In this document: positions 1 through 64,000 of the stretch, piece after piece
How the letters are laid out: every line of letters begins with the position of its first letter
Position numbering within the stretch: position 1 is the stretch's first letter
Assembly (NCBI GenBank): GCA_045643205.1
Contig: JAZUKI010000003.1
Location: 1-64,000, forward strand
Origin: Clostridia bacterium
GTDB lineage: Bacteria; Bacillota; Clostridia; TANB77; CAG-508
Direction: 5' to 3'
Length of the DNA: 64,000 bases
Notes under the pieces: model-generated
Told to the model about the DNA's origin: nothing
Seen by the model: the letters and a program-made list of their open reading frames with translations, nothing else
The model's database searches: none
Program-made: the position numbers and the translations under genes

Positions 1-81
1 TGCAAGTGAAACAACAAGTGTGATAACTGCTGTGATAATCATTACGTTTTCTCTTTTAAAATTGATCTTTTGATTTAACAT
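1..81 (-). CDS. 5' end of an exported/membrane protein (partial, runs off the window)
   Basis: ATG at 81 preceded by GAGG; translates MLNQKINFKRENVMIITAVITLVVSLA, basic residues then a hydrophobic stretch (signal-peptide-like). Confidence 0.65.
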   Translation of the reverse strand, partial: MLNQKINFKRENVMIITAVITLVVSLA

Positions 82-357
82 TTTCTTTTCCTCTTTTAAT
101 TGATTTAGGTTTTGCAAAACCTATAAAACTTTTTTGTATTAGTTATCGCTAATACGCGTATATAATAAATAATATATATAATATTTTTTAGTTTTTTATT
201 GTTACATTTTAATATTGAAGTGTTTATTTTCTTTTAAATTATGACACGAATCTTTTTATTTCGTAGAATTACACGCCGTTATATTTTTTCAATAGTTATT
301 TCTATTTTGCACTTCTATTTTGTTTGCATTTTTAATTTTTTATAATTTTTCACACAT

Positions 358-416
358 AAAAAAAGAGAGGCTTTCTAAAATGAACATCTCTGCTCATTTC
401 TTTTTCCTCTCTTTTT
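358..416 (-). terminator. probable intrinsic terminator after the 1980-aa gene
   Basis: AAAAAGAGAGG...CCTCTCTTTTT inverted repeat with an internal AAATGA/TCATTT pair and a U-tract on the - strand. Confidence 0.55.
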
Positions 417-517
417 CTATAATGAAGTTCATCAATCTAATTAATAATTTTTATCTTATTGTCCTAATTGTTTTTTGCAATAATTTTACTTTTTAAATTG
501 TGTTTTACTTTATAATT

Positions 518-3500
518 TTAAATTATTGTTTTATTATTGAATGTCTTCTTAATTCCAAATGCTCCTGCTGCAATGATTCCTACTGCGATTAATGATATTA
601 ATATGATTAATGTGTAGTTTCTGTTTTCACCAGTTGGTGGCATTATTACTATTTTTTGTGCTGCATCAGCATCAATTTCTTTTACTTGTACTCTATCTGT
701 TTGGTCAAGATCATCTGTTGCTTCTGATGTATTCTTAGCCATCTTTTCATTTCCAACGACTGAGTAATTCATTCTTCTACCTTGTTCATTTGATGTTTCA
801 ATAATTTCTGTCATGTTGTTATATACTGAATTTGCTTTATTGTTTACACTTAATTGTGTAGATAGTCTTAATAATGTAGCTTTTGTGTTGTTTCCTTTAT
901 TAACTACTGTTGGTAATAAATCACCTTCAAGATCTTTTGTTGTTAATAAAGTATTATATGAAGCAATTCTTGTATAGTATTCTCTGTTTACTAAATCGTT
1001 TTCAATGTTTCCGCCATTATTAGAATTTGTTAAATCTTGTGATGTAACAACGTTCCAATTTGAGTCTTCTGATTGATTTGATGCTATGTAAGATATTTCG
1101 TTTGAAACATAGTCAACAATTTGTTTTGCATTTGTTTTTGCAATATTTTCTGTTGAGCTATTGTTTGTTTTACCTGTATAGTAGAATGCTAAATCTTTAT
1201 AATCAATTTCACCAATATTTTCTACAGTTATTCTATAGTCTGCTACTAGTGTTGATCCTTCTAAGATTTCATCATCAATTTGTGTTTGAATTATTTCAGG
1301 TGTTTTTCCTGGTGCATCATAACCGAATTGATATCCTGTTAATAATCTTCCGCTTCCTACATCTTTATAAACTCCAATATGTGGATTGTGTTTATTGAAT
1401 GTTAATCCGCTTACACCTTGATTTGTATTGAATAATACTTGACCGTCTGATAATTGAATTTTTATATTTGCTATTTCTTTATTGATTTTTAATTGTGCAA
1501 CTGGTCTTTGTTCTAGTCCTAAATCTATATCATCTAATGTGTAATGTTTTTGATTAATATTTGTTGGATCTACAACTGTTCTTGTTGTGTTCTTTTCAAC
1601 TTCTGTATTGATAATACCAGTTTGAGCAACTCCATATGTGTTAGTTTCTAATTCATCTATCATTCTTCTTTGTAATTCATCTGGTTGATATGTTGCTAAT
1701 TTATAGAATGATGCTAAAACTTCTGCTCTATTGTTTACTAATGTTTTTCCGTTATATCCTTTTGAGTAGTTGTTTGATTTTGTTCTATAGAATGCAACAT
1801 CCTTTGCATCAGAAACTCCTCTTTGTTCTTCGCTTCTAGCAATATCATAGTAGTACATTGATGGTTTGTTTGTTGAATTATTTAATGTTCCATCTTCTAA
1901 TGTGAAGTTTCTTGTATTGTATGCATCTGATGTAAATCCATAAATTGATTTATAAGAAATGCCATTTTGATCAACACCTGTTTGATATGTTGTTGATTTA
2001 TAATCTTGGCCGTTGTATGAAATATCGTTCATACCACTTATTTTACTTGTTCCTAATACTTTGTTTACATCATTTTCTGTTTTTACTAATACTGTTCTAT
2101 CTGTATCACCATAAATAAATCTTATATAGAAATCACCTGCTGGTACAGATTCAAATCCATAGTAACCTTTTGCATTATCGTAGTTTAATAATTGTTCTAC
2201 ATATAATATATTGTTTTGACTTGATGTACCGTTTTGTAAAATAATCTTTGAACATCCAATTCCTGAATAGTAAGATTTATCTTGTGGATTTGTTTGTGAT
2301 TGTGAAACATTAATTTTTTCACTTGCTCCTGCAAAATCGTAAACTACTGTTCCCCAAACTTTTTCACCAATATATCTTCCTGTTGATGTTCCATATTTAT
2401 CAACTTCTTGAACTGCTTCAACTAATTCAACTGTTACACCATCGATTTTTGTTTCATTGTTATCTTTACCATCTCCAACAACAGCTCTATCACTTTCTTT
2501 GTTTCTTGAATCTTCATAAACATATCCTGATAATGTTCTGTTGTCTTCTTTTCTTGTATCGATAATTATTTTGATGTTTGGTGCTTGGCTAGCATCTTTT
2601 TGTGTTCTATCATTTATTGGATCAATCTTGTCTCCACCAGCTTGTCTTATCATTCCGTTTGAATCTAAATCATATTGTGATAAGTTTCCTGGATTTGAGA
2701 TTGAATCTACTTTACCAGCTTTTGTTGATAAAGGTTCTGTTATTTCAGTGTGTGTTCCTGTTCCATCTGCATTTAAGTTTTCTGGAATTTTTGTTCCTAC
2801 TGAATAATATGTTTCATATTGATTAATTTCAGCAATGTTACGTTTTCCAATTGTTTCAATACCATTCTTTAATGATTGGTCTAACCAAACTTTTTGTGTT
2901 TCAGGATTGTTGTTAACTTTGAATGTAACAAATAAGTTTACGAATTGTCCTGGTTGTAAGTAATCTACAAATGTTCCATTGTTCTTAACTTTAATTCCTG
3001 ATAAGTATAGTTCAGAATAGTCATTGCTAATCTTTGTATTTCTTCCTGTTATTGATGTTGTTTTAATATTAATATCGTGTTGATTTTTTACGTTACCGTT
3101 AAAGTCTACTGATGATGCTGCATATGTGTTATGATGTGAACCAACTTTGTTTCCGTTTGCATCATATTCATCATATTCAACTGGTGTGTATGTATCTCCT
3201 GATAATACTCCGTCGAATGTGTACATCTTTGAATCATAATGATCAACTACTTCATCAATTTTTACATTGTATGCACCACTGTTTTGTAATTTGATTTTAT
3301 ATGTTACATATACTTGTAAATCTTTTGCTGATGAGTTGTTTCCATATGCATCATTTTCATTATATAAGTATTCAGATTTTCTAACTTCTCTAGTATATGC
3401 AAAATCATTTTGATATGTTTTTCCATCTAGAGCATAATCTGATGTTCTTATTGAAACATTGAATGAGTCTTCATCACCCATAACTATTAATTTTCCGTCA

Positions 3501-6460
3501 TCACCTGGTGTTTTATCTACATAGTATGTTCTTCCATCTTTAGCTACCATATATGTGTTATTCATTTCATTTACTGAATAACCTACTAAATATTGTGCTA
3601 ATGCTGAAACATTGTTTGCGCCATTGTAATTATTTAATAATGCTTGTAATTCAATTGCTCCATTGTCTCTCTTTTGATAGAAGTAATCTTGTGATTTACC
3701 GTTTACTTTAACTGTTACTTTGAATATATCTTTGATTAATGAAATTGAATTTTCATCTCTTTCATATAATCCAAAGTCTGTATTTCTAGCTTGGTCACAT
3801 GTTTTGTTATATAAGTATGTATAATTAATTCCACCAAAGTTAAATACTTTTGGTTGATCTGTTTGATATTCTGCACTGTCTTTATTTATATTCTTTATTA
3901 TAAATTGATCATAGAATGGTAATACTGTTTTATCAACATATGTGTATGCAATGTTTTGAATGTCTTGAATGTATGTTACAACATTTCTTGCTTCTGTTTC
4001 ATTTACACCTTTGCTTAACATCCATCCTAAAATTTGTGCATATGCACTATCATAATTTTTTGTTCGGTTCCAAACTATTTTATTGTCATCATTCTTTGGT
4101 TCTCCTCTTGTTGAACCGTCATCATATTTAGCATACTCTAAGAATTGATTCCATACATCTATAAATGTTAATGCACCTTTGTATGGATTTGTTTCATTTT
4201 TTCCTTCGCTGTATGCAATATATTCATGATTTGAATTTTCTAATCTTTGATATTTTGCATAAGCAATTCCTGAATGATTATCTTTTCTATAGTTTTCATT
4301 ATATGAACTAATAATGTCTAATATATCATTGAATGATGCTCTATCAATATCTTTTGCATTTGAGAAACCACCTGATAGGTCTTTCTTATAATATGTATAT
4401 TGATACATTTCACCATTATAGAAGAATCTTACAAAGTAATCTTTCATTGCATTTACTACTGGTTTACCATCACCTGTTATACCGTAGAATCTATATCTTC
4501 CATCTGCATCTGTTGTTGTTTCTGCTTTAAGTTTTGCATTTGCTCCGTTGCCTTCTAATTCAAATAATTGAACTAATATGCCTTTGAATGGTGATTCGCC
4601 GTTATCAAATCTTCCATTGAATCTCATTCCGTTTGTATCTGCACCTTTGATTACATTGTTTTCTATCCATACTAAACCGCCGATTTGCATGTTTACTCTT
4701 GCACCTGCTAATTTAATATTGATGAAATCTGTATGATAGAAATCATGTTCACTTGGAATAATTTCTACTATTGGTTGTATCCATTCAACTTCTTTTTCTT
4801 CAAATTTTACGTCTGTTGTTACTGAGTCTTTTTGTTCACGTTTTTCATTTACTATATGCCATGGTGTTTCTGTATGGTTCCATGATTCTTCGTATGTATA
4901 GTATGAAATGTATGTATATGTTGAACCATCTTCTCTAGTTCCTGTCGCATAGTGTGGTGTACCTTGTACCCATCTTTGAATTTGTACATCTTTTATTTCT
5001 TGTTCAGAATAGAAACCTTTAATTTCTGCATCTTTTTGACGTTGTACCATTTCCCTTGTAATTGTTTGTGTACCATATTTGTCGCTGTTAACTGTTCCAA
5101 TCATGTCTTCAGTTAATCTAAAGTTTGCAGTCCATTTAAATTTCATTACTAATGTACAACTTGCATCTATTTTTATCCATTCATCATATCCTACTGATGG
5201 AACACCATCTCCTACAATGTTTTTCATATCAACGATTGCACAGTGATAATGTCCAACTGCTGAATAATCATCTTCAATTGTTGCTTCAAGATCTAATTCT
5301 AAGTTTTCTTCTGATTCATGATGAATATGAATTTGTGGAACTTCAATTTTTAAATTTTTAATTACTAAAGCTTTTACAGCCCATACTTTAATTTCTCCGT
5401 TAAATGCATCTATGAAGTTAACTTTAATATTTGGATTTCCTATTTCATAAATTCCATCATTGTTTGGTTCATCATAGAATTTGATGTAGAATTCTTCACC
5501 TGTTCTGAAATCAGGGAATGCAATTTCTTCACCATTTGCATTTAAGTATTTTACGTTTTTGCCGTTTATTCCTTCAACTCCATCTGACCATGCAAATCTA
5601 GCTTTGTCGCCAATTTTTGTTGGGTTTGTTAATTCATCATATAATGTATTTTTTGCATTTGCAATTTTTTCGTCAGTTGGTAATAGTTCTGGATCATCCT
5701 TTGCCCAATCAGCAACTTCAATCATATCTGTAGTAATGTTTAATGAAATTTTGTAAGGTCCAACTGTATAACTTTGATCTGCTTGATTTACTAAAACATC
5801 TAATGAATCTTGATCATCTACAGCTGGTGTAACTGTGAAGTTTGTTTTCTTTTCTTGTAATGGCTTAGTTACGTAATAATAAACATTACCAAAATCAGTT
5901 GCTCTGTCTTCTATCTTATCATATTTAGCGATTCCAGATTTTTTTGCCTTGCCATAAGATGTTGAATTGTATTGTACATGTTTACCATATACATTTGATT
6001 CATTTCCCCATCTTTGTGATGCCCATAATACGTGTTGGAATGCTAATCTTGTTTGTTTAACTCCTGCATTATTACTTCTTGGATCAATTGGATATCCATC
6101 TGCTTCATTTGCAATTGAGTGTGATGAAACATAGTACATTGCATAACCAACTGATGGTTCAATTTCTCCTTTATGTTGTTCTTTTAATTCGAATTCAGAA
6201 TATTTAAATCCTGCATGTTCAGAATCTTCATCTTCGTCCTCTGGAACTCCTGATACATAGTCGTAATAATTTGTTGGTGTTGATAATTGATAACAGAACC
6301 AACCCCATAATGTATCAGTTGGGAAAGGTGTGTAATTATAAGGCATTCCGCCAGTTCTCAATTCCATGGCACAAACAGCAGAGGTTAATGAACATAGAAT
6401 AATTATTGATACTATTGGAGATACTATTTTCTTTAGTAATGAATTTTTCTTATAACTCAT
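518..6460 (-). CDS. giant wall-anchored surface adhesin, A-type (putative N-terminal thioester domain, SdrD-B-like and DUF11-like repeats)
   Basis: 1980 aa. Signal peptide; WFC56, FQHVLW, VGPY and WIQ562PIV motifs; SdrD-B-like starts (IGGLVWIE, LSGYVYED) with TTTDADGRYRF; C-terminal MPPTG, hydrophobic helix and KK tail. Paralog of 11357..19093. Confidence 0.8.
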   Translation of the reverse strand: MSYKKNSLLKKIVSPIVSIIILCSLTSAVCAMELRTGGMPYNYTPFPTDTLWGWFCYQLSTPTNYYDYVSGVPEDEDEDSEHAGFKYSEFELKEQHKGEIEPSVGYAMYYVSSHSIANEADGYPIDPRSNNAGVKQTRLAFQHVLWASQRWGNESNVYGKHVQYNSTSYGKAKKSGIAKYDKIEDRATDFGNVYYYVTKPLQEKKTNFTVTPAVDDQDSLDVLVNQADQSYTVGPYKISLNITTDMIEVADWAKDDPELLPTDEKIANAKNTLYDELTNPTKIGDKARFAWSDGVEGINGKNVKYLNANGEEIAFPDFRTGEEFYIKFYDEPNNDGIYEIGNPNIKVNFIDAFNGEIKVWAVKALVIKNLKIEVPQIHIHHESEENLELDLEATIEDDYSAVGHYHCAIVDMKNIVGDGVPSVGYDEWIKIDASCTLVMKFKWTANFRLTEDMIGTVNSDKYGTQTITREMVQRQKDAEIKGFYSEQEIKDVQIQRWVQGTPHYATGTREDGSTYTYISYYTYEESWNHTETPWHIVNEKREQKDSVTTDVKFEEKEVEWIQPIVEIIPSEHDFYHTDFINIKLAGARVNMQIGGLVWIENNVIKGADTNGMRFNGRFDNGESPFKGILVQLFELEGNGANAKLKAETTTDADGRYRFYGITGDGKPVVNAMKDYFVRFFYNGEMYQYTYYKKDLSGGFSNAKDIDRASFNDILDIISSYNENYRKDNHSGIAYAKYQRLENSNHEYIAYSEGKNETNPYKGALTFIDVWNQFLEYAKYDDGSTRGEPKNDDNKIVWNRTKNYDSAYAQILGWMLSKGVNETEARNVVTYIQDIQNIAYTYVDKTVLPFYDQFIIKNINKDSAEYQTDQPKVFNFGGINYTYLYNKTCDQARNTDFGLYERDENSISLIKDIFKVTVKVNGKSQDYFYQKRDNGAIELQALLNNYNGANNVSALAQYLVGYSVNEMNNTYMVAKDGRTYYVDKTPGDDGKLIVMGDEDSFNVSIRTSDYALDGKTYQNDFAYTREVRKSEYLYNENDAYGNNSSAKDLQVYVTYKIKLQNSGAYNVKIDEVVDHYDSKMYTFDGVLSGDTYTPVEYDEYDANGNKVGSHHNTYAASSVDFNGNVKNQHDINIKTTSITGRNTKISNDYSELYLSGIKVKNNGTFVDYLQPGQFVNLFVTFKVNNNPETQKVWLDQSLKNGIETIGKRNIAEINQYETYYSVGTKIPENLNADGTGTHTEITEPLSTKAGKVDSISNPGNLSQYDLDSNGMIRQAGGDKIDPINDRTQKDASQAPNIKIIIDTRKEDNRTLSGYVYEDSRNKESDRAVVGDGKDNNETKIDGVTVELVEAVQEVDKYGTSTGRYIGEKVWGTVVYDFAGASEKINVSQSQTNPQDKSYYSGIGCSKIILQNGTSSQNNILYVEQLLNYDNAKGYYGFESVPAGDFYIRFIYGDTDRTVLVKTENDVNKVLGTSKISGMNDISYNGQDYKSTTYQTGVDQNGISYKSIYGFTSDAYNTRNFTLEDGTLNNSTNKPSMYYYDIARSEEQRGVSDAKDVAFYRTKSNNYSKGYNGKTLVNNRAEVLASFYKLATYQPDELQRRMIDELETNTYGVAQTGIINTEVEKNTTRTVVDPTNINQKHYTLDDIDLGLEQRPVAQLKINKEIANIKIQLSDGQVLFNTNQGVSGLTFNKHNPHIGVYKDVGSGRLLTGYQFGYDAPGKTPEIIQTQIDDEILEGSTLVADYRITVENIGEIDYKDLAFYYTGKTNNSSTENIAKTNAKQIVDYVSNEISYIASNQSEDSNWNVVTSQDLTNSNNGGNIENDLVNREYYTRIASYNTLLTTKDLEGDLLPTVVNKGNNTKATLLRLSTQLSVNNKANSVYNNMTEIIETSNEQGRRMNYSVVGNEKMAKNTSEATDDLDQTDRVQVKEIDADAAQKIVIMPPTGENRNYTLIILISLIAVGIIAAGAFGIKKTFNNKTII

Positions 6461-6475
6461 TTTTTTCTCCCTTCA

Positions 6476-9400
6476 TTATAGAATATTAGTATAAGATTTG
6501 TTTATTACATTTTTCTTAGTTTCGAATACAGCTATTGCCGCAAGTGCAAGAATTGCTAATGTAATTCCGGTAACTGCTAATGCAGTTCTACCAGTAGCTA
6601 TTGCTAAAACAATTGCACCTGAAGATATGTCATTTTCGCCATCCATTTTATTGCTTGCTTTTGAGTTGATATCTTCTATTCCAAGTTCATTATATGAACT
6701 TGCAATTTCTGCGGTATTTCTAACTATTCCGGTGTTTTCATTAGTCATTTGTCTAGTTAATACTAGCTTTAACTCTTTTGTTTCTCCTGGATTGATAATT
6801 GTATTCGCAAGACTTGTTGTATAAACATTTCCATTTGATAAGTACCAATCTTTATTATCTTCTCCACTGAATCCCATTCCTTTAGGAATATAATCAACTA
6901 TTGATTTTGCATATCCTGGAATGTGACCTTGGTTTGTAACTAAAATTTTGTATTCAATAATAACTGTAATATCTTCAATATTACTGTTAGGTAATTCTAC
7001 TTTTGCTAGTTCTACATTGTCATAATCATAAATTGTAGGTTCTTTATTTCCTATTTTTACGATTGTAACTTTAGAAATTCTTTTATCTAATCTTAGATCG
7101 AATGTATTTCTTAATGATAGTCCTAAATCTACATTGTAAACATTTACATCTTTTAAATTTATTGTGTCGCATCCTGCAACTTCTTCTCCATTAAGTTTTG
7201 CTTGAACGAAGTCGTTGTTGTCAGAGTCTTCTACCTTTTCTAATCTGTATGGACCTGGTGCATATTCTTCAATGTTGTATTTAACAATTACGTTATATTC
7301 ACCTTTATTTAAATTTGTGAATGTATATTTTCCATCTTCGCCTGTTGTTAATCTAACTTCATTTCCTTTACTGTCTTTTGCAATGTTTTGTGTGTTAGCA
7401 TCAAACAACATAACTTCTAGATTTCCAATTGCTTTTTCAAATATATCTTGTTTTCCATTATTGTTTTCATCAAACCATACACGACCTGAGATTTTAAATG
7501 TTCCATCTGTAATTGGAGCATCTGGTCTATCTGGATTTTCAGGAGCTACTGTTGTTCCTGTTCCTGTAATTTTTAAAGTAATTGTATTAATATCAATTTC
7601 TTCATCTCCAATTGTTAAAATTGGTTTATGTTCTACAGAATGTGTAAATCCAGCTTGTTGACTATAAACTGCACATTTAATTGTGATTCTTGCTGTTCCT
7701 TTTGCATTTAGAACAAATTCATCATTGATGTATGATTTGTTTTTAGATGAAACTTCAACATTTCCTGTGATTGAAAAATCTCTTAAGTAAACAATATCTT
7801 TAAAATCATCTTTTATTTTTATAACTACATCTTCATCTTTGTCGTTTTTAATATCAACATAGAATTCAATTGAGTCTGTATCTAAAACATTATTTTCATC
7901 AACATTTACTGATTGATTTGCTGTAATGTATTTCTTTGCTATGTTACCATTAACTGTATTATCTGGAGTTCTAATTTCTCCTTTTGATTGATCACTTGTT
8001 GCAGTTGCGTATGCTGTTAATGTTGGATAATCTTCAATTACTGATGCGTAAATAATTATTCTTTTTGGATTTTTTCTAACGCTATCAAATTTTACTGAAA
8101 TAGTATTTGATGCTTTATCATAATCATATTCATTTGAATTGTATTCTGTTCCTTTTGGTAAATGTACTTTTACATTTACATTTGTTTGTTCTCTACTGTT
8201 AGGGCTCTTTACTTCAATTGAATATGTAACTACGCTTCCTTTTGGGTGTGTGCTATTTGGAGCAACTTGATTTTTTAATTGTAAAATTAATGAACCAAGA
8301 ATTCTTTTAACTGTAAATTCGTTTGTTGCATTTGCTTCCATTTCATCTGCTGAAACTGTGGCTTTTAATTTCACTTCATCTGTATCTTTATCTTTTGGTA
8401 ATTCTTTTAATTCTGCTTTGATTTCAACAGTTTCCACTGAGTTAGCACCAATCTTAGAATATGTTGCTGTTGTTTTACCATTTAATAATGATAAACCTTC
8501 TGGCAATTCAATATTTAATTTTGCATTTTTCATAACAATGTTTTTTGTGTTTTTAATATTGATTTTGTATGTTATTTTTTTGCCTTCTTCGTTTTCACTG
8601 TTTTGATTTATTTCTTTTCCAGTTTCATCAAATGCTTTGATTTCTACTTCTAGTGCAGGTTTGTCTTCTGTTCTTGCACCTACGATTTTTGATTCTACTA
8701 GGTCTTGTTTAATTCCTTCTGTTGAATCATTATCAAAGTAAACTCCATAAATTGCATTTAATGATTGTTCAAATTCTATCTTTTCTGGAACATCAACTTC
8801 ATAGTTGAATTCAATTTTTGCTTTGTCTTCTACATTTTTGTTAGAAACAATTTTATATGATTTTGTGTTTTCTGTGATTTCTGTTTTCCAACCTTCGCCA
8901 TTAACTTTTTCTTCAGCATTATCACTGTAATAAATTGTTGCATCTTCAAGTCCATTTACTGAAATTGCTTTTGCTAATTTTGTATCTATTGTTGTTGCTA
9001 AATCTTTTCCTGTTAATGTTTTATTTCCTTTGAAAGGAATTCTACCAACAATAGTAAATCCTGTTGCTTCTTTTCCAAGGTTGCTTACTATTGATCCGCT
9101 AAAATATAATTTTTTAGATTCTGTATTTGCATGTATTCTAAAGTCTGTTGCGTCATTTGCCATTGCTGTTGTTTTGTTTGTTCCATCTGAAATTGTATTT
9201 GATAATACAAATGCTGAAGGAGCAACTATTTTTACAACTTGTTCAAATGCATTTGTTTCACCTGTTGCAGAGTTTGTATATAGCATTTTAACTTTTTCAT
9301 TACTTGATGTTGCCATGTTTTCTAAGCCTATATTTGTTTCAACTCTAACTAATAATCCATCTGTTGTTGCTGATTTGCTATAGTCTGTTTGTTGTCCTTT

Positions 9401-11158
9401 TAAGTCAACATTGATTGTGTCTCCAACAACTGAAGTTTTTCCTGTGATTATTTCATCTTCATATAAGATTTCTGCTTTCTTAATTTCGATGTTATTTACT
9501 TTGCTTGGTAATTCAATTGAAATTTTAGGATCTGTATAAAGTGCATCTGTGATGTCTTTTGTTTTTAATACAACGTTGAATACTACATCTTCATTTTTAG
9601 CAATTGTTGATAATGTATTTTGGCTCATATCTAAAAATGCTTTTGATGATGGTTCTGTTAATTTTATTTTTGTGATCATGCTTCCTTCTGAAACAATGTT
9701 TTCATCTTTGTATCCTTTGAAATCAATTTTTGAATTTATAGTTTTTAAACTTTTTATTTGTTGTCTGTTTAAGTTTGTTTTTTTAATTTCTTTTTCAACT
9801 TTAATTTCAATATTTCCTGGATTAACTGGTTGTGTTGTTTCAAAGCTTAATCTTGTTTCATTAGTTTCAACTTCTGTATTGTTAATTGTTAATGTTGCTA
9901 TTTCTGTTCCGTCTGATTTTTTAACAATTATCTTTCCTTCATCACCTAATGTGTTTTTTATACTATCTGAATCGATTTTGATTTTTTTGTTTTTAATTGC
10001 TACGTTGTTTAAAATCTCTTCATTTTCTGTTACTAATTCATTGGTTGTTTCTGTTAAAACAATTTTATTTGTTAAATCTTGTAGTCCTATATTTATTTTA
10101 TATGAAACTTCAAAAGGTGTTACAAATTCTTTTTTGCTATTAATGTTTGTGTACATGTAACCTTTGTTTATTTCACTTGGTGTTGTTGCTGATATTTCAA
10201 GAATATGTCCTACTTCTGAATCAATTTTAAATTCTTCTGATTTGCTTGCTGTGATTTCTTCGTTTCTTATTGTTTTGATTTTGTTTGAAGCTTGAACATT
10301 TAATGTTTTATCATCTGTTTGTGTTTCGTATACAAAGTTTGCTACGAAGTCTTCGTTTGAATTCCATTCAAGTGAATTATTATCATTTGTTTTATTTATA
10401 ATAAGTTTTTCATTTTCGTTTTTGTATGTAATGTTTTTACCTGTTGCTGAAACAACTGTTGGTAATTGTCCGTTTATTTTTGGAATATCAATTGTGATTT
10501 CTTTTGAGGCAGCTGGTAAAACATTGTTTGCAATACCATTGTTTACTTTGATACTAACTATTGTTCTGTTGTTTTCGTATTTTAAATATCTAAGAAGTTC
10601 TAATTTAAGATCTGCTTCTGATTTTGTATTCCATTTAATTTGTTCTTTTAATTCTTTTTTAATTTCTTTTTCGTTGCCGTCTTTATTTACATATGTTGCT
10701 GTTAAAACAATAGAAGAAATTTTATCAAAATTTTCGTATTTGGTAATATCTTCTTTTATTGCTTTAATTTTAACTGAGGCTTTTGTTTCGTTGCCTGCAT
10801 CAACATTGTTAAAATTAATTGTGTTTCCCCTTATTGAATTAATTGCTGTTTGTTTTTCTTCAAGTTCATTTAATAATTCATAGTTAGCATCTTTTGCTTC
10901 TACAACTATGTTTTTTAAATAACCTGTTTTTTCAACTTTAATGTCAAAATCAATTGTTGGATTTTGAGTTAAATCAGCGTCCATTTCATATGAGTCTGTG
11001 CCATTTAAAGTTGCATTAAACTTAACATTTTCTTCGTTTGTTGCCATGTTTTGTTTTATTCCTTCTGCAGCTATAGATACTGCTGGCATTAATTCAATAC
11101 CTAAAAAAGAAATAATAGCTAAAATAGCAATAATCTTGTTTTTTAATTTAGAATACAT
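6476..11158 (-). CDS. giant surface protein, B-type (Ig-like/DUF11-like repeats, SdrD-B-like domain, C-terminal anchor)
   Basis: 1560 aa. Signal peptide; ISGRVWFDENNNGKQD...TTGEDGKYTFTNL; DLRLDK...YKILVTNQG...NTAEI; ends AIATG, TM helix and basic tail; AAGGAGG RBS. Paralog of 19338..24206. Confidence 0.8.
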   Translation of the reverse strand: MYSKLKNKIIAILAIISFLGIELMPAVSIAAEGIKQNMATNEENVKFNATLNGTDSYEMDADLTQNPTIDFDIKVEKTGYLKNIVVEAKDANYELLNELEEKQTAINSIRGNTINFNNVDAGNETKASVKIKAIKEDITKYENFDKISSIVLTATYVNKDGNEKEIKKELKEQIKWNTKSEADLKLELLRYLKYENNRTIVSIKVNNGIANNVLPAASKEITIDIPKINGQLPTVVSATGKNITYKNENEKLIINKTNDNNSLEWNSNEDFVANFVYETQTDDKTLNVQASNKIKTIRNEEITASKSEEFKIDSEVGHILEISATTPSEINKGYMYTNINSKKEFVTPFEVSYKINIGLQDLTNKIVLTETTNELVTENEEILNNVAIKNKKIKIDSDSIKNTLGDEGKIIVKKSDGTEIATLTINNTEVETNETRLSFETTQPVNPGNIEIKVEKEIKKTNLNRQQIKSLKTINSKIDFKGYKDENIVSEGSMITKIKLTEPSSKAFLDMSQNTLSTIAKNEDVVFNVVLKTKDITDALYTDPKISIELPSKVNNIEIKKAEILYEDEIITGKTSVVGDTINVDLKGQQTDYSKSATTDGLLVRVETNIGLENMATSSNEKVKMLYTNSATGETNAFEQVVKIVAPSAFVLSNTISDGTNKTTAMANDATDFRIHANTESKKLYFSGSIVSNLGKEATGFTIVGRIPFKGNKTLTGKDLATTIDTKLAKAISVNGLEDATIYYSDNAEEKVNGEGWKTEITENTKSYKIVSNKNVEDKAKIEFNYEVDVPEKIEFEQSLNAIYGVYFDNDSTEGIKQDLVESKIVGARTEDKPALEVEIKAFDETGKEINQNSENEEGKKITYKINIKNTKNIVMKNAKLNIELPEGLSLLNGKTTATYSKIGANSVETVEIKAELKELPKDKDTDEVKLKATVSADEMEANATNEFTVKRILGSLILQLKNQVAPNSTHPKGSVVTYSIEVKSPNSREQTNVNVKVHLPKGTEYNSNEYDYDKASNTISVKFDSVRKNPKRIIIYASVIEDYPTLTAYATATSDQSKGEIRTPDNTVNGNIAKKYITANQSVNVDENNVLDTDSIEFYVDIKNDKDEDVVIKIKDDFKDIVYLRDFSITGNVEVSSKNKSYINDEFVLNAKGTARITIKCAVYSQQAGFTHSVEHKPILTIGDEEIDINTITLKITGTGTTVAPENPDRPDAPITDGTFKISGRVWFDENNNGKQDIFEKAIGNLEVMLFDANTQNIAKDSKGNEVRLTTGEDGKYTFTNLNKGEYNVIVKYNIEEYAPGPYRLEKVEDSDNNDFVQAKLNGEEVAGCDTINLKDVNVYNVDLGLSLRNTFDLRLDKRISKVTIVKIGNKEPTIYDYDNVELAKVELPNSNIEDITVIIEYKILVTNQGHIPGYAKSIVDYIPKGMGFSGEDNKDWYLSNGNVYTTSLANTIINPGETKELKLVLTRQMTNENTGIVRNTAEIASSYNELGIEDINSKASNKMDGENDISSGAIVLAIATGRTALAVTGITLAILALAAIAVFETKKNVINKSYTNIL

Positions 11159-11201
11159 AAAATCTTGTCCTCCTTAGTAATAATCACAATATAACACTTC
11201 T

Positions 11202-11230
11202 ATTATACCAGCTTTTACCATTTTTTTCAA
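11202..11230 (-). promoter_or_regulatory. sigma-A promoter of the 1560-aa/1980-aa gene pair
   Basis: TTGAAA-17 bp-TATAAT with TGn extended -10. Confidence 0.7.
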
Positions 11231-11301
11231 GTTTTTGGGGCTTTTTTTGTGTTTTTACAGCTTTTTTATTTTTTTTACTCGATTTTTTCAAAAAAATAGC
11301 T

Positions 11302-11348
11302 AAAAAAAGAGATAAAATCTTGGTTTTCCGCGATTTTATCTCTTTTTT
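11302..11348 (-). terminator. intrinsic terminator after the 2578-aa gene
   Basis: AAAAAAAGAGATAAAATC...GATTTTATCTCTTTTTT perfect stem with U-tract. Confidence 0.8.
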
Positions 11349-11356
11349 ATTTTAGT

Positions 11357-14300
11357 TTATTTATCATAAACCTTTTTCTTAATTATTACTGCACCTACTA
11401 ATACGATAATTGTTGCAATTGTTGTTGTAATAATTGTTAGTATCTTATTTCTGTATTCTGGACTACCTGTTGGAGGTAAGATTTGAATTTGTTGAGCACT
11501 GTCTGCATCAATTTCTTTTGGTTGTACTATCTTAGATGATGAATATGCATGGTGTTCTTGATCGCCTCTTGTTCCGCCACCGTCATTGATATCTTGGTTA
11601 GCCATTTCTTGGTTTCCAGAAATAGAGAATTGCATTCTTCTACCATATGAGTTTGAAGTTTCAATTACTTCAGCTAGGTTGTTATATGTTAAGTCTTCAC
11701 TATTTCCACTTGATGTTATTGATGTTGTAAGTATTAATGTTGTGTTATCAATATTGTGTCCTTCTAGTGATTTGTTGTTCTTTACATATAATGTTGGTAA
11801 TAAATTGTCATTCATATCCTTTGTAACAACGATTGTATTGTATGTAGATACTTCGTTTGCATATGTTCTTGTTACATAGTCTCTATTAATCTTATCATAT
11901 AAATTACCAACTGCATTTCTAGGAGTAATCTTGTTAATGAATCCATTGTTTGTACTTGGTACATCTTTGAATTCTGCATTAAATTCTGTATCAGTAATTT
12001 GAGCAATTACATTGTTTTTGAATGAATCTTCTGTAATTCTAGATTGCATTATTTCACTTGCTTTATATACATCCCAATGTGCATCTGAGTTTTGTTTTGC
12101 TGAATCATATGATGCGTCGTTTGGAACATAATCAATTACTCTTACAACTTTTGTTCTAACTGGTTCTGTAGCTGCTGCTGACTTTTTACCAAAGTAGTAG
12201 AAATCTCTATCTTGATAATCAATTTCACCAACGTTTTCTACTTGTAAGTGGTATGTTACGTTTATTGTAGCGCCGTTCATAATCTCATCATCCATTTCTG
12301 CTTTGATTAATTCTGGTTTAGCTTGTGTATCTAATGTTACTCTTACACTTTCAAGTGTAGGTCCATTTCCTTTATTACTATATGTAATTTCATGTTGACT
12401 ATGATCTTTAAACATTAAGTTCTTCATAGAAGTGTTAGCGTTGAACAAGGTTTGTCCGTCTGCTAATTTAATTTCAACATTTGATACTTCTTTAGTTAAT
12501 TTAACTTGTGCTTTTGGTCTTTCTACTAATCCTAAATCAACATTTTTTAAATGGTTTTCGTGTGTAGTATTTCCATATACAGTGTGTAATGATGTTAAAT
12601 TATCGCTATTTCCTGTTTCTGTATTGTTGTTTTTATCATTGATGCCTTCATATTCATTATTCATTGAAATAATACCTGTTTGTGCAACCATGTATGTGTT
12701 CTCGATTAATTCATTAATTAATGCTATTTGGGCTTTTGAGTTTGGTGTTCCATCTTTATTTTCTTGAGATGTTACTTTTTCAAATGAGTCTAATACTTCT
12801 GCTCTATAATTTAATAATGTTTTTTCACTTTCTGTTACACCTGTTGTATAACCTTGTGCGTAATCAATTCCACGTTGTCTGTATCCATATAAATCATTTG
12901 CATCTGATAGTCCTGGTAAGTTTTGTGTTGCCACTCTATCGTATCTCCACATAGTGTCATATGCATTTGAAATGTTTGTTCTTGGATTTGCCCCTTGAAC
13001 ATTTCTTGATGCATTCAAATCTCCACTATTGTTGATTGGTTGTCCAGCATAGTAAATTATACCGCTATTATATAATTGTTCTTTTGATCTTAATGTGTTG
13101 TTATTGTAATTATATGTACTTGCATAATCTTGTTTTGCTGTGTCTAGATAACCTGCTACTTGTTGATTGTTCTTCATTTTGTAGCTTATTGCATTTTGAT
13201 TTACTTGTTTATTTGTACTTACGTTTCTTTGATATACAGTTGATTTATAATCTTGTCCATTGTATGATTTTGCATTTAAACCTGCAGCTCCAACTAGTGT
13301 ATTTACTTCGTTTACGCCACTTGTTAATACTGTTCTAGTTGTATCACCATATATGAATCTTATTATGAAATCACCACTTGGTAATCCTGCGAAACAATAC
13401 TTACCATCTTCTTGTGGCTCATCAAATTTTGTTGGGTCACTATAAATTTGTGCTAAGTTACTTGTTGCGTTAAGGATGTACTTTGTTCCTTTGCCTGAAT
13501 AATATTGTGCACCTTGGTTTTGGCTTCCTGCTTTTAATTGATATTGATTATTTTTGTCTGAAGCTAATCCTGTATATTCGCATTCATCCCAAACTTTTTC
13601 GCCAATATATTGACCTGTAAATGTTCCGTCATAATCTACATCTTGTATTAATTCTACTAATTGTACTGTTACACCATTGATTTTCTTTTCGTTGTTGCTT
13701 CTTTCGCCATCGCCAATTGGTGAACCATCGCTGTTTACGTTTCTATCATCTTCAAATACATATCCAGAAATCTTTCTTACTTCATCATTGTCTAAGATTA
13801 ATCTTATTGATGGTGCTTTATCCATGTCTGGCTCAATTTGTGGTAGAGCTTCTTCGTTAGGCTCTCCTTTGTTTAGTTTTGGTCCATTTGGATTTCTTGT
13901 AATCTTTCTATATGAATTGTCTTTGAATTGCATTGACTTGTATTTACCGCCTTCAGTGTAAACAACTTCTACGTTACTGCTTCTGAAGTTTCCTGGATCA
14001 GAATATACATCTACCATACCTGCATTGAACATCTCAGGATTTGATTGATATGTTTCTTCTCCAACTTGTTTACCTTTTGCATCTAAGTATATTGCTTTTC
14101 CGCCTGTATACTTAACCATTCCTATTCCATATGGTGTATAGAATACTTTTTCATCTGCCATAGTAGCATCAGCTGGAATGTTTGCACTGTAATATGAAGA
14201 GTAACTATTTATTTCTGCAAAATTGTTTTTACCTATTGTAGGTAATTGATCTGCAAAGTCTCTTGTAATTTGGTCTAATTTTATTTGATTTGCAAATGTT

Positions 14301-17300
14301 TTGATGTTCTTATCTATTGAATTATTCTTTACTCTAAATGTTACGAATATTACTGTACCTTGTGATTTTGATAATGTGTATGAACATTGTTCATCTCCAT
14401 TTGCATCTTTTGTTATTACAGGAATTCCTTCTTCTGCTCCTGTTCCTCTAATATATAGAGTCTTTAGATGATATGGTTGTTTGTCATTATCTGCATCTGT
14501 ATTAGGTATGTAGAACTCTTCTTTTACGGCTAGGCCGTTTCCGTTTTTATCGTGTGTATATGCAGAACTTTCATAAATTCCGATATATTCTTTATCTGGA
14601 TTGTGTCCTAATGTATCTCTTAAGTTTGTTGCGTATGTGTATTTGCTTCTTTCTATGTTGCCATCTGTGTTTTCTGTATGTGTTTCTATTTGATATTTTC
14701 CGTTTGCATCAATTATTAAGTTACCTTTTGCATCTTTTACGCCATCAAATTCTAGATTGTCTGCATCATAGTAGTCTGCTATTTCGTTGATTTTTACTGC
14801 GTATGGAGATGTGTTATGGATATGAATTTTATATGTTAAGTATGCTTTGATATTCTTTGAATATTGTCCATTTCCATAAGCTATGTTTTCATCATATAAG
14901 TAATCTGATTTTCTAATCTCTCTATTATATGGTGTACCACCATCTAATGTTTTGTTTATTTTTTCTACATAGTCTGGTTCGAAGTTGTAATTATCGCTAT
15001 CAACAATTTTGTCTTTGTCTGCATAGTTATAAACTTCTTTCTTTCCGTTTACTACTAATGTAGCTTTGTATAAATCTTTTGTAAGTTCTACTTCATTATT
15101 TTCTCTTTGATATGTACCAAAGTTCCAGCAATGACGCAAATCAAATTCTTTGTTATATAAGTTAATGTATACTTCACGTGGTGGTTCATAATAGTGATCT
15201 ATATCATGAACTTCTTCATGTGCTTCTACTTCCCATACTAGATACCACTCTGGGTATGTTGTTGTTTCTGGTCCTGGAGGATTAGGCGTATCAGGTTCAC
15301 CTGTGCCTGGATTATCTTCAGGTGGTGGAGGTGGATAAACAGGGATATCATCTGGCCCAGCAGCTATTTTTATTGGTTCACTTATGTCTGAATTTATATT
15401 TAGAGATGCCAATTTAATATCTTTACTTTCGCCTGTTTTTGGATATTCTATATGAACATATTTTTCACCTTTATATTCATATTCATATATTGTAGTTCCT
15501 TCTTCAAATTTTGTTGTAGGTTGTAAACCTAATTTTTTAATAATTGCTTTCAATGCTTCTGGAATATCTGTAGGGTATATAACATTTGGATTTGGATTTT
15601 CTACCCATCTTTCTTTTAAGTTTAATCTCCATTTTACGTATTTATCCATATATGTTTTTCCCATATCTTTTAAGCAGAATGTTGCTTGTTCTGGGAATGT
15701 TTTTAAATTGGTTTCTCCCATATTTCTTCCATATACAGTTAAGTCTGGTGTGTATGGAACTGATGCTTCTATCATGCAATCTTGAAGATAATGTTTAACA
15801 CTATCACTTAATCCTGAATAATTATAATCTACTGGATATTGTGCTACTTCTTGTTCAGGTAATTTTGCTGGATATTCCCACTGCTTATCTATATCGCTTG
15901 ATACAATTTCACCATTATTTTCATTAATTGGTTCATCTAATTTATTGCCTGGATTATGGTAGAATTGATAATCAATTGATTCTTTAATTAATTCAGCATG
16001 AGTATTGTTTTTTATAAATAAATTATATTGTTCTTCAAAAGTATCTAAATTTGCATTGAAGTTTGGATTGTCTATTGCTTCTTGAACAACATGTTTTAAT
16101 CCATATGCTCTTCCTGTATATGAATAATTTTGATTTAATGTTCCATTGCAGCCTGCATATCTTTGTCCTGCATATGTATAGTTGTTTTCACTTGAGTAAA
16201 TGTCTGTAAAACGAGTATTAAATTCTGTTCTATGTTCATCTACTGCTTTTGATGTGTAATCTTTATATTCTCCGTATGAAGAATCCATTCCAGTATTATA
16301 TAATGTTTGTGTATATAATTGTCCATTATATACAAATTTTACAAAATACTTTCTTAATGGATTTATTAATGGTGTATTATCTGCTATCTTGCCATAGAAT
16401 CTATAGTCACCATTTTTATCTGTGAATGTACTTGTTATATACGTTCCTACTTTATCAATATCGTCATCTGTAATAAATAGATTTCTTTGTGGTTCTTTAT
16501 AATTAATCTTACATTCATAAAGATCAACTTTCATTCCTTGGAAACTCTCTTCATTAAGAATGTCTCTCCAGCCATCCACGCTGTTTTGTCCTAAGCCTTT
16601 GACAGCTATTGATTCTTTCCAGACGTTTCCGCCAAATGCTTCTGCTATTTTTGTTTTTGGCATTGCAAATTTTTCAATTTCTATTTTTGTACCAAATTTA
16701 TATATGTCTGTATCATCTTCTGTTTCGAGCGTTACAAAAGACTGCATATATGCTTTTAATTTTGTTATATTAGCTTGTAACTTTTCTGCTTGATGACGTT
16801 CTGGAGTGCTAGCTCTTCCAAATGTTTCATCATATGGAAACCAAACTGTATATTCTGATATATCACCACCACCTAGTTTATATTCAAAATCATGTTCTCC
16901 TGCTTGTCCTAAGCTTTCCCATAATTCTAATCTTTTTCCATAAGATGCATATTCTAAGGCAAGTTGCCAACCTGTGTTTTGAGTTCTGTATCTAAATCCA
17001 TATGTACTAGCCGGATCATACTCAGTTCCATCCTCTTTTTTATATGAGTGATTTGTATTTCCACCATAAATTTCTACAATTTCCCATGAAGCATTATCTA
17101 AACTATCATGTGTTACATCTTCATATCTTGTATATGGTTCAGAAGTTGTAGGTTTACTTGGTTTTGTATATGTATTGGTTCCTGCATTAGCAGGCGAATT
17201 ACCTGTATTAATTTTACCATTTTTTAATACAAAGTTGTTTACTTGGTCTGCTGAAAGAGACGCATATCTATATCTATATACTGTTTGATTTTGTGTCCAA

Positions 17301-19093
17301 GTATCAACCTTCTCCTCATGTGATTCTATTATTTCTATTATGTTACCATAGCTATCATATTTAGCTTTATCAATAATTGTTTTTTTCTTTGTACTATAGG
17401 ATGTAATTGTTGCTTTTTCTTTTACTATTCCGTAAAATCCTTGTAATTTCATTTCTTTTTTTAGTGGAAATTGGTAATTCTTTTTATGTACGTCTAGATA
17501 ATCTGTATCTTCAGGTCCATTCATTCCCGCATATGAAAAAGGTGTAGTCATATCGCTCTCTCCACCCATTCCTAATACATATAAGTTTGGATAATAATTA
17601 TCTAAATAATAATTTTTTTCCTCTACACCTTCATCTTTATAAGTGTAGGGATTACTTTTTCCATATGAAAACAAACTATTTTTTATTATAGATCTTGTTT
17701 GTGCATTATATACAACAGTATAATCTGGACGATAGATATATCCTAAATTTGAGTACCATGTAATTGGCTTGTTTCCTGTAACTTCATTACCCTCTCCTGA
17801 ACTTATTCTATTCCATATAACATAAAAATCAAATGAATTTTCAAGAGCATGAAAGATTTGGTCAGGATTTTGGCCATAATAACTATAAGATGGAGGAATT
17901 ATTGTTATTTGTCCTGATTTAGATCTAATAATACCATATAATCCTTTTCCTTCAAAAGATCCTTCTTGCCTATGCTCCTTATAATTTACATATGCTCCAT
18001 ATTTTATTTTAAGATCAAACATACTATCATCTGCAGTTCCTAAATTTATAATTGCACCTTCTTTTGCTGGATAAAATTTAATAAAGAAATTGTTTTCATC
18101 ACTAGTTGTATTATTAAATTTAGGAAAATCAACAGGTTGTCCATTCTTATCAACTAAAATAGTGCTGTAAGAATTATTATCTGTACTATTACCTGTTATA
18201 TTATATTTTAATTTATTCTTTGTTGCATCACTAATTCCATTTTTTATAAATTTTTCATTTAATGTTTTGTGTATTGTTAAATAGCTTTCAATATATGCTT
18301 CACTATTTTCAAATTCTACACTATTATCATAATCTATATATTTTTCATGTCCCTGCTGCATAATTTCTTTCATTAAATATTGAATAGCCTCATCTGAAGC
18401 ATCTGTATTTAATTTTAATTGAAATGGTCCGTATATATACGTTCCGTCATTTTGATCAACAAATAAACTTGATTTACTATTTTCAATCTTAAATACCGAT
18501 TTATTCTCTCCAATTGTTTTTTCAAAAATTTCCTCATACACTTTTCTAAATCTTTTTACTTCAATTGGTATTAAATCATCTAATTCTCCAATCCATGAAG
18601 CTTGAGCTTTGATTCCATCAGTTCTATCCAGTAATTCATTAGTTCCAGCTACATCATCTTTTGCATCCCATATTAATCTTTGAAAATCTTTCCACGATTC
18701 TTCTGTTCCACCCAAATTTGCAGGTGTTATTCCGATACTTAAAGCATAAGCTAACTGAGGATTAATATCATCAGTTTTATAAGTATAATTACATTCACTT
18801 GTATCTGGTGAACCTGTTGTAGGAATTCCTTCCTCTAAATTTACCATTATTGGAGGGTATCCTAATTTATTGCAAAAAAACATATTCTCCATATCTTTGC
18901 ATTCATAATTTAAATAGCTTACATATTGTAAATTTGGATAACCTTGTTCTGCAACGCCTCCACCTGTTTTTCCATTGTAATATGTATCAATAATAGACCA
19001 ACCATCCAATGCTTTAACCTTATTGTTGCATAAAAAGGCTATAAAACAAATTGCTATAACAATTAAAATTCTAATAATATTTTTCTTTAGCAT
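11357..19093 (-). CDS. giant wall-anchored surface adhesin, A-type (putative thioester domain, SdrD-B-like repeats, Pro-rich linker)
   Basis: 2578 aa. Signal peptide; FFC74, FQRLIW, YGPF and MQ784SFV motifs; FGGNVWKE and ISGYVFED domain starts; YNGQDYKST motif shared with 518..6460; LPPTG, TM helix and KKK tail. Confidence 0.8.
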   Translation of the reverse strand: MLKKNIIRILIVIAICFIAFLCNNKVKALDGWSIIDTYYNGKTGGGVAEQGYPNLQYVSYLNYECKDMENMFFCNKLGYPPIMVNLEEGIPTTGSPDTSECNYTYKTDDINPQLAYALSIGITPANLGGTEESWKDFQRLIWDAKDDVAGTNELLDRTDGIKAQASWIGELDDLIPIEVKRFRKVYEEIFEKTIGENKSVFKIENSKSSLFVDQNDGTYIYGPFQLKLNTDASDEAIQYLMKEIMQQGHEKYIDYDNSVEFENSEAYIESYLTIHKTLNEKFIKNGISDATKNKLKYNITGNSTDNNSYSTILVDKNGQPVDFPKFNNTTSDENNFFIKFYPAKEGAIINLGTADDSMFDLKIKYGAYVNYKEHRQEGSFEGKGLYGIIRSKSGQITIIPPSYSYYGQNPDQIFHALENSFDFYVIWNRISSGEGNEVTGNKPITWYSNLGYIYRPDYTVVYNAQTRSIIKNSLFSYGKSNPYTYKDEGVEEKNYYLDNYYPNLYVLGMGGESDMTTPFSYAGMNGPEDTDYLDVHKKNYQFPLKKEMKLQGFYGIVKEKATITSYSTKKKTIIDKAKYDSYGNIIEIIESHEEKVDTWTQNQTVYRYRYASLSADQVNNFVLKNGKINTGNSPANAGTNTYTKPSKPTTSEPYTRYEDVTHDSLDNASWEIVEIYGGNTNHSYKKEDGTEYDPASTYGFRYRTQNTGWQLALEYASYGKRLELWESLGQAGEHDFEYKLGGGDISEYTVWFPYDETFGRASTPERHQAEKLQANITKLKAYMQSFVTLETEDDTDIYKFGTKIEIEKFAMPKTKIAEAFGGNVWKESIAVKGLGQNSVDGWRDILNEESFQGMKVDLYECKINYKEPQRNLFITDDDIDKVGTYITSTFTDKNGDYRFYGKIADNTPLINPLRKYFVKFVYNGQLYTQTLYNTGMDSSYGEYKDYTSKAVDEHRTEFNTRFTDIYSSENNYTYAGQRYAGCNGTLNQNYSYTGRAYGLKHVVQEAIDNPNFNANLDTFEEQYNLFIKNNTHAELIKESIDYQFYHNPGNKLDEPINENNGEIVSSDIDKQWEYPAKLPEQEVAQYPVDYNYSGLSDSVKHYLQDCMIEASVPYTPDLTVYGRNMGETNLKTFPEQATFCLKDMGKTYMDKYVKWRLNLKERWVENPNPNVIYPTDIPEALKAIIKKLGLQPTTKFEEGTTIYEYEYKGEKYVHIEYPKTGESKDIKLASLNINSDISEPIKIAAGPDDIPVYPPPPPEDNPGTGEPDTPNPPGPETTTYPEWYLVWEVEAHEEVHDIDHYYEPPREVYINLYNKEFDLRHCWNFGTYQRENNEVELTKDLYKATLVVNGKKEVYNYADKDKIVDSDNYNFEPDYVEKINKTLDGGTPYNREIRKSDYLYDENIAYGNGQYSKNIKAYLTYKIHIHNTSPYAVKINEIADYYDADNLEFDGVKDAKGNLIIDANGKYQIETHTENTDGNIERSKYTYATNLRDTLGHNPDKEYIGIYESSAYTHDKNGNGLAVKEEFYIPNTDADNDKQPYHLKTLYIRGTGAEEGIPVITKDANGDEQCSYTLSKSQGTVIFVTFRVKNNSIDKNIKTFANQIKLDQITRDFADQLPTIGKNNFAEINSYSSYYSANIPADATMADEKVFYTPYGIGMVKYTGGKAIYLDAKGKQVGEETYQSNPEMFNAGMVDVYSDPGNFRSSNVEVVYTEGGKYKSMQFKDNSYRKITRNPNGPKLNKGEPNEEALPQIEPDMDKAPSIRLILDNDEVRKISGYVFEDDRNVNSDGSPIGDGERSNNEKKINGVTVQLVELIQDVDYDGTFTGQYIGEKVWDECEYTGLASDKNNQYQLKAGSQNQGAQYYSGKGTKYILNATSNLAQIYSDPTKFDEPQEDGKYCFAGLPSGDFIIRFIYGDTTRTVLTSGVNEVNTLVGAAGLNAKSYNGQDYKSTVYQRNVSTNKQVNQNAISYKMKNNQQVAGYLDTAKQDYASTYNYNNNTLRSKEQLYNSGIIYYAGQPINNSGDLNASRNVQGANPRTNISNAYDTMWRYDRVATQNLPGLSDANDLYGYRQRGIDYAQGYTTGVTESEKTLLNYRAEVLDSFEKVTSQENKDGTPNSKAQIALINELIENTYMVAQTGIISMNNEYEGINDKNNNTETGNSDNLTSLHTVYGNTTHENHLKNVDLGLVERPKAQVKLTKEVSNVEIKLADGQTLFNANTSMKNLMFKDHSQHEITYSNKGNGPTLESVRVTLDTQAKPELIKAEMDDEIMNGATINVTYHLQVENVGEIDYQDRDFYYFGKKSAAATEPVRTKVVRVIDYVPNDASYDSAKQNSDAHWDVYKASEIMQSRITEDSFKNNVIAQITDTEFNAEFKDVPSTNNGFINKITPRNAVGNLYDKINRDYVTRTYANEVSTYNTIVVTKDMNDNLLPTLYVKNNKSLEGHNIDNTTLILTTSITSSGNSEDLTYNNLAEVIETSNSYGRRMQFSISGNQEMANQDINDGGGTRGDQEHHAYSSSKIVQPKEIDADSAQQIQILPPTGSPEYRNKILTIITTTIATIIVLVGAVIIKKKVYDK

Positions 19094-19258
19094 AATATTT
19101 TCCCCTTTTTTACATAATTCTTTTCATGCTATATTATAAATATATATAAATACAATCATACTTATTTTTTATGTTTAATAATATTAATTATGTAATATTA
19201 CTTTAATAATTTTGCTTCTTTAGCTTTATTTCGTAGGGGTAAGTCATTATATAGGAAT

Positions 19259-19310
19259 AAAAAATCCTTTCACCGCTAAACTTTTTCGTTTAACAATGAA
19301 AGGATTTTTT
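19259..19310 (-). terminator. intrinsic terminator after the 1622-aa gene
   Basis: AAAAAATCCTTTCA...TGAAAGGATTTTTT inverted repeat. Confidence 0.75.
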
Positions 19311-19337
19311 GTTTTTATACTATTTAAAAATTTATTC

Positions 19338-22300
19338 TTATACTATTTTATTTTTTCTTTTATTTTTAATAAATACTATTATAACTGCTCCAAAAGATAA
19401 TGCACCAAAGATTATTCCTGCCACTCTAATTATTTGTCCTCCAGTTGAAAGTGCAATTATAACTAATGCTTCTGAATAATCGTTTTCACTTGAATCTTTG
19501 TTTCCTGCTTTTGAATTAATATCTTCTATTCCCTGAATATTATATATTTCTCCAATCTCTGCAGAATTTTTAATAATTCCAGTTTGTTCAGCAGTTATTT
19601 CTTTTCTTAATTTTAATTTCAATTCTTTTTGTGTTTGTCCTTTTATTAATGTGTTTGTTAAAGTACTATTGTATGCACATCCATCTGCTTTAACATACCA
19701 TCCTGGATTGTCTTCTTGATTAAAAGTCATTCCTTTTGGTATATAGTCAACTACTGATTTTGCATATCCATCAACATACCCAACATTTTTTACCACCAAA
19801 GAATATTCAACTACTAAGTAATATTTAATACCTTTTTCATTTGAAATTTCTACTTTTGCAATATCGCTATTATAATTATAATTTGCATTTTTTCCATTTG
19901 ATGTTGATACTGAAACACTAGTTACATTTTTTTCTAATGCCATATCAAAAGTATTTCTTGGTATTAATGAAATATCAATTGCATAAATATTTGAATTTTG
20001 TACAAGTATATTATCAGTTGCTCCAACTGTTTCATTTTCAAAAACAGTTTCTATGAAATCATTATTTAAGTCATCTGCGACATTCCTATTTCTATAATCA
20101 CCGCATCCATATTTTTCAGAATCATAATATGCAATAACAACATAACTTCCAATTGGAATGTTAGTGAAAATATATTCTCCATTATTATTAGTTGTTGTTA
20201 TTATTTCTTTACCCGAATCATCAACTACTACTTTATTTGTTTTGTTATCAACTAATTTCATTCTAATATTTGAAATTTTTTGTTCTGTATCTTCTCTTTT
20301 TCCATTATTATTTGCATCTAACCAAGCTGTTCCTGATATATTATATTTTCCATCAATGATTGGATCATTGATATTTACAAACTCACCTGTTCCAGTAATG
20401 TTTATAGTTATTGGATTTATTGCTATTTTTACCCCATTACATGAAGCTTCTGGTTCATGTGTTAAATTAATTTTTTCACCTTTTGCTTGTGTTTTTATTC
20501 CACATTTAATTCTTACTTCTACATAATCTTCTGCATTTAACTCAGCTACATAATCAATTAAATTTACATTTTGATGTTTTGAAACTTCTTTGTTGTTTAT
20601 TAAAATTTTATATTCTTTTATTATAAAATTATCATTTAATCTATCATAGATTTTTACTCTTCTTAAAGCATCCCAATGATTTTTTATTATAATATTAAAA
20701 TCAAATGTATCTGTGTCTTTTAATTGGTTTGATGGTGTACTTATTGTATGTGATACTTCAAAATTTCTAGCTGCACCTGCAACTGTAATTTTTATATTAT
20801 TAAAATCTTCTATCTTTTCATTTTCATATACACTTGCTTTTAATTCAGGTGTGCCATATTTAGCTGTTTTTAAATTTAATCTAATTTCATTTGATAAATA
20901 ATATGCTTTTAGTTCATCAATCTTAATTGAGTATTCTCTTGTATTTGAATTGTATGAATATGTTAATCCATTTCCATTTAGTTTATCATTTTCTTCTGTA
21001 TCATATTCTACCTCTGCAGGTAATTTGTCTTTGATTTCAAGATTTTTCTTATCTACTCCTGTTAAGTTACGTATAAATAAAATTTGTTGGAATTTATCAC
21101 CTATTCCAATTTCACCTTGTTCATCTGGTGAATAGGTAATACATGATACTTGTCTCATCTTGACTGGATTCTTATATTCTTCGGCTTTAAATTCCACTTC
21201 ATCATCTTCATATATATTAACATTGAATTTGGTATATATTGCATCATTTTCTGGATTGTCGTCTTCTAAATTAATTGAATTTTCTTCATAATCTCTAATA
21301 GCATTTACCATTAAGTATTGAGTAATAGTTTTTGTTTCTGATGCTTTTATCAAAGTAATTTCTTCTGTAATATCTTCCATGTCATAATAATGATTTATCT
21401 TATCTTTTGTTACTTCAATATGTAAATAGTGATCTGTTAATTCTGTAACAGCTTTAACATTACTAATATCTCTATTAGAAGTATTTGTTATTTCAATGTT
21501 TAATTTTACATATGCGCCTTCATCAATTTCTTCGTTGTTTTTTATTTCTTTATTTTTAACCATATCTATTGTTTTAATTTTTACTGAGAAATCTGATTCT
21601 GGCTTTGTTGATAATCCTACTGGTTTAGCTTCTATTGAAGAATATTTTTCTCCATTTATTGCATTATTATCATATAGTAAAGTAAATGTTTCTTTTGCAT
21701 GTTCATTATATGTTATATCACTTGGTGTACTTACTCTGTAACTAAATTCTTTTTTATCTCCATTTCCAAATGAATCTAAGAATTCAATTTTATATGATTT
21801 TGCATCTTCTGTTTTTGTTTCTGACCAATTATTTGAATTAATAGGTTCATTTGCATTTTGGCTGTAATATGCTTTATATGTTCCGTTTGGATTTTCTTCT
21901 GTTTTTTCGCTTTCGCCTTTAACTGTTATTTCTCCAACAACTTTTGTATCGAATGTTCCATTTAATTGTGTTCCTAAATAAGAATTAGAATCTTTAGATG
22001 GGAAGTTTCCAACTATTATTGCATTGTTTACATCAGTTCCTTGGTTGTTAACAATTGTTCCACAAACATCTGCATATTTTTCATTGCTGTATAGTGGTAA
22101 TGTTATATCTTCTACTTCTTCTTCAATTGTTGATCTTGTTTCTTTAAAATAATTTTTATCGCCTGTTCCATTGTTGTTTGTTGGACTTACTACATCCATT
22201 TTATTTTGAATAATAAATTCTGATGGTGCAACTACTTTAAACGCTTTATTCAATGTTGTTAATAATCCTGTGTTTTCATTATAAACCTCAAGTTTCATTG

Positions 22301-24206
22301 ATGTTTCTTCTGTAGGAGATAATCTATCTAATGTTAAGTCTGCTACAATTTGAATTAATATACCTCTAGAAACTGCTGAAGAAATATATTTTGTTTGAAG
22401 GCCTTTTAAGTTTAATGTTATTGTCTTATTATTGTTATCTATGCTCTTAAGAATGTTTTCGCTTAATTCTTTGCTATCATCATATAAAGTATTAATTGTT
22501 ACGTTTTCAATATTAGTAATAGCATTTGGGAATGTAACTCGTAATGCTGGATTTTTATATAAATAATCATCTACCGAATCAGATTCTAAAACAATTGTTA
22601 AAACCATTTTTTCATTTTTCTTTATTGTTGATAAAGTTTTGAAATTTGATTCGAAGTGAACTTTTTGTGTTGGTTCTTCAATATTTGTTATCCATCTAGC
22701 ATCTGTACTTCTTTTGTTTCCATATAAATCAGTATTTGTAAATGTTGCGCTACCTTCAATTTTGTTCATTTCTTTCATTAATTCATATGCATTATTTTTA
22801 ACTGCTTTAACAAAATTTAAATTAATATTTCCTACTGCTGTTGGTTGTGTGAAACTTATTTCTTTAATTTCATTTCCACTAGGAACAGTAAATGTTGTGT
22901 TATTTTTATTTAGTTCATATGTGTCATTACCATTTGCTAATTGAATAGTAATTTTTCCATCTTCACCAAATACTTTTGCAAATTCATCTCCATTAATAGA
23001 GAACTTTCTTGTTTCAAGAATGTTTGAATTAAAGTTTTCTGTAACTGTTACATCCTTTGTTAATCCAATATATCCTATATTTAATTTATAGTTAATATCT
23101 AATACTGTATCAAATTTATTTTCTGTATTTATGTTTGAAATAATGTATCCTCTGTTTATACTTGCTGTAGATTTTGATGTTGCTAATAATACATCTGTTA
23201 TTGAATTGTTTAAATTATGAGGAATAGTTAATTCATTAGAATCTTTTTTTAAAACTTCTTCACTATCTAGTAATGCAATACTTGTATTGAACTTAATAAT
23301 TTTATTTGCATTAAAAAATTCATTGTCTATGTCTTTATAAAAATAAGTTACATATGCTACATCTAAATCATTAACCCATTTATATTCATTGTTTTCATTT
23401 TTTTCAATTAACTTTGTTAACGTTACTGTTGAGTCTTCTTCATTTACGTTATATGTGTAACCATCTGCTGCTACAATTACTTCAGGAACAACATTATTTA
23501 TAATTGCACTTGTTAATTTTATTTCTTTGCCCTTTGTTGGTTCTCCATTCTTTTCAATTCCTGTTGTAATTTTTAATGTAACAAGAGCATTTGTTTTTTC
23601 GCCATCTTCAAAAGAAAAACTTCTAACAACTTCTTGTTTTGCGAGTATTTCTTTTTTCTCTTGTGCTATATACCATGTTGGATTTACTTTAGTTGATTTT
23701 TCAAATGTTTTGTCTTCTCCATTTTTATCAACATATGTTCCAACTATTTTTATATTTGCAACTCTTTTAAAGTAATCTTCTGGTATGTAATCAGCTTTCT
23801 TAAATGTTACTGGAATATTTAAATTTATTTGTTCATCTGTTTCAGAAGAATTTAATTTAATTACATCATTGCTTATTGATTGAATGTTTTTATCATCTGC
23901 AATTTTTTCATTAACAATTGTAAAATTACTATTTTCAAAACTGATAGATGCTTCTCTAATAAATGTTGAATTGTAAGTATCTATTACAACTGGAACATAC
24001 ATTACCTCATCTGTACTTTTATTTGAATCAAAGTTTTCTGCAATTTGTATTGTAACATCTTCTGGTCCAATTTTGGTTCCTACAACTGCATCATTATTTC
24101 CACCATCATTTAACAATGATGATGCATAAACAGAAACAGGTAATACTGATGATAATATCAACACTGTAACTATCATTAATGAAATTGTTCTAATTAAGTT
24201 TTTCAT
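19338..24206 (-). CDS. giant surface protein, B-type
   Basis: 1622 aa. Signal peptide; ISGTAWLDANNNGKRE; RNTFDMALEK...YSLVVKNVG...NSAEI; ends ALSTG, TM helix and basic tail. Colinear with 6476..11158. Confidence 0.8.
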   Translation of the reverse strand: MKNLIRTISLMIVTVLILSSVLPVSVYASSLLNDGGNNDAVVGTKIGPEDVTIQIAENFDSNKSTDEVMYVPVVIDTYNSTFIREASISFENSNFTIVNEKIADDKNIQSISNDVIKLNSSETDEQINLNIPVTFKKADYIPEDYFKRVANIKIVGTYVDKNGEDKTFEKSTKVNPTWYIAQEKKEILAKQEVVRSFSFEDGEKTNALVTLKITTGIEKNGEPTKGKEIKLTSAIINNVVPEVIVAADGYTYNVNEEDSTVTLTKLIEKNENNEYKWVNDLDVAYVTYFYKDIDNEFFNANKIIKFNTSIALLDSEEVLKKDSNELTIPHNLNNSITDVLLATSKSTASINRGYIISNINTENKFDTVLDINYKLNIGYIGLTKDVTVTENFNSNILETRKFSINGDEFAKVFGEDGKITIQLANGNDTYELNKNNTTFTVPSGNEIKEISFTQPTAVGNINLNFVKAVKNNAYELMKEMNKIEGSATFTNTDLYGNKRSTDARWITNIEEPTQKVHFESNFKTLSTIKKNEKMVLTIVLESDSVDDYLYKNPALRVTFPNAITNIENVTINTLYDDSKELSENILKSIDNNNKTITLNLKGLQTKYISSAVSRGILIQIVADLTLDRLSPTEETSMKLEVYNENTGLLTTLNKAFKVVAPSEFIIQNKMDVVSPTNNNGTGDKNYFKETRSTIEEEVEDITLPLYSNEKYADVCGTIVNNQGTDVNNAIIVGNFPSKDSNSYLGTQLNGTFDTKVVGEITVKGESEKTEENPNGTYKAYYSQNANEPINSNNWSETKTEDAKSYKIEFLDSFGNGDKKEFSYRVSTPSDITYNEHAKETFTLLYDNNAINGEKYSSIEAKPVGLSTKPESDFSVKIKTIDMVKNKEIKNNEEIDEGAYVKLNIEITNTSNRDISNVKAVTELTDHYLHIEVTKDKINHYYDMEDITEEITLIKASETKTITQYLMVNAIRDYEENSINLEDDNPENDAIYTKFNVNIYEDDEVEFKAEEYKNPVKMRQVSCITYSPDEQGEIGIGDKFQQILFIRNLTGVDKKNLEIKDKLPAEVEYDTEENDKLNGNGLTYSYNSNTREYSIKIDELKAYYLSNEIRLNLKTAKYGTPELKASVYENEKIEDFNNIKITVAGAARNFEVSHTISTPSNQLKDTDTFDFNIIIKNHWDALRRVKIYDRLNDNFIIKEYKILINNKEVSKHQNVNLIDYVAELNAEDYVEVRIKCGIKTQAKGEKINLTHEPEASCNGVKIAINPITINITGTGEFVNINDPIIDGKYNISGTAWLDANNNGKREDTEQKISNIRMKLVDNKTNKVVVDDSGKEIITTTNNNGEYIFTNIPIGSYVVIAYYDSEKYGCGDYRNRNVADDLNNDFIETVFENETVGATDNILVQNSNIYAIDISLIPRNTFDMALEKNVTSVSVSTSNGKNANYNYNSDIAKVEISNEKGIKYYLVVEYSLVVKNVGYVDGYAKSVVDYIPKGMTFNQEDNPGWYVKADGCAYNSTLTNTLIKGQTQKELKLKLRKEITAEQTGIIKNSAEIGEIYNIQGIEDINSKAGNKDSSENDYSEALVIIALSTGGQIIRVAGIIFGALSFGAVIIVFIKNKRKNKIV

Positions 24207-24270
24207 TTAAATTCCTCCGTAAAAACTTTTATTTATCTCGACTATTATCGGTATATTTTTATACTCTTTT

Positions 24271-24299
24271 ATTATACTTTTAATTAATTACTTTATCAA
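24271..24299 (-). promoter_or_regulatory. sigma-A promoter of the 1622-aa gene
   Basis: TTGATA-17 bp-TATAAT. Confidence 0.65.
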
Positions 24300-24396
24300 T
24301 AACAATTAATGTTTTTTGTTGTCCTGTATCTATTGATAACACTGACTTTGCAAGGCGTTCTTAATTTGTAATATTGGTGTAATATTTTTGTAAAAT

Positions 24397-24422
24397 AAAA
24401 GAGACCTAAAACAGGTCTCTTT
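24397..24422 (-). terminator. intrinsic terminator after minC
   Basis: AAAAGAGACCT-AAAAC-AGGTCTCTTT. Confidence 0.75.
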
Positions 24423-24449
24423 CTTGTCTCCGTTGGGAAACATCATTTT

Positions 24450-25076
24450 TTATCTTGTTAATTCTATTCTTCCATTTTCATTTACGAATGCATAAGTAAA
24501 TGATTGACTTTGAATCTCGTCTTTATTTCTTTCTAATATGTTTGAAGCTATTCTTATTTGTGGTGAATCAATTACGTGTGCACTTATAAATGCACTTTGA
24601 TTTCCTTTAGCTCCTGCATGTGCCATTCCTCTAAGTGTTCCAAGAACTACAATATTATCTTCCGCAATTATTTCTGCTCCATAATTAACATCACCTAGTA
24701 TAACAACGCTTCCTTCGAACTCAATTTTTTGTCCTGATCTCATGGACATTTTATAAAACTTTGTTGATGATGCTTGAATATCTTTTCTATAAATCTTTTT
24801 AATTGCAGGTAATCCAAGTGCTGTAGGGCTGTCAAATTCAATCTTTACATTAATTGCTTTACTTATTAATTTTTGAATTTCATCCATTTCTTTTTGCTTT
24901 AAAATTTTACCTGTAACTAAAATTGGAGTTTTTTCATCTTGATAAAACTGTTTTAACATTGGAAGTTTCTCTTTTATTTCTCCCATCATTAAATCATGAG
25001 TTGCTTCATCTTTAATTCTAATTATTATTTTATCTTTGTTTAATAATACACTGATTATGTTTGTTATCTTATACAT
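24450..25076 (-). CDS. minC: septum site-determining protein MinC
   Basis: MRSGQKI...VVILGDVNYGAEIIA...VLGTLRGMAHAG beta-helix signature; position after pbp2. Confidence 0.93.
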   Translation of the reverse strand: MYKITNIISVLLNKDKIIIRIKDEATHDLMMGEIKEKLPMLKQFYQDEKTPILVTGKILKQKEMDEIQKLISKAINVKIEFDSPTALGLPAIKKIYRKDIQASSTKFYKMSMRSGQKIEFEGSVVILGDVNYGAEIIAEDNIVVLGTLRGMAHAGAKGNQSAFISAHVIDSPQIRIASNILERNKDEIQSQSFTYAFVNENGRIELTR

Positions 25077-25171
25077 TATGCATTCTCCTTAACTTATATT
25101 TTTTCATAATCTTTTGTACTAAATTTAATATTGAACATAATTAATTGTGCCAATTCTAATTTATGCATTTT

Positions 25172-27217
25172 TTAATATGTCGATTGATCATCATTCATTG
25201 CTGAAACATCTTCTCTAATGTCTACTTGATTCATTCCAAAATATTGTGCTAAAATTTCTCTTGCTACCGGTGCAGCTGCAGCTCCATGCTGTCCTAGTTT
25301 AATATAAACAGCTACTGCTACTTCTGGATTATCATATGGTGCGAAACCAACAAACCATGCATTTGCATTTCCTCTTTCATCTATTGATGCGGAACCTGTT
25401 TTTCCTCCAAGTACTGTTGAGAAACCTCTAAAGTAACTAACTGCTGTACCACCATCATCTGTAGTAACACCTTTCATACCTTCTTTAATTGCTTTCAAAT
25501 GTTCTTCTGAAAAATTTAAATCTTCACCACTATTTGTAGTTCCGTTTTTTTCATTTATTAAAGAATCAATTTCATTTCTTGATACTTTTGTTCCATCTGG
25601 ATTTTCTATATCCTTTATAATTGTAACATCTATATTGTGTCCACCATTTGCAATCATTGCTGTGTATTTAGCCATTTGTAAAGGTGTAAATGAGTTATTA
25701 CTTTGTCCAATTGCCGCTTGAATTGTTTTTCCACCAGTCCATTGTGAATCACTATCTGGTCCTGCTAAAACTCCTGCTGTTTCATTTGGTAATTCTATTC
25801 CCGTTTTTGTTCCAAGTCCAAATGCCTTTGCAACTCTATTTAATTCTTTTATCCCAGATCTTTTACCTGTTTCATAAAAGAAATAGTTACATGATCTTTC
25901 AATTGCTTGAGTAACATTTAAATATCCATGTCCTCTTCTGTTCCAACAATAAGGTTGATATGTATCAAATTCTGTATATCTTCCTGTGCAATTAATTTTT
26001 GTATCAACCTTTATTCCACCACTTTGTAATCCAGCAATTGCTGTAACCATCTTAAATGTAGAACCTGGTGCTGAAGTATCAGATATTGCTTTGTTTATAA
26101 ATGGATGTCTAGAATCATTTATATATTTGTTATAATCTTTTGTACTAATTCCATCTATAAATAATGCTGGATTATAATTTGGATAACTTGCCATAGCAAG
26201 TACTTCTCCAGTATTGCAATTTAAAACAACTGCTGCTCCTTCTGTTGCTGTACTAATTGCATTTATCTGATTTGCTAATGCTTTCTCTGTTTGTTTTTGT
26301 AAATCAATATCAATAGTTAAAATTATATTGCTACCAGCTACTGCTTCTTCACTGACATATTCATCCATTACAACGCCATCTACAGAAACATCAACTAGCT
26401 TTGTTCCATTTTTTCCTCTTAAATATTTTTCAAAAGTTCTTTCAATACCAGTTTTTCCAATCACATCATTTCTATTATATGATGAATCTGCTTCTAACTC
26501 ATCTTCACTAATTGCACCTGTGTATCCTAAAATATGTGATGCTAACTCACCATAAGGATATGCAATTGAAGTGTCGCTATATGTTGTTATTCCTGGGAAA
26601 CTAGCACTCATTTCATTTAGCTTTGCAACTGACTCATTACTTATATGTGTTGCTAATTTTATTGAACGTGTTGAGCTATATCCATTTAAATCAATAATAT
26701 ATCGTAAGTTTATTATTTTTCTTTCTTCTGATTTATCTTCTGTTTTTATATCATACTTTTTAATATAGTAATTGAAACAATCTTCAACTGAATAATTCTC
26801 ATCTAGATTTTGTCTTTTTTTCCAATTTTCAAAATCGATTCCTTCTTTTATTTTTAATTCCGAATCATAAATTATAGGAAATTGATCTATGTATTTGTCT
26901 CCATTTTCATCCATTGTTTTTGCAAACAATAATAATGAATTATTTAGTGCATCATTATCAATTTTTGTTTTATATATTTCTACACTATGTACCATTGAAG
27001 TTGAAACTAATTTATTACCACTCGCATCTAATATATTTCCTCTTGTTGCATGAAGCGTTGTTTCTCTTGTCAGTTTTGTGTTTGAAGCTTCACGATAACT
27101 TTCACCTTCAATAATTTGCAGTGTAAATAATTTTACAAGCAGAACAATTCCAATTATATAAATAATTGCAATTATAATATTAAATCTTAAATTATTATCT
27201 TGCTTTGCTTTTTTCAT
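25172..27217 (-). CDS. mrdA: penicillin-binding protein 2 (class B, elongasome)
   Basis: N-terminal TM, RGNILD, PGSTFK (SxxK), SCN (SxN), KTG; follows mreBCD. Confidence 0.9.
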   Translation of the reverse strand: MKKAKQDNNLRFNIIIAIIYIIGIVLLVKLFTLQIIEGESYREASNTKLTRETTLHATRGNILDASGNKLVSTSMVHSVEIYKTKIDNDALNNSLLLFAKTMDENGDKYIDQFPIIYDSELKIKEGIDFENWKKRQNLDENYSVEDCFNYYIKKYDIKTEDKSEERKIINLRYIIDLNGYSSTRSIKLATHISNESVAKLNEMSASFPGITTYSDTSIAYPYGELASHILGYTGAISEDELEADSSYNRNDVIGKTGIERTFEKYLRGKNGTKLVDVSVDGVVMDEYVSEEAVAGSNIILTIDIDLQKQTEKALANQINAISTATEGAAVVLNCNTGEVLAMASYPNYNPALFIDGISTKDYNKYINDSRHPFINKAISDTSAPGSTFKMVTAIAGLQSGGIKVDTKINCTGRYTEFDTYQPYCWNRRGHGYLNVTQAIERSCNYFFYETGKRSGIKELNRVAKAFGLGTKTGIELPNETAGVLAGPDSDSQWTGGKTIQAAIGQSNNSFTPLQMAKYTAMIANGGHNIDVTIIKDIENPDGTKVSRNEIDSLINEKNGTTNSGEDLNFSEEHLKAIKEGMKGVTTDDGGTAVSYFRGFSTVLGGKTGSASIDERGNANAWFVGFAPYDNPEVAVAVYIKLGQHGAAAAPVAREILAQYFGMNQVDIREDVSAMNDDQSTY

Positions 27218-27316
27218 TATTTACCTTTCTGTATATTTAACTAGTTTTAATCATCTATATTTTTCATATAGATAAAACTATTTGTTTTTAATATAAGTTT
27301 TTTCTATGAAATTTAT

Positions 27317-27850
27317 TTAAAAATATCTTGTTGCAAATTTCTTTGTTTTAAATCCATCTTCTAAATAGTAACCTAATCTTTTCATTCCAACATAAAAAAT
27401 AATTATTAGTAAAGAATTAAATAAATTTTCTATTAAAAGAATTCTTATAAATTCCATTATTTCTAATTCAACATTATGCATAAAATAGCAAATTGCATAT
27501 TTGGCAATTTCAAAGAAAACTGTTGATACAACTGCCATTATAATAATTGTTATTCTACTATCTTTTGAATATCTTTTATCTAAAAATTCTGCAGCTAATC
27601 CAACTATTCCTAATAGAATACTTGTTATTCCTACATCTCTTCCAAATAAAATATCTAGTATTAATCCAACTATTACTCCTGACAAAACACCAATCTTTTT
27701 TCCTATAAATAATCCAATAAATAAAATAAAGACAACATATAAATTAGGCATAATCCCCGCTATGTTAAACCATGAAAAAAAGTTGCATTGTAAAAAATAT
27801 ATAATTATGAAAAGTAAAATTATTATTAAAATGCTTTTAAATTTTTTCAC
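27317..27850 (-). CDS. mreD: rod shape-determining protein MreD
   Basis: hydrophobic 177 aa with GIMPNL and GLILDI motifs; GTG start after GGAG; follows mreC. Confidence 0.88.
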   Translation of the reverse strand: MKKFKSILIIILLFIIIYFLQCNFFSWFNIAGIMPNLYVVFILFIGLFIGKKIGVLSGVIVGLILDILFGRDVGITSILLGIVGLAAEFLDKRYSKDSRITIIIMAVVSTVFFEIAKYAICYFMHNVELEIMEFIRILLIENLFNSLLIIIFYVGMKRLGYYLEDGFKTKKFATRYF

Positions 27851-27924
27851 TTATATCTCCTTAATTTTTTGTTTTGATTTTTTATTTTACCTTATTTTTA
27901 TTTGTTTTATTTTGTTTTAATTTT

Positions 27925-28764
27925 TTACTCTTGTTTATTTTCTGTTGTTGAACTTGTTATTACTAAAATTGTATTAACAGTATTAAAGTTTACTGATGGA
28001 ACGATTTTTGCATATCTATCTGTTTGGTTTTTTGTGTTAACTATTTCTTTAATTGTTCCTATTAAAATTCCTTTTGGATAAATTCCACCAAGTCCTGATG
28101 TCATTAATATATCACCTTGCATTACAGTTGCTTCTGCCGGAATTGAAGTTGCTTTTAATTCTTGTGTAACTCCGATTGTTCCTTTTACTAATATACTTTG
28201 ATTTGATGTACTAATGTTTGCACTAATTGTATTTGCTGTATCTGCAATTGTTTGAACTTTTGATGTATGTTCATTTACTGAAATTACGTGTCCTACTAAA
28301 CCTTGTCCACATGCAACTGCCATGTTTTCTTTAATTCCATCTGCAGCTCCGACATTTATTACTAAGATTTTATCGTAGTTACTATAACTTCTTTCAATAA
28401 CCATTCCTGGTACTGTTGTAAAAATAGAAAACTTATCTTTTAAGTTTTGATACTCTTTTAAAGTGTCATTTTCTTTTTTCACAACTTCTAACTCTCTTTG
28501 TCCTTCTTTCAAGCTTTCATTTTCTTTTTTTAAATCTTCATTCTCTTTTTTTAATTTGTCGATATCTGAAATTTGTGCTGAGTTAGATATTGAATATCCA
28601 AGATGAGCAAATCCATTTTGAATTGGTGTAAATAATGTTGAGACGACTTGACTAAAAACAGAACTCGATCCTGCATTTATACTTGAAACAATAACTATTA
28701 CAACTAAAATTACTGTAGTAATAATTACACCTATAAAATTAGTTTTGCCAAACTTATTTTTCAT
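27925..28764 (-). CDS. mreC: rod shape-determining protein MreC
   Basis: TM, coiled coil, INVG..DGI, GLVG, TSGLGGIYPKGILIG. Confidence 0.93.
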   Translation of the reverse strand: MKNKFGKTNFIGVIITTVILVVIVIVSSINAGSSSVFSQVVSTLFTPIQNGFAHLGYSISNSAQISDIDKLKKENEDLKKENESLKEGQRELEVVKKENDTLKEYQNLKDKFSIFTTVPGMVIERSYSNYDKILVINVGAADGIKENMAVACGQGLVGHVISVNEHTSKVQTIADTANTISANISTSNQSILVKGTIGVTQELKATSIPAEATVMQGDILMTSGLGGIYPKGILIGTIKEIVNTKNQTDRYAKIVPSVNFNTVNTILVITSSTTENKQE

Positions 28765-29801
28765 TATAAGAATTTTCTCCTTTTTCTAGTTTCCATCATT
28801 CTTGAATAATCACCAATGTTATTAATGATTTTATCTATTCCTCTTGCTATACAGTGTTCCGGATTTTCTGCAATATATGTTTTAACTCCTGTTTTTTGAG
28901 CTATAAAATTATCAATTGTATTAGTTTGTGCACCACCGCCTGTAATGTATATTCCGTTCTGCATAATATCGCTAACTAGTTCTGGTGGAGTATTTGATAA
29001 AACAGATAAAATAGTATCTGTTATTTTTTGCATTGATTTTTTTGTTGCTTTCTCAATATCTTTTGATGATACTTGTATGCAATATGGGAGTCCTGTTTCA
29101 ACATTTCTTCCTGTTACTTCTAAAACTTTTTCTTCAATCAATGATTCTGCACCTCCCAGTTGAATCTTCAATTCTTCTGCTGTTTCTTTATTGATTGAAA
29201 GACTTAAATTATCTTTTAAATATTGAATAATATCTTCATCAATTGCGTTGCCAGCTACGTTTGTCGTATCGCTAACAACAACTTCTCCCATTGATACAAC
29301 TGCTGCTTCTGTCTTACCAGCACCTATATCAATTATCATATTTCCTACTGGCTTGTCTGCTCGCAAGCCACATCCAACTGCTGCAGCAATTGGTGCATCT
29401 ATTAAAAAAGCTTCCTTTGCACCCATTTGATATAGTGCATTTTCTAAAGCCTTTTGTTGGACTTCATTTATATCTGTTGCAACATTTGCAAAAATTCTTG
29501 GTCTTCCTGTATTGAATTCTTTGTATATTTTCTTTATCATGTCGCGCATAAAAATTTCTACATAATCTATATCTATTATCTGTCCATTTTGAACAGGATG
29601 TACTGCTTTCAATGTTATTGGATTTTGCTCCATGATGTTTTGTGCCTTCATTCCAGTTGCAACTATTTGTCCTGTTTTTTTATTTACTACTATCAATGTT
29701 GGCTCTTCAAGTACAATACCTTTATCTTCGAATGTAACTCTAAGTTTTGCACTGCCAATATCAATTCCCATGTCTTTTGTACCAAAATTTGAAAAGTCCA
29801 T
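28764..29801 (-). CDS. mreB: MreB-family actin homolog with a divergent active site
   Basis: GIDIG, DIGAG, AEELKI, ITGGGA actin-fold motifs; start moved to ATG 29801 (AAAGGA RBS); upstream of mreC. Confidence 0.88.
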   Translation of the reverse strand: MDFSNFGTKDMGIDIGSAKLRVTFEDKGIVLEEPTLIVVNKKTGQIVATGMKAQNIMEQNPITLKAVHPVQNGQIIDIDYVEIFMRDMIKKIYKEFNTGRPRIFANVATDINEVQQKALENALYQMGAKEAFLIDAPIAAAVGCGLRADKPVGNMIIDIGAGKTEAAVVSMGEVVVSDTTNVAGNAIDEDIIQYLKDNLSLSINKETAEELKIQLGGAESLIEEKVLEVTGRNVETGLPYCIQVSSKDIEKATKKSMQKITDTILSVLSNTPPELVSDIMQNGIYITGGGAQTNTIDNFIAQKTGVKTYIAENPEHCIARGIDKIINNIGDYSRMMETRKRRKFL

Positions 29802-29814
29802 TGATAATCCTTTC

Positions 29815-30504
29815 TTAAAAATTTTTGAATTCCGGCATTGATAAAATGCTATGATAATTATTGTTTCCAATAACAATATGATCTAATAATTTAATGCCAA
29901 AAATATCACATGCCTTCATTACTTCTTTAGTTAAAAGCACATCTTCCATTGATGGTGTTGAATCCCCACTTGGATGATTATGTGCCAAAATTATCTTTGG
30001 TGCTTGATTTTTTATAGGTTCTGCTAATATTTGCTTTATAGAAACATTAACCACATTTGTGTCACCCTTCACAACTACAATAGTTTTAATTATTTCATTT
30101 TTAGTATTTAAAATGATTAACTTTAATTGTTCTTGTTTTTCATCACGCAATTCATTAATTAATATGTCTGCTATTATTTTAGGATTATTAATTCTAATTT
30201 TAAAATTATTTTGCGGAGAAGAAATTCTTCTTGATAATTCATACACTGCTTTAATTTGTATTGCTTTAACTTCTCCAACTCCCTTTATTTTCATCAAATC
30301 ATTAATTGAAATTGTTGCTAAATCTAACAAGTTATCTGTCATCATTAAAATTCTATTAGCTATGTCTAATGAGTTCTCTTCTTTCGTACCAGTTTTTATA
30401 ATAATAGCCAGAAGCTCTGCAATTGAAAGTTTATCTTCACCATACATTTTTAACTTTTCATATGGTCTTTCAGCTTCTGGCAATTCCTTCATTTTTAGTG
30501 GCAT
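29815..30504 (-). CDS. radC: RadC/JAB-domain protein
   Basis: ERPYEKL, ELLAII, IKGVGEVKA, HNHPSGD..PS.ED, LLDHIVIG. Confidence 0.95.
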   Translation of the reverse strand: MPLKMKELPEAERPYEKLKMYGEDKLSIAELLAIIIKTGTKEENSLDIANRILMMTDNLLDLATISINDLMKIKGVGEVKAIQIKAVYELSRRISSPQNNFKIRINNPKIIADILINELRDEKQEQLKLIILNTKNEIIKTIVVVKGDTNVVNVSIKQILAEPIKNQAPKIILAHNHPSGDSTPSMEDVLLTKEVMKACDIFGIKLLDHIVIGNNNYHSILSMPEFKNF

Positions 30505-30541
30505 ACTATCCTTTCTGCCCCATAAGTTTAATGAAATTTAA

Positions 30542-30790
30542 TTAGACTTTTCTATATATAAATATAGCAATTGCAATACCAATAATGCTTGCAATATTAA
30601 TCTTAAACAATAATCCTAATGTGATTTTTACAACTCCTAAGTCCATTGCAACTGGGTTAAATCCAAATTCTTTTCCATATGATAACCAACTTAACCAGCT
30701 AACATTTTGTGCAAGTTGACCTAAAAGTCCACCTATTACTAATCCACATAGAACAAATACCAAAAGTATAAGCCAATTTTTTTCTTTCAT
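30542..30790 (-). CDS. DUF4321-family small membrane protein
   Basis: 82 aa hydrophobic with WLSYG and INIASIIG; usual clostridial position upstream of maf/radC. Confidence 0.75.
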   Translation of the reverse strand: MKEKNWLILLVFVLCGLVIGGLLGQLAQNVSWLSWLSYGKEFGFNPVAMDLGVVKITLGLLFKINIASIIGIAIAIFIYRKV

Positions 30791-30995
30791 GTTTTTTACC
30801 TCGTTTATCTTTAGATTTCTTTAAAACGCTTGTCTCCGTAACACTTTGATTTCACACATCTTATTATATAAGTTTAGGGTATTTTTTTCAAGGTTATTTT
30901 ATAAATATCTATTGCAAATTTAAACTGTCTAATATAATATTCAGTCAAATATATTTATGCATTTTAATGATTTATTTTTGGTCAAAGGAGCATTT

Positions 30996-31616
30996 ATGAG
31001 ATTTGAAAAAATCAGTACGAATAAACTAAAAATAATTCTTTCTGATGGCGATATTCCACCAGTTGAAACTCTCGAAGAAATGATGCATTCTACTAATGCC
31101 AAAGAAACATTTCTTGGCTTGCTTGATAGAGCAGAAAAGGAAGTTGGTTTTAAAACTAAGAACTATAAGATAAAAGTAGATGCTAGGCCTTTAGATAGCG
31201 GAGAATTTGAATTTCTTGTTACAAAGCTAATCAAATTAAGAGGACCTTCTAGAGAAAAAGTCCACTTTGGCAAAAGCGCTGACAAAGAAAGAGAATTACA
31301 TAAAAACGCCTATTACAAGTTTATAAGCTTTGAAGATGTTATTAGTTTTTCGCAATATTTAAAAAATAATAAAGTAACATTTATAAATAGATTTTCAAAA
31401 GAATGTACATTGTATGATTATAATAATGCCTACTATTTAATATTTAAAAATATCAATGCCAATTATAACTATACTGCTAAAGTATACTCTGGAATTTCAG
31501 AATTCAGTAAGTTTATTTCACACGATACTACTGAAATATCTGCAATTGAAGAACACGGAAATCAAGTAGTTAAAAACAATGCAATAAGTACTTTGCAAAA
31601 ATACTTCAAAACATAA
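30996..31616 (+). CDS. mecA: adaptor protein MecA (ClpC adaptor)
   Basis: MRFEKISTNKLKI N-terminus, YKFISFEDVI, LYDYNNAYYL, SEF, EEHG...NAI; start set to the ATG after AAGGAG. Confidence 0.8.
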   Translation: MRFEKISTNKLKIILSDGDIPPVETLEEMMHSTNAKETFLGLLDRAEKEVGFKTKNYKIKVDARPLDSGEFEFLVTKLIKLRGPSREKVHFGKSADKERELHKNAYYKFISFEDVISFSQYLKNNKVTFINRFSKECTLYDYNNAYYLIFKNINANYNYTAKVYSGISEFSKFISHDTTEISAIEEHGNQVVKNNAISTLQKYFKT

Positions 31617-31623
31617 AAACAAA

Positions 31624-31672
31624 AATTCTTATCAAAAATATAAAAGCCAGAATTCTTATCAAAAATATAAAA
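31624..31672 (+). repeat. 22-bp direct repeat (2 copies)
   Basis: AATTCTTATCAAAAATATAAAA at 31624 and 31651. Confidence 0.85.
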
Positions 31673-31701
31673 ACCCAGGATTGTCGCCAATCTTGGGTTT
31701 T
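31669..31701. terminator. bidirectional terminator between mecA and pcrA
   Basis: AAAAACCCAGGATTG...CAATCTTGGGTTTT between convergent genes. Confidence 0.8.
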
Positions 31702-31714
31702 CTGTTTACTATAA

Positions 31715-34063
31715 TTAATCTATTATTTCTAATCTTGCAAATTTAAGCATTAATCTCTTATGACCAAAGTTTTTAAATTCTATATCTACTTTGTAATCAT
31801 CACCTTCTGGATCTAGTCCTGTAATTACGCCTTCTCCAAATTTCTTATGGAACACTGCTTGTCCAACTTTGTACTTTGTTAAGTCTGCTCCAGAACTTGC
31901 TGTTGAACTGGACATTGATCCTATATTCATATTTTTCAAGAAACTATCCACTGATTTTCCAAATGTAGCTGTTTTAGAACTTGCTATATCCACATTGTCC
32001 ACTGCTTTTTTGGTGATTACTGGTCCATTGTTTTTACTTGTTCTAGATTCAAATTTGCTACCAAATTTACTTCCATATGTCCACTCAAATGAACTATCTT
32101 CAAACTTGTCTGCTGAGTTAGAACTTTCAATTGCATCATCATATCCATTAAATAATTCTTTTGGAATTTCATTAACAAATCTTGATGGTGGATTATAACT
32201 AGTTGATCCGAAAATTGTTCTTTTCTTTGCAAATGTTATATATAAAAATCTCTTTGCCCTTGTTATTCCAACATAAAATAATCTTCTTTCTTCTTGTATG
32301 TCATCTTCACTACCCATTGATAAATTTCCTGGAAAAATTCCCTCTTCAAGTCCTACTAAAAAGATTGCTGGATATTCAAGTCCTTTAGCACTATGAAGTG
32401 TCATCAATGTAACCATATCATCACTTTCTTCTATGTTGTCTGTATCACTTGAAAGTGAAATTCCATTTAAAAATTCTTGTAATGATTTATCAGCAGATTC
32501 CTTTTCAAACTCCATTGCAACAGTTAGCAATTCTTCCAAGTTCTCGATTCTGCTTTGTGCTTCAATTGTGTTTTCAAGTTTTAAAGCATCTGTATAACCT
32601 GTTTTATTTAAAGTTTGTTTAATAATCTCTGAAACAGCGGTTTCTTGATAAACAAGGCCTTTAAGTTCTTCAATAGTATCAACAAAAGCCTTTGTGCTAT
32701 TAACTAATTTAGGCATATATTGATCTGCATGTTTTACTACTTCATACATTGAAACGTTATTTTCATCTGCTATTTTTTGAATATTATCTAAACTTGTTTT
32801 TCCTATTCCACGCTTTGGTTCATTAATTATTCTTGAAAAAGAAATATTATCTGACGAATTAGCAATTAATCTTAAATAAGCAATTGCATCCTTAATTTCT
32901 TTTCTTTCATAGAACTTTAAGCCTCCAATAATTTTATATGGAATATTCTCTCTTCTTAGCACATCTTCAATTGCTCTTGATTGAGAATTCATTCTATATA
33001 AAATTGCAAAGTCTGAATATTTCATATATTCATTTCTTCTTAGATGATTTATTTCTTCTATCACATAAGAAGCTTCTTCATATTCATCTTCACCGCAAAA
33101 AACATTTGGAAGTGTTCCTTCTTCATTTTCAGTCCAAAGTCTTTTTCCATACTTGTCACCATTGTTTTTTATTACTTCGTTTGCAGCTTTTAAAATGTTT
33201 TGAGTACATCTATAGTTTTGTTCAAGTTTTACTATCTGAGTTCCTGGAAAATCTTTTTCGAAGTTCAAAATATTAGTTATGTCAGCTCCTCTGAAACGAT
33301 AAATACTTTGGTCACTATCTCCTACTGCTGTGATGTTTTTATATTTATTTGCAAGTGTTGATATTAATGTAAATTGGGCCTTGTTTGTATCTTGATACTC
33401 ATCAACTAATATATATTTAAATTTGTTTGCATAGTAATCAAGAACATCAGAATTGTTTTGCAAAATCTTAATTGTATAATTAATAATATCATCAAAATCT
33501 ATTGCATTATTATCTTTTAATTTCTTTTGATACAATTCATAACATTTTGCAATTATATCTTTTCTATAATCTCCACCATACATTAATTTATATTGTTCTG
33601 GTTCAATCATTTCATTCTTGCTATTACTAATTTCGCTTAAAACAGACTTTTCACTAAACATTTTGCTATCTATATTAAGTTCTTTAAGAACTTGTTTCAT
33701 TAATGTTTTTTGATCAGTTGTGTCAAATATAATAAATGAAGTATCATAACCCAATCTATCAATAAACTTTCTTAGAATGCGCACACAAATAGAGTGGAAA
33801 GTTCCTAGCCATATATCATTAATTGCATTTCCTACTAAAGCTTCAACTCTCTCTTTCATTTCGTTAGCTGCTTTATTTGTAAATGTAATAGCTAAGATAT
33901 TCCATGGTGCTACTTTCTCATGTTGCATTAAGTATGCAACTTTATATGTAAGCACCTTAGTCTTTCCACTACCTGCCCCTGCAATAACTAGGCAAGGTCC
34001 TTCAGTTTGGACCACTGCCTCTTTTTGCATTGGATTTAATTCATTTAATAAATTGTCTTCCAT
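31715..34063 (-). CDS. pcrA: ATP-dependent DNA helicase PcrA/UvrD
   Basis: AGAGSGKT, TFTNKAA, VDEYQD, QSIYRFRGA, LEQNYR, TLHSAKGLE, EERRLFYVGITRA, C-terminal Tudor-like HKKFGEG. Confidence 0.97.
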   Translation of the reverse strand: MEDNLLNELNPMQKEAVVQTEGPCLVIAGAGSGKTKVLTYKVAYLMQHEKVAPWNILAITFTNKAANEMKERVEALVGNAINDIWLGTFHSICVRILRKFIDRLGYDTSFIIFDTTDQKTLMKQVLKELNIDSKMFSEKSVLSEISNSKNEMIEPEQYKLMYGGDYRKDIIAKCYELYQKKLKDNNAIDFDDIINYTIKILQNNSDVLDYYANKFKYILVDEYQDTNKAQFTLISTLANKYKNITAVGDSDQSIYRFRGADITNILNFEKDFPGTQIVKLEQNYRCTQNILKAANEVIKNNGDKYGKRLWTENEEGTLPNVFCGEDEYEEASYVIEEINHLRRNEYMKYSDFAILYRMNSQSRAIEDVLRRENIPYKIIGGLKFYERKEIKDAIAYLRLIANSSDNISFSRIINEPKRGIGKTSLDNIQKIADENNVSMYEVVKHADQYMPKLVNSTKAFVDTIEELKGLVYQETAVSEIIKQTLNKTGYTDALKLENTIEAQSRIENLEELLTVAMEFEKESADKSLQEFLNGISLSSDTDNIEESDDMVTLMTLHSAKGLEYPAIFLVGLEEGIFPGNLSMGSEDDIQEERRLFYVGITRAKRFLYITFAKKRTIFGSTSYNPPSRFVNEIPKELFNGYDDAIESSNSADKFEDSSFEWTYGSKFGSKFESRTSKNNGPVITKKAVDNVDIASSKTATFGKSVDSFLKNMNIGSMSSSTASSGADLTKYKVGQAVFHKKFGEGVITGLDPEGDDYKVDIEFKNFGHKRLMLKFARLEIID

Positions 34064-34181
34064 TATATGTTTCCTTTTATTCTTCTGTATTTATCTTTAT
34101 TGGTTTGTTTTTATATTATATTGTTTTATTATTTCTTTTTTCTTGTATTTATTATCTTATTTGTTTTGTTTGATTTTATTT

Positions 34182-35243
34182 TTAGTCTTCGTTGCCTTTT
34201 AATTTTTCTGCTGTATCAGCTGCTGTTAAGTTGTCAATCATTTCATCAATATCACCATCTAAGAAGTTTTGGAATCTAAATGTTGAAAATCCAATTCTAT
34301 GATCTGTGATTCTTCCTTGAGGGAAGTTATATGTTCTTACTTTTTCACTTCTATCAGCATTACCAATTTGACTTCTTCTAGCATTGTCTATTTCACTATC
34401 ACGCTTTTCTTTTTCAATATTATATAAACGAGATTGTAAAAGTTTCATAGCGTAATCTTTATTTTGAAATTGTGATCTTTCTGTTTGACATTCAGCAACT
34501 ATTCCTGTTGGAATATGAATTAATCTAACTGCTGATGATGTTTTATTAACATGTTGTCCACCAGCACCTGAAGCTCTATAAACTTCCATTTTGATATCTG
34601 CTGGATTAATAGTAATATCAACATCTCCTACTTCTGGTAAAACAGATACTGATGCTGTTGATGTATGAATTCTTCCGTTTGTCTCTGTTTCAGGAACTCT
34701 TTGAACTCTATGTACACCACTTTCATATTTAAGTCTTGAATATGCACCTGATCCCTTTACCATAAATGAAATTTCTTTATATCCACCAAGTTCTGTTGAA
34801 TTTTCATTTAAAATTTCAATTTTCCAATGTTTTCTTTCACAATACATTGAATACATTCTAAATAATTCACCAGCAAATAGTGCTGCTTCATCTCCACCAG
34901 CACCACCTCTAATTTCACAGATAACATTCTTGTCATCATCTGGATCTTTTGGAATTAATAATATTTTTAATTCTTCTTCAAGTTTTGGTAACTTTTCTTT
35001 AGCTTCTAACATTTCTGCTTCAGCTAAATCTTTCATTTCAGGATCATTCATCAATTCTTTAGATTCCTCTAAATCTTTTTGTGCTGATTTATATTCTCTA
35101 TATTTTTCAATAATAGGCTCTAAATCAGAATGTTCCTTCATAATCTTGCTATATTGTTCACGATCTGAAATTATAGCAGGATCCATTATCTTATTATTTA
35201 ATTCTTCGTATTTTTTCTCTAATTCTTCTAAATTTTCAAACAT
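34182..35243 (-). CDS. prfA: peptide chain release factor 1
   Basis: VQRVPET (PxT), GAGGQHVN, RSEKVRTYNFPQ. Confidence 0.97.
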   Translation of the reverse strand: MFENLEELEKKYEELNNKIMDPAIISDREQYSKIMKEHSDLEPIIEKYREYKSAQKDLEESKELMNDPEMKDLAEAEMLEAKEKLPKLEEELKILLIPKDPDDDKNVICEIRGGAGGDEAALFAGELFRMYSMYCERKHWKIEILNENSTELGGYKEISFMVKGSGAYSRLKYESGVHRVQRVPETETNGRIHTSTASVSVLPEVGDVDITINPADIKMEVYRASGAGGQHVNKTSSAVRLIHIPTGIVAECQTERSQFQNKDYAMKLLQSRLYNIEKEKRDSEIDNARRSQIGNADRSEKVRTYNFPQGRITDHRIGFSTFRFQNFLDGDIDEMIDNLTAADTAEKLKGNED

Positions 35244-35326
35244 AATATATGTGTAAAACTTAAGCCTTTATATCTAAGTTCTACGCACTCCTTTCTTTAA
35301 GCCTACTAATTATACTACATTTTAAA

Positions 35327-37255
35327 CTACATTTCAATCCAATTATGCTCTATCTTAAGTTCTTCTGCTTCTTCTTTTTCTCTTTTTGTACATGTTAAAA
35401 TGATTACTTGATTATCTATTTTTGATAAAATCTGCATCATATTTCCTAATCTATCTTTATCACTATATGCAAATGGTTCATCTAAAATAATTGGGAATGA
35501 TTCTTTTGATAGTTCATTTATTATGCTTAAACGTAATGCTAAATAAATTTGTTCTACTGTTCCTACGCTTAATTTACTAGCATCTACTCTTTGTCCGTTT
35601 TCAAGTTCAACATTTATTCCATCTGTTATAGAAACATTTTTATACTTGCCTTCGCTAAATATTTCAATCATTTTTGAAACTTTTTTATTGTACTCTGGAG
35701 TAATATTTGCTTTCATTTCTTCATATGAATCTTTCAATAATTCTAAAGTCATATCATATATTTTTTTCTTTTCCACTAAAGCATTATATGTTTCTTTTTC
35801 ATTTGCTAATTTTTCTTCATTTTCTGCTAATACTTCCAAAGCAGGTTCTATATTTTGTAACTCTAACTCTTTTTTATGGAGATCTAGCTCTATATTTCTT
35901 ATATTGTTTTTATTGTTTTTCACATAAATATCTATATCTTTATTAAAGAAAATTTCACATTCTTTTCCATAAGTTTTAACTATTTTTTCTTTATTTTTCT
36001 TATTGTCTTCAATCAATTTTTTCTTCATTGAATCAATATTTTCTTCTAATTCAACTATTTCATTTTTCATTTGTTCAATCAAAATAGTTTCTTTACTCTC
36101 GATTTCTTCAGCTTTAATATCTTCGATCTTAATATTTTCATTTTTGCAACCTTCAACTACTTCTTGTGCCTTACTATTCATTCTCTTTTTAACTGCTAAA
36201 AATGAAACTAATCCTAATAAAATTAGTGTTGTAATGCCACAGATTCTTGTTGCTATATCGTTCTTTCCAATTGTTAAGATTATTCCAATAAGACTTACTA
36301 ATAATAAAATTAATGTTATTACAATTGGTATATTGTTTTGTTTTGTTTCCTTTTTATTTGTTTTATTGTCTTCTTGTGTTGCTACCTTTTTTTCTGTCTT
36401 TTCTGTTTTTACTTTTTCTTCTATTCTCTTTAATTCTGTTTTTTTCTTTGAAAGCATGTCTTCATATGGTTTGATTTTTAATTCTTCTTTATTGTTATAT
36501 TCAACTGCTTCCTTGATTTTTTCAAATTGTAACTCATTGTTTTTTTCTTCATTTAATTGTTCTGATAAACTATTCTTTTGGCTCTCTATTTCAAACTTTT
36601 GACTTACAACTGACTTTATTTCTCTAATCTTATTTTCATATAATGCAATGTTCTTTTGTGTTACATTAATAGGTCTTTCAGAAGTTTGATTAGTCCCAAC
36701 TTTTTCCGTAATCATCTTTTTAATATTACCTTCAGCCTTTTTATATGAAATTTCTTCATCTCCACTTTCGGCTAAATTTGCAATTTTTTGTATTAAAACA
36801 TTTTGTGAATCTTGGCTTATTTGTATTTCTCTTTGTCCTGCAAACGCTGTTGCCTCAGCTAAACTTCTATCTAAATTAACTTGTTCAGTAAAGAAATTGT
36901 TTCCCATTTTTTTGTCTATAGAATATTGGTTCGATATATCTTTTCCTGTTGCATCTGTTAACTCTACTTTGTTATTTTTAAAATTTCTAAAAACATTATA
37001 TTCATTCCCGTTGTCTAATTTATAGTTAATAGTTCCAGAAAACTCACCATTATTCCATGGTTCATACTTTTCAAAATCAGACATTGCTTTACCATTTTTG
37101 TTTTTTTGAATTCCATAAAGTGAACTAATAATGTAGTTTTGAAGAGTTGATTTTCCAGATTCATTTTTTCCATATATGATATTAAACTTTTTTAATTCAA
37201 TATTTTTATTATTTAAATTACCAAAGTTATTAATTTTAATTTTGTTAATTTTCAT
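35327..37255 (-). CDS. YhaN/SbcC-like coiled-coil ABC-type ATPase
   Basis: Walker A GKNESGKS, signature LSVGTVEQ, Walker B IILDEPF, long coiled coil with two central TM helices. Confidence 0.85.
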   Translation of the reverse strand: MKINKIKINNFGNLNNKNIELKKFNIIYGKNESGKSTLQNYIISSLYGIQKNKNGKAMSDFEKYEPWNNGEFSGTINYKLDNGNEYNVFRNFKNNKVELTDATGKDISNQYSIDKKMGNNFFTEQVNLDRSLAEATAFAGQREIQISQDSQNVLIQKIANLAESGDEEISYKKAEGNIKKMITEKVGTNQTSERPINVTQKNIALYENKIREIKSVVSQKFEIESQKNSLSEQLNEEKNNELQFEKIKEAVEYNNKEELKIKPYEDMLSKKKTELKRIEEKVKTEKTEKKVATQEDNKTNKKETKQNNIPIVITLILLLVSLIGIILTIGKNDIATRICGITTLILLGLVSFLAVKKRMNSKAQEVVEGCKNENIKIEDIKAEEIESKETILIEQMKNEIVELEENIDSMKKKLIEDNKKNKEKIVKTYGKECEIFFNKDIDIYVKNNKNNIRNIELDLHKKELELQNIEPALEVLAENEEKLANEKETYNALVEKKKIYDMTLELLKDSYEEMKANITPEYNKKVSKMIEIFSEGKYKNVSITDGINVELENGQRVDASKLSVGTVEQIYLALRLSIINELSKESFPIILDEPFAYSDKDRLGNMMQILSKIDNQVIILTCTKREKEEAEELKIEHNWIEM

Positions 37256-37269
37256 TTATAACTCCATAC

Positions 37270-38322
37270 TTATTTTAAACTGTTTAGTAAACTTTCTAAT
37301 ATTTTCTCATATTCTTCTCTTGTTATTTCTTCCGCTTCAACTTTGTCTTTTAACTTCTTAACAAATATTCCTGTTAGTGTCTTATCATTAGGTTTAAGCT
37401 CAATTTCATTTGTTAATTCAGTATTATCTTTAATTTTGATAATACTTTTATTAAGAATATTTATATCTATATCTATACTGAATTTTCTGTTTCCTACTAA
37501 ATGAATTTCATAATACTTATTTTCTTCATTATATGTATTAATTGTTTCTATTAATTCATCTTCATCATTAATATTAGAAATATCTAATTCTAAATTTACA
37601 AATTCTTTGCTGTCTGCTCTAATAAATTCTCTCTTTGATTCTACTTTTCCATTAATTTTTGTTATTTCGCCATAATAGAATCCATGCTCTCCTGGTTCGT
37701 CAAAGCCCAATGAACATAATGATCCTGCATAGTGCTCATCTCTTTTATGAATATGTCCTAATAAAATCAAATCCATCTTTTTTAAATTTGAACTTGCCAA
37801 ATCTATCTTGTTATATTCATCATCTCCATTATTATCTCCATGGCTGACAAATATATTTATCTTGCTTTCATCAATACTTTTAATATCATCATACTTGTAA
37901 TCTTCCATATGAAAATCGTTAAAACCATATCCATAAATATCAATTGCATCGCCATTAATATTGTCGGAAATAAGTTCTAATTCACTATTTAACACTTTTA
38001 CATTATCTGCAAATTTAAACGTGTTATAATAGCAATTTTTAATTCTAGGATCATGATTTCCAGGTACTATGATTACTTTTGTTTCTGGAATTTCTTTATA
38101 TAAATTATTTGTATAATTTACTGTTGATTCTCTAACATATTTATCTTCATATATGTCTCCGCATAGGAACATATAATCAACTCTATTTTTTTTAGCATAT
38201 TCAATAACTTTTTTGAATGCTTCTCTTTGTTCAATTCTTCTTTGTTGTCCTAAATTTATTCTATTTGAAATAGTAGTAAATGGCATATCAAAATGAATAT
38301 CTGCTACTTGAATATATTTCAT
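37270..38322 (-). CDS. YhaO/SbcD-like metallophosphoesterase (DNA repair exonuclease)
   Basis: ADIH, GD, GNHD, SHG and GHIH motifs; paired with the ATPase. Confidence 0.87.
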   Translation of the reverse strand: MKYIQVADIHFDMPFTTISNRINLGQQRRIEQREAFKKVIEYAKKNRVDYMFLCGDIYEDKYVRESTVNYTNNLYKEIPETKVIIVPGNHDPRIKNCYYNTFKFADNVKVLNSELELISDNINGDAIDIYGYGFNDFHMEDYKYDDIKSIDESKINIFVSHGDNNGDDEYNKIDLASSNLKKMDLILLGHIHKRDEHYAGSLCSLGFDEPGEHGFYYGEITKINGKVESKREFIRADSKEFVNLELDISNINDEDELIETINTYNEENKYYEIHLVGNRKFSIDIDINILNKSIIKIKDNTELTNEIELKPNDKTLTGIFVKKLKDKVEAEEITREEYEKILESLLNSLK

Positions 38323-38430
38323 ATTTAATTGAAATCTCCTTTCAATATTTTCATGTTTCGTTTATTTTATATCACATTTTTAAATAAATTCCTATACTTT
38401 ATTCAAACTTTTGTTTCTTTTTCGTAAACT

Positions 38431-38462
38431 AAAAGAGCAAGTATTTTAATTTACTTGCTCTT
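38431..38462 (-). terminator. intrinsic terminator after virD4
   Basis: AAGAGCAAGTA...TACTTGCTCTT. Confidence 0.75.
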
Positions 38463-38476
38463 ACTTATTTTATTTA

Positions 38477-40480
38477 TTAATCATCATAGTTAGTAGTTCC
38501 AAATAACTGATCAAACTTAGCTTCGAGTTGTTTCTCAATATCTAATTCATCATCATCAAATGGACTATCTATTGGTGAAATTGGTTGTATTGTAGATTCT
38601 TCTGTTTCAAAATTTGCACCAGTAAATGTTTCATTTGCTTCATTTGTTTCTTTCTTAGAATCTTCTTCAAGTGCAAAATCATCACTAAATAAATCATCTA
38701 ATGAAGCTATTTCTGTATCTTCATTTTCCAAATTATCATCGCTATTGTATGGATTGAATTTTCTCCATTCGCCTCTATTTCCAATATCATATTCATTATG
38801 ATTTAATTTCAATTTATCAAAATCTTTAACCATTGCTGGCTTTTTATAGTACCAGAATTTCTTTGCCATAATTGGTTTTAAACCTTTTGCAAAGATAATA
38901 CAATTGTCGTTTTCCATTCTTCTTAATTCATCTGGTGTCATTAAAGCTCTAGCCATAATTTGTTCTGATTCGCTATAACCTGTTCTTGTTCTATCGTTCT
39001 TTCTATTAGCAGATTTACTTTCGTGTGTAATTGTTTTTTCACCTAGCTCTTTAGAGAAATACTCAACTGTTGTATATGAGTTACTTCCTAAGAAAATGTG
39101 AGTATCACAGTTACCTATGATAGTTTCATATGACTTTTCATAAATTGATTTTAACTGGTCAAGGTTCTGTAGAATAACGCTGAATGAAATTCCTCTTGAA
39201 CGTGATGTTGAAATCTTTTTATCAAAGTCTGGAATTTGTCCAATGTTTGAGAACTCATCCAAAATAAAGAACATTGGTACAGGTAGCTTTCCACCTGCTT
39301 TATCTGCAAAATCATATAATTGTTGTATTAATTGTGAGAAAAATATTGTTAGCAAGAAGTCATATGCTGTATGTGTATCTGATGAAATAACGAATAATGC
39401 TGTTTTGCTATTTGCTAATTCTTCAAAATCTATTGTATTTGTTGAAGTAACATCTGCGATATCTTTAGAATCAAATTTACCTAATGCAGATTGTAATGAT
39501 GATAAGATTGAACTATATGTTTTATCTGAAGCTAATTCAACAGATTTAAAGTTTGTTCTTGCTGGGTGATCATAAGGCAATTGATTAATTAAATCAGCAA
39601 GCATGTTATTGTCACCATTGTTATTTGCAGCTCTAACTAATTCTGCACATGATGCTAAGTTACATTCTTCTGGTGGACGTTTTGCCATTAAGTAATAAAT
39701 TAATGCTTTTAATAATAACTCTGACATGTTATCCCAATATGGATCTTGTGCTCCACCTGCTTTTTCGCTCTTTTGTCCTCTTACTACTGTACTTGCTATA
39801 ATGTCTACATCAAGTTCTGAACGAATATGTGATAATGGATTGTAACTATCACTACTTTCTGGATTAACTAAGTTTAAAATCTTTACTTTGTATCCATTTT
39901 CTCTGAAATATCCTGCTGTTTTATCATATATTTCTCCTTTAGGATCTGTAAAAATATATGATCCTAAAAGTTGATGTGCATTTGGTATTGAGAATGATGC
40001 AGATTTACCAGAACCAGAACCACCGACAATAAGAACGTTTAAGTTTCCTTTTTTATCTAGTGGTAAATAGTTTTCTTCTGCTAATATTAAGCCATTGTTT
40101 TTGCTAAGTACTCTATATTGTTCTCCACCTTTGCTCCAATCTGAAGAACCATGTTCTTTTCCAGAATACTCTGTTTTCTTTCTTGATCTCCATAAACCTA
40201 AACCAACTACCATAAACCAGAATAATGTAAATATTAAAATATGTTTTACAAATGCAGCCCCACCACCTGGTAAACTAAATATATTAAAACATGAACCTAC
40301 TTCAGAAATATTTTTTATAAATGTTGGTATTGCATCCTTTTCTGAAACTAACTTATTTAAAACTTGAACCTCTGTTTGAGCTATTGGTCCCACTAAAAAA
40401 AAGCATACTAAAACCCAAAATACTATCAATGCAATAATTGGGCCTATATGCTTTTTTACATATACAGAAAAATCATCCAT
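38477..40480 (-). CDS. virD4: VirD4/TraG-family type IV coupling protein
   Basis: two N-terminal TMs, EHGSSDW, Walker A GGSGSGKS, DPKGE, YNPL, Walker B FILDEF, RSRGIS..ILQN..QL, RALMTPDEL; acidic C-tail. Confidence 0.9.
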   Translation of the reverse strand: MDDFSVYVKKHIGPIIALIVFWVLVCFFLVGPIAQTEVQVLNKLVSEKDAIPTFIKNISEVGSCFNIFSLPGGGAAFVKHILIFTLFWFMVVGLGLWRSRKKTEYSGKEHGSSDWSKGGEQYRVLSKNNGLILAEENYLPLDKKGNLNVLIVGGSGSGKSASFSIPNAHQLLGSYIFTDPKGEIYDKTAGYFRENGYKVKILNLVNPESSDSYNPLSHIRSELDVDIIASTVVRGQKSEKAGGAQDPYWDNMSELLLKALIYYLMAKRPPEECNLASCAELVRAANNNGDNNMLADLINQLPYDHPARTNFKSVELASDKTYSSILSSLQSALGKFDSKDIADVTSTNTIDFEELANSKTALFVISSDTHTAYDFLLTIFFSQLIQQLYDFADKAGGKLPVPMFFILDEFSNIGQIPDFDKKISTSRSRGISFSVILQNLDQLKSIYEKSYETIIGNCDTHIFLGSNSYTTVEYFSKELGEKTITHESKSANRKNDRTRTGYSESEQIMARALMTPDELRRMENDNCIIFAKGLKPIMAKKFWYYKKPAMVKDFDKLKLNHNEYDIGNRGEWRKFNPYNSDDNLENEDTEIASLDDLFSDDFALEEDSKKETNEANETFTGANFETEESTIQPISPIDSPFDDDELDIEKQLEAKFDQLFGTTNYDD

Positions 40481-40515
40481 AATTTTTTCCTCTTCTTTTG
40501 TTAATATTTATACTT

Positions 40516-40770
40516 CTATTTTTCTGCAACTTGATTCTTGTCTAAGTTGCCTTGTTTCATATTTATTGCGTAAGCTGTTAGTCTAGCATCTAATCCGTTT
40601 TTCAATTGTTCTTGAATCTCAACAGGAATTGTTGCCGAATTAAATGTTTCTGCCTTTCCTTCAAAAGCTGGTCCTTCTTCGACTTTTTGCGATGTTGGAT
40701 TTTCCATAACTAATTGGTTTCCATCTGTTGAAAATGTACCGCAATTAAAAATAATATCTTCGTTATTCAA
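40516..40770 (-). CDS. hypothetical small acidic protein
   Basis: 84 aa, TTG start after a perfect AAGGAGG RBS, in an operon with virD4. Confidence 0.7.
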   Translation of the reverse strand: MNNEDIIFNCGTFSTDGNQLVMENPTSQKVEEGPAFEGKAETFNSATIPVEIQEQLKNGLDARLTAYAINMKQGNLDKNQVAEK

Positions 40771-40806
40771 GAGAATTTCCTCCTTAAAAATTTAGATTCT
40801 AATCAA

Positions 40807-41319
40807 TTATCTTATTTCAAATGTGAAATAAGATTTATAAGGTTGCAATCTACATGTACCTTTAACTTCATTTGTTGCTTCATCAAGATATAAACTTGGC
40901 TTGATTTCTTCAGCTGTTTCAGGATCTATGATTGTAATTGATCTTGCAAGATTTTGAGTATACTTGAAGTCTTTAAAATCCATAGGAGTCTCTGAATATA
41001 GTGTATTAAATTGAATTGGAATTTGAGTTTTATTAAACTTAATTCTATCGTCTTTCAACTGTCCCATATTTACTGAAACTTTATCTTTTGAAAAAGATAA
41101 AATTACTAAATTCTCTCCCTCTGGTTCAGGAAAATCAACAAAGAAAGTCTTCTTTACAAAAGTTCCAGCGAACTCTTCTGAAGACACTACTCTTTCAGCT
41201 TTATACTTTAAAGTTGGTGTTTGATATTCCTTAGCTAATTTATCTATTCTATAAATTACTGTTTTTACACCTTGAGGTTGTTGAATGCTAAAGAATTTTC
41301 CAGTCATTTCTTGAGACAT
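40807..41319 (-). CDS. hypothetical beta-rich protein
   Basis: 170-aa ORF, GAGG RBS, directly below a consensus promoter. Confidence 0.75.
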   Translation of the reverse strand: MSQEMTGKFFSIQQPQGVKTVIYRIDKLAKEYQTPTLKYKAERVVSSEEFAGTFVKKTFFVDFPEPEGENLVILSFSKDKVSVNMGQLKDDRIKFNKTQIPIQFNTLYSETPMDFKDFKYTQNLARSITIIDPETAEEIKPSLYLDEATNEVKGTCRLQPYKSYFTFEIR

Positions 41320-41367
41320 TTTTTATCCTCGCTTTCCAAATCATTTTTCATAAGTAAACACATAATA

Positions 41368-41396
41368 ATTATAGTCCTTTTTCCCTTAAAAGTCAA
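41368..41396 (-). promoter_or_regulatory. sigma-A promoter of the hyp-hyp-virD4 operon
   Basis: TTGACT-17 bp-TATAAT. Confidence 0.75.
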
Positions 41397-41408
41397 TGAT
41401 ACCAAAGA

Positions 41409-42278
41409 TTATCCTTTGGTATCATTGTCTTTTAATTCTATATATAATTTTTTACTTTTTTCATCAATTTTATTTGAGAAAACTATTTGTGTTATTACTC
41501 TTAAATCTCCCCTTCTGCCGTCTCCTATTTTGTAGCCTTTACCTCTAATAATTATGTTTTGATTACTATTGGTCTTTTCAGGAATAATTATAGATATTCT
41601 TTCATTTAATATTTCTATTGTTTTTGTTGTTCCTAAAGCCGCTTCCCACACTTTAAGTGGTAACATTGTTGCTAAATTGTTTCTCTCTAAATGAAGATTT
41701 TTTGCATCCTTAATATTAATAACTACTACCAAATCTCCATTTTTTCCACCGTCTTTACCTGGTTTTCCTTGTCCTACTAATCTAATCTTTTCTCCATTTT
41801 GAATTCCTTCAGGTATTTTTATATCAATAGATTTATCTTTACCATCTATATTTTTTAACTGTAGCTTTTTATTTACTCCAAAAAACGCTTCTTCAATTGA
41901 AACATCAATCTTTGTAATAATATCTTCTCCATACTTAGGTGTAAGTTTTGGTTTTTCTTTAACTACTTTTCCTTCTTCACCTAAGAAAATTCCTATTAAA
42001 TTATCTTTCAATGATTTCTTTTCTTCTTTTGTAGTAGGTTTTGATTCTTTTCCTGAATATCTTTTCCATTGAAAATCATATTTTCTTTTTGTCCTATCAT
42101 TAGACAATACTTTATATGCTTCATTTATATCTTTAAAAACTTCTTCGTAATCTGCATTTCCAACATTCATATCAGGATGATATTTTTTTGCTTTTTCACG
42201 ATAAGCAGTTTTTATTTCATCTTCTGTTACTTTATTAGAATCAAGACCTAATATTTTGTAGTAGTCTTTAAAAACCAT
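41409..42278 (-). CDS. DnaJ-class (CbpA-like) J-domain co-chaperone
   Basis: KDYYKILG, HPD, INEAYKVLS, C-terminal KIPEG/IRLVGQG/GDL; no zinc finger. Confidence 0.88.
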   Translation of the reverse strand: MVFKDYYKILGLDSNKVTEDEIKTAYREKAKKYHPDMNVGNADYEEVFKDINEAYKVLSNDRTKRKYDFQWKRYSGKESKPTTKEEKKSLKDNLIGIFLGEEGKVVKEKPKLTPKYGEDIITKIDVSIEEAFFGVNKKLQLKNIDGKDKSIDIKIPEGIQNGEKIRLVGQGKPGKDGGKNGDLVVVINIKDAKNLHLERNNLATMLPLKVWEAALGTTKTIEILNERISIIIPEKTNSNQNIIIRGKGYKIGDGRRGDLRVITQIVFSNKIDEKSKKLYIELKDNDTKG

Positions 42279-42321
42279 CTATATCCTCCACAAGTAACAA
42301 TTAACTTTTTCGCATTATACA

Positions 42322-42903
42322 TTATTTTGAGCGATTAAGCAATAAATAATTTCTTGTTTGCGCACTTAATTCATGGAATGGTCTGTTATTTTTTATTGCA
42401 TCATCTATTATATAATCCATTATTTCAATTATTGATTCATCTAAATCTCTATAAGGCGTTTCTCTGTATCTTTCTACATTCTCGTATTTTCTAGTTCTTG
42501 CCTCTGTTTTGTCTGAGCAAAACAATATCTTATCAAATATTGTCATGTTCATTCTTCCCATTGTATGAAACTCTATTGCTGCACACATTTCATCATCAAA
42601 ATTGTATTTTTTTCTACATATATCTGCTGCAATTTTTCCATGCAACAATGATGGCATTTGATTTTCAATATAATCTACTGTTATGTTGTTTTCTTCACAA
42701 TATTTAATTGAATCTTCTGCTGTCATCTTTTTTGCCATGTCATGCATTAATCCAGCTTTCATTATTCTCTCTGTGTCTTCATCACTTAAATTATAATTCT
42801 TTGCTAGCTTTTCGCAAGATTCCATAACTCCTAAAGAATGTTCATAACGATGACCATCAAAAATCGTTTTAAGTTCTTCTTTTAGTTCTTCTAAACTTGT
42901 CAC
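42322..42903 (-). CDS. yqeK: HD-domain Ap4A hydrolase YqeK
   Basis: RYEHSLGV, GLMHDMAK, LLHG, FHTMG, DKILFCSDKTE; start reset to GTG 42903 after AAAGGAG. Confidence 0.88.
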   Translation of the reverse strand: MTSLEELKEELKTIFDGHRYEHSLGVMESCEKLAKNYNLSDEDTERIMKAGLMHDMAKKMTAEDSIKYCEENNITVDYIENQMPSLLHGKIAADICRKKYNFDDEMCAAIEFHTMGRMNMTIFDKILFCSDKTEARTRKYENVERYRETPYRDLDESIIEIMDYIIDDAIKNNRPFHELSAQTRNYLLLNRSK

Positions 42904-42928
42904 GCTGTGCTCCTTTGTTTTAAAAATT

Positions 42929-44134
42929 CTATTTTTTTGAAACTTTAGAACCTTTTGTTCCACCTTTTGCTCCGCCTGATAAAGCGAAAATGTTTTGGTC
43001 ATATGAGAATGTTAATTTTTCTTTATCTCTATCTCTTCTTAATGCTATTTGAACTAATTCATCTATTTCTTTTTCAAAAGACTTTCCTGTTGCTTCCCAT
43101 AAATAATATGATAAAGCTCCTGGAATTGTATTAATTTCATTAACATATACTTTTCCTGTTTTGCTATCCATTAAAAAGTCAATTCTTCCAACACCACTAC
43201 ATCCTAATATTTTAAATGTTTCTTGTGCTAAACCTTGAATTTCATCTCTCTTTTCATCTGGGATATCTGCAGGTAATTTCTTATCAGAAACTTGCATTCC
43301 TTTTTCTTCAGAATCGCCAGTTTTTGATCCTCCCATATATTTATCTGTATAACTTAAAATTTCATCTGAAAAATATGGTTCTTCGCAAACTGAAGCTTCA
43401 GTTTCATTTAAATTTCCCATTACTGAGCAATTGATTTCCTTTAAGTTTTGAACACATTCTTCTACTAAAATTCTATCTGAGAATTGCATACTATATTCTA
43501 TTTTTTCTGCTAATTCTTCTGGTGTTGAAACTTTTTTAATACCAACACTTGATCCTGTATTTCCTGGTTTGCAAATTAAAGGATATTGTAATTTTTCGTT
43601 AATTTCATTTCTGATTTTTTCTTCATCTTTTACATACTCTTCACTATAAAAAGAATAATAGTTTACAACAGGAATTCCTGATTCCTTTAATACTTTTTTC
43701 ATAAAGATTTTATCCATTCCAAGTCCTGAAGAAACAACATCTGGTCCGATAAATGGTAATCCTAATAAATTTAAATATCCTGCAAGTGTACCATCTTCGC
43801 AGTTTGTTCCGTGTACGATTGGGAACGCAACATCGATTGTATTAACAACTTGTTTTCCAAAAGCAGGTGCTGGAACTTTAAGTACTTTTACACTCTCTCC
43901 ATCATTTACTACTGCAACTTTTGTGCATTTCTTTAGTAATGCATCCATATCTTTAAATTCTTGTAAGTCTAAAAGAGCATCACCTGTATAAAGTACACCC
44001 TTCTTTGAAATATAAATTGGAACAATTTCATATTTTTCCTTGTTAATTGATTCCAATGCTTGGCTTGCTGTGATAACAGCAATTTCATGTTCTACTGATT
44101 TTCCTCCGAAAAAAACTCCTACTTTAATTTTCAT
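42929..44134 (-). CDS. ddl: D-alanine--D-alanine ligase
   Basis: FGGKSVEHE, HGTNCEDG, MDK, KPGNTGSSVG, SYTDKY omega loop (Tyr), RIDF, NEINTIPG. Confidence 0.93.
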   Translation of the reverse strand: MKIKVGVFFGGKSVEHEIAVITASQALESINKEKYEIVPIYISKKGVLYTGDALLDLQEFKDMDALLKKCTKVAVVNDGESVKVLKVPAPAFGKQVVNTIDVAFPIVHGTNCEDGTLAGYLNLLGLPFIGPDVVSSGLGMDKIFMKKVLKESGIPVVNYYSFYSEEYVKDEEKIRNEINEKLQYPLICKPGNTGSSVGIKKVSTPEELAEKIEYSMQFSDRILVEECVQNLKEINCSVMGNLNETEASVCEEPYFSDEILSYTDKYMGGSKTGDSEEKGMQVSDKKLPADIPDEKRDEIQGLAQETFKILGCSGVGRIDFLMDSKTGKVYVNEINTIPGALSYYLWEATGKSFEKEIDELVQIALRRDRDKEKLTFSYDQNIFALSGGAKGGTKGSKVSKK

Positions 44135-44203
44135 TTTTTATCCTTTCACTGATTTCTTGATAACGTTGAGACGCAATAATTATTGTTTCTCTTATAATTC
44201 TTT

Positions 44204-45796
44204 TTATAGATAGTTATCAGGTAAATCGTTTTCTAGTAAAACTACTGTGTTGGCATCATTTTCTTGTGCCATCATTGTGATTGCTACGTTGATATTTTCT
44301 GCCACAAATATTTTATCTTCATCCAATCCTTCTTCCAATAAACCTTCTTTTATTGGCTTAGCTTGTTTTTCACCAACTAATATTGCAATGTCACATTTGT
44401 TTGCAGCATACTTACCTAAATTTTTATTAAACTCTTCTGACTTTTCCCCTAAATCAACAATTCCTGGGGTGATAAATATTTTCTTTCTTGTTTTAAAATT
44501 GCTTAAAACATCAAGTGCCATTCTTGAACCTTTAACATTTGAATTGTATGCATCATCAATTATTAATGATCCATTTAAATTTCTTCTAAGTTGTAATCTA
44601 TGTTCAACTGGTTTTAAATATTTAGCTCCAAGTTTAATTTCATTTTCTTTCATTCCTAATTGATCTGCAACAGCTATTGCACAAACAATATTAAGAATAT
44701 TCAAATCGCCTAATAATTTTGTTGAAATTCTGATTTTATTTTTATTTGGTAGAACAACATTAAACTCTGAACCATTTTCGTTCATTTCAATGTTTTCAGC
44801 ATAATAATCTGCTTCACTTGATAAACCATATTTAATAAATGGTCTATTAATTTTTGTATCTCTAATATTTTCATCTTCCCAGTTTACAATGGCAATACCA
44901 TCCTCAGGAAGACTATCTATTAATTCAAACTTTGTTTTTCTTACATTATCTATACTTTTAAATGTATCTAGGTGCATAGGGCCAACCGCTGTAACTATAC
45001 CAATTTTAGGTTTTGCTATATCGCAAATTTCTTTAATATCTCCTACATATTTTGCACCCATCTCGCAAACAAAGATATCATTTGTTGCTTTAAGCATTTC
45101 ATTAACTGTTCTTGTAACACCCATTGGAGTATTGTAACTTCCAGGTGTCATAATTGGATTAAATTTTTGTGAAAGAATTGTTGTAACTGCATTCTTTGTA
45201 CTTGTTTTTCCAAAACTTCCTGTTATTCCAATTACAGTTAAATCTTTCATATCTGTTAATTTATTTTTAGCATTATTAATAAATTTATTACTAATGTGTT
45301 TTTGAATTGGCGAGTCAATTATATCTATAAAATGCACGTATCTATATGTGAACCATTGCATTAATGTTGCAATTAAAATTCCTATAAACATAACTACATT
45401 ATATTGACTTGCAAAAGTGTATGTTAAAATAATTGCTACTGAAATTATTAACCATACTGAACTTGCTATTACATATTCTCTAATTATTCTCTTTGTAAAA
45501 ACAAATTCTTTCTTTTCTTTTTTCTTTTTTGCCCCAATAATATTTAAGCCTAAACATACTATAACAGAAATAATTAAAGCTAACTCATTCCATATAAAGC
45601 ATATTGGAATTAATGTTCTTACTATTCTAAAAAATGGATATGATTTTGCTTTGTTTTCTCTAATCCATCTTGCATATCTATCTCTATGATAATTTTCAAG
45701 TTGTAAAATATGAAATCCGTTTCTCATTGCTCTTATTAAATATAATTCAACAAAAACACAAAGTAATGATAATAAACTAATTATTGCTATCTTCAT
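44204..45796 (-). CDS. murF: MurF-type Mur ligase with N-terminal membrane domain
   Basis: GITGSFGKTSTK, SYNTPMG, EMGA, HLDTF, IDDAYNSN; about four N-terminal hydrophobic helices; adjacent to ddl. Confidence 0.83.
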   Translation of the reverse strand: MKIAIISLLSLLCVFVELYLIRAMRNGFHILQLENYHRDRYARWIRENKAKSYPFFRIVRTLIPICFIWNELALIISVIVCLGLNIIGAKKKKEKKEFVFTKRIIREYVIASSVWLIISVAIILTYTFASQYNVVMFIGILIATLMQWFTYRYVHFIDIIDSPIQKHISNKFINNAKNKLTDMKDLTVIGITGSFGKTSTKNAVTTILSQKFNPIMTPGSYNTPMGVTRTVNEMLKATNDIFVCEMGAKYVGDIKEICDIAKPKIGIVTAVGPMHLDTFKSIDNVRKTKFELIDSLPEDGIAIVNWEDENIRDTKINRPFIKYGLSSEADYYAENIEMNENGSEFNVVLPNKNKIRISTKLLGDLNILNIVCAIAVADQLGMKENEIKLGAKYLKPVEHRLQLRRNLNGSLIIDDAYNSNVKGSRMALDVLSNFKTRKKIFITPGIVDLGEKSEEFNKNLGKYAANKCDIAILVGEKQAKPIKEGLLEEGLDEDKIFVAENINVAITMMAQENDANTVVLLENDLPDNYL

Positions 45797-45797
45797 A

Positions 45798-46592
45798 TTA
45801 TTTATCCTCCTTTATACTATCGTTTCTTAAGAAGGAATTTAACACTAATGAAACTTCATTTAAATGATTTAAATAAGAGAAATGATCTGCATCTTTGTAA
45901 ACAACTAATGCTGAGTCTGGAATTAGTTGTTCCATTTTCTTTCCTTGATAAAGTGGAGTTGATGAGTCTTTTCCGCCCCAAATTAGTAATGTTGGGCATT
46001 TTATTTTCTTACAGTTTTCAACTTGGCTTTCATTTAAAATGTTATTCATTGTTTGTTTTAAAGCAGATGATGATGCTTTATAATCTGCACTTCCTGCATT
46101 CTTTAGATACTCTTCTTTAGTCTCTTTAATATATTTTGTTTGAGGTATAATATTTAATATTAGTTTTCCTAGTTTATAAGTATAAACTTTTAAATACCAC
46201 ATCAAGCTATGTTTCTTTTTTAAACCAGCACTATCTATTAATACTATTTTTTCACAATTAACAATTCCTCTACCTACTGCATCAATGATGGCTCTACCAC
46301 CATTAGAATGACCTATAAGTATTGGATTTTCAATATTTAAAGCTTGCATAAAGTCTTTAATAAAATTGCCATAATCATCTGAATTCATAGGCTTTTCAAT
46401 TTTATCACTCTTTCCAAAGCCAACAATATCAACTAGATAGCACTTGAAATTATTTTTTAACATATTTGCAATTGGGCGCATTGTTTCTAAATTAGCTAAC
46501 CATCCATGTAGTAAAATTACTTCTTTGCCTTCACCAATTACATCATAATTAATATTTTTATTATTAATTTCGATTTTCAATATTTTCTCCAT
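45798..46592 (-). CDS. alpha/beta-fold hydrolase
   Basis: LHGW, GFGKS, GHSNGG nucleophile elbow, WGGKD, DHF. Confidence 0.9.
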   Translation of the reverse strand: MEKILKIEINNKNINYDVIGEGKEVILLHGWLANLETMRPIANMLKNNFKCYLVDIVGFGKSDKIEKPMNSDDYGNFIKDFMQALNIENPILIGHSNGGRAIIDAVGRGIVNCEKIVLIDSAGLKKKHSLMWYLKVYTYKLGKLILNIIPQTKYIKETKEEYLKNAGSADYKASSSALKQTMNNILNESQVENCKKIKCPTLLIWGGKDSSTPLYQGKKMEQLIPDSALVVYKDADHFSYLNHLNEVSLVLNSFLRNDSIKEDK

Positions 46593-46774
46593 TATGATTT
46601 CCAGTATTTTAAACCCTTGATTAGTTAATCAAAACGTCTCTTCTATTTTACACCTTTTTACCAATTTTTTCAATATTTTTAAGGTTTTCACCGCCTTGTT
46701 ATTGGTCTATTATTTGTATTTAAATAATTATTATGATATAACAAAATAGGTTAATAAAAAACTAAGGAGTAAAA

Positions 46775-47953
46775 ATGAAAATATTAATATTTTATGCTTG
46801 CTATGGTGGCGGTCACTTATCAGCTGCCAACTCAATTAAGCAATATATTGATGATAATTATAAAGATGCAGAAACAGATATCTGTGATTGTATGAAATAT
46901 GTTAATGCAAGAATCGAAAAAATTACTGTTGGTGCATACAATGGAATGGCACGTAAAATGCCTTGGGCATGGGGTAAATTCTATTTCAAATCAGAAAAAG
47001 GTTTTATCTCAGCTGTTAGTAACTTCAGTAACAAAATGATGTCTAAAAAATTATGTAAAAAGATTAATGAAGTTAACCCTGATATTATAATTTCTACACA
47101 CCCTTTCAGTTCACAAATGTGCGCTCACTTAAAGAAAAAGGGCAAGATTAATTGTATGATCGCTAGTGTTATGACTGACTTTGCCTCACATAATCAATGG
47201 CTTGTAAATCATGAATTTCTTGATCAAATCTTTGTTTCTAATGAAAATATGAGACAAAGTATTATTAAAAAAGGAATCAATGAAAACAAAATTTTTACTA
47301 CAGGTATTCCTTTGTCAAATCGTTTTCTTGCTAACTTCAATAAAACTGAAATTAAGAATTCATTAAATCTTTCAAATGATAAAAGAACAATCTTATTTTT
47401 TGGTGGCGGTGAATTTGGTTTAGGTGGTGATAGAACTTTAAAGATTCTAGAAGCTTTTATTGATAACATTAAAGACACCTATCAAATGGTTGTTATTGCT
47501 GGAAAAAATGAAGAAATGAAAAAGAATTTTGAAAAGCTTGTTGCTGAAAAACATGCTGAAGAAAATGTTTTTGTTCAAGGTTTTTCAACACAAGTACCAG
47601 AATTAATGAGCGTTTCTGATTTAGTTGTTACAAAACCTGGTGGATTAACTTCTTCTGAAAGTTTAGTTTCTGGACTTCCAATGGTTATTATTAATCCAAT
47701 ACCTGGTCAAGAAGAACAAAATGCTGACTTTTTAGTAGATAGTGGTATTGCCATTTGGTTAAAGAAAAAGGATGACTTTAATCAAAAAATTTCAGAACTA
47801 TTAGCTGATAAAGATAAATTAAAACAAATGAAAATTAAATCAAAACTTCTAGCAAAAGCAAATTCAACTAAAGATATTTGTTCAACAATTATAGAAAATT
47901 TTAATAACGGTAACTTTTTAAAATCTTCTGAAGGAGAAAATCTAAATGAATAG
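46775..47953 (+). CDS. ugtP: UgtP/MGDG-synthase-family diacylglycerol glycosyltransferase (GT28)
   Basis: GGGHLSAA, STHP, TDF..H..W, TGIP, TKPGGLT.SE, PIPGQEEQN. Confidence 0.85.
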   Translation: MKILIFYACYGGGHLSAANSIKQYIDDNYKDAETDICDCMKYVNARIEKITVGAYNGMARKMPWAWGKFYFKSEKGFISAVSNFSNKMMSKKLCKKINEVNPDIIISTHPFSSQMCAHLKKKGKINCMIASVMTDFASHNQWLVNHEFLDQIFVSNENMRQSIIKKGINENKIFTTGIPLSNRFLANFNKTEIKNSLNLSNDKRTILFFGGGEFGLGGDRTLKILEAFIDNIKDTYQMVVIAGKNEEMKKNFEKLVAEKHAEENVFVQGFSTQVPELMSVSDLVVTKPGGLTSSESLVSGLPMVIINPIPGQEEQNADFLVDSGIAIWLKKKDDFNQKISELLADKDKLKQMKIKSKLLAKANSTKDICSTIIENFNNGNFLKSSEGENLNE

Positions 47954-48521
47954 TATATTTTTAAAAATACTTGTTAGTGTTCCTGCTATTGTTCTTGGGA
48001 CTTTGTTGTTTCCTGCACTTGGAGTTTTGTTGATTTTTTTAAGATATGCAATTTCTGATACTAGAAAAGATAGACGTGGATCAATTTCACTAATTGCAAT
48101 AGGGATTATTTTATTTATTCCCAAAATAATACTTTTATTATCTGAGGCTTTTCATTTTGATCCAAACGTTATACCATTTTTTAAAAACATAATAACTAAT
48201 GACTTCTATAGGATTAACATTTCAAATTGTGCTTTTGCTTTAATCATAATTGGAATTTTTTCATTGGCTCTTTCAATTATATTTAAAAATTTAGTTAATA
48301 AATTTAAAAATCTTTTAGTAGGTTTTGTTCAAAATTCTATTGAAAAGAATGAAGAAACTCATGCTAAAATTAAAAAAGAAAATGATTTAAAAATTAAACA
48401 AATGGAATATCAATCTCAAAATTCACATGTTGTTTCTTGTGATAATTGTGGAGCCACAAATACTATTGTTGGAAACACTGGTGTTTGTGCATATTGTAGA
48501 CAACCTATTAGTAACAAATAA
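47946..48521 (+). CDS. hypothetical membrane protein with C-terminal zinc ribbon
   Basis: three to four hydrophobic segments, CDNCGA...CAYCR; overlaps the ugtP stop by 8 nt. Confidence 0.75.
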   Translation: MNSIFLKILVSVPAIVLGTLLFPALGVLLIFLRYAISDTRKDRRGSISLIAIGIILFIPKIILLLSEAFHFDPNVIPFFKNIITNDFYRINISNCAFALIIIGIFSLALSIIFKNLVNKFKNLLVGFVQNSIEKNEETHAKIKKENDLKIKQMEYQSQNSHVVSCDNCGATNTIVGNTGVCAYCRQPISNK

Positions 48522-48579
48522 TTAAATAATTAAATAATTAAACATTTAATTATTTAAACAATAAAATTTAATTGCAAAA

Positions 48580-48626
48580 TAAAAGAAGAAAATTTGAAAC
48601 AAAAATTTCATAAATTTTCTTCTTTT
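48580..48626. terminator. bidirectional terminator
   Basis: AAAAGAAGAAAATTT...AAATTTTCTTCTTTT between convergent genes. Confidence 0.7.
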
Positions 48627-48653
48627 TAATTTTTCTTTTTTATTTTTATATCT

Positions 48654-49253
48654 TTATAATTCTGTTCTGCCTTCTAAAGCTTTTCCTAAAGTAAATTCAT
48701 CAGTGTACTCAAGGTCTCCACCTACAGGAATTCCATGAGCTAATCTAGTTACTTTAATACCCATTGGTTTAATTAGTTTTGAAATATACATAGCTGTTGC
48801 TTCACCTTCAACTTTTGGATTTGTAGCTAAAATAACTTCTTTAACTGTACCATCCATAAGCCTTGCTAAAAGTTCTTTTATTTTAATGTCATCTGGTCCA
48901 ATTCCATCCATTGGAGAAATTGTTCCATGAAGAACGTGATATAAGCCTTTGAATTCATGAATTTTTTCAATTGCTATAACATCCTTAACATCTTCTACCA
49001 CGCAAATTTGTGATTGATCTCTCTTTGGATTTGAACAAATTTCACAAGGATCTGTGTCAGATATATTGTAGCATTTTGAACAAAACTTTAAGTTCTTTCT
49101 AGCATCTTGAATACTCTTTACAAACTCATTTGCTTGTTCTTCAGTAGTATTTAACATATAGAACGCAAGTCTTATCGCTGTCTTGTTTCCTATGCTTGGA
49201 AGCTTTTCAAAACTTTCTATTAACTTTTCAATTGATGGTGAAAATTCTGACAT
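48654..49253 (-). CDS. recR: recombination protein RecR
   Basis: LPSIG.KTA.RLA, C4 zinc finger, [22 protein letters not shown]. Confidence 0.97.
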
Positions 49254-49265
49254 CTTTTCTCCTTA

Positions 49266-49604
49266 TTAGAATCCCATTCCTGGAATGTTATATTTGCCCA
49301 TCTCTGAATTTGTAGCATCATCTACTTTTTTCATTGCTTCATTAATTGCTGTCATTATTAAATCTTGTAGCATTTCTACATCATCTGGATCAACAACATC
49401 TTTATCAATTTTAATTTCAACGATTTGTTTTGAACCATTTACTTTTACATAAACTGCTCCGCCACCTGTTGATGCATCAAACTCTTTTGCTTGTATTTCT
49501 CTTTGTGATTCTTCCATATCAGCTTGCATTTTCTTTGCTTGTTTCATTAATTGGTTCATGTTTATTCCACCAAAGTTTCCTCCTGGAAATCCACCTCTAC
49601 CCAT
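49266..49604 (-). CDS. ebfC: YbaB/EbfC nucleoid-associated protein
   Basis: [25 protein letters not shown]; between dnaX and recR. Confidence 0.93.
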
Positions 49605-49693
49605 TTTAAATTCCTCCTTTAATAATTAATTCTATCGTATTTTTTATTTTTAATTTTATTGTTTGTCCTTGTTGTTTATTTTGATTTTATATT

Positions 49694-51280
49694 TTATTCT
49701 ATAACATTTATATCTATTCCTAAATCTATTGTGCTTCCGCTATCTTTCTTGGCATCTTCTGATTTAGGCTTTTCTATAAACTTAATTTTCATATCTTGTT
49801 TGCATTCAATTGATACTAATCTTCTTATTGCGCTCATGTTTTCAGGTTTCTCTATTATCATTTTTTTGAATGCATCTACTCCTGAAATACCAAATGTTAA
49901 GTCATCTAAAACAAATCCATGTGTATCTGTTAACGCTGATGCAACTGCAGGCATTTGTTCTTCTCTTAATTGTTGTATAACTTTACCCCAAAAAGGTGCT
50001 TCGCCTTTTACTGGTACTTGAGTTGTAGTTTCTGTTTTCACACTCTTTTCAACTTTAGGTGCTACATTAATTGCACTTTTATTTTCTTGGTTGCTTTTTA
50101 TAGCTACATTGTTTGAAACGTTTCTTACATTTGCTGTGTTTTCTGATTTTGTCTCTAACTTAGTTTCTACTTTAGCAGTTTTTTTCACAGTAATTGTTTC
50201 TTCATCTGAACATAACTTTAATATTCCAACTTGAAAAACAATATTCTTTTGTGATGAATATCTTAAATCATTTTCTAATTTTGATAATTCAAAAACAATA
50301 TTTAATAATCTTTCTTTATCAACTTTTTCTGCTAATTCAGTAATCTTTTTCACTTCATTTTCATTATATACATTAGATGCTTTTTTGGTTGCTTTAAACA
50401 ACATCAAATCTCTAACATATTTAATCATTTCCCAAAGTATATTGATTGTATTTTTACCTTCATCAATTATACTCTGAGTAATATCTAAAGCTTTAGCTGA
50501 ATCCTTATTAATAATTACTTCTACTAAACCAGAAGTAATTTCCATTTCAGGTATTCCAACTAATTGTTTTATCTTATCTTCACTAATTTCATTTTCGCCA
50601 TCTTGTATGCATCTTTCAAGAATTGAAAGTGAATCTCTCATCGCACCTTCGCTTAATTCTGCAATAAGTTCTAGTGATTTTCCAGTATAATTAATTCCAC
50701 ATTCTTTGCAAATATTGTTTAAATTCTCTACTATTTTTACACTTGAAATTTTCTTAAAATCAAATCTTTGGCATCTTGAAAGTATTGTAGCAGGTAGCTT
50801 TTGAGGTTCTGTTGTACATAAAATAAATTTTACATGTGCTGGTGGTTCTTCTAATGTTTTTAATAAAGCATTAAATGCACCAGTTGATAACATGTGTACC
50901 TCATCAATAATATATACTCTGTATTTTGCAACTGTTGGTAAGAAGTTAACCTCATCTCTAATTGCTCTAATATCATCTACACCATTGTTTGATGCAGCAT
51001 CCATTTCAACAACATCAGTTAGGCTTCCATCCATTTGTGCTTTACAAATATCGCACTCATTACATGGTTCACCATCTTTTGAGTTTAAACAATTTATTGC
51101 TCTAGCTAATACCTTTGCAGATGTTGTTTTGCCACAACCTCTAACTCCAGTAAATAAATATGCATGTCCTACTCTTCCTGCAACTACTTGATTACGTAGA
51201 GTTGTAGTAATGTGATCTTGTCCTAATATTTCGCCAAATGTCACTGGTCTAAATCTTCTATACAATGCTTTGTATTCCAT
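49694..51280 (-). CDS. dnaX: DNA polymerase III subunit gamma/tau
   Basis: ALYRRFRP, GVRGCGKT, DAASNNGVD, IIDEVHML, SRCQ; start reset to ATG 51280 (GAGGAGG RBS). Confidence 0.96.
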   Translation of the reverse strand: MEYKALYRRFRPVTFGEILGQDHITTTLRNQVVAGRVGHAYLFTGVRGCGKTTSAKVLARAINCLNSKDGEPCNECDICKAQMDGSLTDVVEMDAASNNGVDDIRAIRDEVNFLPTVAKYRVYIIDEVHMLSTGAFNALLKTLEEPPAHVKFILCTTEPQKLPATILSRCQRFDFKKISSVKIVENLNNICKECGINYTGKSLELIAELSEGAMRDSLSILERCIQDGENEISEDKIKQLVGIPEMEITSGLVEVIINKDSAKALDITQSIIDEGKNTINILWEMIKYVRDLMLFKATKKASNVYNENEVKKITELAEKVDKERLLNIVFELSKLENDLRYSSQKNIVFQVGILKLCSDEETITVKKTAKVETKLETKSENTANVRNVSNNVAIKSNQENKSAINVAPKVEKSVKTETTTQVPVKGEAPFWGKVIQQLREEQMPAVASALTDTHGFVLDDLTFGISGVDAFKKMIIEKPENMSAIRRLVSIECKQDMKIKFIEKPKSEDAKKDSGSTIDLGIDINVIE

Positions 51281-51302
51281 TACTACCTCCTCAATATTAA
51301 AT

Positions 51303-51441
51303 AAGGGTACAACTACATTTCCCTCTTTTAGGATATTCTCACACGTAAGTGACCGTTTATTGCTGCTTCCTTCCGGATCTGACAAGTTTCACAGGCTTAC
51401 ATTGAAAATATCCTAAAACAAGAAAACATAATTATACCCTT
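51303..51441 (-). ncRNA. ffs: signal recognition particle RNA (short form)
   Basis: GTCAGATCCGGAAGGAAGCAGC helix-8 motif; 5' and 3' ends pair (AAGGGTATAATTATGTTTTC/GGAAATGTAGTTGTACCCTT and TTTTAGGATATT/AATATCCTAAAA); upstream of dnaX. Confidence 0.92.
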
Positions 51442-51445
51442 GCAG

Positions 51446-51474
51446 ATTATACATTATTTTATATGCTTTTACAA
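51446..51474 (-). promoter_or_regulatory. sigma-A promoter of the SRP RNA
   Basis: TTGTAA-17 bp-TATAAT. Confidence 0.7.
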
Positions 51475-51477
51475 GTC

Positions 51478-52218
51478 TTATTCTCGTTTAAAAACAATGT
51501 TTTTTACATCTATATTCTTTTGAGAAACACCGTTCTCTATAATATTTCCCACTGGAATCTCTGTTTCTATTGTTGCTCTATAAGTTAATTTGTCTGTACT
51601 TAGTACAACATCAAACTTTACTAATGCTTTTATATCTTCTAAAGTACTATCTGTTTTTGCTAATAATGTTCCATCATAATTTATTTCTTCTGCCTCGTTA
51701 GAAACAAATTCCCCAATTTTAGTATTTGCAATTCTTACTTTTATTGTTCCGCCATCTCTACTTATTTTTAAGTTGCTATTGTTTGTTTCATCATCACCTT
51801 GAAAAACAATTTTACTATCTACTGCAGACTTTTCATTATAATCAAACATAACATTTTCATTTTCGCTAGGCTTATACATTTTTATCTCACCCTTTTTAGG
51901 TGTATTTTTTATTGTTAAATTTTCTACACGAACTTCAGAAATTCTTTCGCCTTTATTATATTCATCATTTTTCTTAAAAAGAATATAAATATCATTAAAT
52001 TGATTTATATCTATATTCCATTTCATATTTTCTTCATTACTTTCTTTTTCTGAAGCATCTGCACTACTAACAACTAATATTTTCTCAACTTCAAAAGGCA
52101 TATTCTTTTCGCCTTCAATATCATATTGAATCATAAAAGCAACTGTAAATATTAAAGCAACTAATATTACTCCTAGAGCTATTATTGCACTTAATCTTGC
52201 TTTAAAAAAATCTCTCAT
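51478..52218 (-). CDS. hypothetical membrane-anchored extracellular protein
   Basis: N-terminal TM then beta-rich domain; start reset to ATG 52218 (GGAGG RBS) because the longer ORF runs into the tRNA. Confidence 0.75.
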   Translation of the reverse strand: MRDFFKARLSAIIALGVILVALIFTVAFMIQYDIEGEKNMPFEVEKILVVSSADASEKESNEENMKWNIDINQFNDIYILFKKNDEYNKGERISEVRVENLTIKNTPKKGEIKMYKPSENENVMFDYNEKSAVDSKIVFQGDDETNNSNLKISRDGGTIKVRIANTKIGEFVSNEAEEINYDGTLLAKTDSTLEDIKALVKFDVVLSTDKLTYRATIETEIPVGNIIENGVSQKNIDVKNIVFKRE

Positions 52219-52229
52219 TTTTCCTCCAC

Positions 52230-52323
52230 TGGCGGAGAAGGTGGGATTCGAACCCACGGGCCAAGTTTCCTCAGCAGTACTGATTTCGAGTCAGTCCCGT
52301 TATGACCGCTTCGGCACTTCTCC
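52230..52323 (-). tRNA. tRNA-Ser(CGA)
   Basis: GGAGAAG acceptor, ACTGA-CTCGAAA-TCAGT anticodon arm, long variable arm, GTTCGAATC, encoded CCA. Confidence 0.95.
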
Positions 52324-52415
52324 AATTTAGAATACTTTTTCTTTTGTATATATTTTAAATTTTATATTTCTGTTTTTATAGCTTATTTTTTATCTTATAT
52401 GTTTTTCATTTTATA

Positions 52416-52889
52416 TTATTTGTTTTTACTTTTTATTTTACGTATTTCAATAAAAAAATCTTTCAATATTTTTTCACATTTTTCTTCTAAAACACCATTT
52501 TCAATTTCAACTGGTATTCCTAAATTATAATCTTTAGGTAGATTTAAAACAGATCCACAATATCCGTATTTTTCATCCATTGCGCCAATATATATTTTTC
52601 TAATGCGTGACTGCAAAATAGCACCTGTACACATATTACAAGGCTCAAGTGTCACATATAAATCACAATCAGATAATCTCCAATTATTAATTTTTTTACT
52701 AGCTTTTTCTATAGCAATTATTTCAGCATGTTTTAAACTAGAATTTTTTTCTTCTTTCATATTATGTGCTCTTGCAATAATTTTTCCATCTTTAACAATT
52801 ACTGCTCCAACAGGAACTTCTAATTTTTCATATGCCTTTTTTGCTTCTTTATAAGCTTCATTCATAAATTTTTCTTGCTCTGTTTTCAT
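52416..52889 (-). CDS. tadA: tRNA adenosine(34) deaminase
   Basis: EVPVGAVIV, HAE, TLEPCNMC. Confidence 0.93.
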   Translation of the reverse strand: MKTEQEKFMNEAYKEAKKAYEKLEVPVGAVIVKDGKIIARAHNMKEEKNSSLKHAEIIAIEKASKKINNWRLSDCDLYVTLEPCNMCTGAILQSRIRKIYIGAMDEKYGYCGSVLNLPKDYNLGIPVEIENGVLEEKCEKILKDFFIEIRKIKSKNK

Positions 52890-52895
52890 AGTGCA

Positions 52896-52924
52896 ATTAT
52901 AGTTTATTTTATGATTTTAGTCAA
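52896..52924 (-). promoter_or_regulatory. sigma-A promoter 6 nt above the tadA ATG
   Basis: TTGACT-17 bp-TATAAT-TGCACT-ATG. Confidence 0.75.
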
Positions 52925-52935
52925 AATTTTCATAA

Positions 52936-52972
52936 AAAAAGATACTCAATATTTTTAATATTTTGAGTATCT
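52936..52972 (-). terminator. intrinsic terminator after the DUF6514-like gene
   Basis: AAAAAAGATACTCAA...TTGAGTATCT. Confidence 0.65.
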
Positions 52973-52984
52973 AAAATAAATATT

Positions 52985-53230
52985 TTAGGCTATATTATCT
53001 TCTATTAAATATCTAATTTGTTCAAAATCAACATAGCTTTCTACTATCTTTTTTACTAATTTTACTGCTTCATATTCATTGGTTGTAATATTGTTGATTT
53101 CTATTATTTGATTAGTTGTTTCATTTTCTACTCTTATACCAAAATTGTTTTCATTCTCAACAATATAATAATTAATACTATTGAACTTATTAAAATCCAC
53201 AAATACTTTCACTTCACCAATTTTAATCAC
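52985..53230 (-). CDS. small hypothetical protein (DUF6514-like)
   Basis: 81 aa, GTG start with AAGGAG; FGIRV...INNIT...LIED pattern recalls DUF6514. Confidence 0.6.
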   Translation of the reverse strand: MIKIGEVKVFVDFNKFNSINYYIVENENNFGIRVENETTNQIIEINNITTNEYEAVKLVKKIVESYVDFEQIRYLIEDNIA

Positions 53231-53247
53231 TTTTTATCTTCTCCTTT

Positions 53248-53574
53248 CTACTCGTCATTGTTAGAATCATTGGAAGTTTCAGCTATAATTAAAATTAGCT
53301 TATCTGCTATCTTTCTCTTATCAATAATTTTAAAATTATCTGTGTTAAATATATTTTGTTTCCGCTCACTATTTAAAGTTTTCATTAATTTATTGTAATT
53401 ATCAAATCGCGGTTTTGATTCGTTTTGTTCCCAATTAATTATTGTTTGTCTTGATACTCCAACTAGTTCTGCTAGTTTTTCTTGTGATAAGTTCATGTTT
53501 AATCTTCCTCTGGAAATTTTTAAACCTAAATCTTCCACCTTACTCTCCTTTTTAAAATGACTTGCAATCACCAT
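53248..53574 (-). CDS. XRE-family HTH transcriptional regulator
   Basis: LSQEKLAELVGVSRQTIINWEQNESKP. Confidence 0.88.
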   Translation of the reverse strand: MVIASHFKKESKVEDLGLKISRGRLNMNLSQEKLAELVGVSRQTIINWEQNESKPRFDNYNKLMKTLNSERKQNIFNTDNFKIIDKRKIADKLILIIAETSNDSNNDE

Positions 53575-53625
53575 TTTAACTCACTATATTCTTTGTAACA
53601 ATCAACATTTCTTTACAAATTGGCC

Positions 53626-53676
53626 TATAATGTAAAACTTCTTTTACATTATACACAAACAAAAAAAGAAGCACAA
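53626..53676 (-). promoter_or_regulatory. promoter with an overlapping 12-bp perfect palindrome (putative operator)
   Basis: TTGTGC-17-TATAAT on the - strand; TATAATGTAAAA-cttc-TTTTACATTATA at 53626..53653. Confidence 0.55.
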
Positions 53677-53736
53677 ACTTTATAATAAAAACTATTAAAT
53701 CTATCATCAAGTTTTGCTTCTTTTTTATTTTTAATT

Positions 53737-53813
53737 TGGTGTTCCAGAAGGGAATTGAACCCCCGACACACAGTTTAGGAAACTGCTGCTCTATCCAACT
53801 GAGCTACTGGAAC
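53737..53813 (-). tRNA. tRNA-Arg(CCT)
   Basis: GTTCCAG acceptor, AGCTCAGTTGGATAGAGC D-arm, GCAGT-TTCCTAA-ACTGT anticodon arm, encoded CCA. Confidence 0.95.
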
Positions 53814-53828
53814 ATATATGGAAGGCAT

Positions 53829-54539
53829 TTATTCATGCCATCCAGAAATTTTTGCTCTTTTAATTGCACCCATCATATTTGCTCTTGCTTGCTTATTTTT
53901 AATTTCAAATTCTTTAATTGTATTATATGCAAATTCTCTGGTTGTTTTCTTATCAACTTCACAAACAATTGGCATTGTTGGAATTTGTTTCTCCTTAACA
54001 AATGTCTTATTAGTTTTTTCAGTAGTATATATCATAGGCCTAATTATTGTCATCTCTGATCTATCCATATAACTAATTGGAGATAATGTATCAATTCTTC
54101 CTCCATAAGTAAAATTCATTAAGAATGTTTCTAAAACATCATCTTCATTGTGCCCTAAAGCAACCTTGTTGCAACCATATTCTTTAGCTATAGAATTTAA
54201 CATTCCTCTACGTAAGTTTGCACACAATGAACAAGGGTTATCCTCTTTTCTAATATCAAAAACAATCTTCTTAATATCTGATGGTACTATAACTAATTCA
54301 ACACCAGCTATTTTAGCTTGTTCTTTTAAAACATTTTCATCAAATCCTTCAAATCCCGCATCAATTGCTAATGCTATACATTCAAACTTTTTTGGATAGT
54401 ATCTTCTCAAGTTTGAAATCGCACAACACATTGCTGCACTATCTTTACCACCAGAAAGAGCAATGGCTATTTTATCGCCATCCTCAATCATGTTGTAATC
54501 TTCAACTGCTCTTCTTACTTGGCCTTCGATATTAGTCAT
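53829..54539 (-). CDS. ttcA: tRNA 2-thiocytidine(32) synthetase TtcA family
   Basis: SGGKDS PP-loop, PCSLCANLRRG, ALGH..DD, IIRPM; ATG after GAGGTG. Confidence 0.87.
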   Translation of the reverse strand: MTNIEGQVRRAVEDYNMIEDGDKIAIALSGGKDSAAMCCAISNLRRYYPKKFECIALAIDAGFEGFDENVLKEQAKIAGVELVIVPSDIKKIVFDIRKEDNPCSLCANLRRGMLNSIAKEYGCNKVALGHNEDDVLETFLMNFTYGGRIDTLSPISYMDRSEMTIIRPMIYTTEKTNKTFVKEKQIPTMPIVCEVDKKTTREFAYNTIKEFEIKNKQARANMMGAIKRAKISGWHE

Positions 54540-54567
54540 TGCTCTCACCTCTTTTCTTTATTAAATT

Positions 54568-56286
54568 TTATTCTTCAACTAATTTTCTAACTTCAGCAGA
54601 TAATTCTTCAAGTTGATCATTGGCATCTTGTTCTGTTGTTCCTTTAACACCAATATATAATTTAATTTTGGGTTCAGTCCCTGATGGTCTAACTGCACAC
54701 CAACTATTATCTGATAAATCATAATATAGAACATTTGATGTTGGTAATTCAGTTTCTATCTCACTTCCATCTTTTCTAACTATTTTATGAGTTTGATAAT
54801 CTCTAACTTCTTCAACATCCCATCTAGCTATTTTTTCAACTGTTTTATTTCTCAAATTTTCCATCATAGTTTTAATTTTTTCAGCGCCATCAGCACCTTT
54901 CAAAACTATAGAAATTTGTTTTTCTTTATACCAACCATATTTTTCATATAATTTAATCATATGTTGATATAATGTTTCTCCATTATTTTTATAATAAGCT
55001 GCAGCTTCGCAAATTGCCATAACTGCTGATATTCCATCTTTATCTCTAGCATGATCTGAAATAATACAGCCAAAACTTTCTTCAAATGCAAATTCCATAT
55101 TATATGAATTTTCTTGTTCGAACTTTTTCATCAAAGCTCCAACCCATTTAAATCCAGTTAAAACATAAAAATCTTTTGCACCATATTCTTCAGCTATAGG
55201 ATGAGTCATGTTAGTTGAAACAATTGTTGAAATAACACATGGATTTTCTTTTAATAATCCCTTAGCTTTTCTTTGAGCTAATTCATACTCCATAACTAAA
55301 ATTGCAAACATATTTCCTGTGAAAGAAACATATTCACCATCATTGTTTTTACAATATAATCCAACTCTGTCAGCATCAGGATCATTTGCAACTACTACAT
55401 CTGCATCAACTTCTTTAGCTAAATCTAAAGCAAGTTTAAATGCATTTGGATCTTCTGGATTTGGATAATCTACTGTTGGAAAATCTCCATTTGGTTTTTC
55501 TTGTTCAGCTACTACATAAACATTCTTAAATCCAATTTCTCTTAATAGTTTTGGAGTTACTTCACCACCTGTACCATGTAAAGGTGTATAAACAATTTTT
55601 AAATCTTCACAATTTTCAATTACATCTTTATTGATAACTAAAGATTTTAATTTGTTAGAAAACGCTTCATCAACATCTTCTAAAACGATATTGTATAAAC
55701 CTTTTTCCATAGCTTCATTTTTATCAATTGTTTTAATATTTTCAAACTTTGTATTGCTTACTTCATCAATTATTTCACCATCAACTGGTGGAACAATTTG
55801 TGAACCATCATCCCAATAAACTTTATATCCATTGTATTCTGGTGGATTATGACTTGCTGTAATCATTATTCCAGCAACACATCCTAAATATCTAACAGAA
55901 AAAGATAATTCTGGAACTGGTCTTAGTTCTCTAAATATATATGTTTTAATACCATTTGCATTTAAGATTAATGCTGTTAATTCACTAAATTCTTTTGACA
56001 TATGTCTTGAATCATATGAAATAACAACGCCTTTTTTTTGGCCACCTACTTTTAAAATATAATTTGCCAAGCCTTGTGTTGCTCTTCCTACGGTGTATTT
56101 ATTCATTCTATTTAAACCTGCGCCAATTATTCCACGTAATCCTGCAGTTCCAAATGAAAGTTCTTTATAAAATCTATCTTCAATTTCTTTTTCGTTGTCT
56201 TTTATAGAAAGTAATTCATTTTTGGTTTTTTCATCAAATGAAGGATTGTTTAACCATTCTTCATATTTGGTTTTATAATCTTCCAT
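54568..56286 (-). CDS. pgm: phosphoglucomutase/phosphomannomutase (PgcA-like)
   Basis: FGTAGLRG, TASHNP, DPDADR, FEES.G, RPSGTEPKIK. Confidence 0.9.
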   Translation of the reverse strand: MEDYKTKYEEWLNNPSFDEKTKNELLSIKDNEKEIEDRFYKELSFGTAGLRGIIGAGLNRMNKYTVGRATQGLANYILKVGGQKKGVVISYDSRHMSKEFSELTALILNANGIKTYIFRELRPVPELSFSVRYLGCVAGIMITASHNPPEYNGYKVYWDDGSQIVPPVDGEIIDEVSNTKFENIKTIDKNEAMEKGLYNIVLEDVDEAFSNKLKSLVINKDVIENCEDLKIVYTPLHGTGGEVTPKLLREIGFKNVYVVAEQEKPNGDFPTVDYPNPEDPNAFKLALDLAKEVDADVVVANDPDADRVGLYCKNNDGEYVSFTGNMFAILVMEYELAQRKAKGLLKENPCVISTIVSTNMTHPIAEEYGAKDFYVLTGFKWVGALMKKFEQENSYNMEFAFEESFGCIISDHARDKDGISAVMAICEAAAYYKNNGETLYQHMIKLYEKYGWYKEKQISIVLKGADGAEKIKTMMENLRNKTVEKIARWDVEEVRDYQTHKIVRKDGSEIETELPTSNVLYYDLSDNSWCAVRPSGTEPKIKLYIGVKGTTEQDANDQLEELSAEVRKLVEE

Positions 56287-56298
56287 AAATATCACCTT

Positions 56299-57633
56299 TT
56301 ATCTTTCTTTTGTTTGTTGTTTTTCCTGTTTCTCTATGTATAGTTTACTTGCTGTTTCTGGGCTATCAACTCCATTTGCATTCTTAACAGGTGCAAATTC
56401 TTGTTCTCTTTCAACTTCCATAATAATAAAATCTTTTTTTGTTTTTGATCTATTTCCATGTTTGTTAATTAAATCAGCAAATCCTTGTAAATTTTGAAAA
56501 ACATCGAATAAGAATTTTTCACATTTATATGCATTGGGTTGGTCTGCTTTTACTGTTTCGCCATTTTCATCTATATAATTTGCCTTTTTGTGAGCTAAAT
56601 GAATTGGTAATTGTTGCTTTGCCAAAGCATTCATAACTTCTATATTAAACATATTATTTAATATATGTGATTGATTATATTTTAGTGATCCATCTGGATT
56701 TCTTTCGCCTGCCATTTCAGGAGAAATTTCTGTATATTCAACAACAGTTGTTTTTCCATTTTTCTTGCAATACATACCAACTTTTTCTTCTGGTCTTGTT
56801 TTTACAACACTTTTTCCTGCTGCTAAAACATTATTATCAATAGCTAATCCAACAAATACAGGATCAATTGGTTCAACAATAATATTGTCTACACCTGTCA
56901 TGAATATCCATTCTACGCCTCTGTTTTTCATATCTTTAACACATCCGTTATTTAGTAAAGCATCAAAAACTCCACCATGGCCATCAGCTGCTTGCTTAAT
57001 TTGCTTGTCTTCACCTACTAATATTTGACCATTCTCATCAAACATAGGTAATTTTCCTTGTTTAAAAAACATTATGTTTTCTTTTTTATATTGAAAATAA
57101 TTGTTTTCTTCAAAGAACTTTACTGTTTCTTCATGATTTTCTTCACTTGTCATTATATACCAAGGAATATTAGTTGAATAGTTATTTCTTCCTTTTTTCA
57201 TTATTTCAGTTAAAATTTGAAAAATAGATTTCTCTACTCCATTATCTTTAATGAAATAAGTTCCTTTAGGACCATTGTGTCCTAATCTAGTACCTTGACC
57301 ACCTGCCATAGTTACTACTGCTAATCTTCCATTTGCTATAGCACTTGCGCCTTTTGCACTAAGTCTTGCTTTTTCTTGTTCTGTCATACTCTTTTTAACA
57401 ACAAAATCTGGTGGAGTAAATTTAATCTCCTCTTCACCTTTTTGTTCTTCTTCTTTTGCCTTCTTGACTTGTTCTTTCAAGGCTTTCAACTGTTCAAAGT
57501 CAAACTTAAAAAGGCTGTCCAAAAACGCCTTTTTCTCTTCAGTTGTTTCAAGCCTCTCATACGCTTTCCAAAGTTGCTCTTGCCCAATTTGGGCGCAAAT
57601 CTCCTTTGCACGCATTTTCTCGTTGTCCATCAT
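56299..57633 (-). CDS. UDPGP type 1 / UAP1-like UDP-N-acetylhexosamine pyrophosphorylase
   Basis: MAGGQGTRLG..GPKG, WYIMTS, FKQG, DGHGG, GVDN, VVEYTE, KCEKFLFD, FAPVKN. Confidence 0.88.
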   Translation of the reverse strand: MMDNEKMRAKEICAQIGQEQLWKAYERLETTEEKKAFLDSLFKFDFEQLKALKEQVKKAKEEEQKGEEEIKFTPPDFVVKKSMTEQEKARLSAKGASAIANGRLAVVTMAGGQGTRLGHNGPKGTYFIKDNGVEKSIFQILTEIMKKGRNNYSTNIPWYIMTSEENHEETVKFFEENNYFQYKKENIMFFKQGKLPMFDENGQILVGEDKQIKQAADGHGGVFDALLNNGCVKDMKNRGVEWIFMTGVDNIIVEPIDPVFVGLAIDNNVLAAGKSVVKTRPEEKVGMYCKKNGKTTVVEYTEISPEMAGERNPDGSLKYNQSHILNNMFNIEVMNALAKQQLPIHLAHKKANYIDENGETVKADQPNAYKCEKFLFDVFQNLQGFADLINKHGNRSKTKKDFIIMEVEREQEFAPVKNANGVDSPETASKLYIEKQEKQQTKER

Positions 57634-57803
57634 TTCCTCCTAATTTTTTATTTCTGTAAAACTTGTTGTGGCTTCGGTCACTTTGGACTCTTCATGCCTG
57701 ATAACAAATATAAAATTATGCCTACATGTAATGTGTTTTATGCAGACTTACATCACCAATTTACCTTAATTAAAGATACAAGCATAAATTAGCAATATAG
57801 TTC

Positions 57804-57832
57804 ATTATACCTTAATTTTAGTATTTAGTCAA
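57804..57832 (-). promoter_or_regulatory. sigma-A promoter of the pyrophosphorylase-pgm-ttcA-tRNA unit
   Basis: TTGACT-17 bp-TATAAT. Confidence 0.7.
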
Positions 57833-57970
57833 ATTACATATTACATGTTTCCTTGTTTTTTAATTTCAATAATTTCTTCTAATATATTATAATTTGTCAA
57901 TTTATTGCTTTTTTGCTCTTTTTATGCTATAAATAGGCGGTGGCAAAATGTTTCTGAAAGGAGTTTTGTA

Positions 57971-59224
57971 TTGGATAAATTTTTAATAGATGGAAATACA
58001 AGTTTGACTGGTGAAATTGAAATTTGCGGTGCAAAAAACTCCGCAGTAGCAATTTTACCAGCCACACTTTTAGTTAATGGAACTATTACTTTAGAAAACG
58101 TTCCTAACATAAGTGATATAAATAAAATTTGCGATATCTTAAGAGTTTTAGGTGCAAAGGTTGAATGGACTGGAAAAAATACAGTTGTTGTTGATTCTAG
58201 AAACATCCAAACAGTACACGCTCCATTAGATAAAACAAGTGAATTTAGAGCTTCTTATTATTTTATTGGTGCTTTATTAAGTAGATTTCACGAAGCTGAA
58301 GTTGGTATCCCTGGTGGATGCAAACTAGGTCAAAGACCAATCGATCAACACATTAAAGGTTTCGAATCTCTTGGAACCACTGTTGAAGTTGATAATAGAA
58401 TTTATGCAAAAGCTGATAAATTAGAAGGAAATTCTGTTTATTTTGATGTTGTTTCTGTCGGTGCAACAATAAATGTTATGCTTGCTTCTGTTTTAGCAGA
58501 AGGCACTACAACATTATCAAATGTAGCTAAAGAGCCTCATGTAGTAGATGTTGCAAACTTTTTAAATAAGTGCGGTGCTAATATTATTGGTGCTGGTACT
58601 GAAGAAATCAAAATAATCGGTGTTGAGAAACTAGAGGGTAATTATACTTATTCTATCGTTCCTGATCAAATAGAAGCTGGAACATTTATGTGTGCAGCTG
58701 TTGCAACACGTGGAAATATTTTAATTAAGAATTGTATTCCTGAACATATGCAACCACTTACAAATAAATTAATTGATATTGGCGCTACAGTAGTAGAAAG
58801 CGGTGATTCTATAAGAGTTTCAATGGGTAATGGAAAAATCAAATCAACAAACATTACAACTGCTCCTTATCCTGGATTTCCTACTGATTTACAACCTCAA
58901 TTAGGTGTATGTCTTGCATTAGCAAAAGGAAAAAGTGTTATTACAGAAAATATTTGGCAATCACGTTTTCAATATACTATTGAATTAAATAAGATGGGTG
59001 CCGATATTATAGATAGAGGAACTTCAGCATTGTTCAACGGTGTTTCACAACTTAAAGGTGCAAAAATTGAAGCTCCAGATTTAAGAGCTGGTGCAGCATT
59101 AATCATTGCAGCACTTTCAGCAGATGGACAAACAGAACTATCAAATATTCATTTCATTGATAGGGGTTATGAAGGCGTTGAAGATAAATTTAGAAAATTA
59201 GGCGCCCATATACAAAGAATATAA
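57971..59224 (+). CDS. murA: UDP-N-acetylglucosamine 1-carboxyvinyltransferase
   Basis: GAKNS, RASYY, PGGCKLGQRPIDQH (active Cys), SVGATIN, PGFPTDLQ, DLRAGAAL; TTG start after AAAGGAG. Confidence 0.96.
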   Translation: MDKFLIDGNTSLTGEIEICGAKNSAVAILPATLLVNGTITLENVPNISDINKICDILRVLGAKVEWTGKNTVVVDSRNIQTVHAPLDKTSEFRASYYFIGALLSRFHEAEVGIPGGCKLGQRPIDQHIKGFESLGTTVEVDNRIYAKADKLEGNSVYFDVVSVGATINVMLASVLAEGTTTLSNVAKEPHVVDVANFLNKCGANIIGAGTEEIKIIGVEKLEGNYTYSIVPDQIEAGTFMCAAVATRGNILIKNCIPEHMQPLTNKLIDIGATVVESGDSIRVSMGNGKIKSTNITTAPYPGFPTDLQPQLGVCLALAKGKSVITENIWQSRFQYTIELNKMGADIIDRGTSALFNGVSQLKGAKIEAPDLRAGAALIIAALSADGQTELSNIHFIDRGYEGVEDKFRKLGAHIQRI

Positions 59225-59234
59225 AGGATTACAA

Positions 59235-60017
59235 ATGTTTAAGTTTTGCAATTTGTATAGTGGCAGTTCTGGAAATTGCTCACTAATAATTACAGAAAAT
59301 TCAAAAATATTAATAGATTGTGGTATTACAAATAAGAAGCTAGTTGAAGGACTAGCTTCTCTTAATATATCTACAAAAGATATTGACGCAGTATTAGTAA
59401 CTCATGAACATTCTGATCATACTAAAGGATTAAAGACTTTATGCAAAAATTCTGCAATTGATATTTATGCTAATCATCATACAATGGCAATGATTGATGA
59501 AACAATTAATGAAAATCATAAAAAGTTCTTTGTTACTGATGAACAATTTAAGATTAATGATTTAAAAATTGTTCCTTTTGCCATACCACACGATGCTGCT
59601 GATCCAGTTGGTTTTTCAGTATTAAAAGATAATAAAAAAATAACAATATTAACTGATGTTGGACATATTAATGACTCAATAATTAATAATCTTATTGGTA
59701 GTAATTTTGTTTTACTAGAATCAAATTATGAACCTGAAATGCTAATGGCTTCACGCTATCCATATAATTTAAAACGAAGAATTCTTGGTCCAAATGGCCA
59801 TTTATCAAATGATGAAGCTGGCGAATTATTATCTGAACTTTTTAAACATGGAGTTACTAATATTCAGCTTGGTCATTTATCTCAACAAAATAATTTTCCT
59901 GAATTAGCATATAAAACAGTAATAGAAAAATATATGAAAAACAATATCGATACTTCAAAAGTAAATCTTTCTATTGCTTTACGTAACCAAGTTAATAAGA
60001 TAATTGATATAGATTAA
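59235..60017 (+). CDS. yycJ: YycJ/WalJ-like metallo-beta-lactamase-fold hydrolase
   Basis: SGSSGN, THEHSDH, HDA, TD.G, ESNY, GHLSN, HLSQQNN. Confidence 0.85.
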   Translation: MFKFCNLYSGSSGNCSLIITENSKILIDCGITNKKLVEGLASLNISTKDIDAVLVTHEHSDHTKGLKTLCKNSAIDIYANHHTMAMIDETINENHKKFFVTDEQFKINDLKIVPFAIPHDAADPVGFSVLKDNKKITILTDVGHINDSIINNLIGSNFVLLESNYEPEMLMASRYPYNLKRRILGPNGHLSNDEAGELLSELFKHGVTNIQLGHLSQQNNFPELAYKTVIEKYMKNNIDTSKVNLSIALRNQVNKIIDID

Positions 60018-60104
60018 TTAATAAAAGCTCGCATAATATAAATAAAACTTTGTAAATTATTATGAAGCTTTATAAAAACATTTTTTAAATTTCAAGGAGG
60101 TTTT

Positions 60105-60587
60105 ATGTTACACATTAATATTGTATGTGTTGGAAAAGTTAAAGAAACTTTTTCTCGCGATTTAATTAATGAATATTTAAAAAGATTAAGTAAATATTGT
60201 GAAATAAAAATAGTGGAATTACCTGATAAAAAGCTTCCTGAAAAATGTAGTAAAGCTTTGGAACAACAAGTTATTAACGAAGAAAGTCAACAAATTATTA
60301 ACTATATTAATAAGTCAAAATGCTACAACATTGCTCTAGACCTTACAGGTAAACAATATACTTCAGAAGAATTTGCTTCTAAAATAGAAGACTTACCACA
60401 AATAACAAGTGAAATTAATTTTATAATTGGTGGTTCATTAGGTATGAATGATGAATTAAAAAATATATGTAATGAAAAAATATGTTTTTCAAAAATGACA
60501 TTTCCTCATCAACTAATCAGAATTTTCCTTTTAGAACAAATCTTTAGAGCTTTTAAAATTAATAATAACGAAACATATCATCATTAA
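60105..60587 (+). CDS. rlmH: 23S rRNA (pseudouridine1915-N3)-methyltransferase
   Basis: VGKVKE, EYLKRL, SEEFA, FIIGGSLG, MTFPHQL.R..LLEQIFRA, YH. Confidence 0.96.
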   Translation: MLHINIVCVGKVKETFSRDLINEYLKRLSKYCEIKIVELPDKKLPEKCSKALEQQVINEESQQIINYINKSKCYNIALDLTGKQYTSEEFASKIEDLPQITSEINFIIGGSLGMNDELKNICNEKICFSKMTFPHQLIRIFLLEQIFRAFKINNNETYHH

Positions 60588-60674
60588 TAAAAATATTTAG
60601 AAAACATTTCAACATATTAAAAAACATTTATAAATATCAATCATTAGAAAACTATTTAAAAACATATAATCATC

Positions 60675-60723
60675 AAAAAACATTTAGAAATAAATCGTAT
60701 TGGTTCATTTCTAAATGTTTTTT
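60675..60723. terminator. bidirectional terminator
   Basis: AAAAAACATTTAGAAAT...ATTTCTAAATGTTTTTT, 17-bp perfect inverted repeat. Confidence 0.8.
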
Positions 60724-60730
60724 ATATAAT

Positions 60731-60952
60731 TTTGTAGAGAAGATTTAAGGGTAATATACAAGATAAAAATCATAAAATTATGTATAAATAATAGCAGATA
60801 CATATCTTTAATATGTAGTAAAAAGTGAGAAAATACTATTAGACTTTTAAACAAGATTATAAATTTGACTAAATTATGGGGGCTATCTATTGTCAGAAAA
60901 TTTTTGTTTGTTAAAAGTTTGTTTATGTTTTTATATTAATCTTCTCTACAAA
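60731..60952 (-). ncRNA. candidate structured non-coding RNA (or IR-bounded element)
   Basis: 15-bp perfect IR TTTGTAGAGAAGATT/AATCTTCTCTACAAA enclosing further stems; promoter above, terminator below, no credible ORF. Confidence 0.45.
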
Positions 60953-60997
60953 TGTAATAACAATTTAATTAATATTAAGCATGCTTAACATGCTCTT

Positions 60998-61026
60998 ATA
61001 TTATTCCCCTTTCTCTTTAATGTCAA
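60998..61026 (-). promoter_or_regulatory. sigma-A promoter pointing into the non-coding region
   Basis: TTGACA-17 bp-TAATAT. Confidence 0.65.
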
Positions 61027-61082
61027 CATTTTTAGAGATTAACTCATCGCCAAATTTCGACATTTTTTTCATTTATTTAAAT

Positions 61083-61119
61083 AAAAAATAACACATATCT
61101 TTTGATACGTGCTATTTTT
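61083..61119 (-). terminator. probable terminator after rsmI
   Basis: AAAAAATAACACATATC-TTTT-GATACGTGCTATTTTT; the two apparent mismatches pair as G-U on the - strand. Confidence 0.65.
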
Positions 61120-61183
61120 ATATTTTACTAATTAAATAATATATTTATTATTTATTATTTATTATTTGTTTTTTATTATTTGT

Positions 61184-62017
61184 TTATTGTTTTTCAATAA
61201 ATTGTTGATAGATAGTATTCTTATTAACTCCTCTATCTTTTGCTATTTTTTTAATAATCTCTTTTTTGTCAAAACCTTGATTTTCGTAGTGTTTGTAATG
61301 TTCTTCCAATGACAAATTTAAAAGTTCATTTTCTTCTTCAACTTTGTTTCCTTCAATTAAAATTACATATTCACCTTTTGGAGTTCCAATTTTTTCGATA
61401 ACTTCTGTTGGTTTTCCTCTATAAAAAGATTCGTGAATTTTAGTTAATTCATGTGCAACTACTACATTTCTATCAGTTAAGTTTTTATCTATTTCTTTTA
61501 GTGTATCAATTATTCTGTGTGGTGCTTCATAAAGAATTGCAGTCTTCTTTTCTTTGACTAATTCGTCTGTTTTTTCTTTTCTGTTTTTATTGTTTAGTGG
61601 TAAAAATCCATAGAATGCAAATTGTGTTGTATCTAATCCTGATGCTATTAATGCATTTACCATAGCACATGCTCCTGGAATTGGAATAATACTTATTCCA
61701 TTTTCTATTGCTTGTTTTACTGCTACTTCTCCTGGATCAGAAATTCCTGGAGTTCCTGCATCTGTAACTATTGCTATATTTTTACCTTCTAATAATTTAT
61801 TTATTATTATATCAGTTTTTACATCTTCATTATGTCTGTGATAACTAAATATTGGTTTGTTAATTTCAAAATGATTTAATAATTTTAGTGTTTGTCTTGT
61901 ATCTTCAGCTGCAATTTCATCTACGTTTTTTAATGTATCTACTGCTCTAAAAGTCATATCATTTAAATTTCCAATTGGTGTCGCAACTAAGTATAAAATT
62001 CCTTTTTCCATATCCAC
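61184..62017 (-). CDS. rsmI: 16S rRNA (cytidine1402-2'-O)-methyltransferase
   Basis: LYLVATPIGNL, AEDTR, DAGTPGISDPG, YEAPHR, ELTKIHE. Confidence 0.96.
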   Translation of the reverse strand: MDMEKGILYLVATPIGNLNDMTFRAVDTLKNVDEIAAEDTRQTLKLLNHFEINKPIFSYHRHNEDVKTDIIINKLLEGKNIAIVTDAGTPGISDPGEVAVKQAIENGISIIPIPGACAMVNALIASGLDTTQFAFYGFLPLNNKNRKEKTDELVKEKKTAILYEAPHRIIDTLKEIDKNLTDRNVVVAHELTKIHESFYRGKPTEVIEKIGTPKGEYVILIEGNKVEEENELLNLSLEEHYKHYENQGFDKKEIIKKIAKDRGVNKNTIYQQFIEKQ

Positions 62018-62071
62018 AATTTTCTCACAATTTGTGTATTATGAGTTTTCCTTTCATTTATTGTATATGCT

Positions 62072-62788
62072 TCATTTATTATATATAGTTTTTATTTCAT
62101 CAGTATAACTTCCATCTTCATTATAAATGATGAGAGGTTTCTCAACGGTGACAAAGGTTCCGCCGTTTTTTACTGCTTTAATTAATACTAAATTAGATTG
62201 CTCACTTAACTTTGAATGAACAAATCTCAATCTTTTTATTGCTAGTTTGTTTTTTTCTAGTTCTTTTATTAATTCACCTAGTCGATCTGTTCTATAAACC
62301 ATATAAAATAATCCTTTAGAATTAATTAAATTTGCTGAAATTTTAATCCATTCTGCCAAATTAACAGATGTCTCAAACCTTGATATTTGTTGCTTTTCAT
62401 TTATTGCATTAATACCTGTTCCTTGCTTTTTATATGGAGGATTTGTAACAACTACATCAAAACTATTCCTATCATATTCATTAAAAACATTTTGTATATC
62501 TATATTTTTAATTTCTGCATTCTCTAGTTTGTTAAGTTCTATGCTTCTTTTTGCCAAATTGGCAACTTCTTCTTGTTTTTCAAAACCTATTATCTTCTTT
62601 GGTTTTACTTTTTTTGAAAGAAGTATTGTTAAAACTCCTGTACCTGTTCCTAAATCTGCAATTAAAGAATTGTTCTTTATATCTCTTGCAAAATCTGTTA
62701 ATAAAACACTATCTATTCCAAATCTAAAACCATCTGTGTCTTGAATAATTTTTAAATTTTCATATTGTAAATCATCTATTCTTTCCAT
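62072..62788 (-). CDS. tRNA1(Val) adenine(37)-N6-methyltransferase (YabB/TrmN6 family)
   Basis: ERIDDL, FGIDSVLL, DLGTGTG, NPPY, RFE; usual position upstream of rsmI; start reset to ATG 62788. Confidence 0.87.
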   Translation of the reverse strand: MERIDDLQYENLKIIQDTDGFRFGIDSVLLTDFARDIKNNSLIADLGTGTGVLTILLSKKVKPKKIIGFEKQEEVANLAKRSIELNKLENAEIKNIDIQNVFNEYDRNSFDVVVTNPPYKKQGTGINAINEKQQISRFETSVNLAEWIKISANLINSKGLFYMVYRTDRLGELIKELEKNKLAIKRLRFVHSKLSEQSNLVLIKAVKNGGTFVTVEKPLIIYNEDGSYTDEIKTIYNK

Positions 62789-62794
62789 ACGCTT

Positions 62795-62823
62795 ATTATA
62801 TATTACTTTCCTTTTTCTTTCAA
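62795..62823 (-). promoter_or_regulatory. sigma-A promoter 6 nt above the methyltransferase ATG
   Basis: TTGAAA-17 bp-TATAAT-AAGCGT-ATG. Confidence 0.7.
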
Positions 62824-62824
62824 T

Positions 62825-62853
62825 AAAAAACAAGGGGCGCTACATGCACCCCC
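62825..62853 (-). terminator. intrinsic terminator after the 212-aa ORF
   Basis: GGGGTGC-ATGTA-GCGCCCC-TTGTTTTTT on the - strand. Confidence 0.75.
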
Positions 62854-62876
62854 ATCTATCATGAACAAAAATACAA

Positions 62877-63515
62877 TTAAATTTTTCTACTATATTTGTT
62901 CATGATAAAAACTTCATACTTCGCTTTTTCTTCAGCTGTTTTTGGTAAAGCCAGTCCATACTCCTCGACTTCAAGGAACAAACCAAATTGGAATAAAAGA
63001 ATCGTTAAAATTCTTCCTTTGTTTCCTAGTTTTAGAATGTTACCTTTTAAGTCAGTTTTGCAAAAGCAGGAAAAAGATTTATCGGGATGCTTTAAGTAAT
63101 AGCAAATCTCGTTTTTTTCTCTTGATTTTGTAAAACTATACTTTGTAGGTTCCGGGATGCACTTCTGAAGCATTGCATTTGTTTCAGGATCTAAATAGAT
63201 AATCTCTAATAAATCCTGAATTTTCAAGTATTCTTCAGATTGTAGATTTTTAAAATCTATTCTTCCGCAACTCTTATGTAGAGAAATGGTAATCTCTTTT
63301 AACTCCCTATTGGAGTCCCAAAATTTAATGGTTTTGCTTTCATCACCTCTCCCCATTTTCTCTACTCTGTAATCGTACATTTTTTCAAAATCAATAAATT
63401 TCATTTCCTGTATGATTTCAGATGTTGATAATTCTAGCCCCATGAGGCTAATGGCTTTGCCTATTTGATTATAAGCTCTTACAATGGTTTCTGGGTTCAC
63501 TATTCTCATATGCAT
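62877..63515 (-). CDS. hypothetical protein
   Basis: 212-aa ORF with AAGGAGG RBS and its own terminator; no recognised motif. Confidence 0.65.
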   Translation of the reverse strand: MHMRIVNPETIVRAYNQIGKAISLMGLELSTSEIIQEMKFIDFEKMYDYRVEKMGRGDESKTIKFWDSNRELKEITISLHKSCGRIDFKNLQSEEYLKIQDLLEIIYLDPETNAMLQKCIPEPTKYSFTKSREKNEICYYLKHPDKSFSCFCKTDLKGNILKLGNKGRILTILLFQFGLFLEVEEYGLALPKTAEEKAKYEVFIMNKYSRKI

Positions 63516-63664
63516 TCCTCCTTGCTGCGTAACCCTAAAATAAAAAAAGTTTGAAGTTCTTGCGAAAAAAATAACGCGTTTGAATTATATCATAGTTAAC
63601 ATAATTTTTCAATAAAAACCTCTATTTTTCCTACTACTATCGTTTTTTCAACCCGTTGTAAAAA

Positions 63665-63693
63665 TTGACTTTTGAGGCTCTTTTTTATATAAT
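63665..63693 (+). promoter_or_regulatory. sigma-A promoter
   Basis: TTGACT-17 bp-TATAAT. Confidence 0.7.
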
Positions 63694-63738
63694 ATGCAAG
63701 AAATTTAAGCGTTTTAATACGCAAACATAGGAGGCATC

Positions 63739-64000
63739 ATGTCAAAATTACTTCATGTAGGTTTAGATGTTGGTTCTACAACAGTAAAAATTGTTGTTAT
63801 GGATGACAAACTAAACACTATATACTCTAGTTACGAAAGACATTATTCTGATACAAAAAATACTGTATGCAAGGTTTTAACTGACTTTGCTGAAAAATAT
63901 AAAGACTATGAATATACTATAGCCTTAACTGGTTCTGGAGCTATGTCTGCTGCCAGATTTTTAGATTTACCTTTTATCCAAGAGGTAGTTGCTTGTAAAA
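63739..64000 (+). CDS. 2-hydroxyacyl-CoA dehydratase activator (BadF/BadG/BcrA/BcrD ATPase), partial
   Basis: MSKLLHVGLDVGSTTVKIVV...YERHYSD...LTGSG...FIQEVVA; AGGAGG RBS. Confidence 0.85.
   Translation, partial: MSKLLHVGLDVGSTTVKIVVMDDKLNTIYSSYERHYSDTKNTVCKVLTDFAEKYKDYEYTIALTGSGAMSAARFLDLPFIQEVVACK

Follow-up and report, generated by a model that had tools for sequence, protein, structure and literature searches.

Thioester domains (TEDs) bond bacteria covalently to their targets and serve as protein-engineering tools. Three motifs have been described for them; the thioester Cys is carried by one, [YFL]C-Phi-zeta, and the Gln of another, the helical TQxxPhiW, is not the bonded one; in all solved TEDs this Gln hydrogen-bonds the Cys backbone only and is dispensable for the thioester (PMC4450167, PMC6194298). 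The thioesters reported for class I are Cys138-Gln267 in CpTIE-TED (5A0G), Cys94-Gln247 in PnTIE-TED (5A0N), Cys109-Gln261 in SfbI-TED (5A0L) and Cys426-Gln575 in Cpa/Spy0125 (2XI9) (PMC4450167, PMC4282584). Those of class II are Cys71-Gln266 in BaTIE of B. anthracis (6FWV), Cys88-Gln292 in EfmTIE86-TED of E. faecium (6FWY) and Cys296-Gln467 in SaTIE-TED of S. aureus (6FX6) (PMC6194298). Between Cys and Gln, the known examples span 129 to 204 residues (PMC4450167, PMC6194298).

Here we describe gene 518..6460 of the window (the whole stretch of DNA analysed, 64,000 nucleotides from a Clostridia bacterium, GCA_045643205.1 JAZUKI010000003.1:1-64000), and argue that residues 32-590 of its product probably form a very divergent class-II-type TED carried on the end of a sortase-anchored stalk. 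The class II TEDs (BaTIE, EfmTIE86, SaTIE) rank highest in structural comparisons for both models discussed below and share with the query, as modelled, a head lobe followed by a beta-sandwich between helix 3 and the Gln strand, the return of that strand to the head, and an N-terminal position on a sortase-anchored stalk. They differ from it in that sequence similarity is undetectable and in that their spans are 171-204 residues, against 506 in the query and 710 in a paralogue. The query also adds ~170-190 residues, which make up an extra domain immediately ahead of the Gln, has a helical insert in the sandwich, begins its helix motif with Phe rather than Thr, and has a Pro after the Gln. Class I TEDs carry the same three motifs but have only ~10 residues from helix 3 to strand P, compared with ~340 in the query. 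A full-text literature search, confined to the accessible portions of papers, returned no description of a third class, or of a TED carrying an insertion the size of a domain.

Architecture of the gene and its motifs

The product has the architecture of TIE-type proteins, with an N-terminal TED-like head, an SdrD-B-like stalk, and a PPTG followed by a membrane span and a KK tail (Table 1), and the same 1.0-Mb genome holds five sortase (PF04203) matches above cut-off. Pfam matches of the whole gene consisted of weak CarboxypepD_reg/TTR-like ones at residues 621-670 and nothing else. The likely signal-peptide cleavage site, judged by eye, is ..SAVCA/MEL, and Cys56 lies 25 residues downstream. 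A sequence-only reading had proposed W-F-C56 just after the signal peptide, FQHVLW with Q142 and W146, a TVGPY, and W-I-Q562-P-I-V shortly before the first SdrD-B-like domain; codon translation recovered each of them in place, and the TED motifs that it cited agree with PMC4450167 and PMC6194298. Its interval 4775..6295, noted as a Cys-Gln span of ~500 residues, is bounded exactly by the codons of Gln562 and Cys56, which are 506 residues apart along the chain. WIQPIV precedes GGLVW by 29 residues, and in homologues the corresponding ..NMQIGGxVW.. start coincides with PF17210 matches.

Table 1 Features of gene 518..6460 and of its paralogue, in window coordinates
Feature	Residues	Position	Strand	Basis
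Whole gene, encoding 1980 aa from signal peptide and TED-like head through a long SdrD-B/CnaB-like stalk to a PPTG sorting signal		518..6460	-	ORF list and translation
Signal peptide: MSYKKNSLLKK, hydrophobic core, VCA	1-31	6368..6460	-	By eye
Head lobe, N-terminal part	32-206	5843..6367	-	DSSP and pLDDT of model m61364fb94879
WFCYQ; Cys56 (6293..6295), proposed thioester Cys	54-58	6287..6301	-	Codon translation
FQHVLW, helix motif; Gln142 taken as not the bonded Gln	141-146	6023..6040	-	Codon translation
Beta-sandwich, class II type, approximate boundaries	207-373	5342..5842	-	DSSP, Ig-like/cupredoxin-like alignments
YTVGPY, within beta-sandwich	231-236	5753..5770	-	Codon translation
FYIKF, within beta-sandwich		5477..5491	-	
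Inserted beta-rich domain, with Cys407 and Cys435	~374-545	4826..5341	-	DSSP, homologue comparison
Return segment	546-589	4694..4825	-	DSSP, pLDDT 73-92
WIQPIV; Gln562 (4775..4777)	560-565	4766..4783	-	Codon translation
GGLVW, start of first SdrD-B-like stalk domain	594	4667..4681	-	Codon translation
Sorting signal at the C-terminus, made up of PPTG (629..640), a hydrophobic span and a KK tail		518..640	-	
Paralogue, 2578 aa, same motif set		11357..19093	-	BLASTP, alignment, translation
Paralogue FFC74NK		18866..18880	-	
Paralogue FQRLIW		18668..18685	-	
Paralogue YIYGPF		18422..18439	-	
Paralogue YMQ784SFV		16733..16750	-	
Paralogue GGNVW		16619..16633	-	
Paralogue PPTG		11465..11476	-	

Sequence links and conservation of the proposed thioester residues

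Our family alignment (A1) holds 40 rows: the query, the window paralogue, 5 proteins from a word search and 33 from a representative search. Residues 32-600 and the N-terminus of the paralogue matched no Pfam family at E <= 10, the query fell short of the cut-offs for PF08341, PF20610 and PF26764 (the last possibly outside the Pfam copy searched), none of 33 homologues matched a TED family at E <= 0.001, and the A1 profile matched no PDB chain at E <= 1. Compared with 12 PF08341-type domains from 10 genomes, hhalign produced a colinear alignment (E 0.011, probability 4%); the family HMM, run on these domains and on the genome's ORFs of at least 300 aa, reached a best whole-sequence E of 1.3, with E 0.021 for a best single domain. 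The one PF08341-matching protein of the genome (1250 aa, 33.1 bits; contig C6, locus L001) shares two motifs with the family, Y-x-[IV]-G-P-Y-K in a strand and VQQAAIW in a helix, and through the former the TVGPY motif is tied to a TED protein that Pfam recognises. Unlike the query it matches PF08341, its family-HMM E of 1.3 is not significant, and it has YSLN where TEDs have YCLN, with Ser for Cys; among the other 11 PF08341-type domains, three have Ala or Ser at that position.

Within the family, Gln142, Gly234, Pro235 and Phe324 are invariant in all 40 rows, and the Cys56 column contains Cys in 35, Gly in three, Ser in one and a gap in one. This conservation indicates that the motifs are more than chance. 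In the three rows with Gly at the Cys56 position, the Trp of the helix motif is replaced by Tyr. Since A1 is unreliable at Gln562 (gaps in 24 of 40 rows), the 110 residues preceding the SdrD-like start were aligned separately; 37 sequences were considered after exclusion of three near-identical homologues, and in 23 of them the SdrD-like start could be recognised. Gln occupies the Gln562 column in 18 of these 23, a weaker conservation, and the zeta position of the motif is Pro in WIQPIV. The members without an aligned Gln are P0017, P0019, P0021, P0023 and P0036, though in P0023 a Gln lies 13 residues downstream, at what its model shows as the equivalent spot. Conservation in homologues is thus seen for Cys56 and, less strongly, for Gln562. 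Distant matches cover mainly query residues 100-335 (best-stretch ends 217-342).

These losses bear on whether a thioester is formed at all. Bond-less versions of the TED-like fold evidently exist, judging by the Cys-less relatives and by the Ser in the PF08341-matching protein, and the query could itself be a TED-derived, non-covalent binding head with Cys56 as a free or structural thiol. The replacement of Cys by Gly or Ser in 4 of 40 family rows, the substitutions in the PF08341-type domains and the incomplete Gln column favour such a head, which we nonetheless regard as unlikely: in the mature protein, neither head lobe nor sandwich contains a Cys other than Cys56, which is kept in most rows. 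Furthermore, the sole full-length Cys-less member with a readable return strand, P0019, has lost both residues, with Gly for Cys56 and IEPYIEV in place of IQPIVEI. Replacement of Cys and Gln together is as expected of a functional pair, although it is seen in one lineage only.

Predicted structures and the position of the proposed thioester glutamine

AlphaFold2 models were obtained for residues 32-600 (pLDDT 78.5, pTM 0.74) and for residues 1-405 of the compact homologue P0023 (pLDDT 77.9), both built on nearly identical shallow alignments of 39-40 rows. In Foldseek searches of the PDB, the only matches of the 32-600 model at E <= 0.001 were chains A and B of BaTIE 6fwv (E 2.2e-5 and 3.0e-5, prob 0.87 and 0.84), followed by EfmTIE86-TED 6fwy at E 8e-3. 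For the P0023 model, the top four were chains of 6fwy and 6fwv (E 1.6e-4 to 7.3e-4, prob 0.84-0.96), and the fifth match was already at E 0.081. VIA-align, a comparison independent of Foldseek, placed 6fwv_B first among 48,161 chains for the 32-600 model (Z 6.4, rmsd 9.2, 216 aligned, model 11..558) and 6fwy_A second (Z 5.9, rmsd 11.1, 216 aligned); TED entries account for seven of the best 50 rows considered, the other five being 5dcq (FNE), 5a0n, 5a0g, 6fx6 and 2xi9. Class II entries align over 216-228 residues, from model residues 1-11 to 557-561, at rmsd 8-11 A. Class I TEDs align over 130-144 residues of the head lobe (rmsd 4.1-5.3 A, Z 3.9-4.6), starting at model residue 1-11 and finishing at 537-540.

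An unrelated adhesin head, with short motifs and a common helix-plus-sandwich arrangement that only resemble a TED, is decidedly improbable in light of these matches. Its case lies in the lack of a significant sequence link to TEDs, in the high rmsd values, and in Z-scores of 6.5 at most, the values of 3.9-6.5 being in a range that VIA-align itself calls common among unrelated folds. Over the sandwich, cupredoxin-like and Ig-like chains also equal the TED scores. However, these non-TED chains are confined to 59-126 residues of the sandwich (model 175..560), whereas the TED rows cover 130-216 residues and reach both ends of the model; in Foldseek only TED entries fall below E 0.001, with two models; and the three motifs follow one another as they should and fall in the appropriate secondary-structure elements. 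Language-model features likewise lead to TED families, which annotate the nearest ESM Atlas clusters (TEDa_beta, TED_2 and TED; score 0.86, 179/256 features), a result that we treat as a lead only.

The model of the probable class-II-type TED divides into four parts. Residues 32-206 combine short strands, among them the Cys56 strand (model residues 23-25 in DSSP), with a loop that is acidic and of low confidence, a beta-hairpin and three main helices; FQHVLW lies within the helix at model residues 101-115. The sandwich that follows carries a helical insert at about residues 251-283, and the inserted domain is mostly strands (pLDDT 56-93) and is seen in close homologues only; the structural match lists, taken up by the sandwich, gave no fold for it. 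In the return segment, DSSP gives a strand at 546-554, a short helix, WIQPIV, and strands at 564-569 and 575-583. The stretch that separates the conserved sandwich strand, ending in ..FNG, from the Gln is 206 residues long in the query and 37 in P0023. Together with the class II Foldseek matches and the end points of the class I alignments, this difference supports in silico the earlier proposal, in which a class-II-like TED has gained a large insertion before the Gln; as modelled, the insertion of ~170-190 residues sits just before the proposed thioester Gln. The strands around Cys56 have low confidence (block pLDDT 50, 52, 75, 52 and 46), and this poorly modelled geometry is a further point for a head without a thioester. 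In the P0023 model, residues 333-360, directly preceding its Gln, have pLDDT < 50. A two-chain complex prediction of head 32-206 with hairpin 540-576, run without controls, scored 0.01 against a mark of 0.32, which weighs neither for nor against the proposal.

The ends of the class I alignments place the thioester Gln of three solved TEDs on Gln562, which argues against a thioester-free head. In 5a0n (PnTIE), model 11..539 aligns with chain 62..255, and counting back 8 residues to Gln247 gives model residue 531, which is Gln562; in 5a0g (CpTIE), model 11..539 aligns with chain 119..275, and counting back 8 to Gln267 gives the same residue, as does counting back 6 to Gln575 in 2xi9 (Cpa; model 1..537, chain 390..581). 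For the P0023 model, 5a0g (37..370 against 119..275) points to residue 362, where the only nearby Gln is 361, and 5a0l (32..369 against 87..268, thioester Gln261) also points to residue 362, against Gln361; forward counts to the thioester Cys give 56 and 54, compared with the actual Cys53. The mapping is an extrapolation from the ends of the aligned ranges, not residue-level, and assumes that the last 6-8 residues are gap-free and that entry numbering equals that of the papers.

A TED with an ordinary span of 86-170 residues would result if Cys56 were bonded instead to Gln142 or to Gln226 (in the conserved V-N-Q before TVGPY). All 40 rows have Gln142 and 33 of them have Gln226, so that both are conserved better than Gln562, and the bonded Gln of class I TEDs closely follows helix 3 (PMC6194298). 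We nevertheless consider such a bond highly improbable, the class I alignments reaching model residues 537-540 rather than the region of 195. Gln142, with its 86-residue span, was rejected as the bonded Gln because the helix Gln is unbonded in known TEDs (PMC4450167, PMC6194298); it is also retained in all four Cys-less rows. Gln226 was rejected as a partner because it does not covary with Cys: five rows that have the Cys (P0011, P0012, P0018, P0020 and P0028) replace it with Arg or Lys, and the four Cys-less ones retain it.

Paralogue, distribution and proposed mechanism

In the window paralogue, YMQSFV was aligned with WIQPIV of gene 518..6460 in the second BLASTP segment, and Cys74 and Gln784 are 710 residues apart. 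In the 1.0-Mb genome, ~24 kb is given over to giant surface proteins, four in tandem, of which two have the TED-like head. A search of 401 genomes of the phylum with a smaller alignment (A2) found the family in the window's own genome only, and none of 301 phylum genomes had PF20610 over the cut-off.

We infer that Cys56 and Gln562 are adjacent, by equivalence to the solved TEDs, and that they form a thioester used in covalent adhesion. Under this proposal, Cys56 would lie on the N-terminal strand of the head lobe with the FQHVLW helix packed beneath it, like the TQxxPhiW helix in known TEDs. The chain would leave the head to form the beta-sandwich, with its TVGPY and FYIKF strands, continue into the further beta-rich domain of ~170-190 residues, and come back as a hairpin whose second strand places Gln562 beside Cys56. 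On folding, by analogy with SfbI and Cpa, the S-gamma of Cys56 may attack the side-chain amide of Gln562, with loss of ammonia, to give a buried Cys-Gln thioester, and a ligand amine may later attack this thioester, leaving Gln562 joined to the target by a covalent isopeptide linkage. More speculatively, the inserted domain would lie beside the reactive site and probably adds or tunes ligand binding.

We tentatively raise the possibility, itself somewhat doubtful, that these proteins represent a third TED class, in which a nested domain (~170-190 residues in the query, ~400 in the paralogue) within the return hairpin, next to the reactive bond, could act as a built-in co-receptor that selects the target or controls access to the thioester, and the thioesters, at 506 and 710 residues, would be the longest known. 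If the proposed reading is true, current family models miss a whole branch, and surveys of covalent adhesins would overlook it, along with this small-genome bacterium and its tandem surface proteins. It would also mean that the TED fold accepts a domain-sized insertion where the Gln strand threads back, with a bearing on slipknot folding and on the grafting of specificity modules beside a reactive bond.

The 518..6460 protein and its genomic setting

The minus-strand ORF 518..6460 encodes 1980 residues, with a typical signal peptide (by eye) at the N-terminus and PPTG, a hydrophobic span and KK at the C-terminus; its own genome holds five sortase genes. The first 600 residues received no Pfam or NCBIfam name, even at E ≤ 10. 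The motifs listed in the sequence-only reading are present, and the span it drew ends exactly on the Cys56 and Gln562 codons. BLASTP pairs YMQSFV of the window paralogue with WIQPIV of the 518..6460 protein.

Positions of motifs and genes (residue numbers refer to the 518..6460 protein)
Feature	Position	Strand	Length	Remark
Cys56 codon	6293..6295	minus		one end of span
Gln562 codon	4775..4777	minus		other end of span
WFCYQ	residues 54-58			
FQHVLW	residues 141-146			
YTVGPY	residues 231-236			
WIQPIV	residues 560-565			
GGLVW	residue 594			opening of first SdrD-B-like stretch
Window paralogue	11357..19093		2578 aa	FFC74NK, FQRLIW, YIYGPF, YMQ784SFV
P0003	6476..11158	minus	1560 aa	surface protein without PPTG motif
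PF08341 protein (L001)	G000:C6:46784-50167		1250 aa	sole PF08341 match in own genome, 33.1 bits

Four giant surface-protein genes (1980, 1560, 2578 and 1622 aa) lie head to tail on the minus strand at 518..24206, directly downstream of minC, a PBP2-type transpeptidase gene and mreD/mreC/mreB, and take up ~24 kb of the 1.0-Mb genome (1,008,328 bases in 10 contigs, scored 100% complete; window G+C ~28%). Two of the four have a TED-like head, and the other two match DUF11, SdrD_B and pAdhesive_11. P0003 ends in ..AIATGRTALAVTGITLAILALAAIAVFETKKN.., which may represent a sorting signal of variant form or simply a membrane anchor.

Predicted fold and the probable partner of Cys56

Walden 2015 (PMC4450167) and Miller 2018 (PMC6194298) describe three motifs in TEDs, among them [YFL]C-Phi-zeta, which bears the Cys on strand C, and a helical TQxxPhiW with a dispensable Gln and Trp that contact only the Cys backbone. 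Class II TEDs have a ~75-residue beta-sandwich after helix 3 and before strand P, and their P-Q hairpin returns into the head. The bonded pairs are Cys109-Gln261 (SfbI), Cys94-Gln247 (PnTIE), Cys138-Gln267 (CpTIE), Cys71-Gln266 (BaTIE), Cys296-Gln467 (SaTIE) and Cys88-Gln292 (EfmTIE86), and PMC4282584 gives Cys426-Gln575 for Cpa/Spy0125. The family had thus been described correctly in the sequence-only reading.

Sequence methods, including Pfam searches of the protein and 33 homologues, did not tie the family to TEDs. AlphaFold2, run with A1 (a 40-row alignment of this protein, the window paralogue and other homologues), modelled residues 32-600 at pLDDT 78.5 and pTM 0.74; helices, sandwich and C-terminal strands were confident, while the N-terminal strands (Cys56 block at 75) and several loops were weak. 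In the PDB, the top Foldseek match was BaTIE (E 2.2e-5, prob 0.87), followed by EfmTIE86-TED (E 8e-3), all others exceeding E 0.016. On the Foldseek candidates, VIA-align matched these two class II TEDs over 228 and 227 residues, spanning model residue 1 to 560-561, with Z scores (6.5 and 5.8) that, like all others obtained, fall below the tool's level for a safe match. Searching 48,161 chains without Foldseek, VIA-align ranked 6fwv_B first and 6fwy_A second; seven TED entries stood among the best 50 rows, the others being FNE (5dcq, which we take to be a TED), PnTIE-TED, CpTIE-TED, SaTIE-TED and Cpa. P0023, a compact homologue, was modelled over residues 1-405 (pLDDT 77.9, low confidence at 333-360) from the same shallow alignment as the first model; its best four Foldseek matches were chains of 6fwy and 6fwv (E 1.6e-4 to 7.3e-4; next match 0.081), and VIA-align matched all three class II entries over 202-226 residues. 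ESM Atlas neighbours (TEDa_beta, TED_2 and TED; score 0.86) served as a lead only.

Class I TEDs aligned compactly to the first model (rmsd 4.1-5.3 Å over 130-144 residues), from residues 1-11 to 537-539, which, in the model, groups the strand after residue 530 with the Cys56 strand in one lobe. Counting back from the last aligned pair to the bonded Gln in PnTIE (5a0n; model 539 to chain 255, Gln247 eight back), CpTIE (5a0g; 539 to 275, Gln267 eight back) and Cpa (2xi9; 537 to 581, Gln575 six back) points each time to model residue 531, which is Gln562. On the P0023 model, CpTIE and SfbI point to residue 362 (its Gln is 361, the nearest others 333 and 389), and counting forward to its Cys53 ends at 56 and 54. 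These counts are not residue-level alignments, and assume that the few strand residues are gap-free and that entry numbering equals the papers' numbering. In silico, the results support the class-II-like TED originally proposed.

The helix Gln of TQxxxW is ruled out as the bonded residue by PMC4450167 and PMC6194298; Gln142 is retained even in Cys-less family members. Five Cys-bearing members have Arg or Lys in place of Gln226, and the Cys-less ones retain it. On balance, a Cys56-Gln562 thioester probably forms; a bond with another Gln and the absence of any TED share the small probability left by this reading and by a bond-less TED fold.

Conservation and relatives lacking the cysteine

Four homologues sharing 82-85% identity and a fifth sharing 31% came from a word-based search; an exhaustive search of representatives gave 34 proteins at E ≤ 0.001. 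Apart from two close relatives, the best-matching stretches lie nearly all inside query 32-342 (protein 63-373), mostly 100-335. No Pfam TED family occurs in any of the 33 homologues scanned, many of which carry SdrD_B starting between residues ~390 and ~1170. A profile search across 401 sampled genomes of the phylum (one other of the same order) found the family in its own genome only; it is thus rare, and most known members are metagenome proteins.

Gln142, Gly234, Pro235 and Phe324 are invariant across A1. Because the surroundings of Gln562 align badly there, a separate alignment was made of the 110 residues that precede the SdrD-like start (37 proteins considered after excluding three near-identical homologues; 23 with a recognisable start). 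Cys56 is Cys in 35/40 rows of A1 (Gly in three related proteins, Ser in one, a gap in one), and the column of Gln562 has Gln after a hydrophobic residue in 18/23 members. The three Gly-bearing proteins also have Tyr for the helix-motif Trp. P0019, one Gly-for-Cys protein, has IEPYIEV where the 518..6460 protein has IQPIVEI, a co-loss of Cys and Gln, in one lineage only. Its sub-lineage (P0015, P0019 and P0026) shows IYG[MT] at the Cys place, QSVIY instead of QxxxW, and long helical, repeat-rich insertions after the sandwich, up to ~800 residues in P0019.

That the TED fold is kept here without the bond seems unlikely, though bond-less relatives exist, including the PF08341 protein of the same genome. 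That protein has YSLN, with Ser for Cys, versus YCLN of TEDs; it retains VQQAAIW, and its YLIGPYK strand resembles TVGPYK of the 518..6460 family. The protein may be a TED that has degenerated or one that works by other chemistry. In one genus, PF08341-matching proteins of three genomes (L008, L010 and L011) have YALN or YSLN at the Cys place and retain TQQAIW, indicating that Cys-less TED-like domains recur in the phylum.

The insertion before the glutamine

The stretch that separates the conserved sandwich strand (ending ..F-x-G) from the Gln is 206 residues long in the 518..6460 protein, 37 in P0023 and ~17 in a PF08341-type protein of a different genome. An insertion of ~170-190 residues thus sits just before the Gln strand, where the sequence-only reading had placed it; it is mostly beta in the model and occurs in close homologues only. 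The predicted Cys-Gln span is 506 residues, and 710 in the window paralogue. Our in silico results suggest that this family is a new, Pfam-invisible version of a known kind of domain, carrying a domain-sized insertion.

Follow-up and report, generated by a model that had tools for sequence, protein, structure and literature searches.

A giant sortase-anchored surface protein of a gut Clostridia bacterium carrying a candidate, very divergent thioester domain with a lineage-specific insert

Introduction

Among bacterial adhesin modules that attach covalently to a target, thioester domains (TEDs) are the best characterised, and to our knowledge the biological role and the targets of most of them are still unknown. 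The DNA analysed here (the window: 64,000 nucleotides of contig JAZUKI010000003.1, from a tiny-genome gut Clostridia bacterium with a genome of 1.0 Mb) encodes two related surface proteins, A1 and A2, and raises the question of whether a domain of this kind can lie hidden in a protein head that curated models miss, and whether it can be interrupted by a large insert that differs from one lineage to the next. An earlier note had proposed a conserved covalent-harpoon chassis with exchangeable specificity inserts. Our analysis suggests that A1 is probably a sortase-anchored fibrillar adhesin with a strongly diverged, class II-like thioester domain as its head (residues ~28-800). All gene features described below lie on the minus strand and are given in window coordinates.

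Results

Architecture of A1 and its genomic setting

The A1 gene (11357..19093, stop codon included; from the ORF list and its translation) encodes 2578 aa and is the largest ORF in the genome. It has the layout of a TIE-type sortase-anchored adhesin, with a signal peptide, an N-terminal head, a stalk and an LPPTG signal. The signal peptide (about residues 1-27; 19013..19093) can be read as MLKKN, a hydrophobic run and VKA, with a presumed cleavage site behind it, and the C-terminus (residues 2539-2578; 11360..11479) as the LPPTG sorting signal, a hydrophobic segment and a KKK tail. Five sortase matches over the cut-off were found in the genome. A2 (518..6460; 1980 aa), which ends with an MPPTG signal, is a paralogue of A1 that has the same head but a different and shorter insert. 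The locus comprises four giant surface proteins that together take up about 2.3% of the genome. The A1 and A2 heads are each paired with a second giant surface protein.

The A1 stalk is weakly SdrD_B-like and otherwise unannotated. Its first domain (residues 811-940; 16274..16663) is SdrD_B-like by homology. From residue 811 onwards A1 aligns with A2 from residue 584 onwards (29% identity, E 1e-15), A2 614-662 matches PF17210 with 25 bits, under the cut-off of 29.7, and three relatives (L028, L033 and L034) exceed this cut-off at the equivalent place. Pfam detected no family in the A1 domain itself, so that the SdrD-B-like domain that the earlier note had placed after Q784 stands by way of A2 and these relatives and not by a direct match. 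The remaining long stalk (residues 941-2538; 11480..16273) has no recognised domain: a Pfam scan returned only a chance-level match to Cytochrom_C550 (E 0.01), and PDB sequences gave no match. Residues 1309-2578 of A1 are 33% identical to A2.

Candidate thioester motifs in the A1 head

According to the available text of Miller, Banfield and Schwarz-Linek (2018, PMC6194298) and Walden et al. (2015, PMC4450167), the motifs of TEDs follow one another as [YFL]C on an early strand, a Q..Phi-W helix, and Phi-Q-zeta-Phi-Phi at the end of the domain. The motifs that had been named for A1 are all present, at FFC74, QLAYAL (113-118), FQRLIW (137-142), YGPF (221-224), FFIKFY (336-341) and YMQSFV (782-787), and the ends of the feature under study (16742..18874) are the codons of C74 (18874-18872) and Q784 (16744-16742).

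C74, in FFCNK (18872..18874), is the candidate thioester cysteine on account of its conservation in orthologues and in the wider family. It is the sole invariant Cys in residues 28-830 (9/9 orthologues); a Cys is aligned with it in 14 of 15 family heads, and a motif scan found one in 38 of 41. It lies in an N-terminal beta region (residues 28-108; 18770..19012) with a mean identity to A1 of 45% among orthologues and an AlphaFold2 confidence below 50. FFC74NK appears to fit the TED Cys motif, with Asn and not a hydrophobic residue at the Phi position after the Cys. Relatives have FCID, YCVE, YCIE or FCYQ at this place, the A2 motif being WFC56YQ, and distant family members show textbook forms (AYCVEPG...IQEAVW, YCIE, YCIQ...KQYAIW). 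A disulfide was dropped as an explanation, just one Cys being conserved, and so was a cysteine peptidase or transglutaminase, the Cys having no accompanying invariant His or Asp.

Two helices follow. PQLAYAL (residues 112-118; 18740..18760), helical in the model, is probably helix alpha1, and its P112 and Y116 are invariant across eight family heads. FQRLIW (residues 137-142; 18668..18685) is the counterpart of the TQxx-Phi-W helix motif, which is common although not universal in TEDs, as judged from family invariance and spacing. Q138 is invariant in the A1/A2 family (A2 has Q142, in FQHVLW, 141-146), and 38 of 41 heads have the Trp, the other three a Tyr. The shortest family members have a Cys-to-Trp spacing of 59-61, and EfmTIE86 one of 58 (Cys88, Trp146), as given in the available part of PMC6194298. 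At its edge, the hhalign alignment of the family with a recognised TED family would equate the EPSVGYA/PQLAYA helix with the QQAAIW helix of that family; this was not adopted, since the Cys-to-Trp spacing favours FQRLIW. A search of the 896 genome ORFs of at least 100 aa with the pattern [YFLW]C.{40,100}Q..[ILVA]W returned two, A1 and A2, and the Cys/Q..W motif pair thus exceeds chance.

Q784, in YMQSFV (16742..16744), is the candidate thioester glutamine because of its invariance and its fit to Phi-Q-zeta-Phi-Phi, which is a fit of sequence and suggests a bond-forming role. It is the sole invariant residue in 754-795 (9/9 orthologues), a region of 30% mean identity to A1, and sits 37 residues ahead of the stalk start. 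It belongs to a return segment (residues 746-800; 16694..16858) whose candidate final strands were placed by sandwich-type matches in the low-confidence A1 model. A Gln strand lies ahead of the stalk in all nine Cys-bearing lineages that have the stalk start (GGxVW) inside the sequence, and in two of the relatives (L006 and L002) a Pro-rich linker directly follows it, which suggests that the strand is the end of the domain. QP-type strands occupy the equivalent place in A2 (WIQPIV, candidate Gln Q562), L011 (SLQPIV) and L029 (VIQPGI). The pairing of C74 with Q784 that the earlier note implied, with Q138 left to the helix motif, would therefore agree with the motif scheme as far as the accessible text of PMC6194298 and PMC4450167 sets it out.

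A conserved frame and a lineage-specific insert

It had been claimed that A1 and A2 share a set of frame motifs, and this was borne out. A1 72-341 aligns with A2 54-329 in BLASTP (23% identity, E 1e-6), pairing A1 VDQNDGTYIYGPF with A2 VNQADQSYTVGPY, NGQPVDFPKF with NGEEIAFPDF, and FFIKFY with FYIKFY, and profiles of the two lineages align with an hhalign Prob of 92% (E 6.5e-7, 176 columns). In A1 the conserved 'frame', a probable beta-sandwich, comprises residues 201-365 (17999..18493), with VDQNDGTYIYGPF, DFPKF and FFIKFY; the A2 counterparts include VGPY at 233 and FYIKFY at 324. Ahead of it lies helix alpha3 (residues 177-196; 18506..18565), a helix in the model and within the stretch over which the family profile aligns with a recognised TED family.

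About the first 340 residues of A1 align with A2 and the next ~400 do not. The claim that the ~400 residues before Q784 are unlike the A2 insert holds, BLASTP giving no match at E<=10 and hhalign of the lineage profiles a Prob of 0.2% (E 0.35). No similarity between the inserts of different lineages was found by either method, and insert lengths range from 134 to 875 aa. The A1 insert (residues 366-745; 16859..17998) was delimited by orthologue identity and by this absence of cross-lineage similarity. The inserts are therefore diversified between lineages as had been proposed, but the A1 insert is not hypervariable: the eight A1 orthologues are colinear through it and 29-34% identical to A1 there, and 44 of 395 residues are invariant. 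Neither Pfam nor language-model neighbours placed the A1 insert in a recognisable family; RHS-repeat clusters appeared among the latter at noise level (0.80, 81 features) and were rejected as relatives.

The variable stretch could also be a loosely constrained spacer or decoration, drifted or replaced without functional consequence, with target choice made elsewhere, for example in loops around the bond; we regard this as a possibility to be taken seriously, if a minority one. It would fit an insert without a recognisable family and of such variable length, and the fact that the insert (31% mean identity among orthologues, 10% gaps) and the return segment after it (30%) show the lowest conservation within A1. 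It would also fit the element proposed to give known TEDs their specificity, which in the available text of PMC6194298 is the strand A-B loop and not the sandwich side. Against it, the insert is kept and colinear across the eight orthologues, AlphaFold2 gives parts of it a moderately confident fold (block-mean pLDDT 54-85 over model residues 521-680), and a genome of 1.0 Mb retains about 1.1 kb for the insert of A1 alone. Its position between the sandwich and the putative bond-forming strand, together with its being wholly different between lineages, makes the insert the likeliest site of target recognition, and a role in target specificity may be proposed for it.

Relationship of the A1/A2 family to recognised thioester domains

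Direct searches did not identify the head as a TED. Neither A1 nor A2 matched PF08341 (TED), PF20610 (TED_2), PF26764 (TEDa_beta) or TIGR03934 (TQXA_dom), with limits of E<=10 for Pfam and E<=1 for NCBIfam, and in 19 further family heads searched with Pfam and NCBIfam TED models at E<=5 the only match was of L030 to PF08341 (E 0.9). Across 201 genomes of the phylum PF20610 had no match over the cut-off. Searches of PDB sequences with the A1 head (phmmer) and with the family profile found no TED. Among 1.84 billion representative proteins, A1 1-350 had only seven matches at E<=0.001 in an exhaustive phmmer search, a number that would not make a deep alignment. Compared with 15 canonical PF08341 loci in a mixed alignment, the A1/A2 family reached an hhalign Prob of 0.36%; a relaxed alignment to these loci set Cys on Cys and Q..W on TQ..W and was non-significant.

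The family is nevertheless homologous, at the level of profile comparison, to a recognised TED family found in the same organism group. Fifteen A1/A2-family heads aligned with 13 members of this family with an hhalign Prob of 87.5% (E 3.6e-6, 92 columns), and a 19-sequence version with 85.1% (E 6.2e-6, 149 columns, through the FYIxF strand). The significant region is helix alpha3 and the sandwich, and excludes the Cys and the Gln. Taken alone, the A2 lineage gave 17.6% (E 0.0014) and the A1 lineage a non-significant 0.8% (E 0.066), so that the link of A1 to the TED family is transitive, by way of its own family. This genome's copy of the TED family is P0025 (G000 contig C6, 1250 aa). Four of five proteins scanned exceed the PF08341 cut-off of 22 bits (P0025 33.1, P0029 28.5, P0046 23.7 and P0050 37.6), and a relative, P0031, bears the NCBI name Cys-Gln thioester bond-forming surface protein.

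The P0025 family also helps to clarify which glutamine may matter. A QP[VL]V strand occurs about 25 residues ahead of the stalk in all nine of its Cys-bearing members, and all four Cys-less members have T, T, T or E at the Gln position, a co-variation of 13/13 in which the Cys-less members are interrelated (three at 75-81% identity) and may represent one or two events. P0025 itself lacks both residues. There is a weak alignment (E 0.01) between this family's Gln strand and the end of the insert region in A2. Both families have NY..GPYKI and FYI.. strands, and the QPxV-type Gln strand just ahead of the stalk is shared with A2. The P0025 family differs from the A1 head in that it passes PF08341, has a stalk of DUF11 repeats and contains no extra insert, its FYISVP strand and the Gln being about 40 residues apart.

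It is possible, but in our view unlikely, that the head is descended from a TED and does not work as proposed, having no thioester in A1 (the Cys being a free thiol or serving some other role) or having a Cys partner other than Q784. Versions without the Cys are evidently tolerated, both in the A1/A2 family (P0016, P0017 and P0024) and in the recognised TED family, P0025 included; within the A1/A2 family a joint loss of Cys and Gln is not demonstrable, P0016 and P0017 being short and P0024 perhaps keeping its Gln strand (SFQIS). There are seven invariant Gln in A1 28-830 (Q56, Q113, Q138, Q214, Q246, Q376 and Q784), and the segment before Q784 is a strand-helix-strand in A1 and a simple hairpin in A2 and in the short relative L005. 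Set against this, C74 and Q784 are invariant amid varying surroundings, Q784 stands on the last strand before the stalk, where the related TED family has the residue that co-varies with the Cys, and the helix Gln to which Q138 corresponds does not form the bond in known TEDs as they are presented in the available text of PMC6194298 and PMC4450167.

Structure models and language-model neighbours

AlphaFold2 models were of limited confidence, with a mean pLDDT of 56.8 for A1 28-830 (13 sequences) and of 62.4 for L005 27-394 (15 sequences). In both, the Cys strand and the residues at or immediately ahead of the Gln strand had a confidence below 50, and this low confidence at the C74/Q784 site leaves some room for the reading in which no such bond forms. 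Foldseek with the A1 28-830 model returned nothing at E<=0.001; both models had the TED structures 6FWV and 6FWY as their best fold matches, all of them weak. Sandwich-type matches over residues 170-790 of the low-confidence A1 model would suggest that the strands after the insert rejoin the frame. The language-model neighbours of A1 28-350 were clusters with TED_2, TEDa_beta and TED (0.91, 193/256 features), and the best ten named neighbours of the A1 head all belonged to TED families.

These results bear on the suggestion that the head is unrelated to TEDs, a beta-sandwich adhesin tip in which the Cys, Q..W and Gln motifs arose by chance. The failure of curated TED models and PDB sequence searches to find the head, and the weakness of every structural match, are what such a tip would give. 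The suggestion nevertheless seems to us very improbable in view of the family's match, in profile-profile comparison, to a TED family that Pfam recognises (E 3.6e-6), the same two TED entries heading the fold searches of two separate models, the ten TED neighbours, the rarity of the Cys/Q..W pair among the genome's ORFs, and the lack of an invariant His or Asp that would suggest a Cys-protease type of site.

Discussion

The covalent-harpoon chassis put forward in the earlier note is thus supported in part. The order of the motifs, the family profile match, the co-variation of Cys and Gln, the weak TED fold matches and the language-model neighbours speak for it indirectly, while the lack of a Pfam or NCBIfam TED match, the non-significant result for the A1 lineage alone and the low AlphaFold2 confidence of the Cys and Gln strands speak against it. 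We favour a divergent thioester domain, in which the A1 head would be laid out as follows. N-terminal beta strands, forming a lobe that may have the TED fold, would bear C74; the conserved beta-sandwich with the frame motifs would come next, and then the lineage-specific insert of ~380 residues. After the insert the chain would return, and its final strand would bear Q784. C74 and Q784 could then form an internal thioester autocatalytically. In the manner of characterised TEDs, this thioester would be attacked by a nucleophile of the target, which is a lysine amine in the case of SfbI and fibrinogen, and the target would end up linked to the side chain of the Gln.

A more speculative extension, which we hold only tentatively and think rather less likely than not to be right in full, is that the head would first recognise its target and then lock on to it. 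The thioester warhead would be split by a nested domain beside the bond, and this domain would have been repeatedly replaced (134-875 aa, unrelated from lineage to lineage) to retarget attachment; the A1 and A2 heads, each with its second giant protein, would be the main hold of the organism on a partner microbe or on the surface of a host. A further role of the nested domain may be to gate access to the bond.

If the proposed thioester domain is real, its fold tolerates a large exchangeable nested domain beside the warhead, which bears on the evolution of specificity and on the engineering of covalent binders. As the A1/A2 family is invisible to all curated TED models tried, surveys based on such models would miss some of the covalent adhesins of uncultured gut Clostridia. 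The devotion of about 2.3% of so small a genome to four giant surface proteins would in that case point to attachment as central to the lifestyle of the organism.

Among known systems, the class II TEDs BaTIE (6FWV), EfmTIE86-TED (6FWY) and SaTIE-TED, as described in the available text of Miller, Banfield and Schwarz-Linek (2018, PMC6194298), offer the closest comparison in layout. Like A1 they form the tip of a sortase-anchored stalk protein, and they have a Cys motif, a helix bundle with Q..Phi-W, a beta-sandwich before the final strands and a Gln on the last strand, an arrangement that the A1 fold would share. A Cys-to-Trp spacing of about 58-61 is also common to them and the A1/A2 family. 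The distance from Cys to Gln is 171 residues in SaTIE and 204 in EfmTIE86 but 710 in A1, and in the A1/A2 family a lineage-specific insert, 134-875 aa long, additionally separates the sandwich from the Gln strand. The A1 head differs further in being missed by every sequence model, and its bond is a proposed one. The class I TEDs SfbI-TED (5A0L), CpTIE-TED (5A0G) and Cpa resemble A1 in the chemistry that we propose for it, in which a target amine attacks the Cys-Gln thioester to give an intermolecular isopeptide bond; in the accessible portion of Walden et al. (2015, PMC4450167) they differ from A1 in having no beta-sandwich insertion, in the short linker before their final strands and in having known targets (fibrinogen for SfbI). 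A similar situation is presented by the divergent TED clusters among predicted fibrillar adhesins, which, going by the available text of Monzon et al. (2022, PMC9210967), are likewise adhesin tips that PF08341 misses and that proved to be TED-like through iterative search and structure prediction.

Reading of the A1 head

It is most likely that A1, a giant surface protein ORF (window 11357..19093, minus strand, 2578 aa), carries a class II-like thioester domain (TED) as its head, with a further lineage-specific domain of ~380 residues nested inside. The nested domain would sit between the conserved beta-sandwich and the final Gln strand, so that the bond partners would be 710 residues apart. 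The motifs proposed for A1 in an earlier note were all recovered at the residues given (FFC74, QLAYAL at 113, FQRLIW at 137 with Q138, YGPF at 221, FFIKFY at 336 and YMQSFV at 782), and the codons of C74 and Q784 form the two ends of the stretch considered here (window 16742..18874). Class II TEDs are described as having a beta-sandwich inserted ahead of the final hairpin (PMC6194298), and the motifs can be mapped on this scheme with Q138 in the helix and C74 and Q784 as candidates for the bond. The paralogue A2 (518..6460, minus strand, 1980 aa) has WFC56YQ, FQHVLW (141), VGPY (233) and FYIKFY (324).

Conservation points to the same residues. Across the orthologue alignment, no Cys of A1 residues 28-830 is invariant except C74, and between 754 and 795 no residue is except Q784. 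Of the 41 heads in which our pattern located the helix motif, 38 have the Cys; 45 heads were examined, four distant loci (L031-L034) were not captured by the pattern, an apparent Cys in the P0016 signal peptide was discounted, and many of the rows are close relatives. More distant members have canonical forms (AYCVEPG...IQEAVW; YCIQ...KQYAIW), and in L006 and L002 the Gln strand is followed at once by a Pro-rich linker. The spacing from Cys to Trp is 59-61 in the shortest members and is reported as 58 in EfmTIE86 (PMC6194298). Only 2 of the 896 ORFs of G000, the genome of this bacterium, contain the Cys/Q..W pair.

Relationship to recognised thioester domains

Pfam and NCBIfam TED models gave no match in A1, A2 or 19 other family heads, except in L030 at E 0.9, and PDB sequence searches with the head family found no TED. 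AlphaFold2 gave a mean pLDDT of 56.8 for A1 28-830 and 62.4 for the short relative L005 (27-394); in both models three helices and the sandwich were resolved, while the Cys strand was not, nor, with confidence, the Gln strand. Language-model neighbours of A1 28-350 were clusters with TED_2 (PF20610), TEDa_beta (PF26764) and TED (PF08341) (0.91, 193/256 features), and the ten best named neighbours all fell in one family or clan, with low recognition.

Indirect evidence also comes from a Pfam-recognised family, here the bridge family. PF08341 matched in 12 of 401 genomes of the phylum, among them G000, where the match is P0025 (locus L043; contig C6, about 45287-49039, minus strand; 1250 aa; score 33.1 bits, cut-off 22). 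Of five bridge-family members scanned, four pass and the fifth, P0034, falls just under the cut-off; NCBI annotates another member, P0031, as a Cys-Gln thioester protein. The heads of the A1/A2 family aligned with the bridge family at an hhalign probability of 87.5% (E 3.6e-6) and a wider head alignment at 85.1% (E 6.2e-6, 149 columns), and the match spans helix alpha3 and the sandwich strands NY..GPYKI and FYI.., which are the frame motifs of the earlier note. Taken singly, the A2 lineage reached 17.6% (E 0.0014) and the A1 lineage 0.8% (E 0.066), so A1 is linked to the bridge family through its own family.

In all nine bridge-family members that have the Cys, a QP[VL]V strand lies ~25 residues ahead of the stalk, whereas all four without it, P0025 included, have T, T, T or E at the Gln position, although these four are related and thus represent few independent events. 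The same kind of strand occurs in the same place in A2 (WIQPIV), L011 and L029; the A2 strand aligns weakly with the bridge-family Gln strand (E 0.01). P0025, the third TED protein of G000, has Ser for Cys and Thr for Gln; its sequence suggests a thioester head that has been disarmed naturally and nonetheless retained.

Frame and insert

The frame is shared by A1 and A2, as proposed earlier: their first ~340 residues pair the motifs in BLASTP (23% identity, E 1e-6), and the lineage profiles align at an hhalign probability of 92% (E 6.5e-7). Their C-terminal ~1270 residues are 33% identical. The dissimilarity of the stretch between frame and stalk was likewise upheld, since BLASTP gave nothing at E<=10 and profile comparison a probability of 0.2%. 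Across the head family the insert ranges from 134 to 875 aa, and its similarity is confined to lineages (A1/P0009/P0011, 28%; A2/L011, 42%; L005/L006, 38%). Its language-model neighbours in A1 reached 0.80 on 81 features only.

The notion of a hypervariable insert did not hold, as eight A1 orthologues (39-43% identity over A1 residues 1-860, 94-100% coverage) are colinear through it. By mean identity to A1, the orthologues are most alike in the stalk (54-74%) and the sandwich frame (61%), followed by the helices (52%) and the Cys lobe (45%), and they agree least in the insert (31%) and the return segment (30%). A role for the insert in specificity is plausible because of its position and its lineage-specific replacement.

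Other features of these proteins were observed. P0024 (2523 aa), which lacks the Cys and has Tyr where the helix Trp is expected, has the same position filled very differently, by 875 aa between frame and stalk that consist of recurring segments, each about 90-100 residues long (…EKQ.AWDEYNAQQKNN…), and Gly/Ser/Asn-rich linkers. At L019, on a metagenome contig of 1.2 Mb, an L003-type head gene is open for only 44 codons and then meets a stop, which could come from a broken gene copy or from an error of assembly. The A1 stalk (residues 801-2578, ~1780 residues; window 11360-16693), 54-74% identical among orthologues, drew nothing in a Pfam scan beyond a Cytochrom_C550 hit at chance level (E 0.01) and no match at all in a PDB sequence search; its architecture is extensive and conserved but carries no annotation.

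Gene context and distribution

Downstream of minC, a gene for a PBP2-type penicillin-binding protein and mreBCD lie four co-directional giant genes in a row, P0002 (19338-24206, minus strand), A1, P0003 (6476-11158, minus strand) and A2, which are the four largest in the ORF list of G000. A1 begins with a signal peptide and ends with LPPTG, a hydrophobic segment and KKK.

P0002 and P0003 are paralogous partner proteins of ~1600 aa (mutual identity 30%) preceding the TED-like adhesins, with P0003 lying 15 nt ahead of A2 and P0002 ahead of A1. Both contain SdrD_B domains, and P0003 also DUF11. The head gene has a partner homologue immediately upstream (first 4000 bases) in 10 of 19 related loci (L001, L002, L005-L011, L018), which makes this a conserved two-gene module. 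At the minus-strand C-termini of P0003 (window 6476-6600) and P0002 (19338-19470), the hydrophobic segment and basic tail follow IATGR or LSTGG and not a motif of the LPXTG type, and these two proteins may be anchored in another way than A1 and A2.

Heads of this family are rare. With A1 1-350 as query, only 7 proteins were found at E<=0.001 among 1.84 billion representatives; there are 8 loci in 185,579 species genomes, all in uncultured Clostridia bins with record titles mentioning sheep jejunum and 'Lapin' samples, and 11 in metagenome contigs. Among 151 genomes sampled from the order, 8 carry such a head, all from one family (7/52 without G000), as do all three other genomes of the genus. 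G000 (1,008,328 bases, 10 contigs, rated 100% complete) has exactly two copies and five sortase matches. Its four largest ORFs, these surface proteins, total 7740 aa or about 2.3% of the DNA, and ten ORFs have LPXTG-like tails. Giant surface ORFs, sortase matches and LPXTG-like tails in so small a genome suggest a strongly attachment-dependent way of life.

Comparison with characterised thioester domains

In characterised TEDs a thioester between Cys and Gln is described as forming autocatalytically and being attacked by an amine of the target (PMC6194298, PMC4450167; PMC13685950). By analogy, we infer thioester chemistry in the A1 head, where C74 and Q784 would react in the same way. In the literature consulted, we met no account of a TED in which several hundred residues are nested as an insert. 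PF08341 is already reported to miss divergent TEDs (PMC9210967), and the class II TEDs, as described, show the fold to be tolerant of an inserted domain (PMC6194298).

Follow-up and report, generated by a model that had tools for sequence, protein, structure and literature searches.

What does a VirD4-type coupling ATPase, encoded together with two small proteins among housekeeping genes, do in a clostridial genome? Coupling proteins decide which cargo a type IV machine transports, and the gene under study lies in a 64,000-nucleotide stretch of DNA (the window) from a member of the order TANB77. From the letters of this stretch, an earlier note had read a promoter, a 170-aa and an 84-aa hypothetical protein (p170 and p84), an intact VirD4 with an acidic tail and a terminator. 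All of these are present in the sequence, and all lie on the minus strand, which that note had left unstated (Table 1).

Table 1. Features of the p170-p84-VirD4 locus, with positions counted from the first letter of the window
Feature	Coordinates	Strand	Basis
Promoter-like site TTGACT-17-TATAAT, predicted	41368..41396 (-35, 41396..41391; -10, 41373..41368)	-	consensus match
p170 ORF, 170 aa, ATG start	40807..41319	-	ORF call
p84 ORF, 84 aa, TTG start	40516..40770	-	ORF call
VirD4-type coupling ATPase, 667 aa, CD1115 family	38477..40480	-	ORF call, profiles
Walker A GGSGSGKS, residues 153-160	40001..40024	-	residue scan
Walker B ILDEF, residues 406-410	39251..39265	-	residue scan
Acidic C-terminal tail, residues 566-667	38480..38785	-	D/E vs K/R count
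Terminal motif DIEKQLEAKFDQLFG, residues 647-661; proposed p170 docking helix	38498..38542	-	comparison of 21 orthologues
Intrinsic-terminator-like hairpin 3' of VirD4, predicted	38433..38462	-	hairpin scan

The promoter-like site matches the consensus at 11 of 12 positions, lies 48 nt 5' of the p170 start and is the best of 28 such sites between 38200 and 41700; since shuffled versions of this interval yield a mean of 19.2 sites against the 28 observed, only its quality and position count. The terminator-like hairpin has 11 pairs, a loop of 8 and the tail TTTTAGTTT (TTTTAG), and the scan returned 4 terminator-like sites where 1.0 was expected. An AAGGAGG ribosome-binding site can be read 8 nt before the p84 start. 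The housekeeping setting was also described correctly: a dnaJ-like gene, an HD gene, ddl and a Mur ligase lie upstream, and sbcD, sbcC, prfA and uvrD/pcrA downstream. Among the window's ORFs of at least 100 aa, the scan found no relaxase, VirB4 or integrase, no tRNA adjoins the trio, and no convincing flanking direct repeat or att-like repeat was found at it. Likewise, GC content across the trio (0.26-0.31) is similar to that of the remaining window, so that the absence of a composition shift holds as well.

Judged by its profile matches, VirD4 is an intact, membrane-anchored type IV coupling ATPase. It scores 282.6 bits against PF02534 (cut-off 20.1) and 442.2 bits against NF045973, the model of the CD1115 family (cut-off 250), with further matches to PF10412 (TrwB_AAD_bind, the all-alpha substrate-binding domain; 95.4 bits), to PF12696, which Pfam titles “TraM recognition site of TraD and TraG” (130.5 bits), and to the sequence of Cag5 (PDB accession no. 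8dol; E 3e-18). Two hydrophobic segments, starting at residues 6 and 73, occupy the N terminus as the putative anchor, and the Walker A and B motifs and the all-alpha domain are kept. In all these respects—HMM score, N-terminal anchor, Walker motifs and all-alpha domain—the protein resembles the CD1115-family VirD4 proteins of Firmicute conjugative plasmids and integrated conjugative elements (ICEs). It differs from them in being a chromosomal core gene of a single order that forms a clade of its own, at most 40% identical to mobile or other clostridial homologues, and in combining a unique terminal motif with p170, a constant partner for which 72,556 plasmids contain no match. Moreover, no relaxase was found in its genome among five Pfam families searched, in contrast to CD1115-family conjugative systems. 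The last 102 residues contain 31 D/E against 7 K/R, and this tail varies in length and sequence among orthologues, with the exception of the terminal motif.

Given this family membership, the locus could be the recent remnant of an ICE, in which VirD4 and two cargo genes were left after decay. NCBI names the protein, a full member of the CD1115 family, a conjugal transfer protein, and in the tree it is closest to coupling proteins with a scattered occurrence in other Clostridia, some of which are present in several copies per genome. Order-wide conservation, synteny and phylogeny contradict this reading. Of the order's 201 genomes, 195 contain p170, and these represent 33 of 34 genera and each of the 5 families (in a smaller set of relatives, 37 of 41 contain it); the operon is near-universal and single-copy, with p170 and VirD4 adjacent in 20 of 20 fetched loci. 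Outside the order, p170 was found in 0 of 145 genomes of other orders of the same class and in 0 of 399 genomes of a phylum sample, and a tblastn search of the 72,556 plasmids gave no match. VirD4 homologues outside the order are patchy (21 of 78 genomes), with identities of at most 40% that extend over the core region only; among the best 25 plasmid records listed, identity ranges from 31.0 to 36.9%. In the tree, the 21 VirD4 orthologues (this one and 20 others) form a single clade (SH-aLRT 99) in which each of the five families (f1 to f5) is monophyletic (99-100), and all 22 other clostridial coupling-protein homologues fall outside it. A presence in 195 of 201 genomes and a tree that recovers the five families are not the patchy, horizontal distribution expected of a conjugative element.

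The lack of a composition shift and of an adjoining tRNA or att-like repeat, dN/dS values of 0.08-0.14 and the location of the only recombinases found (one tyrosine recombinase on contig C10 and two serine recombinases on contig C6, none on the window's stretch) also argue against a recent remnant, which we regard as highly improbable. The p170-VirD4 operon is instead a vertically inherited core of one order of uncultured gut Clostridia with small genomes (0.9-2.1 Mb). The suggestion of a domesticated core-genome gene is therefore upheld: neither of the patterns that the earlier note had named as evidence against it, a patchily distributed trio or a nesting of VirD4 among those of ICEs, was found, and the VirD4 tree follows the families of the lineage. 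Conservation and synteny extend to p170 and VirD4, and p84 is lineage-variable. Two families retain the flanking dnaJ-like and sbcCD genes.

The constant partner, p170, is predicted to be a cytoplasmic all-beta (beta-sandwich) protein of no described family. Its AF2 model has 15 strands at a pLDDT of 83.7, and the sequence contains no hydrophobic segment and neither a signal nor a membrane segment. A homologue search returned 2695 homologues, and no Pfam, NCBIfam or PADLOC family was matched. Searching the model against the PDB with Foldseek gave nothing at E <= 0.001, a PDB sequence profile gave 0 matches and the ESM Atlas no usable match; VIA-align wide retrieved only generic Ig/filamin-like sandwiches (Z of at most 6.6) over residues 3-102, with the C-terminal half barely covered. 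With a dN/dS of 0.077 against its nearest relative, p170 is under the strongest constraint among the three genes (VirD4, 0.139). In one genome (G134), VirD4 adjoins sbcD and p170 is absent, and p170 is therefore not indispensable everywhere.

Where might such a protein meet the ATPase? Every VirD4 orthologue ends in the pattern D-[ILV]-[QE]-x-x-L-E-x-K-F-D-[EQ]-L-F-[GN], whose positions D, L, E, K, F, D, L and F show no variation in any of the 21 orthologues. A motif HMM gives 29-39 bits in all 21 and at most 0.4 bits in the 14 homologues from outside the order that returned a score; by eye, the motif is absent from 24 of 24 C termini from outside the order, and the pattern is unique in the genome, being matched by 1 of 1266 ORFs. 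We propose that this terminal motif forms an amphipathic docking helix for p170. The proposal draws on a second setting of the same pair, since TIR/Sel1/kinase proteins contain an internal domain with the p170 fold. Among 39 scanned long proteins with an internal p170-like domain, 35 contain Sel1 repeats, 19 a TIR domain and 2 a protein kinase domain. The strict motif pattern occurs in 14 of 40 such proteins, compared with a mean of 0.026 in 500 shuffles, and is missing from the other 26; in the 13 proteins with a known domain start, it lies 65-111 residues upstream of the p170-like domain. For these long proteins, the pattern count with shuffles is a better statistic than the short motif HMM, with which only 4 of 40 outscore all 400 shuffles and an unrelated ORF of the genome reaches 8.9 bits. 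The multidomain proteins belong to other organisms, 0 of the 399 phylum genomes outside the order giving a match; in PADLOC, the long proteins were matched through their TIR or kinase parts alone, and no relatives of P0191 were found in viral contigs.

The co-occurrence of motif and domain, in trans in the operon and in cis in the multidomain proteins, suggests an adaptor role for p170, with the VirD4 tail as its docking site. AF2 modeling of a natural fusion, P0251 (alignment A3), places the motif helix at residues 28-40 with a pLDDT of about 56-63, and a predicted complex of p170 with the 60-residue VirD4 tail scored 0.01 in a run without controls, which is no evidence either way. Such an arrangement has parallels among known coupling proteins: the tail of TraD from the F plasmid recruits TraM, and that of Legionella DotL recruits IcmS, IcmW, LvgA and DotN. 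Common to these cases and ours are a C-terminal extension past the ATPase core, a short conserved element at its end and a small protein encoded alongside; the partner here differs in being, by prediction, all-beta and of no known family, and its binding is suggested by co-occurrence. To our knowledge, the motif is unrelated in sequence to the tail elements of TraD or DotL, few pairs of coupling-protein tail and partner are understood, and we know of none in monoderm bacteria. A further parallel is offered by XVIPCD domains, which bind the all-alpha domain of VirD4. These domains belong to effectors of Xanthomonadales type IV secretion systems (T4SSs) and, according to the available text, are likewise conserved and portable, are linked to the recognition of VirD4 and occur on diverse multidomain proteins (PMC8740702). 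The XVIPCD sits on effectors (PMC8740702, available text), whereas the portable pair considered here consists of a helix motif and a beta domain, with multidomain carriers in other organisms.

Alternatively, p170, p84 or both might be translocated substrates (effectors or surface components), with the VirD4 tail motif acting as their receptor. Both are encoded directly 5' of the coupling protein, and p84 is a fast-evolving protein, with a dN/dS of 0.267 and only 7 homologues. It is hydrophilic and matches no Pfam, NCBIfam or PADLOC family. A separate small ORF occupies the position between p170 and VirD4 in 18 of 20 loci, and a genus-level HMM of this middle ORF gave no cross-family match at E < 0.01. 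Our impression is that the middle ORFs have an N-terminal strand-turn-strand in common. In other families, these ORFs have a basic, K/T-rich C-terminal stretch; basic C termini resemble type IV secretion signals. For p170, the substrate reading has to contend with the strong constraint on the gene, with the lack of a signal or membrane segment and with the reuse of its domain in cytoplasmic multidomain proteins that carry the motif in cis. Because of this reuse, a docking module fits p170 better than cargo does, and we consider the substrate reading quite unlikely.

If p170 is an adaptor on the VirD4 tail, which machine would the ATPase serve? The earlier note had called the operon an orphan, which is true of the window and does not extend to the genome (1.0 Mb, 100% complete). 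Two VirB4-like ATPases of 668 and 456 aa are encoded elsewhere, both above the cut-offs of PF19044 and PF12846, with the CD1110 and Mbov_0397 VirB4 models as best NCBIfam matches, below equivalog cut-offs. The 668-aa protein is found in 41 of 41 genomes of the order at E <= 1e-10, in 38 of them as a full-length orthologue (62-73% identity). Also present are a TrsD-like gene (176 aa), four pilin-like genes and one PrgI-like gene, whose matches to T4SS_pilin, TrbC and PrgI reach 19-24.5 bits, all below the Pfam cut-offs; genes for polytopic proteins with 7-8 hydrophobic segments come after virB4. T4SS genes adjoin dnaA-dnaN-recF-gyrB (G000:C3:84.5-96 kb). The genome gave no match to the Pfam families of TcpE and TrbL/VirB6 or to the five relaxase families searched, PF03432, PF03389, PF01076, PF02486 and PF08751. 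Of the machinery sought, the genome has VirB4-like ATPases, candidate pilin-like and polytopic components and, for these five families, no relaxase, and neither TcpE nor TrbL/VirB6 was found; overall, this favors the dispersed, non-conjugative type IV-like system that the earlier note had suggested. The VirB4 clusters lie 44 kb and 177 kb from VirD4 on the contig. Two further coupling-protein-like genes (563 and 806 aa) are present, the 563-aa protein being found in 25 of 31 genomes, so that VirD4 is one of three candidate motors for these clusters.

A chromosomal, relaxase-less T4SS of the MPF-FATA-like type has been reported in Patescibacteria (Quinonero-Coronel et al. 2025, PMC12102498). 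As far as the available text of that paper goes, the two share reduced genomes, a T4SS without a relaxase (here, for the five families searched), a VirB4 related to the conjugation ATPases of monoderms, a TrsD-like fragment corresponding to the N terminus of VirB4, multiple VirB2-like pilin genes (putative in the present genome), T4SS genes located next to dnaA-dnaN-recF-gyrB, and t4cp genes that lie far from virB4 and number more than one per genome. They differ in phylum, the present system belonging to the class Clostridia of the Bacillota; the word “Clostridia” is found 0 times in that paper, whose available text makes no mention of a p170-like partner or a tail motif (PMC12102498).

The same paper, in its available text, reports the distant t4cp as not essential and leaves an exapted role possible (PMC12102498), which brings in a further alternative: VirD4 and p170 may have been exapted outside any type IV channel, as a membrane DNA or protein translocase or a signaling ATPase with p170 as its regulatory subunit. 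The distance of the VirD4 gene from both VirB4 genes, the adjacency of sbcCD in two families and the occurrence of p170-like domains otherwise in cytoplasmic TIR/kinase/Sel1 proteins unconnected with secretion would all agree with this. However, coupling proteins are frequently encoded apart from virB4 (PMC12102498, available text), the sbcCD neighborhood is not kept in three of the five families, the VirB4 and pilin-like genes are kept as faithfully in the order as VirD4, and VirD4 retains its membrane anchor, both Walker motifs and the all-alpha domain. We therefore consider exaptation unlikely.

The reading that we favor, and hold to be slightly more probable than its negation, is that of a vertical core operon whose p170 docks on VirD4 and whose ATPase works for a dispersed, relaxase-less type IV machine. 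Each VirD4 subunit would bind one p170 at its tail motif, p170 serving as adaptor or gate, and the loaded VirD4 would serve monoderm-type machinery composed of the two VirB4-like ATPases, VirB2/VirB3-like genes and the polytopic proteins. This machinery would move cargo other than an element's own DNA, with the hypervariable p84 as a lineage-specific accessory or cargo. We infer the docking, the link of VirD4 to the VirB4 clusters and the nature of the cargo from these genomic associations.

It is tempting to go further and speculate that the KFDELFG-type helix and the p170 beta domain constitute an unrecognized portable peptide-domain docking pair, which arms a domesticated ATPase here and works in cis elsewhere. 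The in cis form might restrain the TIR/kinase effector domains of Sel1-repeat conflict proteins, or assemble them into head-to-tail polymers; the relaxase-less, origin-proximal type IV machine might be converging on, or sharing ancestry with, the T4SS of Patescibacteria episymbiosis; and the order itself might be host-dependent. Taken jointly, this is a tentative proposal that we think is rather less than probable.

A literature search outside subscription journals and closed supplements found no paper describing the operon, p170 or the motif. In their available text, a study of pilins in TANB77 (PMC11680825) does not mention a T4SS and another paper (PMC12306168) has nothing on secretion. What is new here is the terminal VirD4 motif, the p170 partner and the recurrence of the motif and the p170 fold in TIR/Sel1/kinase proteins. 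An order of abundant uncultured gut bacteria thus keeps the motor as a core gene, together with a new partner and a sharp 15-residue motif. The reuse of motif and domain in TIR/Sel1/kinase proteins also provides a link between the biology of secretion and bacterial conflict systems. That genomes of 1-2 Mb spend two VirB4 proteins, three coupling-protein-like ATPases and several pilin-like genes on a relaxase-less system suggests that these bacteria rely on contact with other cells for their way of life, a dependence also proposed for Patescibacteria.

The trio under study, made up of p170, p84 (the middle open reading frame) and a VirD4-type coupling ATPase, is a real and intact operon. Open reading frames, profiles and site scans agree with the arrangement described in the earlier note, namely, a promoter, two hypothetical genes, an intact VirD4 with an acidic tail, and a terminator, and an open reading frame scan of the window places the three genes co-directionally on the minus strand. 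The housekeeping setting claimed in the same note is likewise borne out by neighbor annotation, GC content and a repeat scan. The flank on one side consists of dnaJ-like, HD, ddl and Mur ligase genes, and that on the other of sbcD, sbcC, prfA and a UvrD-type helicase gene; there is no GC shift at the trio relative to window composition, and neither an adjoining tRNA nor a surrounding att-like repeat was found. The 14-pair hairpin listed in the table may terminate the upstream transcript and also influence promoter access.

Coordinates of the trio, its regulatory sites and other loci discussed in the text (window positions unless a contig is named)
Feature	Position	Strand	Description
p170	41319..40807	minus	open reading frame, 170 aa
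p84	40770..40516	minus	open reading frame, 84 aa; TTG start 8 nt after AAGGAGG
VirD4-type protein	40480..38477	minus	open reading frame, 667 aa
Promoter-like TTGACT-17-TATAAT	41396..41368	minus	11/12 matches, best such site in region
Terminator-like hairpin, then T-run	38462..38433	minus	sequence scan
14-pair hairpin	41394-41427		overlaps 3' end of dnaJ-like gene and -35 hexamer of trio promoter
Four giant open reading frames	518-24206	minus	1980, 1560, 2578 and 1622 aa; 37% of window
Cluster A (L085)	G000:C3:217037-235251, outside window		three pilin-like genes and a PrgI-like gene; VirB4-like ATPase, 668 aa; polytopic proteins of 435, 971 and 685 aa with 7-8 hydrophobic segments each
Cluster B (L084)	G000:C3:84534-95823, outside window		TrsD-like, 176 aa; VirB4-like, 456 aa; 277-aa gene
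Third coupling-protein-like gene	contig C1		806 aa
Large serine recombinases (L129, L130)	G000:C6:98280-100071		adjacent frames of 526 and 460 aa, near contig end
VirD4 locus lacking p170 (L127)	G134:C1:183484-187938		VirD4 adjoins sbcD

By its profile matches, the 667-aa protein belongs fully to the VirD4/TraG family of coupling proteins (PF02534, 282.6 bits; PF10412, 95.4 bits; NF045973 “CD1115 family,” 442.2 bits where the cut-off is 250). It carries two N-terminal hydrophobic segments, Walker A at residue 153, Walker B at 406, and a final stretch of 102 residues with 31 D/E versus 7 K/R. p170 and p84, on the other hand, have no match in Pfam, NCBIfam or PADLOC. For p170, AF2 predicts with confidence (pLDDT 83.7) an all-beta fold of 15 strands, in which residues 3-102 resemble generic Ig/filamin-type sandwiches (Z ≤ 6.6); no specific structural or PDB sequence match was obtained, and the protein has no hydrophobic segments and contains 24 K/R and 24 D/E.

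In the genomes sampled, p170 is confined to the order of small-genome gut Clostridia that includes the window's genome. Among order genomes at least 90% complete, 195/201 carry it, covering 33/34 genera and all five families and nearly always as a single copy, and it occurs in 37 of 41 relatives (21/24 in the window's genus, 15/16 in the four other families). It is absent from all 145 genomes sampled from other orders of the class, from the 399 genomes of a phylum sample outside the order, and from 72,556 plasmids searched with tblastn. Homologues number 2695 at E ≤ 0.001, the best 120 being 59-95% identical; close relatives come from metagenome-assembled genomes, many out of animal gut studies, in records named uncultured Clostridia bacterium, uncultured Clostridium sp. 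or Bacillota bacterium.

In all 20 fetched loci, which represent all five families, p170 lies directly upstream of a VirD4 orthologue; 19 of these p170 genes are detected by tblastn using the one in the window, and the twentieth is evident from the open reading frame list and alignable. The dnaJ-like and sbcD/sbcC flanks, conserved in family f5 and the window's genus, are not kept in the remaining three families, so the trio alone is the conserved unit. Its middle slot holds a separate frame of 51-228 aa in 18/20 loci. The exceptions, both from genus g6 of family f3 (L029 and L032), have a p170 of 217-221 aa that carries an acidic extension of ~50 residues at its C terminus and has VirD4 directly after it; open frames of 218-229 aa are recurrent in this genus. 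p84 itself has only 7 detectable homologues, and its genus-level HMM gives no cross-family match. Compared with the nearest relative (one pair only), dN/dS is 0.077 for p170, 0.139 for VirD4, 0.267 for p84 and 0.10 for the dnaJ-like neighbor. p84 is a genuine, less tightly constrained gene, with homology across the order unproven.

Had VirD4 been a recent remnant of a conjugative element, it might be expected to nest among mobile coupling proteins. A quick IQ-TREE run (LG+C20) on 43 coupling proteins, the set left once two rows under 370 aa were dropped, groups the 21 orthologues in one clade (SH-aLRT 99). All five families are monophyletic within it (support 99-100), and the 22 other Clostridial proteins branch outside. 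The sister group of this clade is unsure because several outgroup rows are long-branched, which leaves the ingroup result unaffected. VirD4 homologues from outside the order have a patchy distribution (21/78 genomes at E ≤ 1e-30), are sometimes multicopy, and are 28-40% identical over the core region only; the best 25 plasmid matches listed are 31.0-36.9% identical. The proposal that VirD4 is a core rather than a patchy gene is thus upheld by both the distribution and the tree: the VirD4 of this order is core and vertically inherited, with p170 as its constant new partner. Neither outcome that the earlier note named as refuting its reading, a patchily distributed trio or nesting among ICE VirD4s, was observed.

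A likely link between the two proteins is found at the end of the VirD4 tail. Aligning the last 60 residues of the 21 orthologues revealed a variable acidic or low-complexity linker, then the motif D-[ILV]-[QE]-x-x-L-E-x-K-F-D-[EQ]-L-F-[GN], in which D, L, E, K, F, D, L and F are invariant, and then 2-10 more residues. In family f4, one orthologue (L036, genome G031) reaches 1033 aa, with all extra length in the tail ahead of this motif. The motif HMM scores 29-39 bits in 21/21 orthologues and at most 0.4 bits in the 14 non-order homologues returning any score; by eye, the motif is absent from 24 non-order C termini, and among 1266 open reading frames (≥80 aa) of the window's genome, the strict pattern occurs once, in VirD4 itself. 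As a tail motif it is both invariant and unique.

The same motif accompanies p170-like domains in unrelated architectures. Searching 1.84 billion representatives with the p170 profile returned 307 proteins at E ≤ 0.001, about 40 of which are 370-1050 aa long with the whole p170-like domain internal. The 39 long proteins scanned contain Sel1 repeats (35), TIR (19), protein kinase (2) or nothing (1), and none has a coupling-protein domain. Reading five of them revealed the VirD4 tail motif upstream of the domain. The strict pattern occurs in 14/40 long proteins, compared with 0.026 on average and at most 1 across 500 shuffles, and the motif lies 65-111 residues ahead of the domain in the 13 with a known domain start. 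A loose pattern, applied with no shuffle control, is found at most 110 residues upstream in 26/37, many visibly the same motif. One exact fusion, TIR-motif-p170-Sel1, sits on a 17.8-kb metagenome contig (41% GC) in a unidirectional array of TPR, TIR-Sel1-TPR, kinase, fusion, TIR-LRR(BspA) and TIR genes that resembles a conflict or effector island; there the motif is confined to the fusion protein.

A simple gene split cannot explain this pairing because the order of elements differs: the motif precedes the domain in the fusions, whereas in the operon p170 lies ahead of VirD4, with the motif at the far end of the latter. Because a domain-binding helix, acting in cis or in trans, would explain it, we propose that p170 docks on the VirD4 tail, where it would bind the motif. 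Five order genomes without p170 offer a natural test. Three also lack VirD4, which is weak evidence because one assembly gap could remove both adjacent genes, and one has only a fragment. In G134, VirD4 stands without p170 or middle frame, and its motif reads ...LENKFKKLFG, the two acidic positions after F now being K (a single case).

Beyond the window, the genome holds a dispersed type IV secretion system (T4SS) gene set in which no relaxase was found. The genome search that the earlier note called for finds VirB4-like genes elsewhere and no match to five relaxase families; TcpE and TrbL families are also without a match. The assignments are cautious ones, in that pilin and PrgI matches score under Pfam cut-offs and VirB4-like proteins under NCBIfam equivalog cut-offs. 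The three listed genes of cluster B are flanked by gyrB and gyrA, downstream of dnaA-dnaN-recF, and past two replication (dnaB/dnaI-like) genes come 92-aa, 298-aa, pilin-like 110-aa and coupling-protein-like 563-aa genes. The 668-aa VirB4 has a match in 41/41 order genomes (E ≤ 1e-10) and a full-length orthologue (62-73% identity) in 38/41; a second paralogue, at about 25-31% identity, occurs in most. The 563-aa protein is found in 25/31 genomes and in 0/5 of family f2 at E ≤ 1e-25. The sole recombinases found are one tyrosine recombinase on contig C10 and the two serine recombinases on C6. Only the serine pair hints at a mobile or rearranging element, and it is unlinked to the trio.

This overall picture resembles the one in PMC12102498, where Patescibacteria are described as having a chromosomal T4SS of monoderm type that lacks a relaxase, includes TrsD and several VirB2-like pilins, lies close to dnaA and has its coupling protein encoded far from virB4. 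Proximity to replication-origin genes is common to both, and the paper makes no mention of Clostridia. In the proposed reading, VirD4 would feed the VirB4 machines, and the system would move something other than a mobile element; the parallel suggests possible functions in cell-to-cell contact.

The genome itself comprises 1,008,328 bases in 10 contigs (GC 27-30%; rated 100% complete, 1.16% contamination), and the window forms the beginning of contig C3. TGA stops are rare (TAA 504, TAG 91 and TGA 15 among frames of at least 200 aa). Two of the four giant frames have SdrD_B, DUF11 or adhesive-domain matches and two have no Pfam family; all four are probably surface adhesins, a heavy investment for a 1.0-Mb genome. 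The finding, with p170 as the new and constant partner of VirD4, is out of the ordinary and directly testable.
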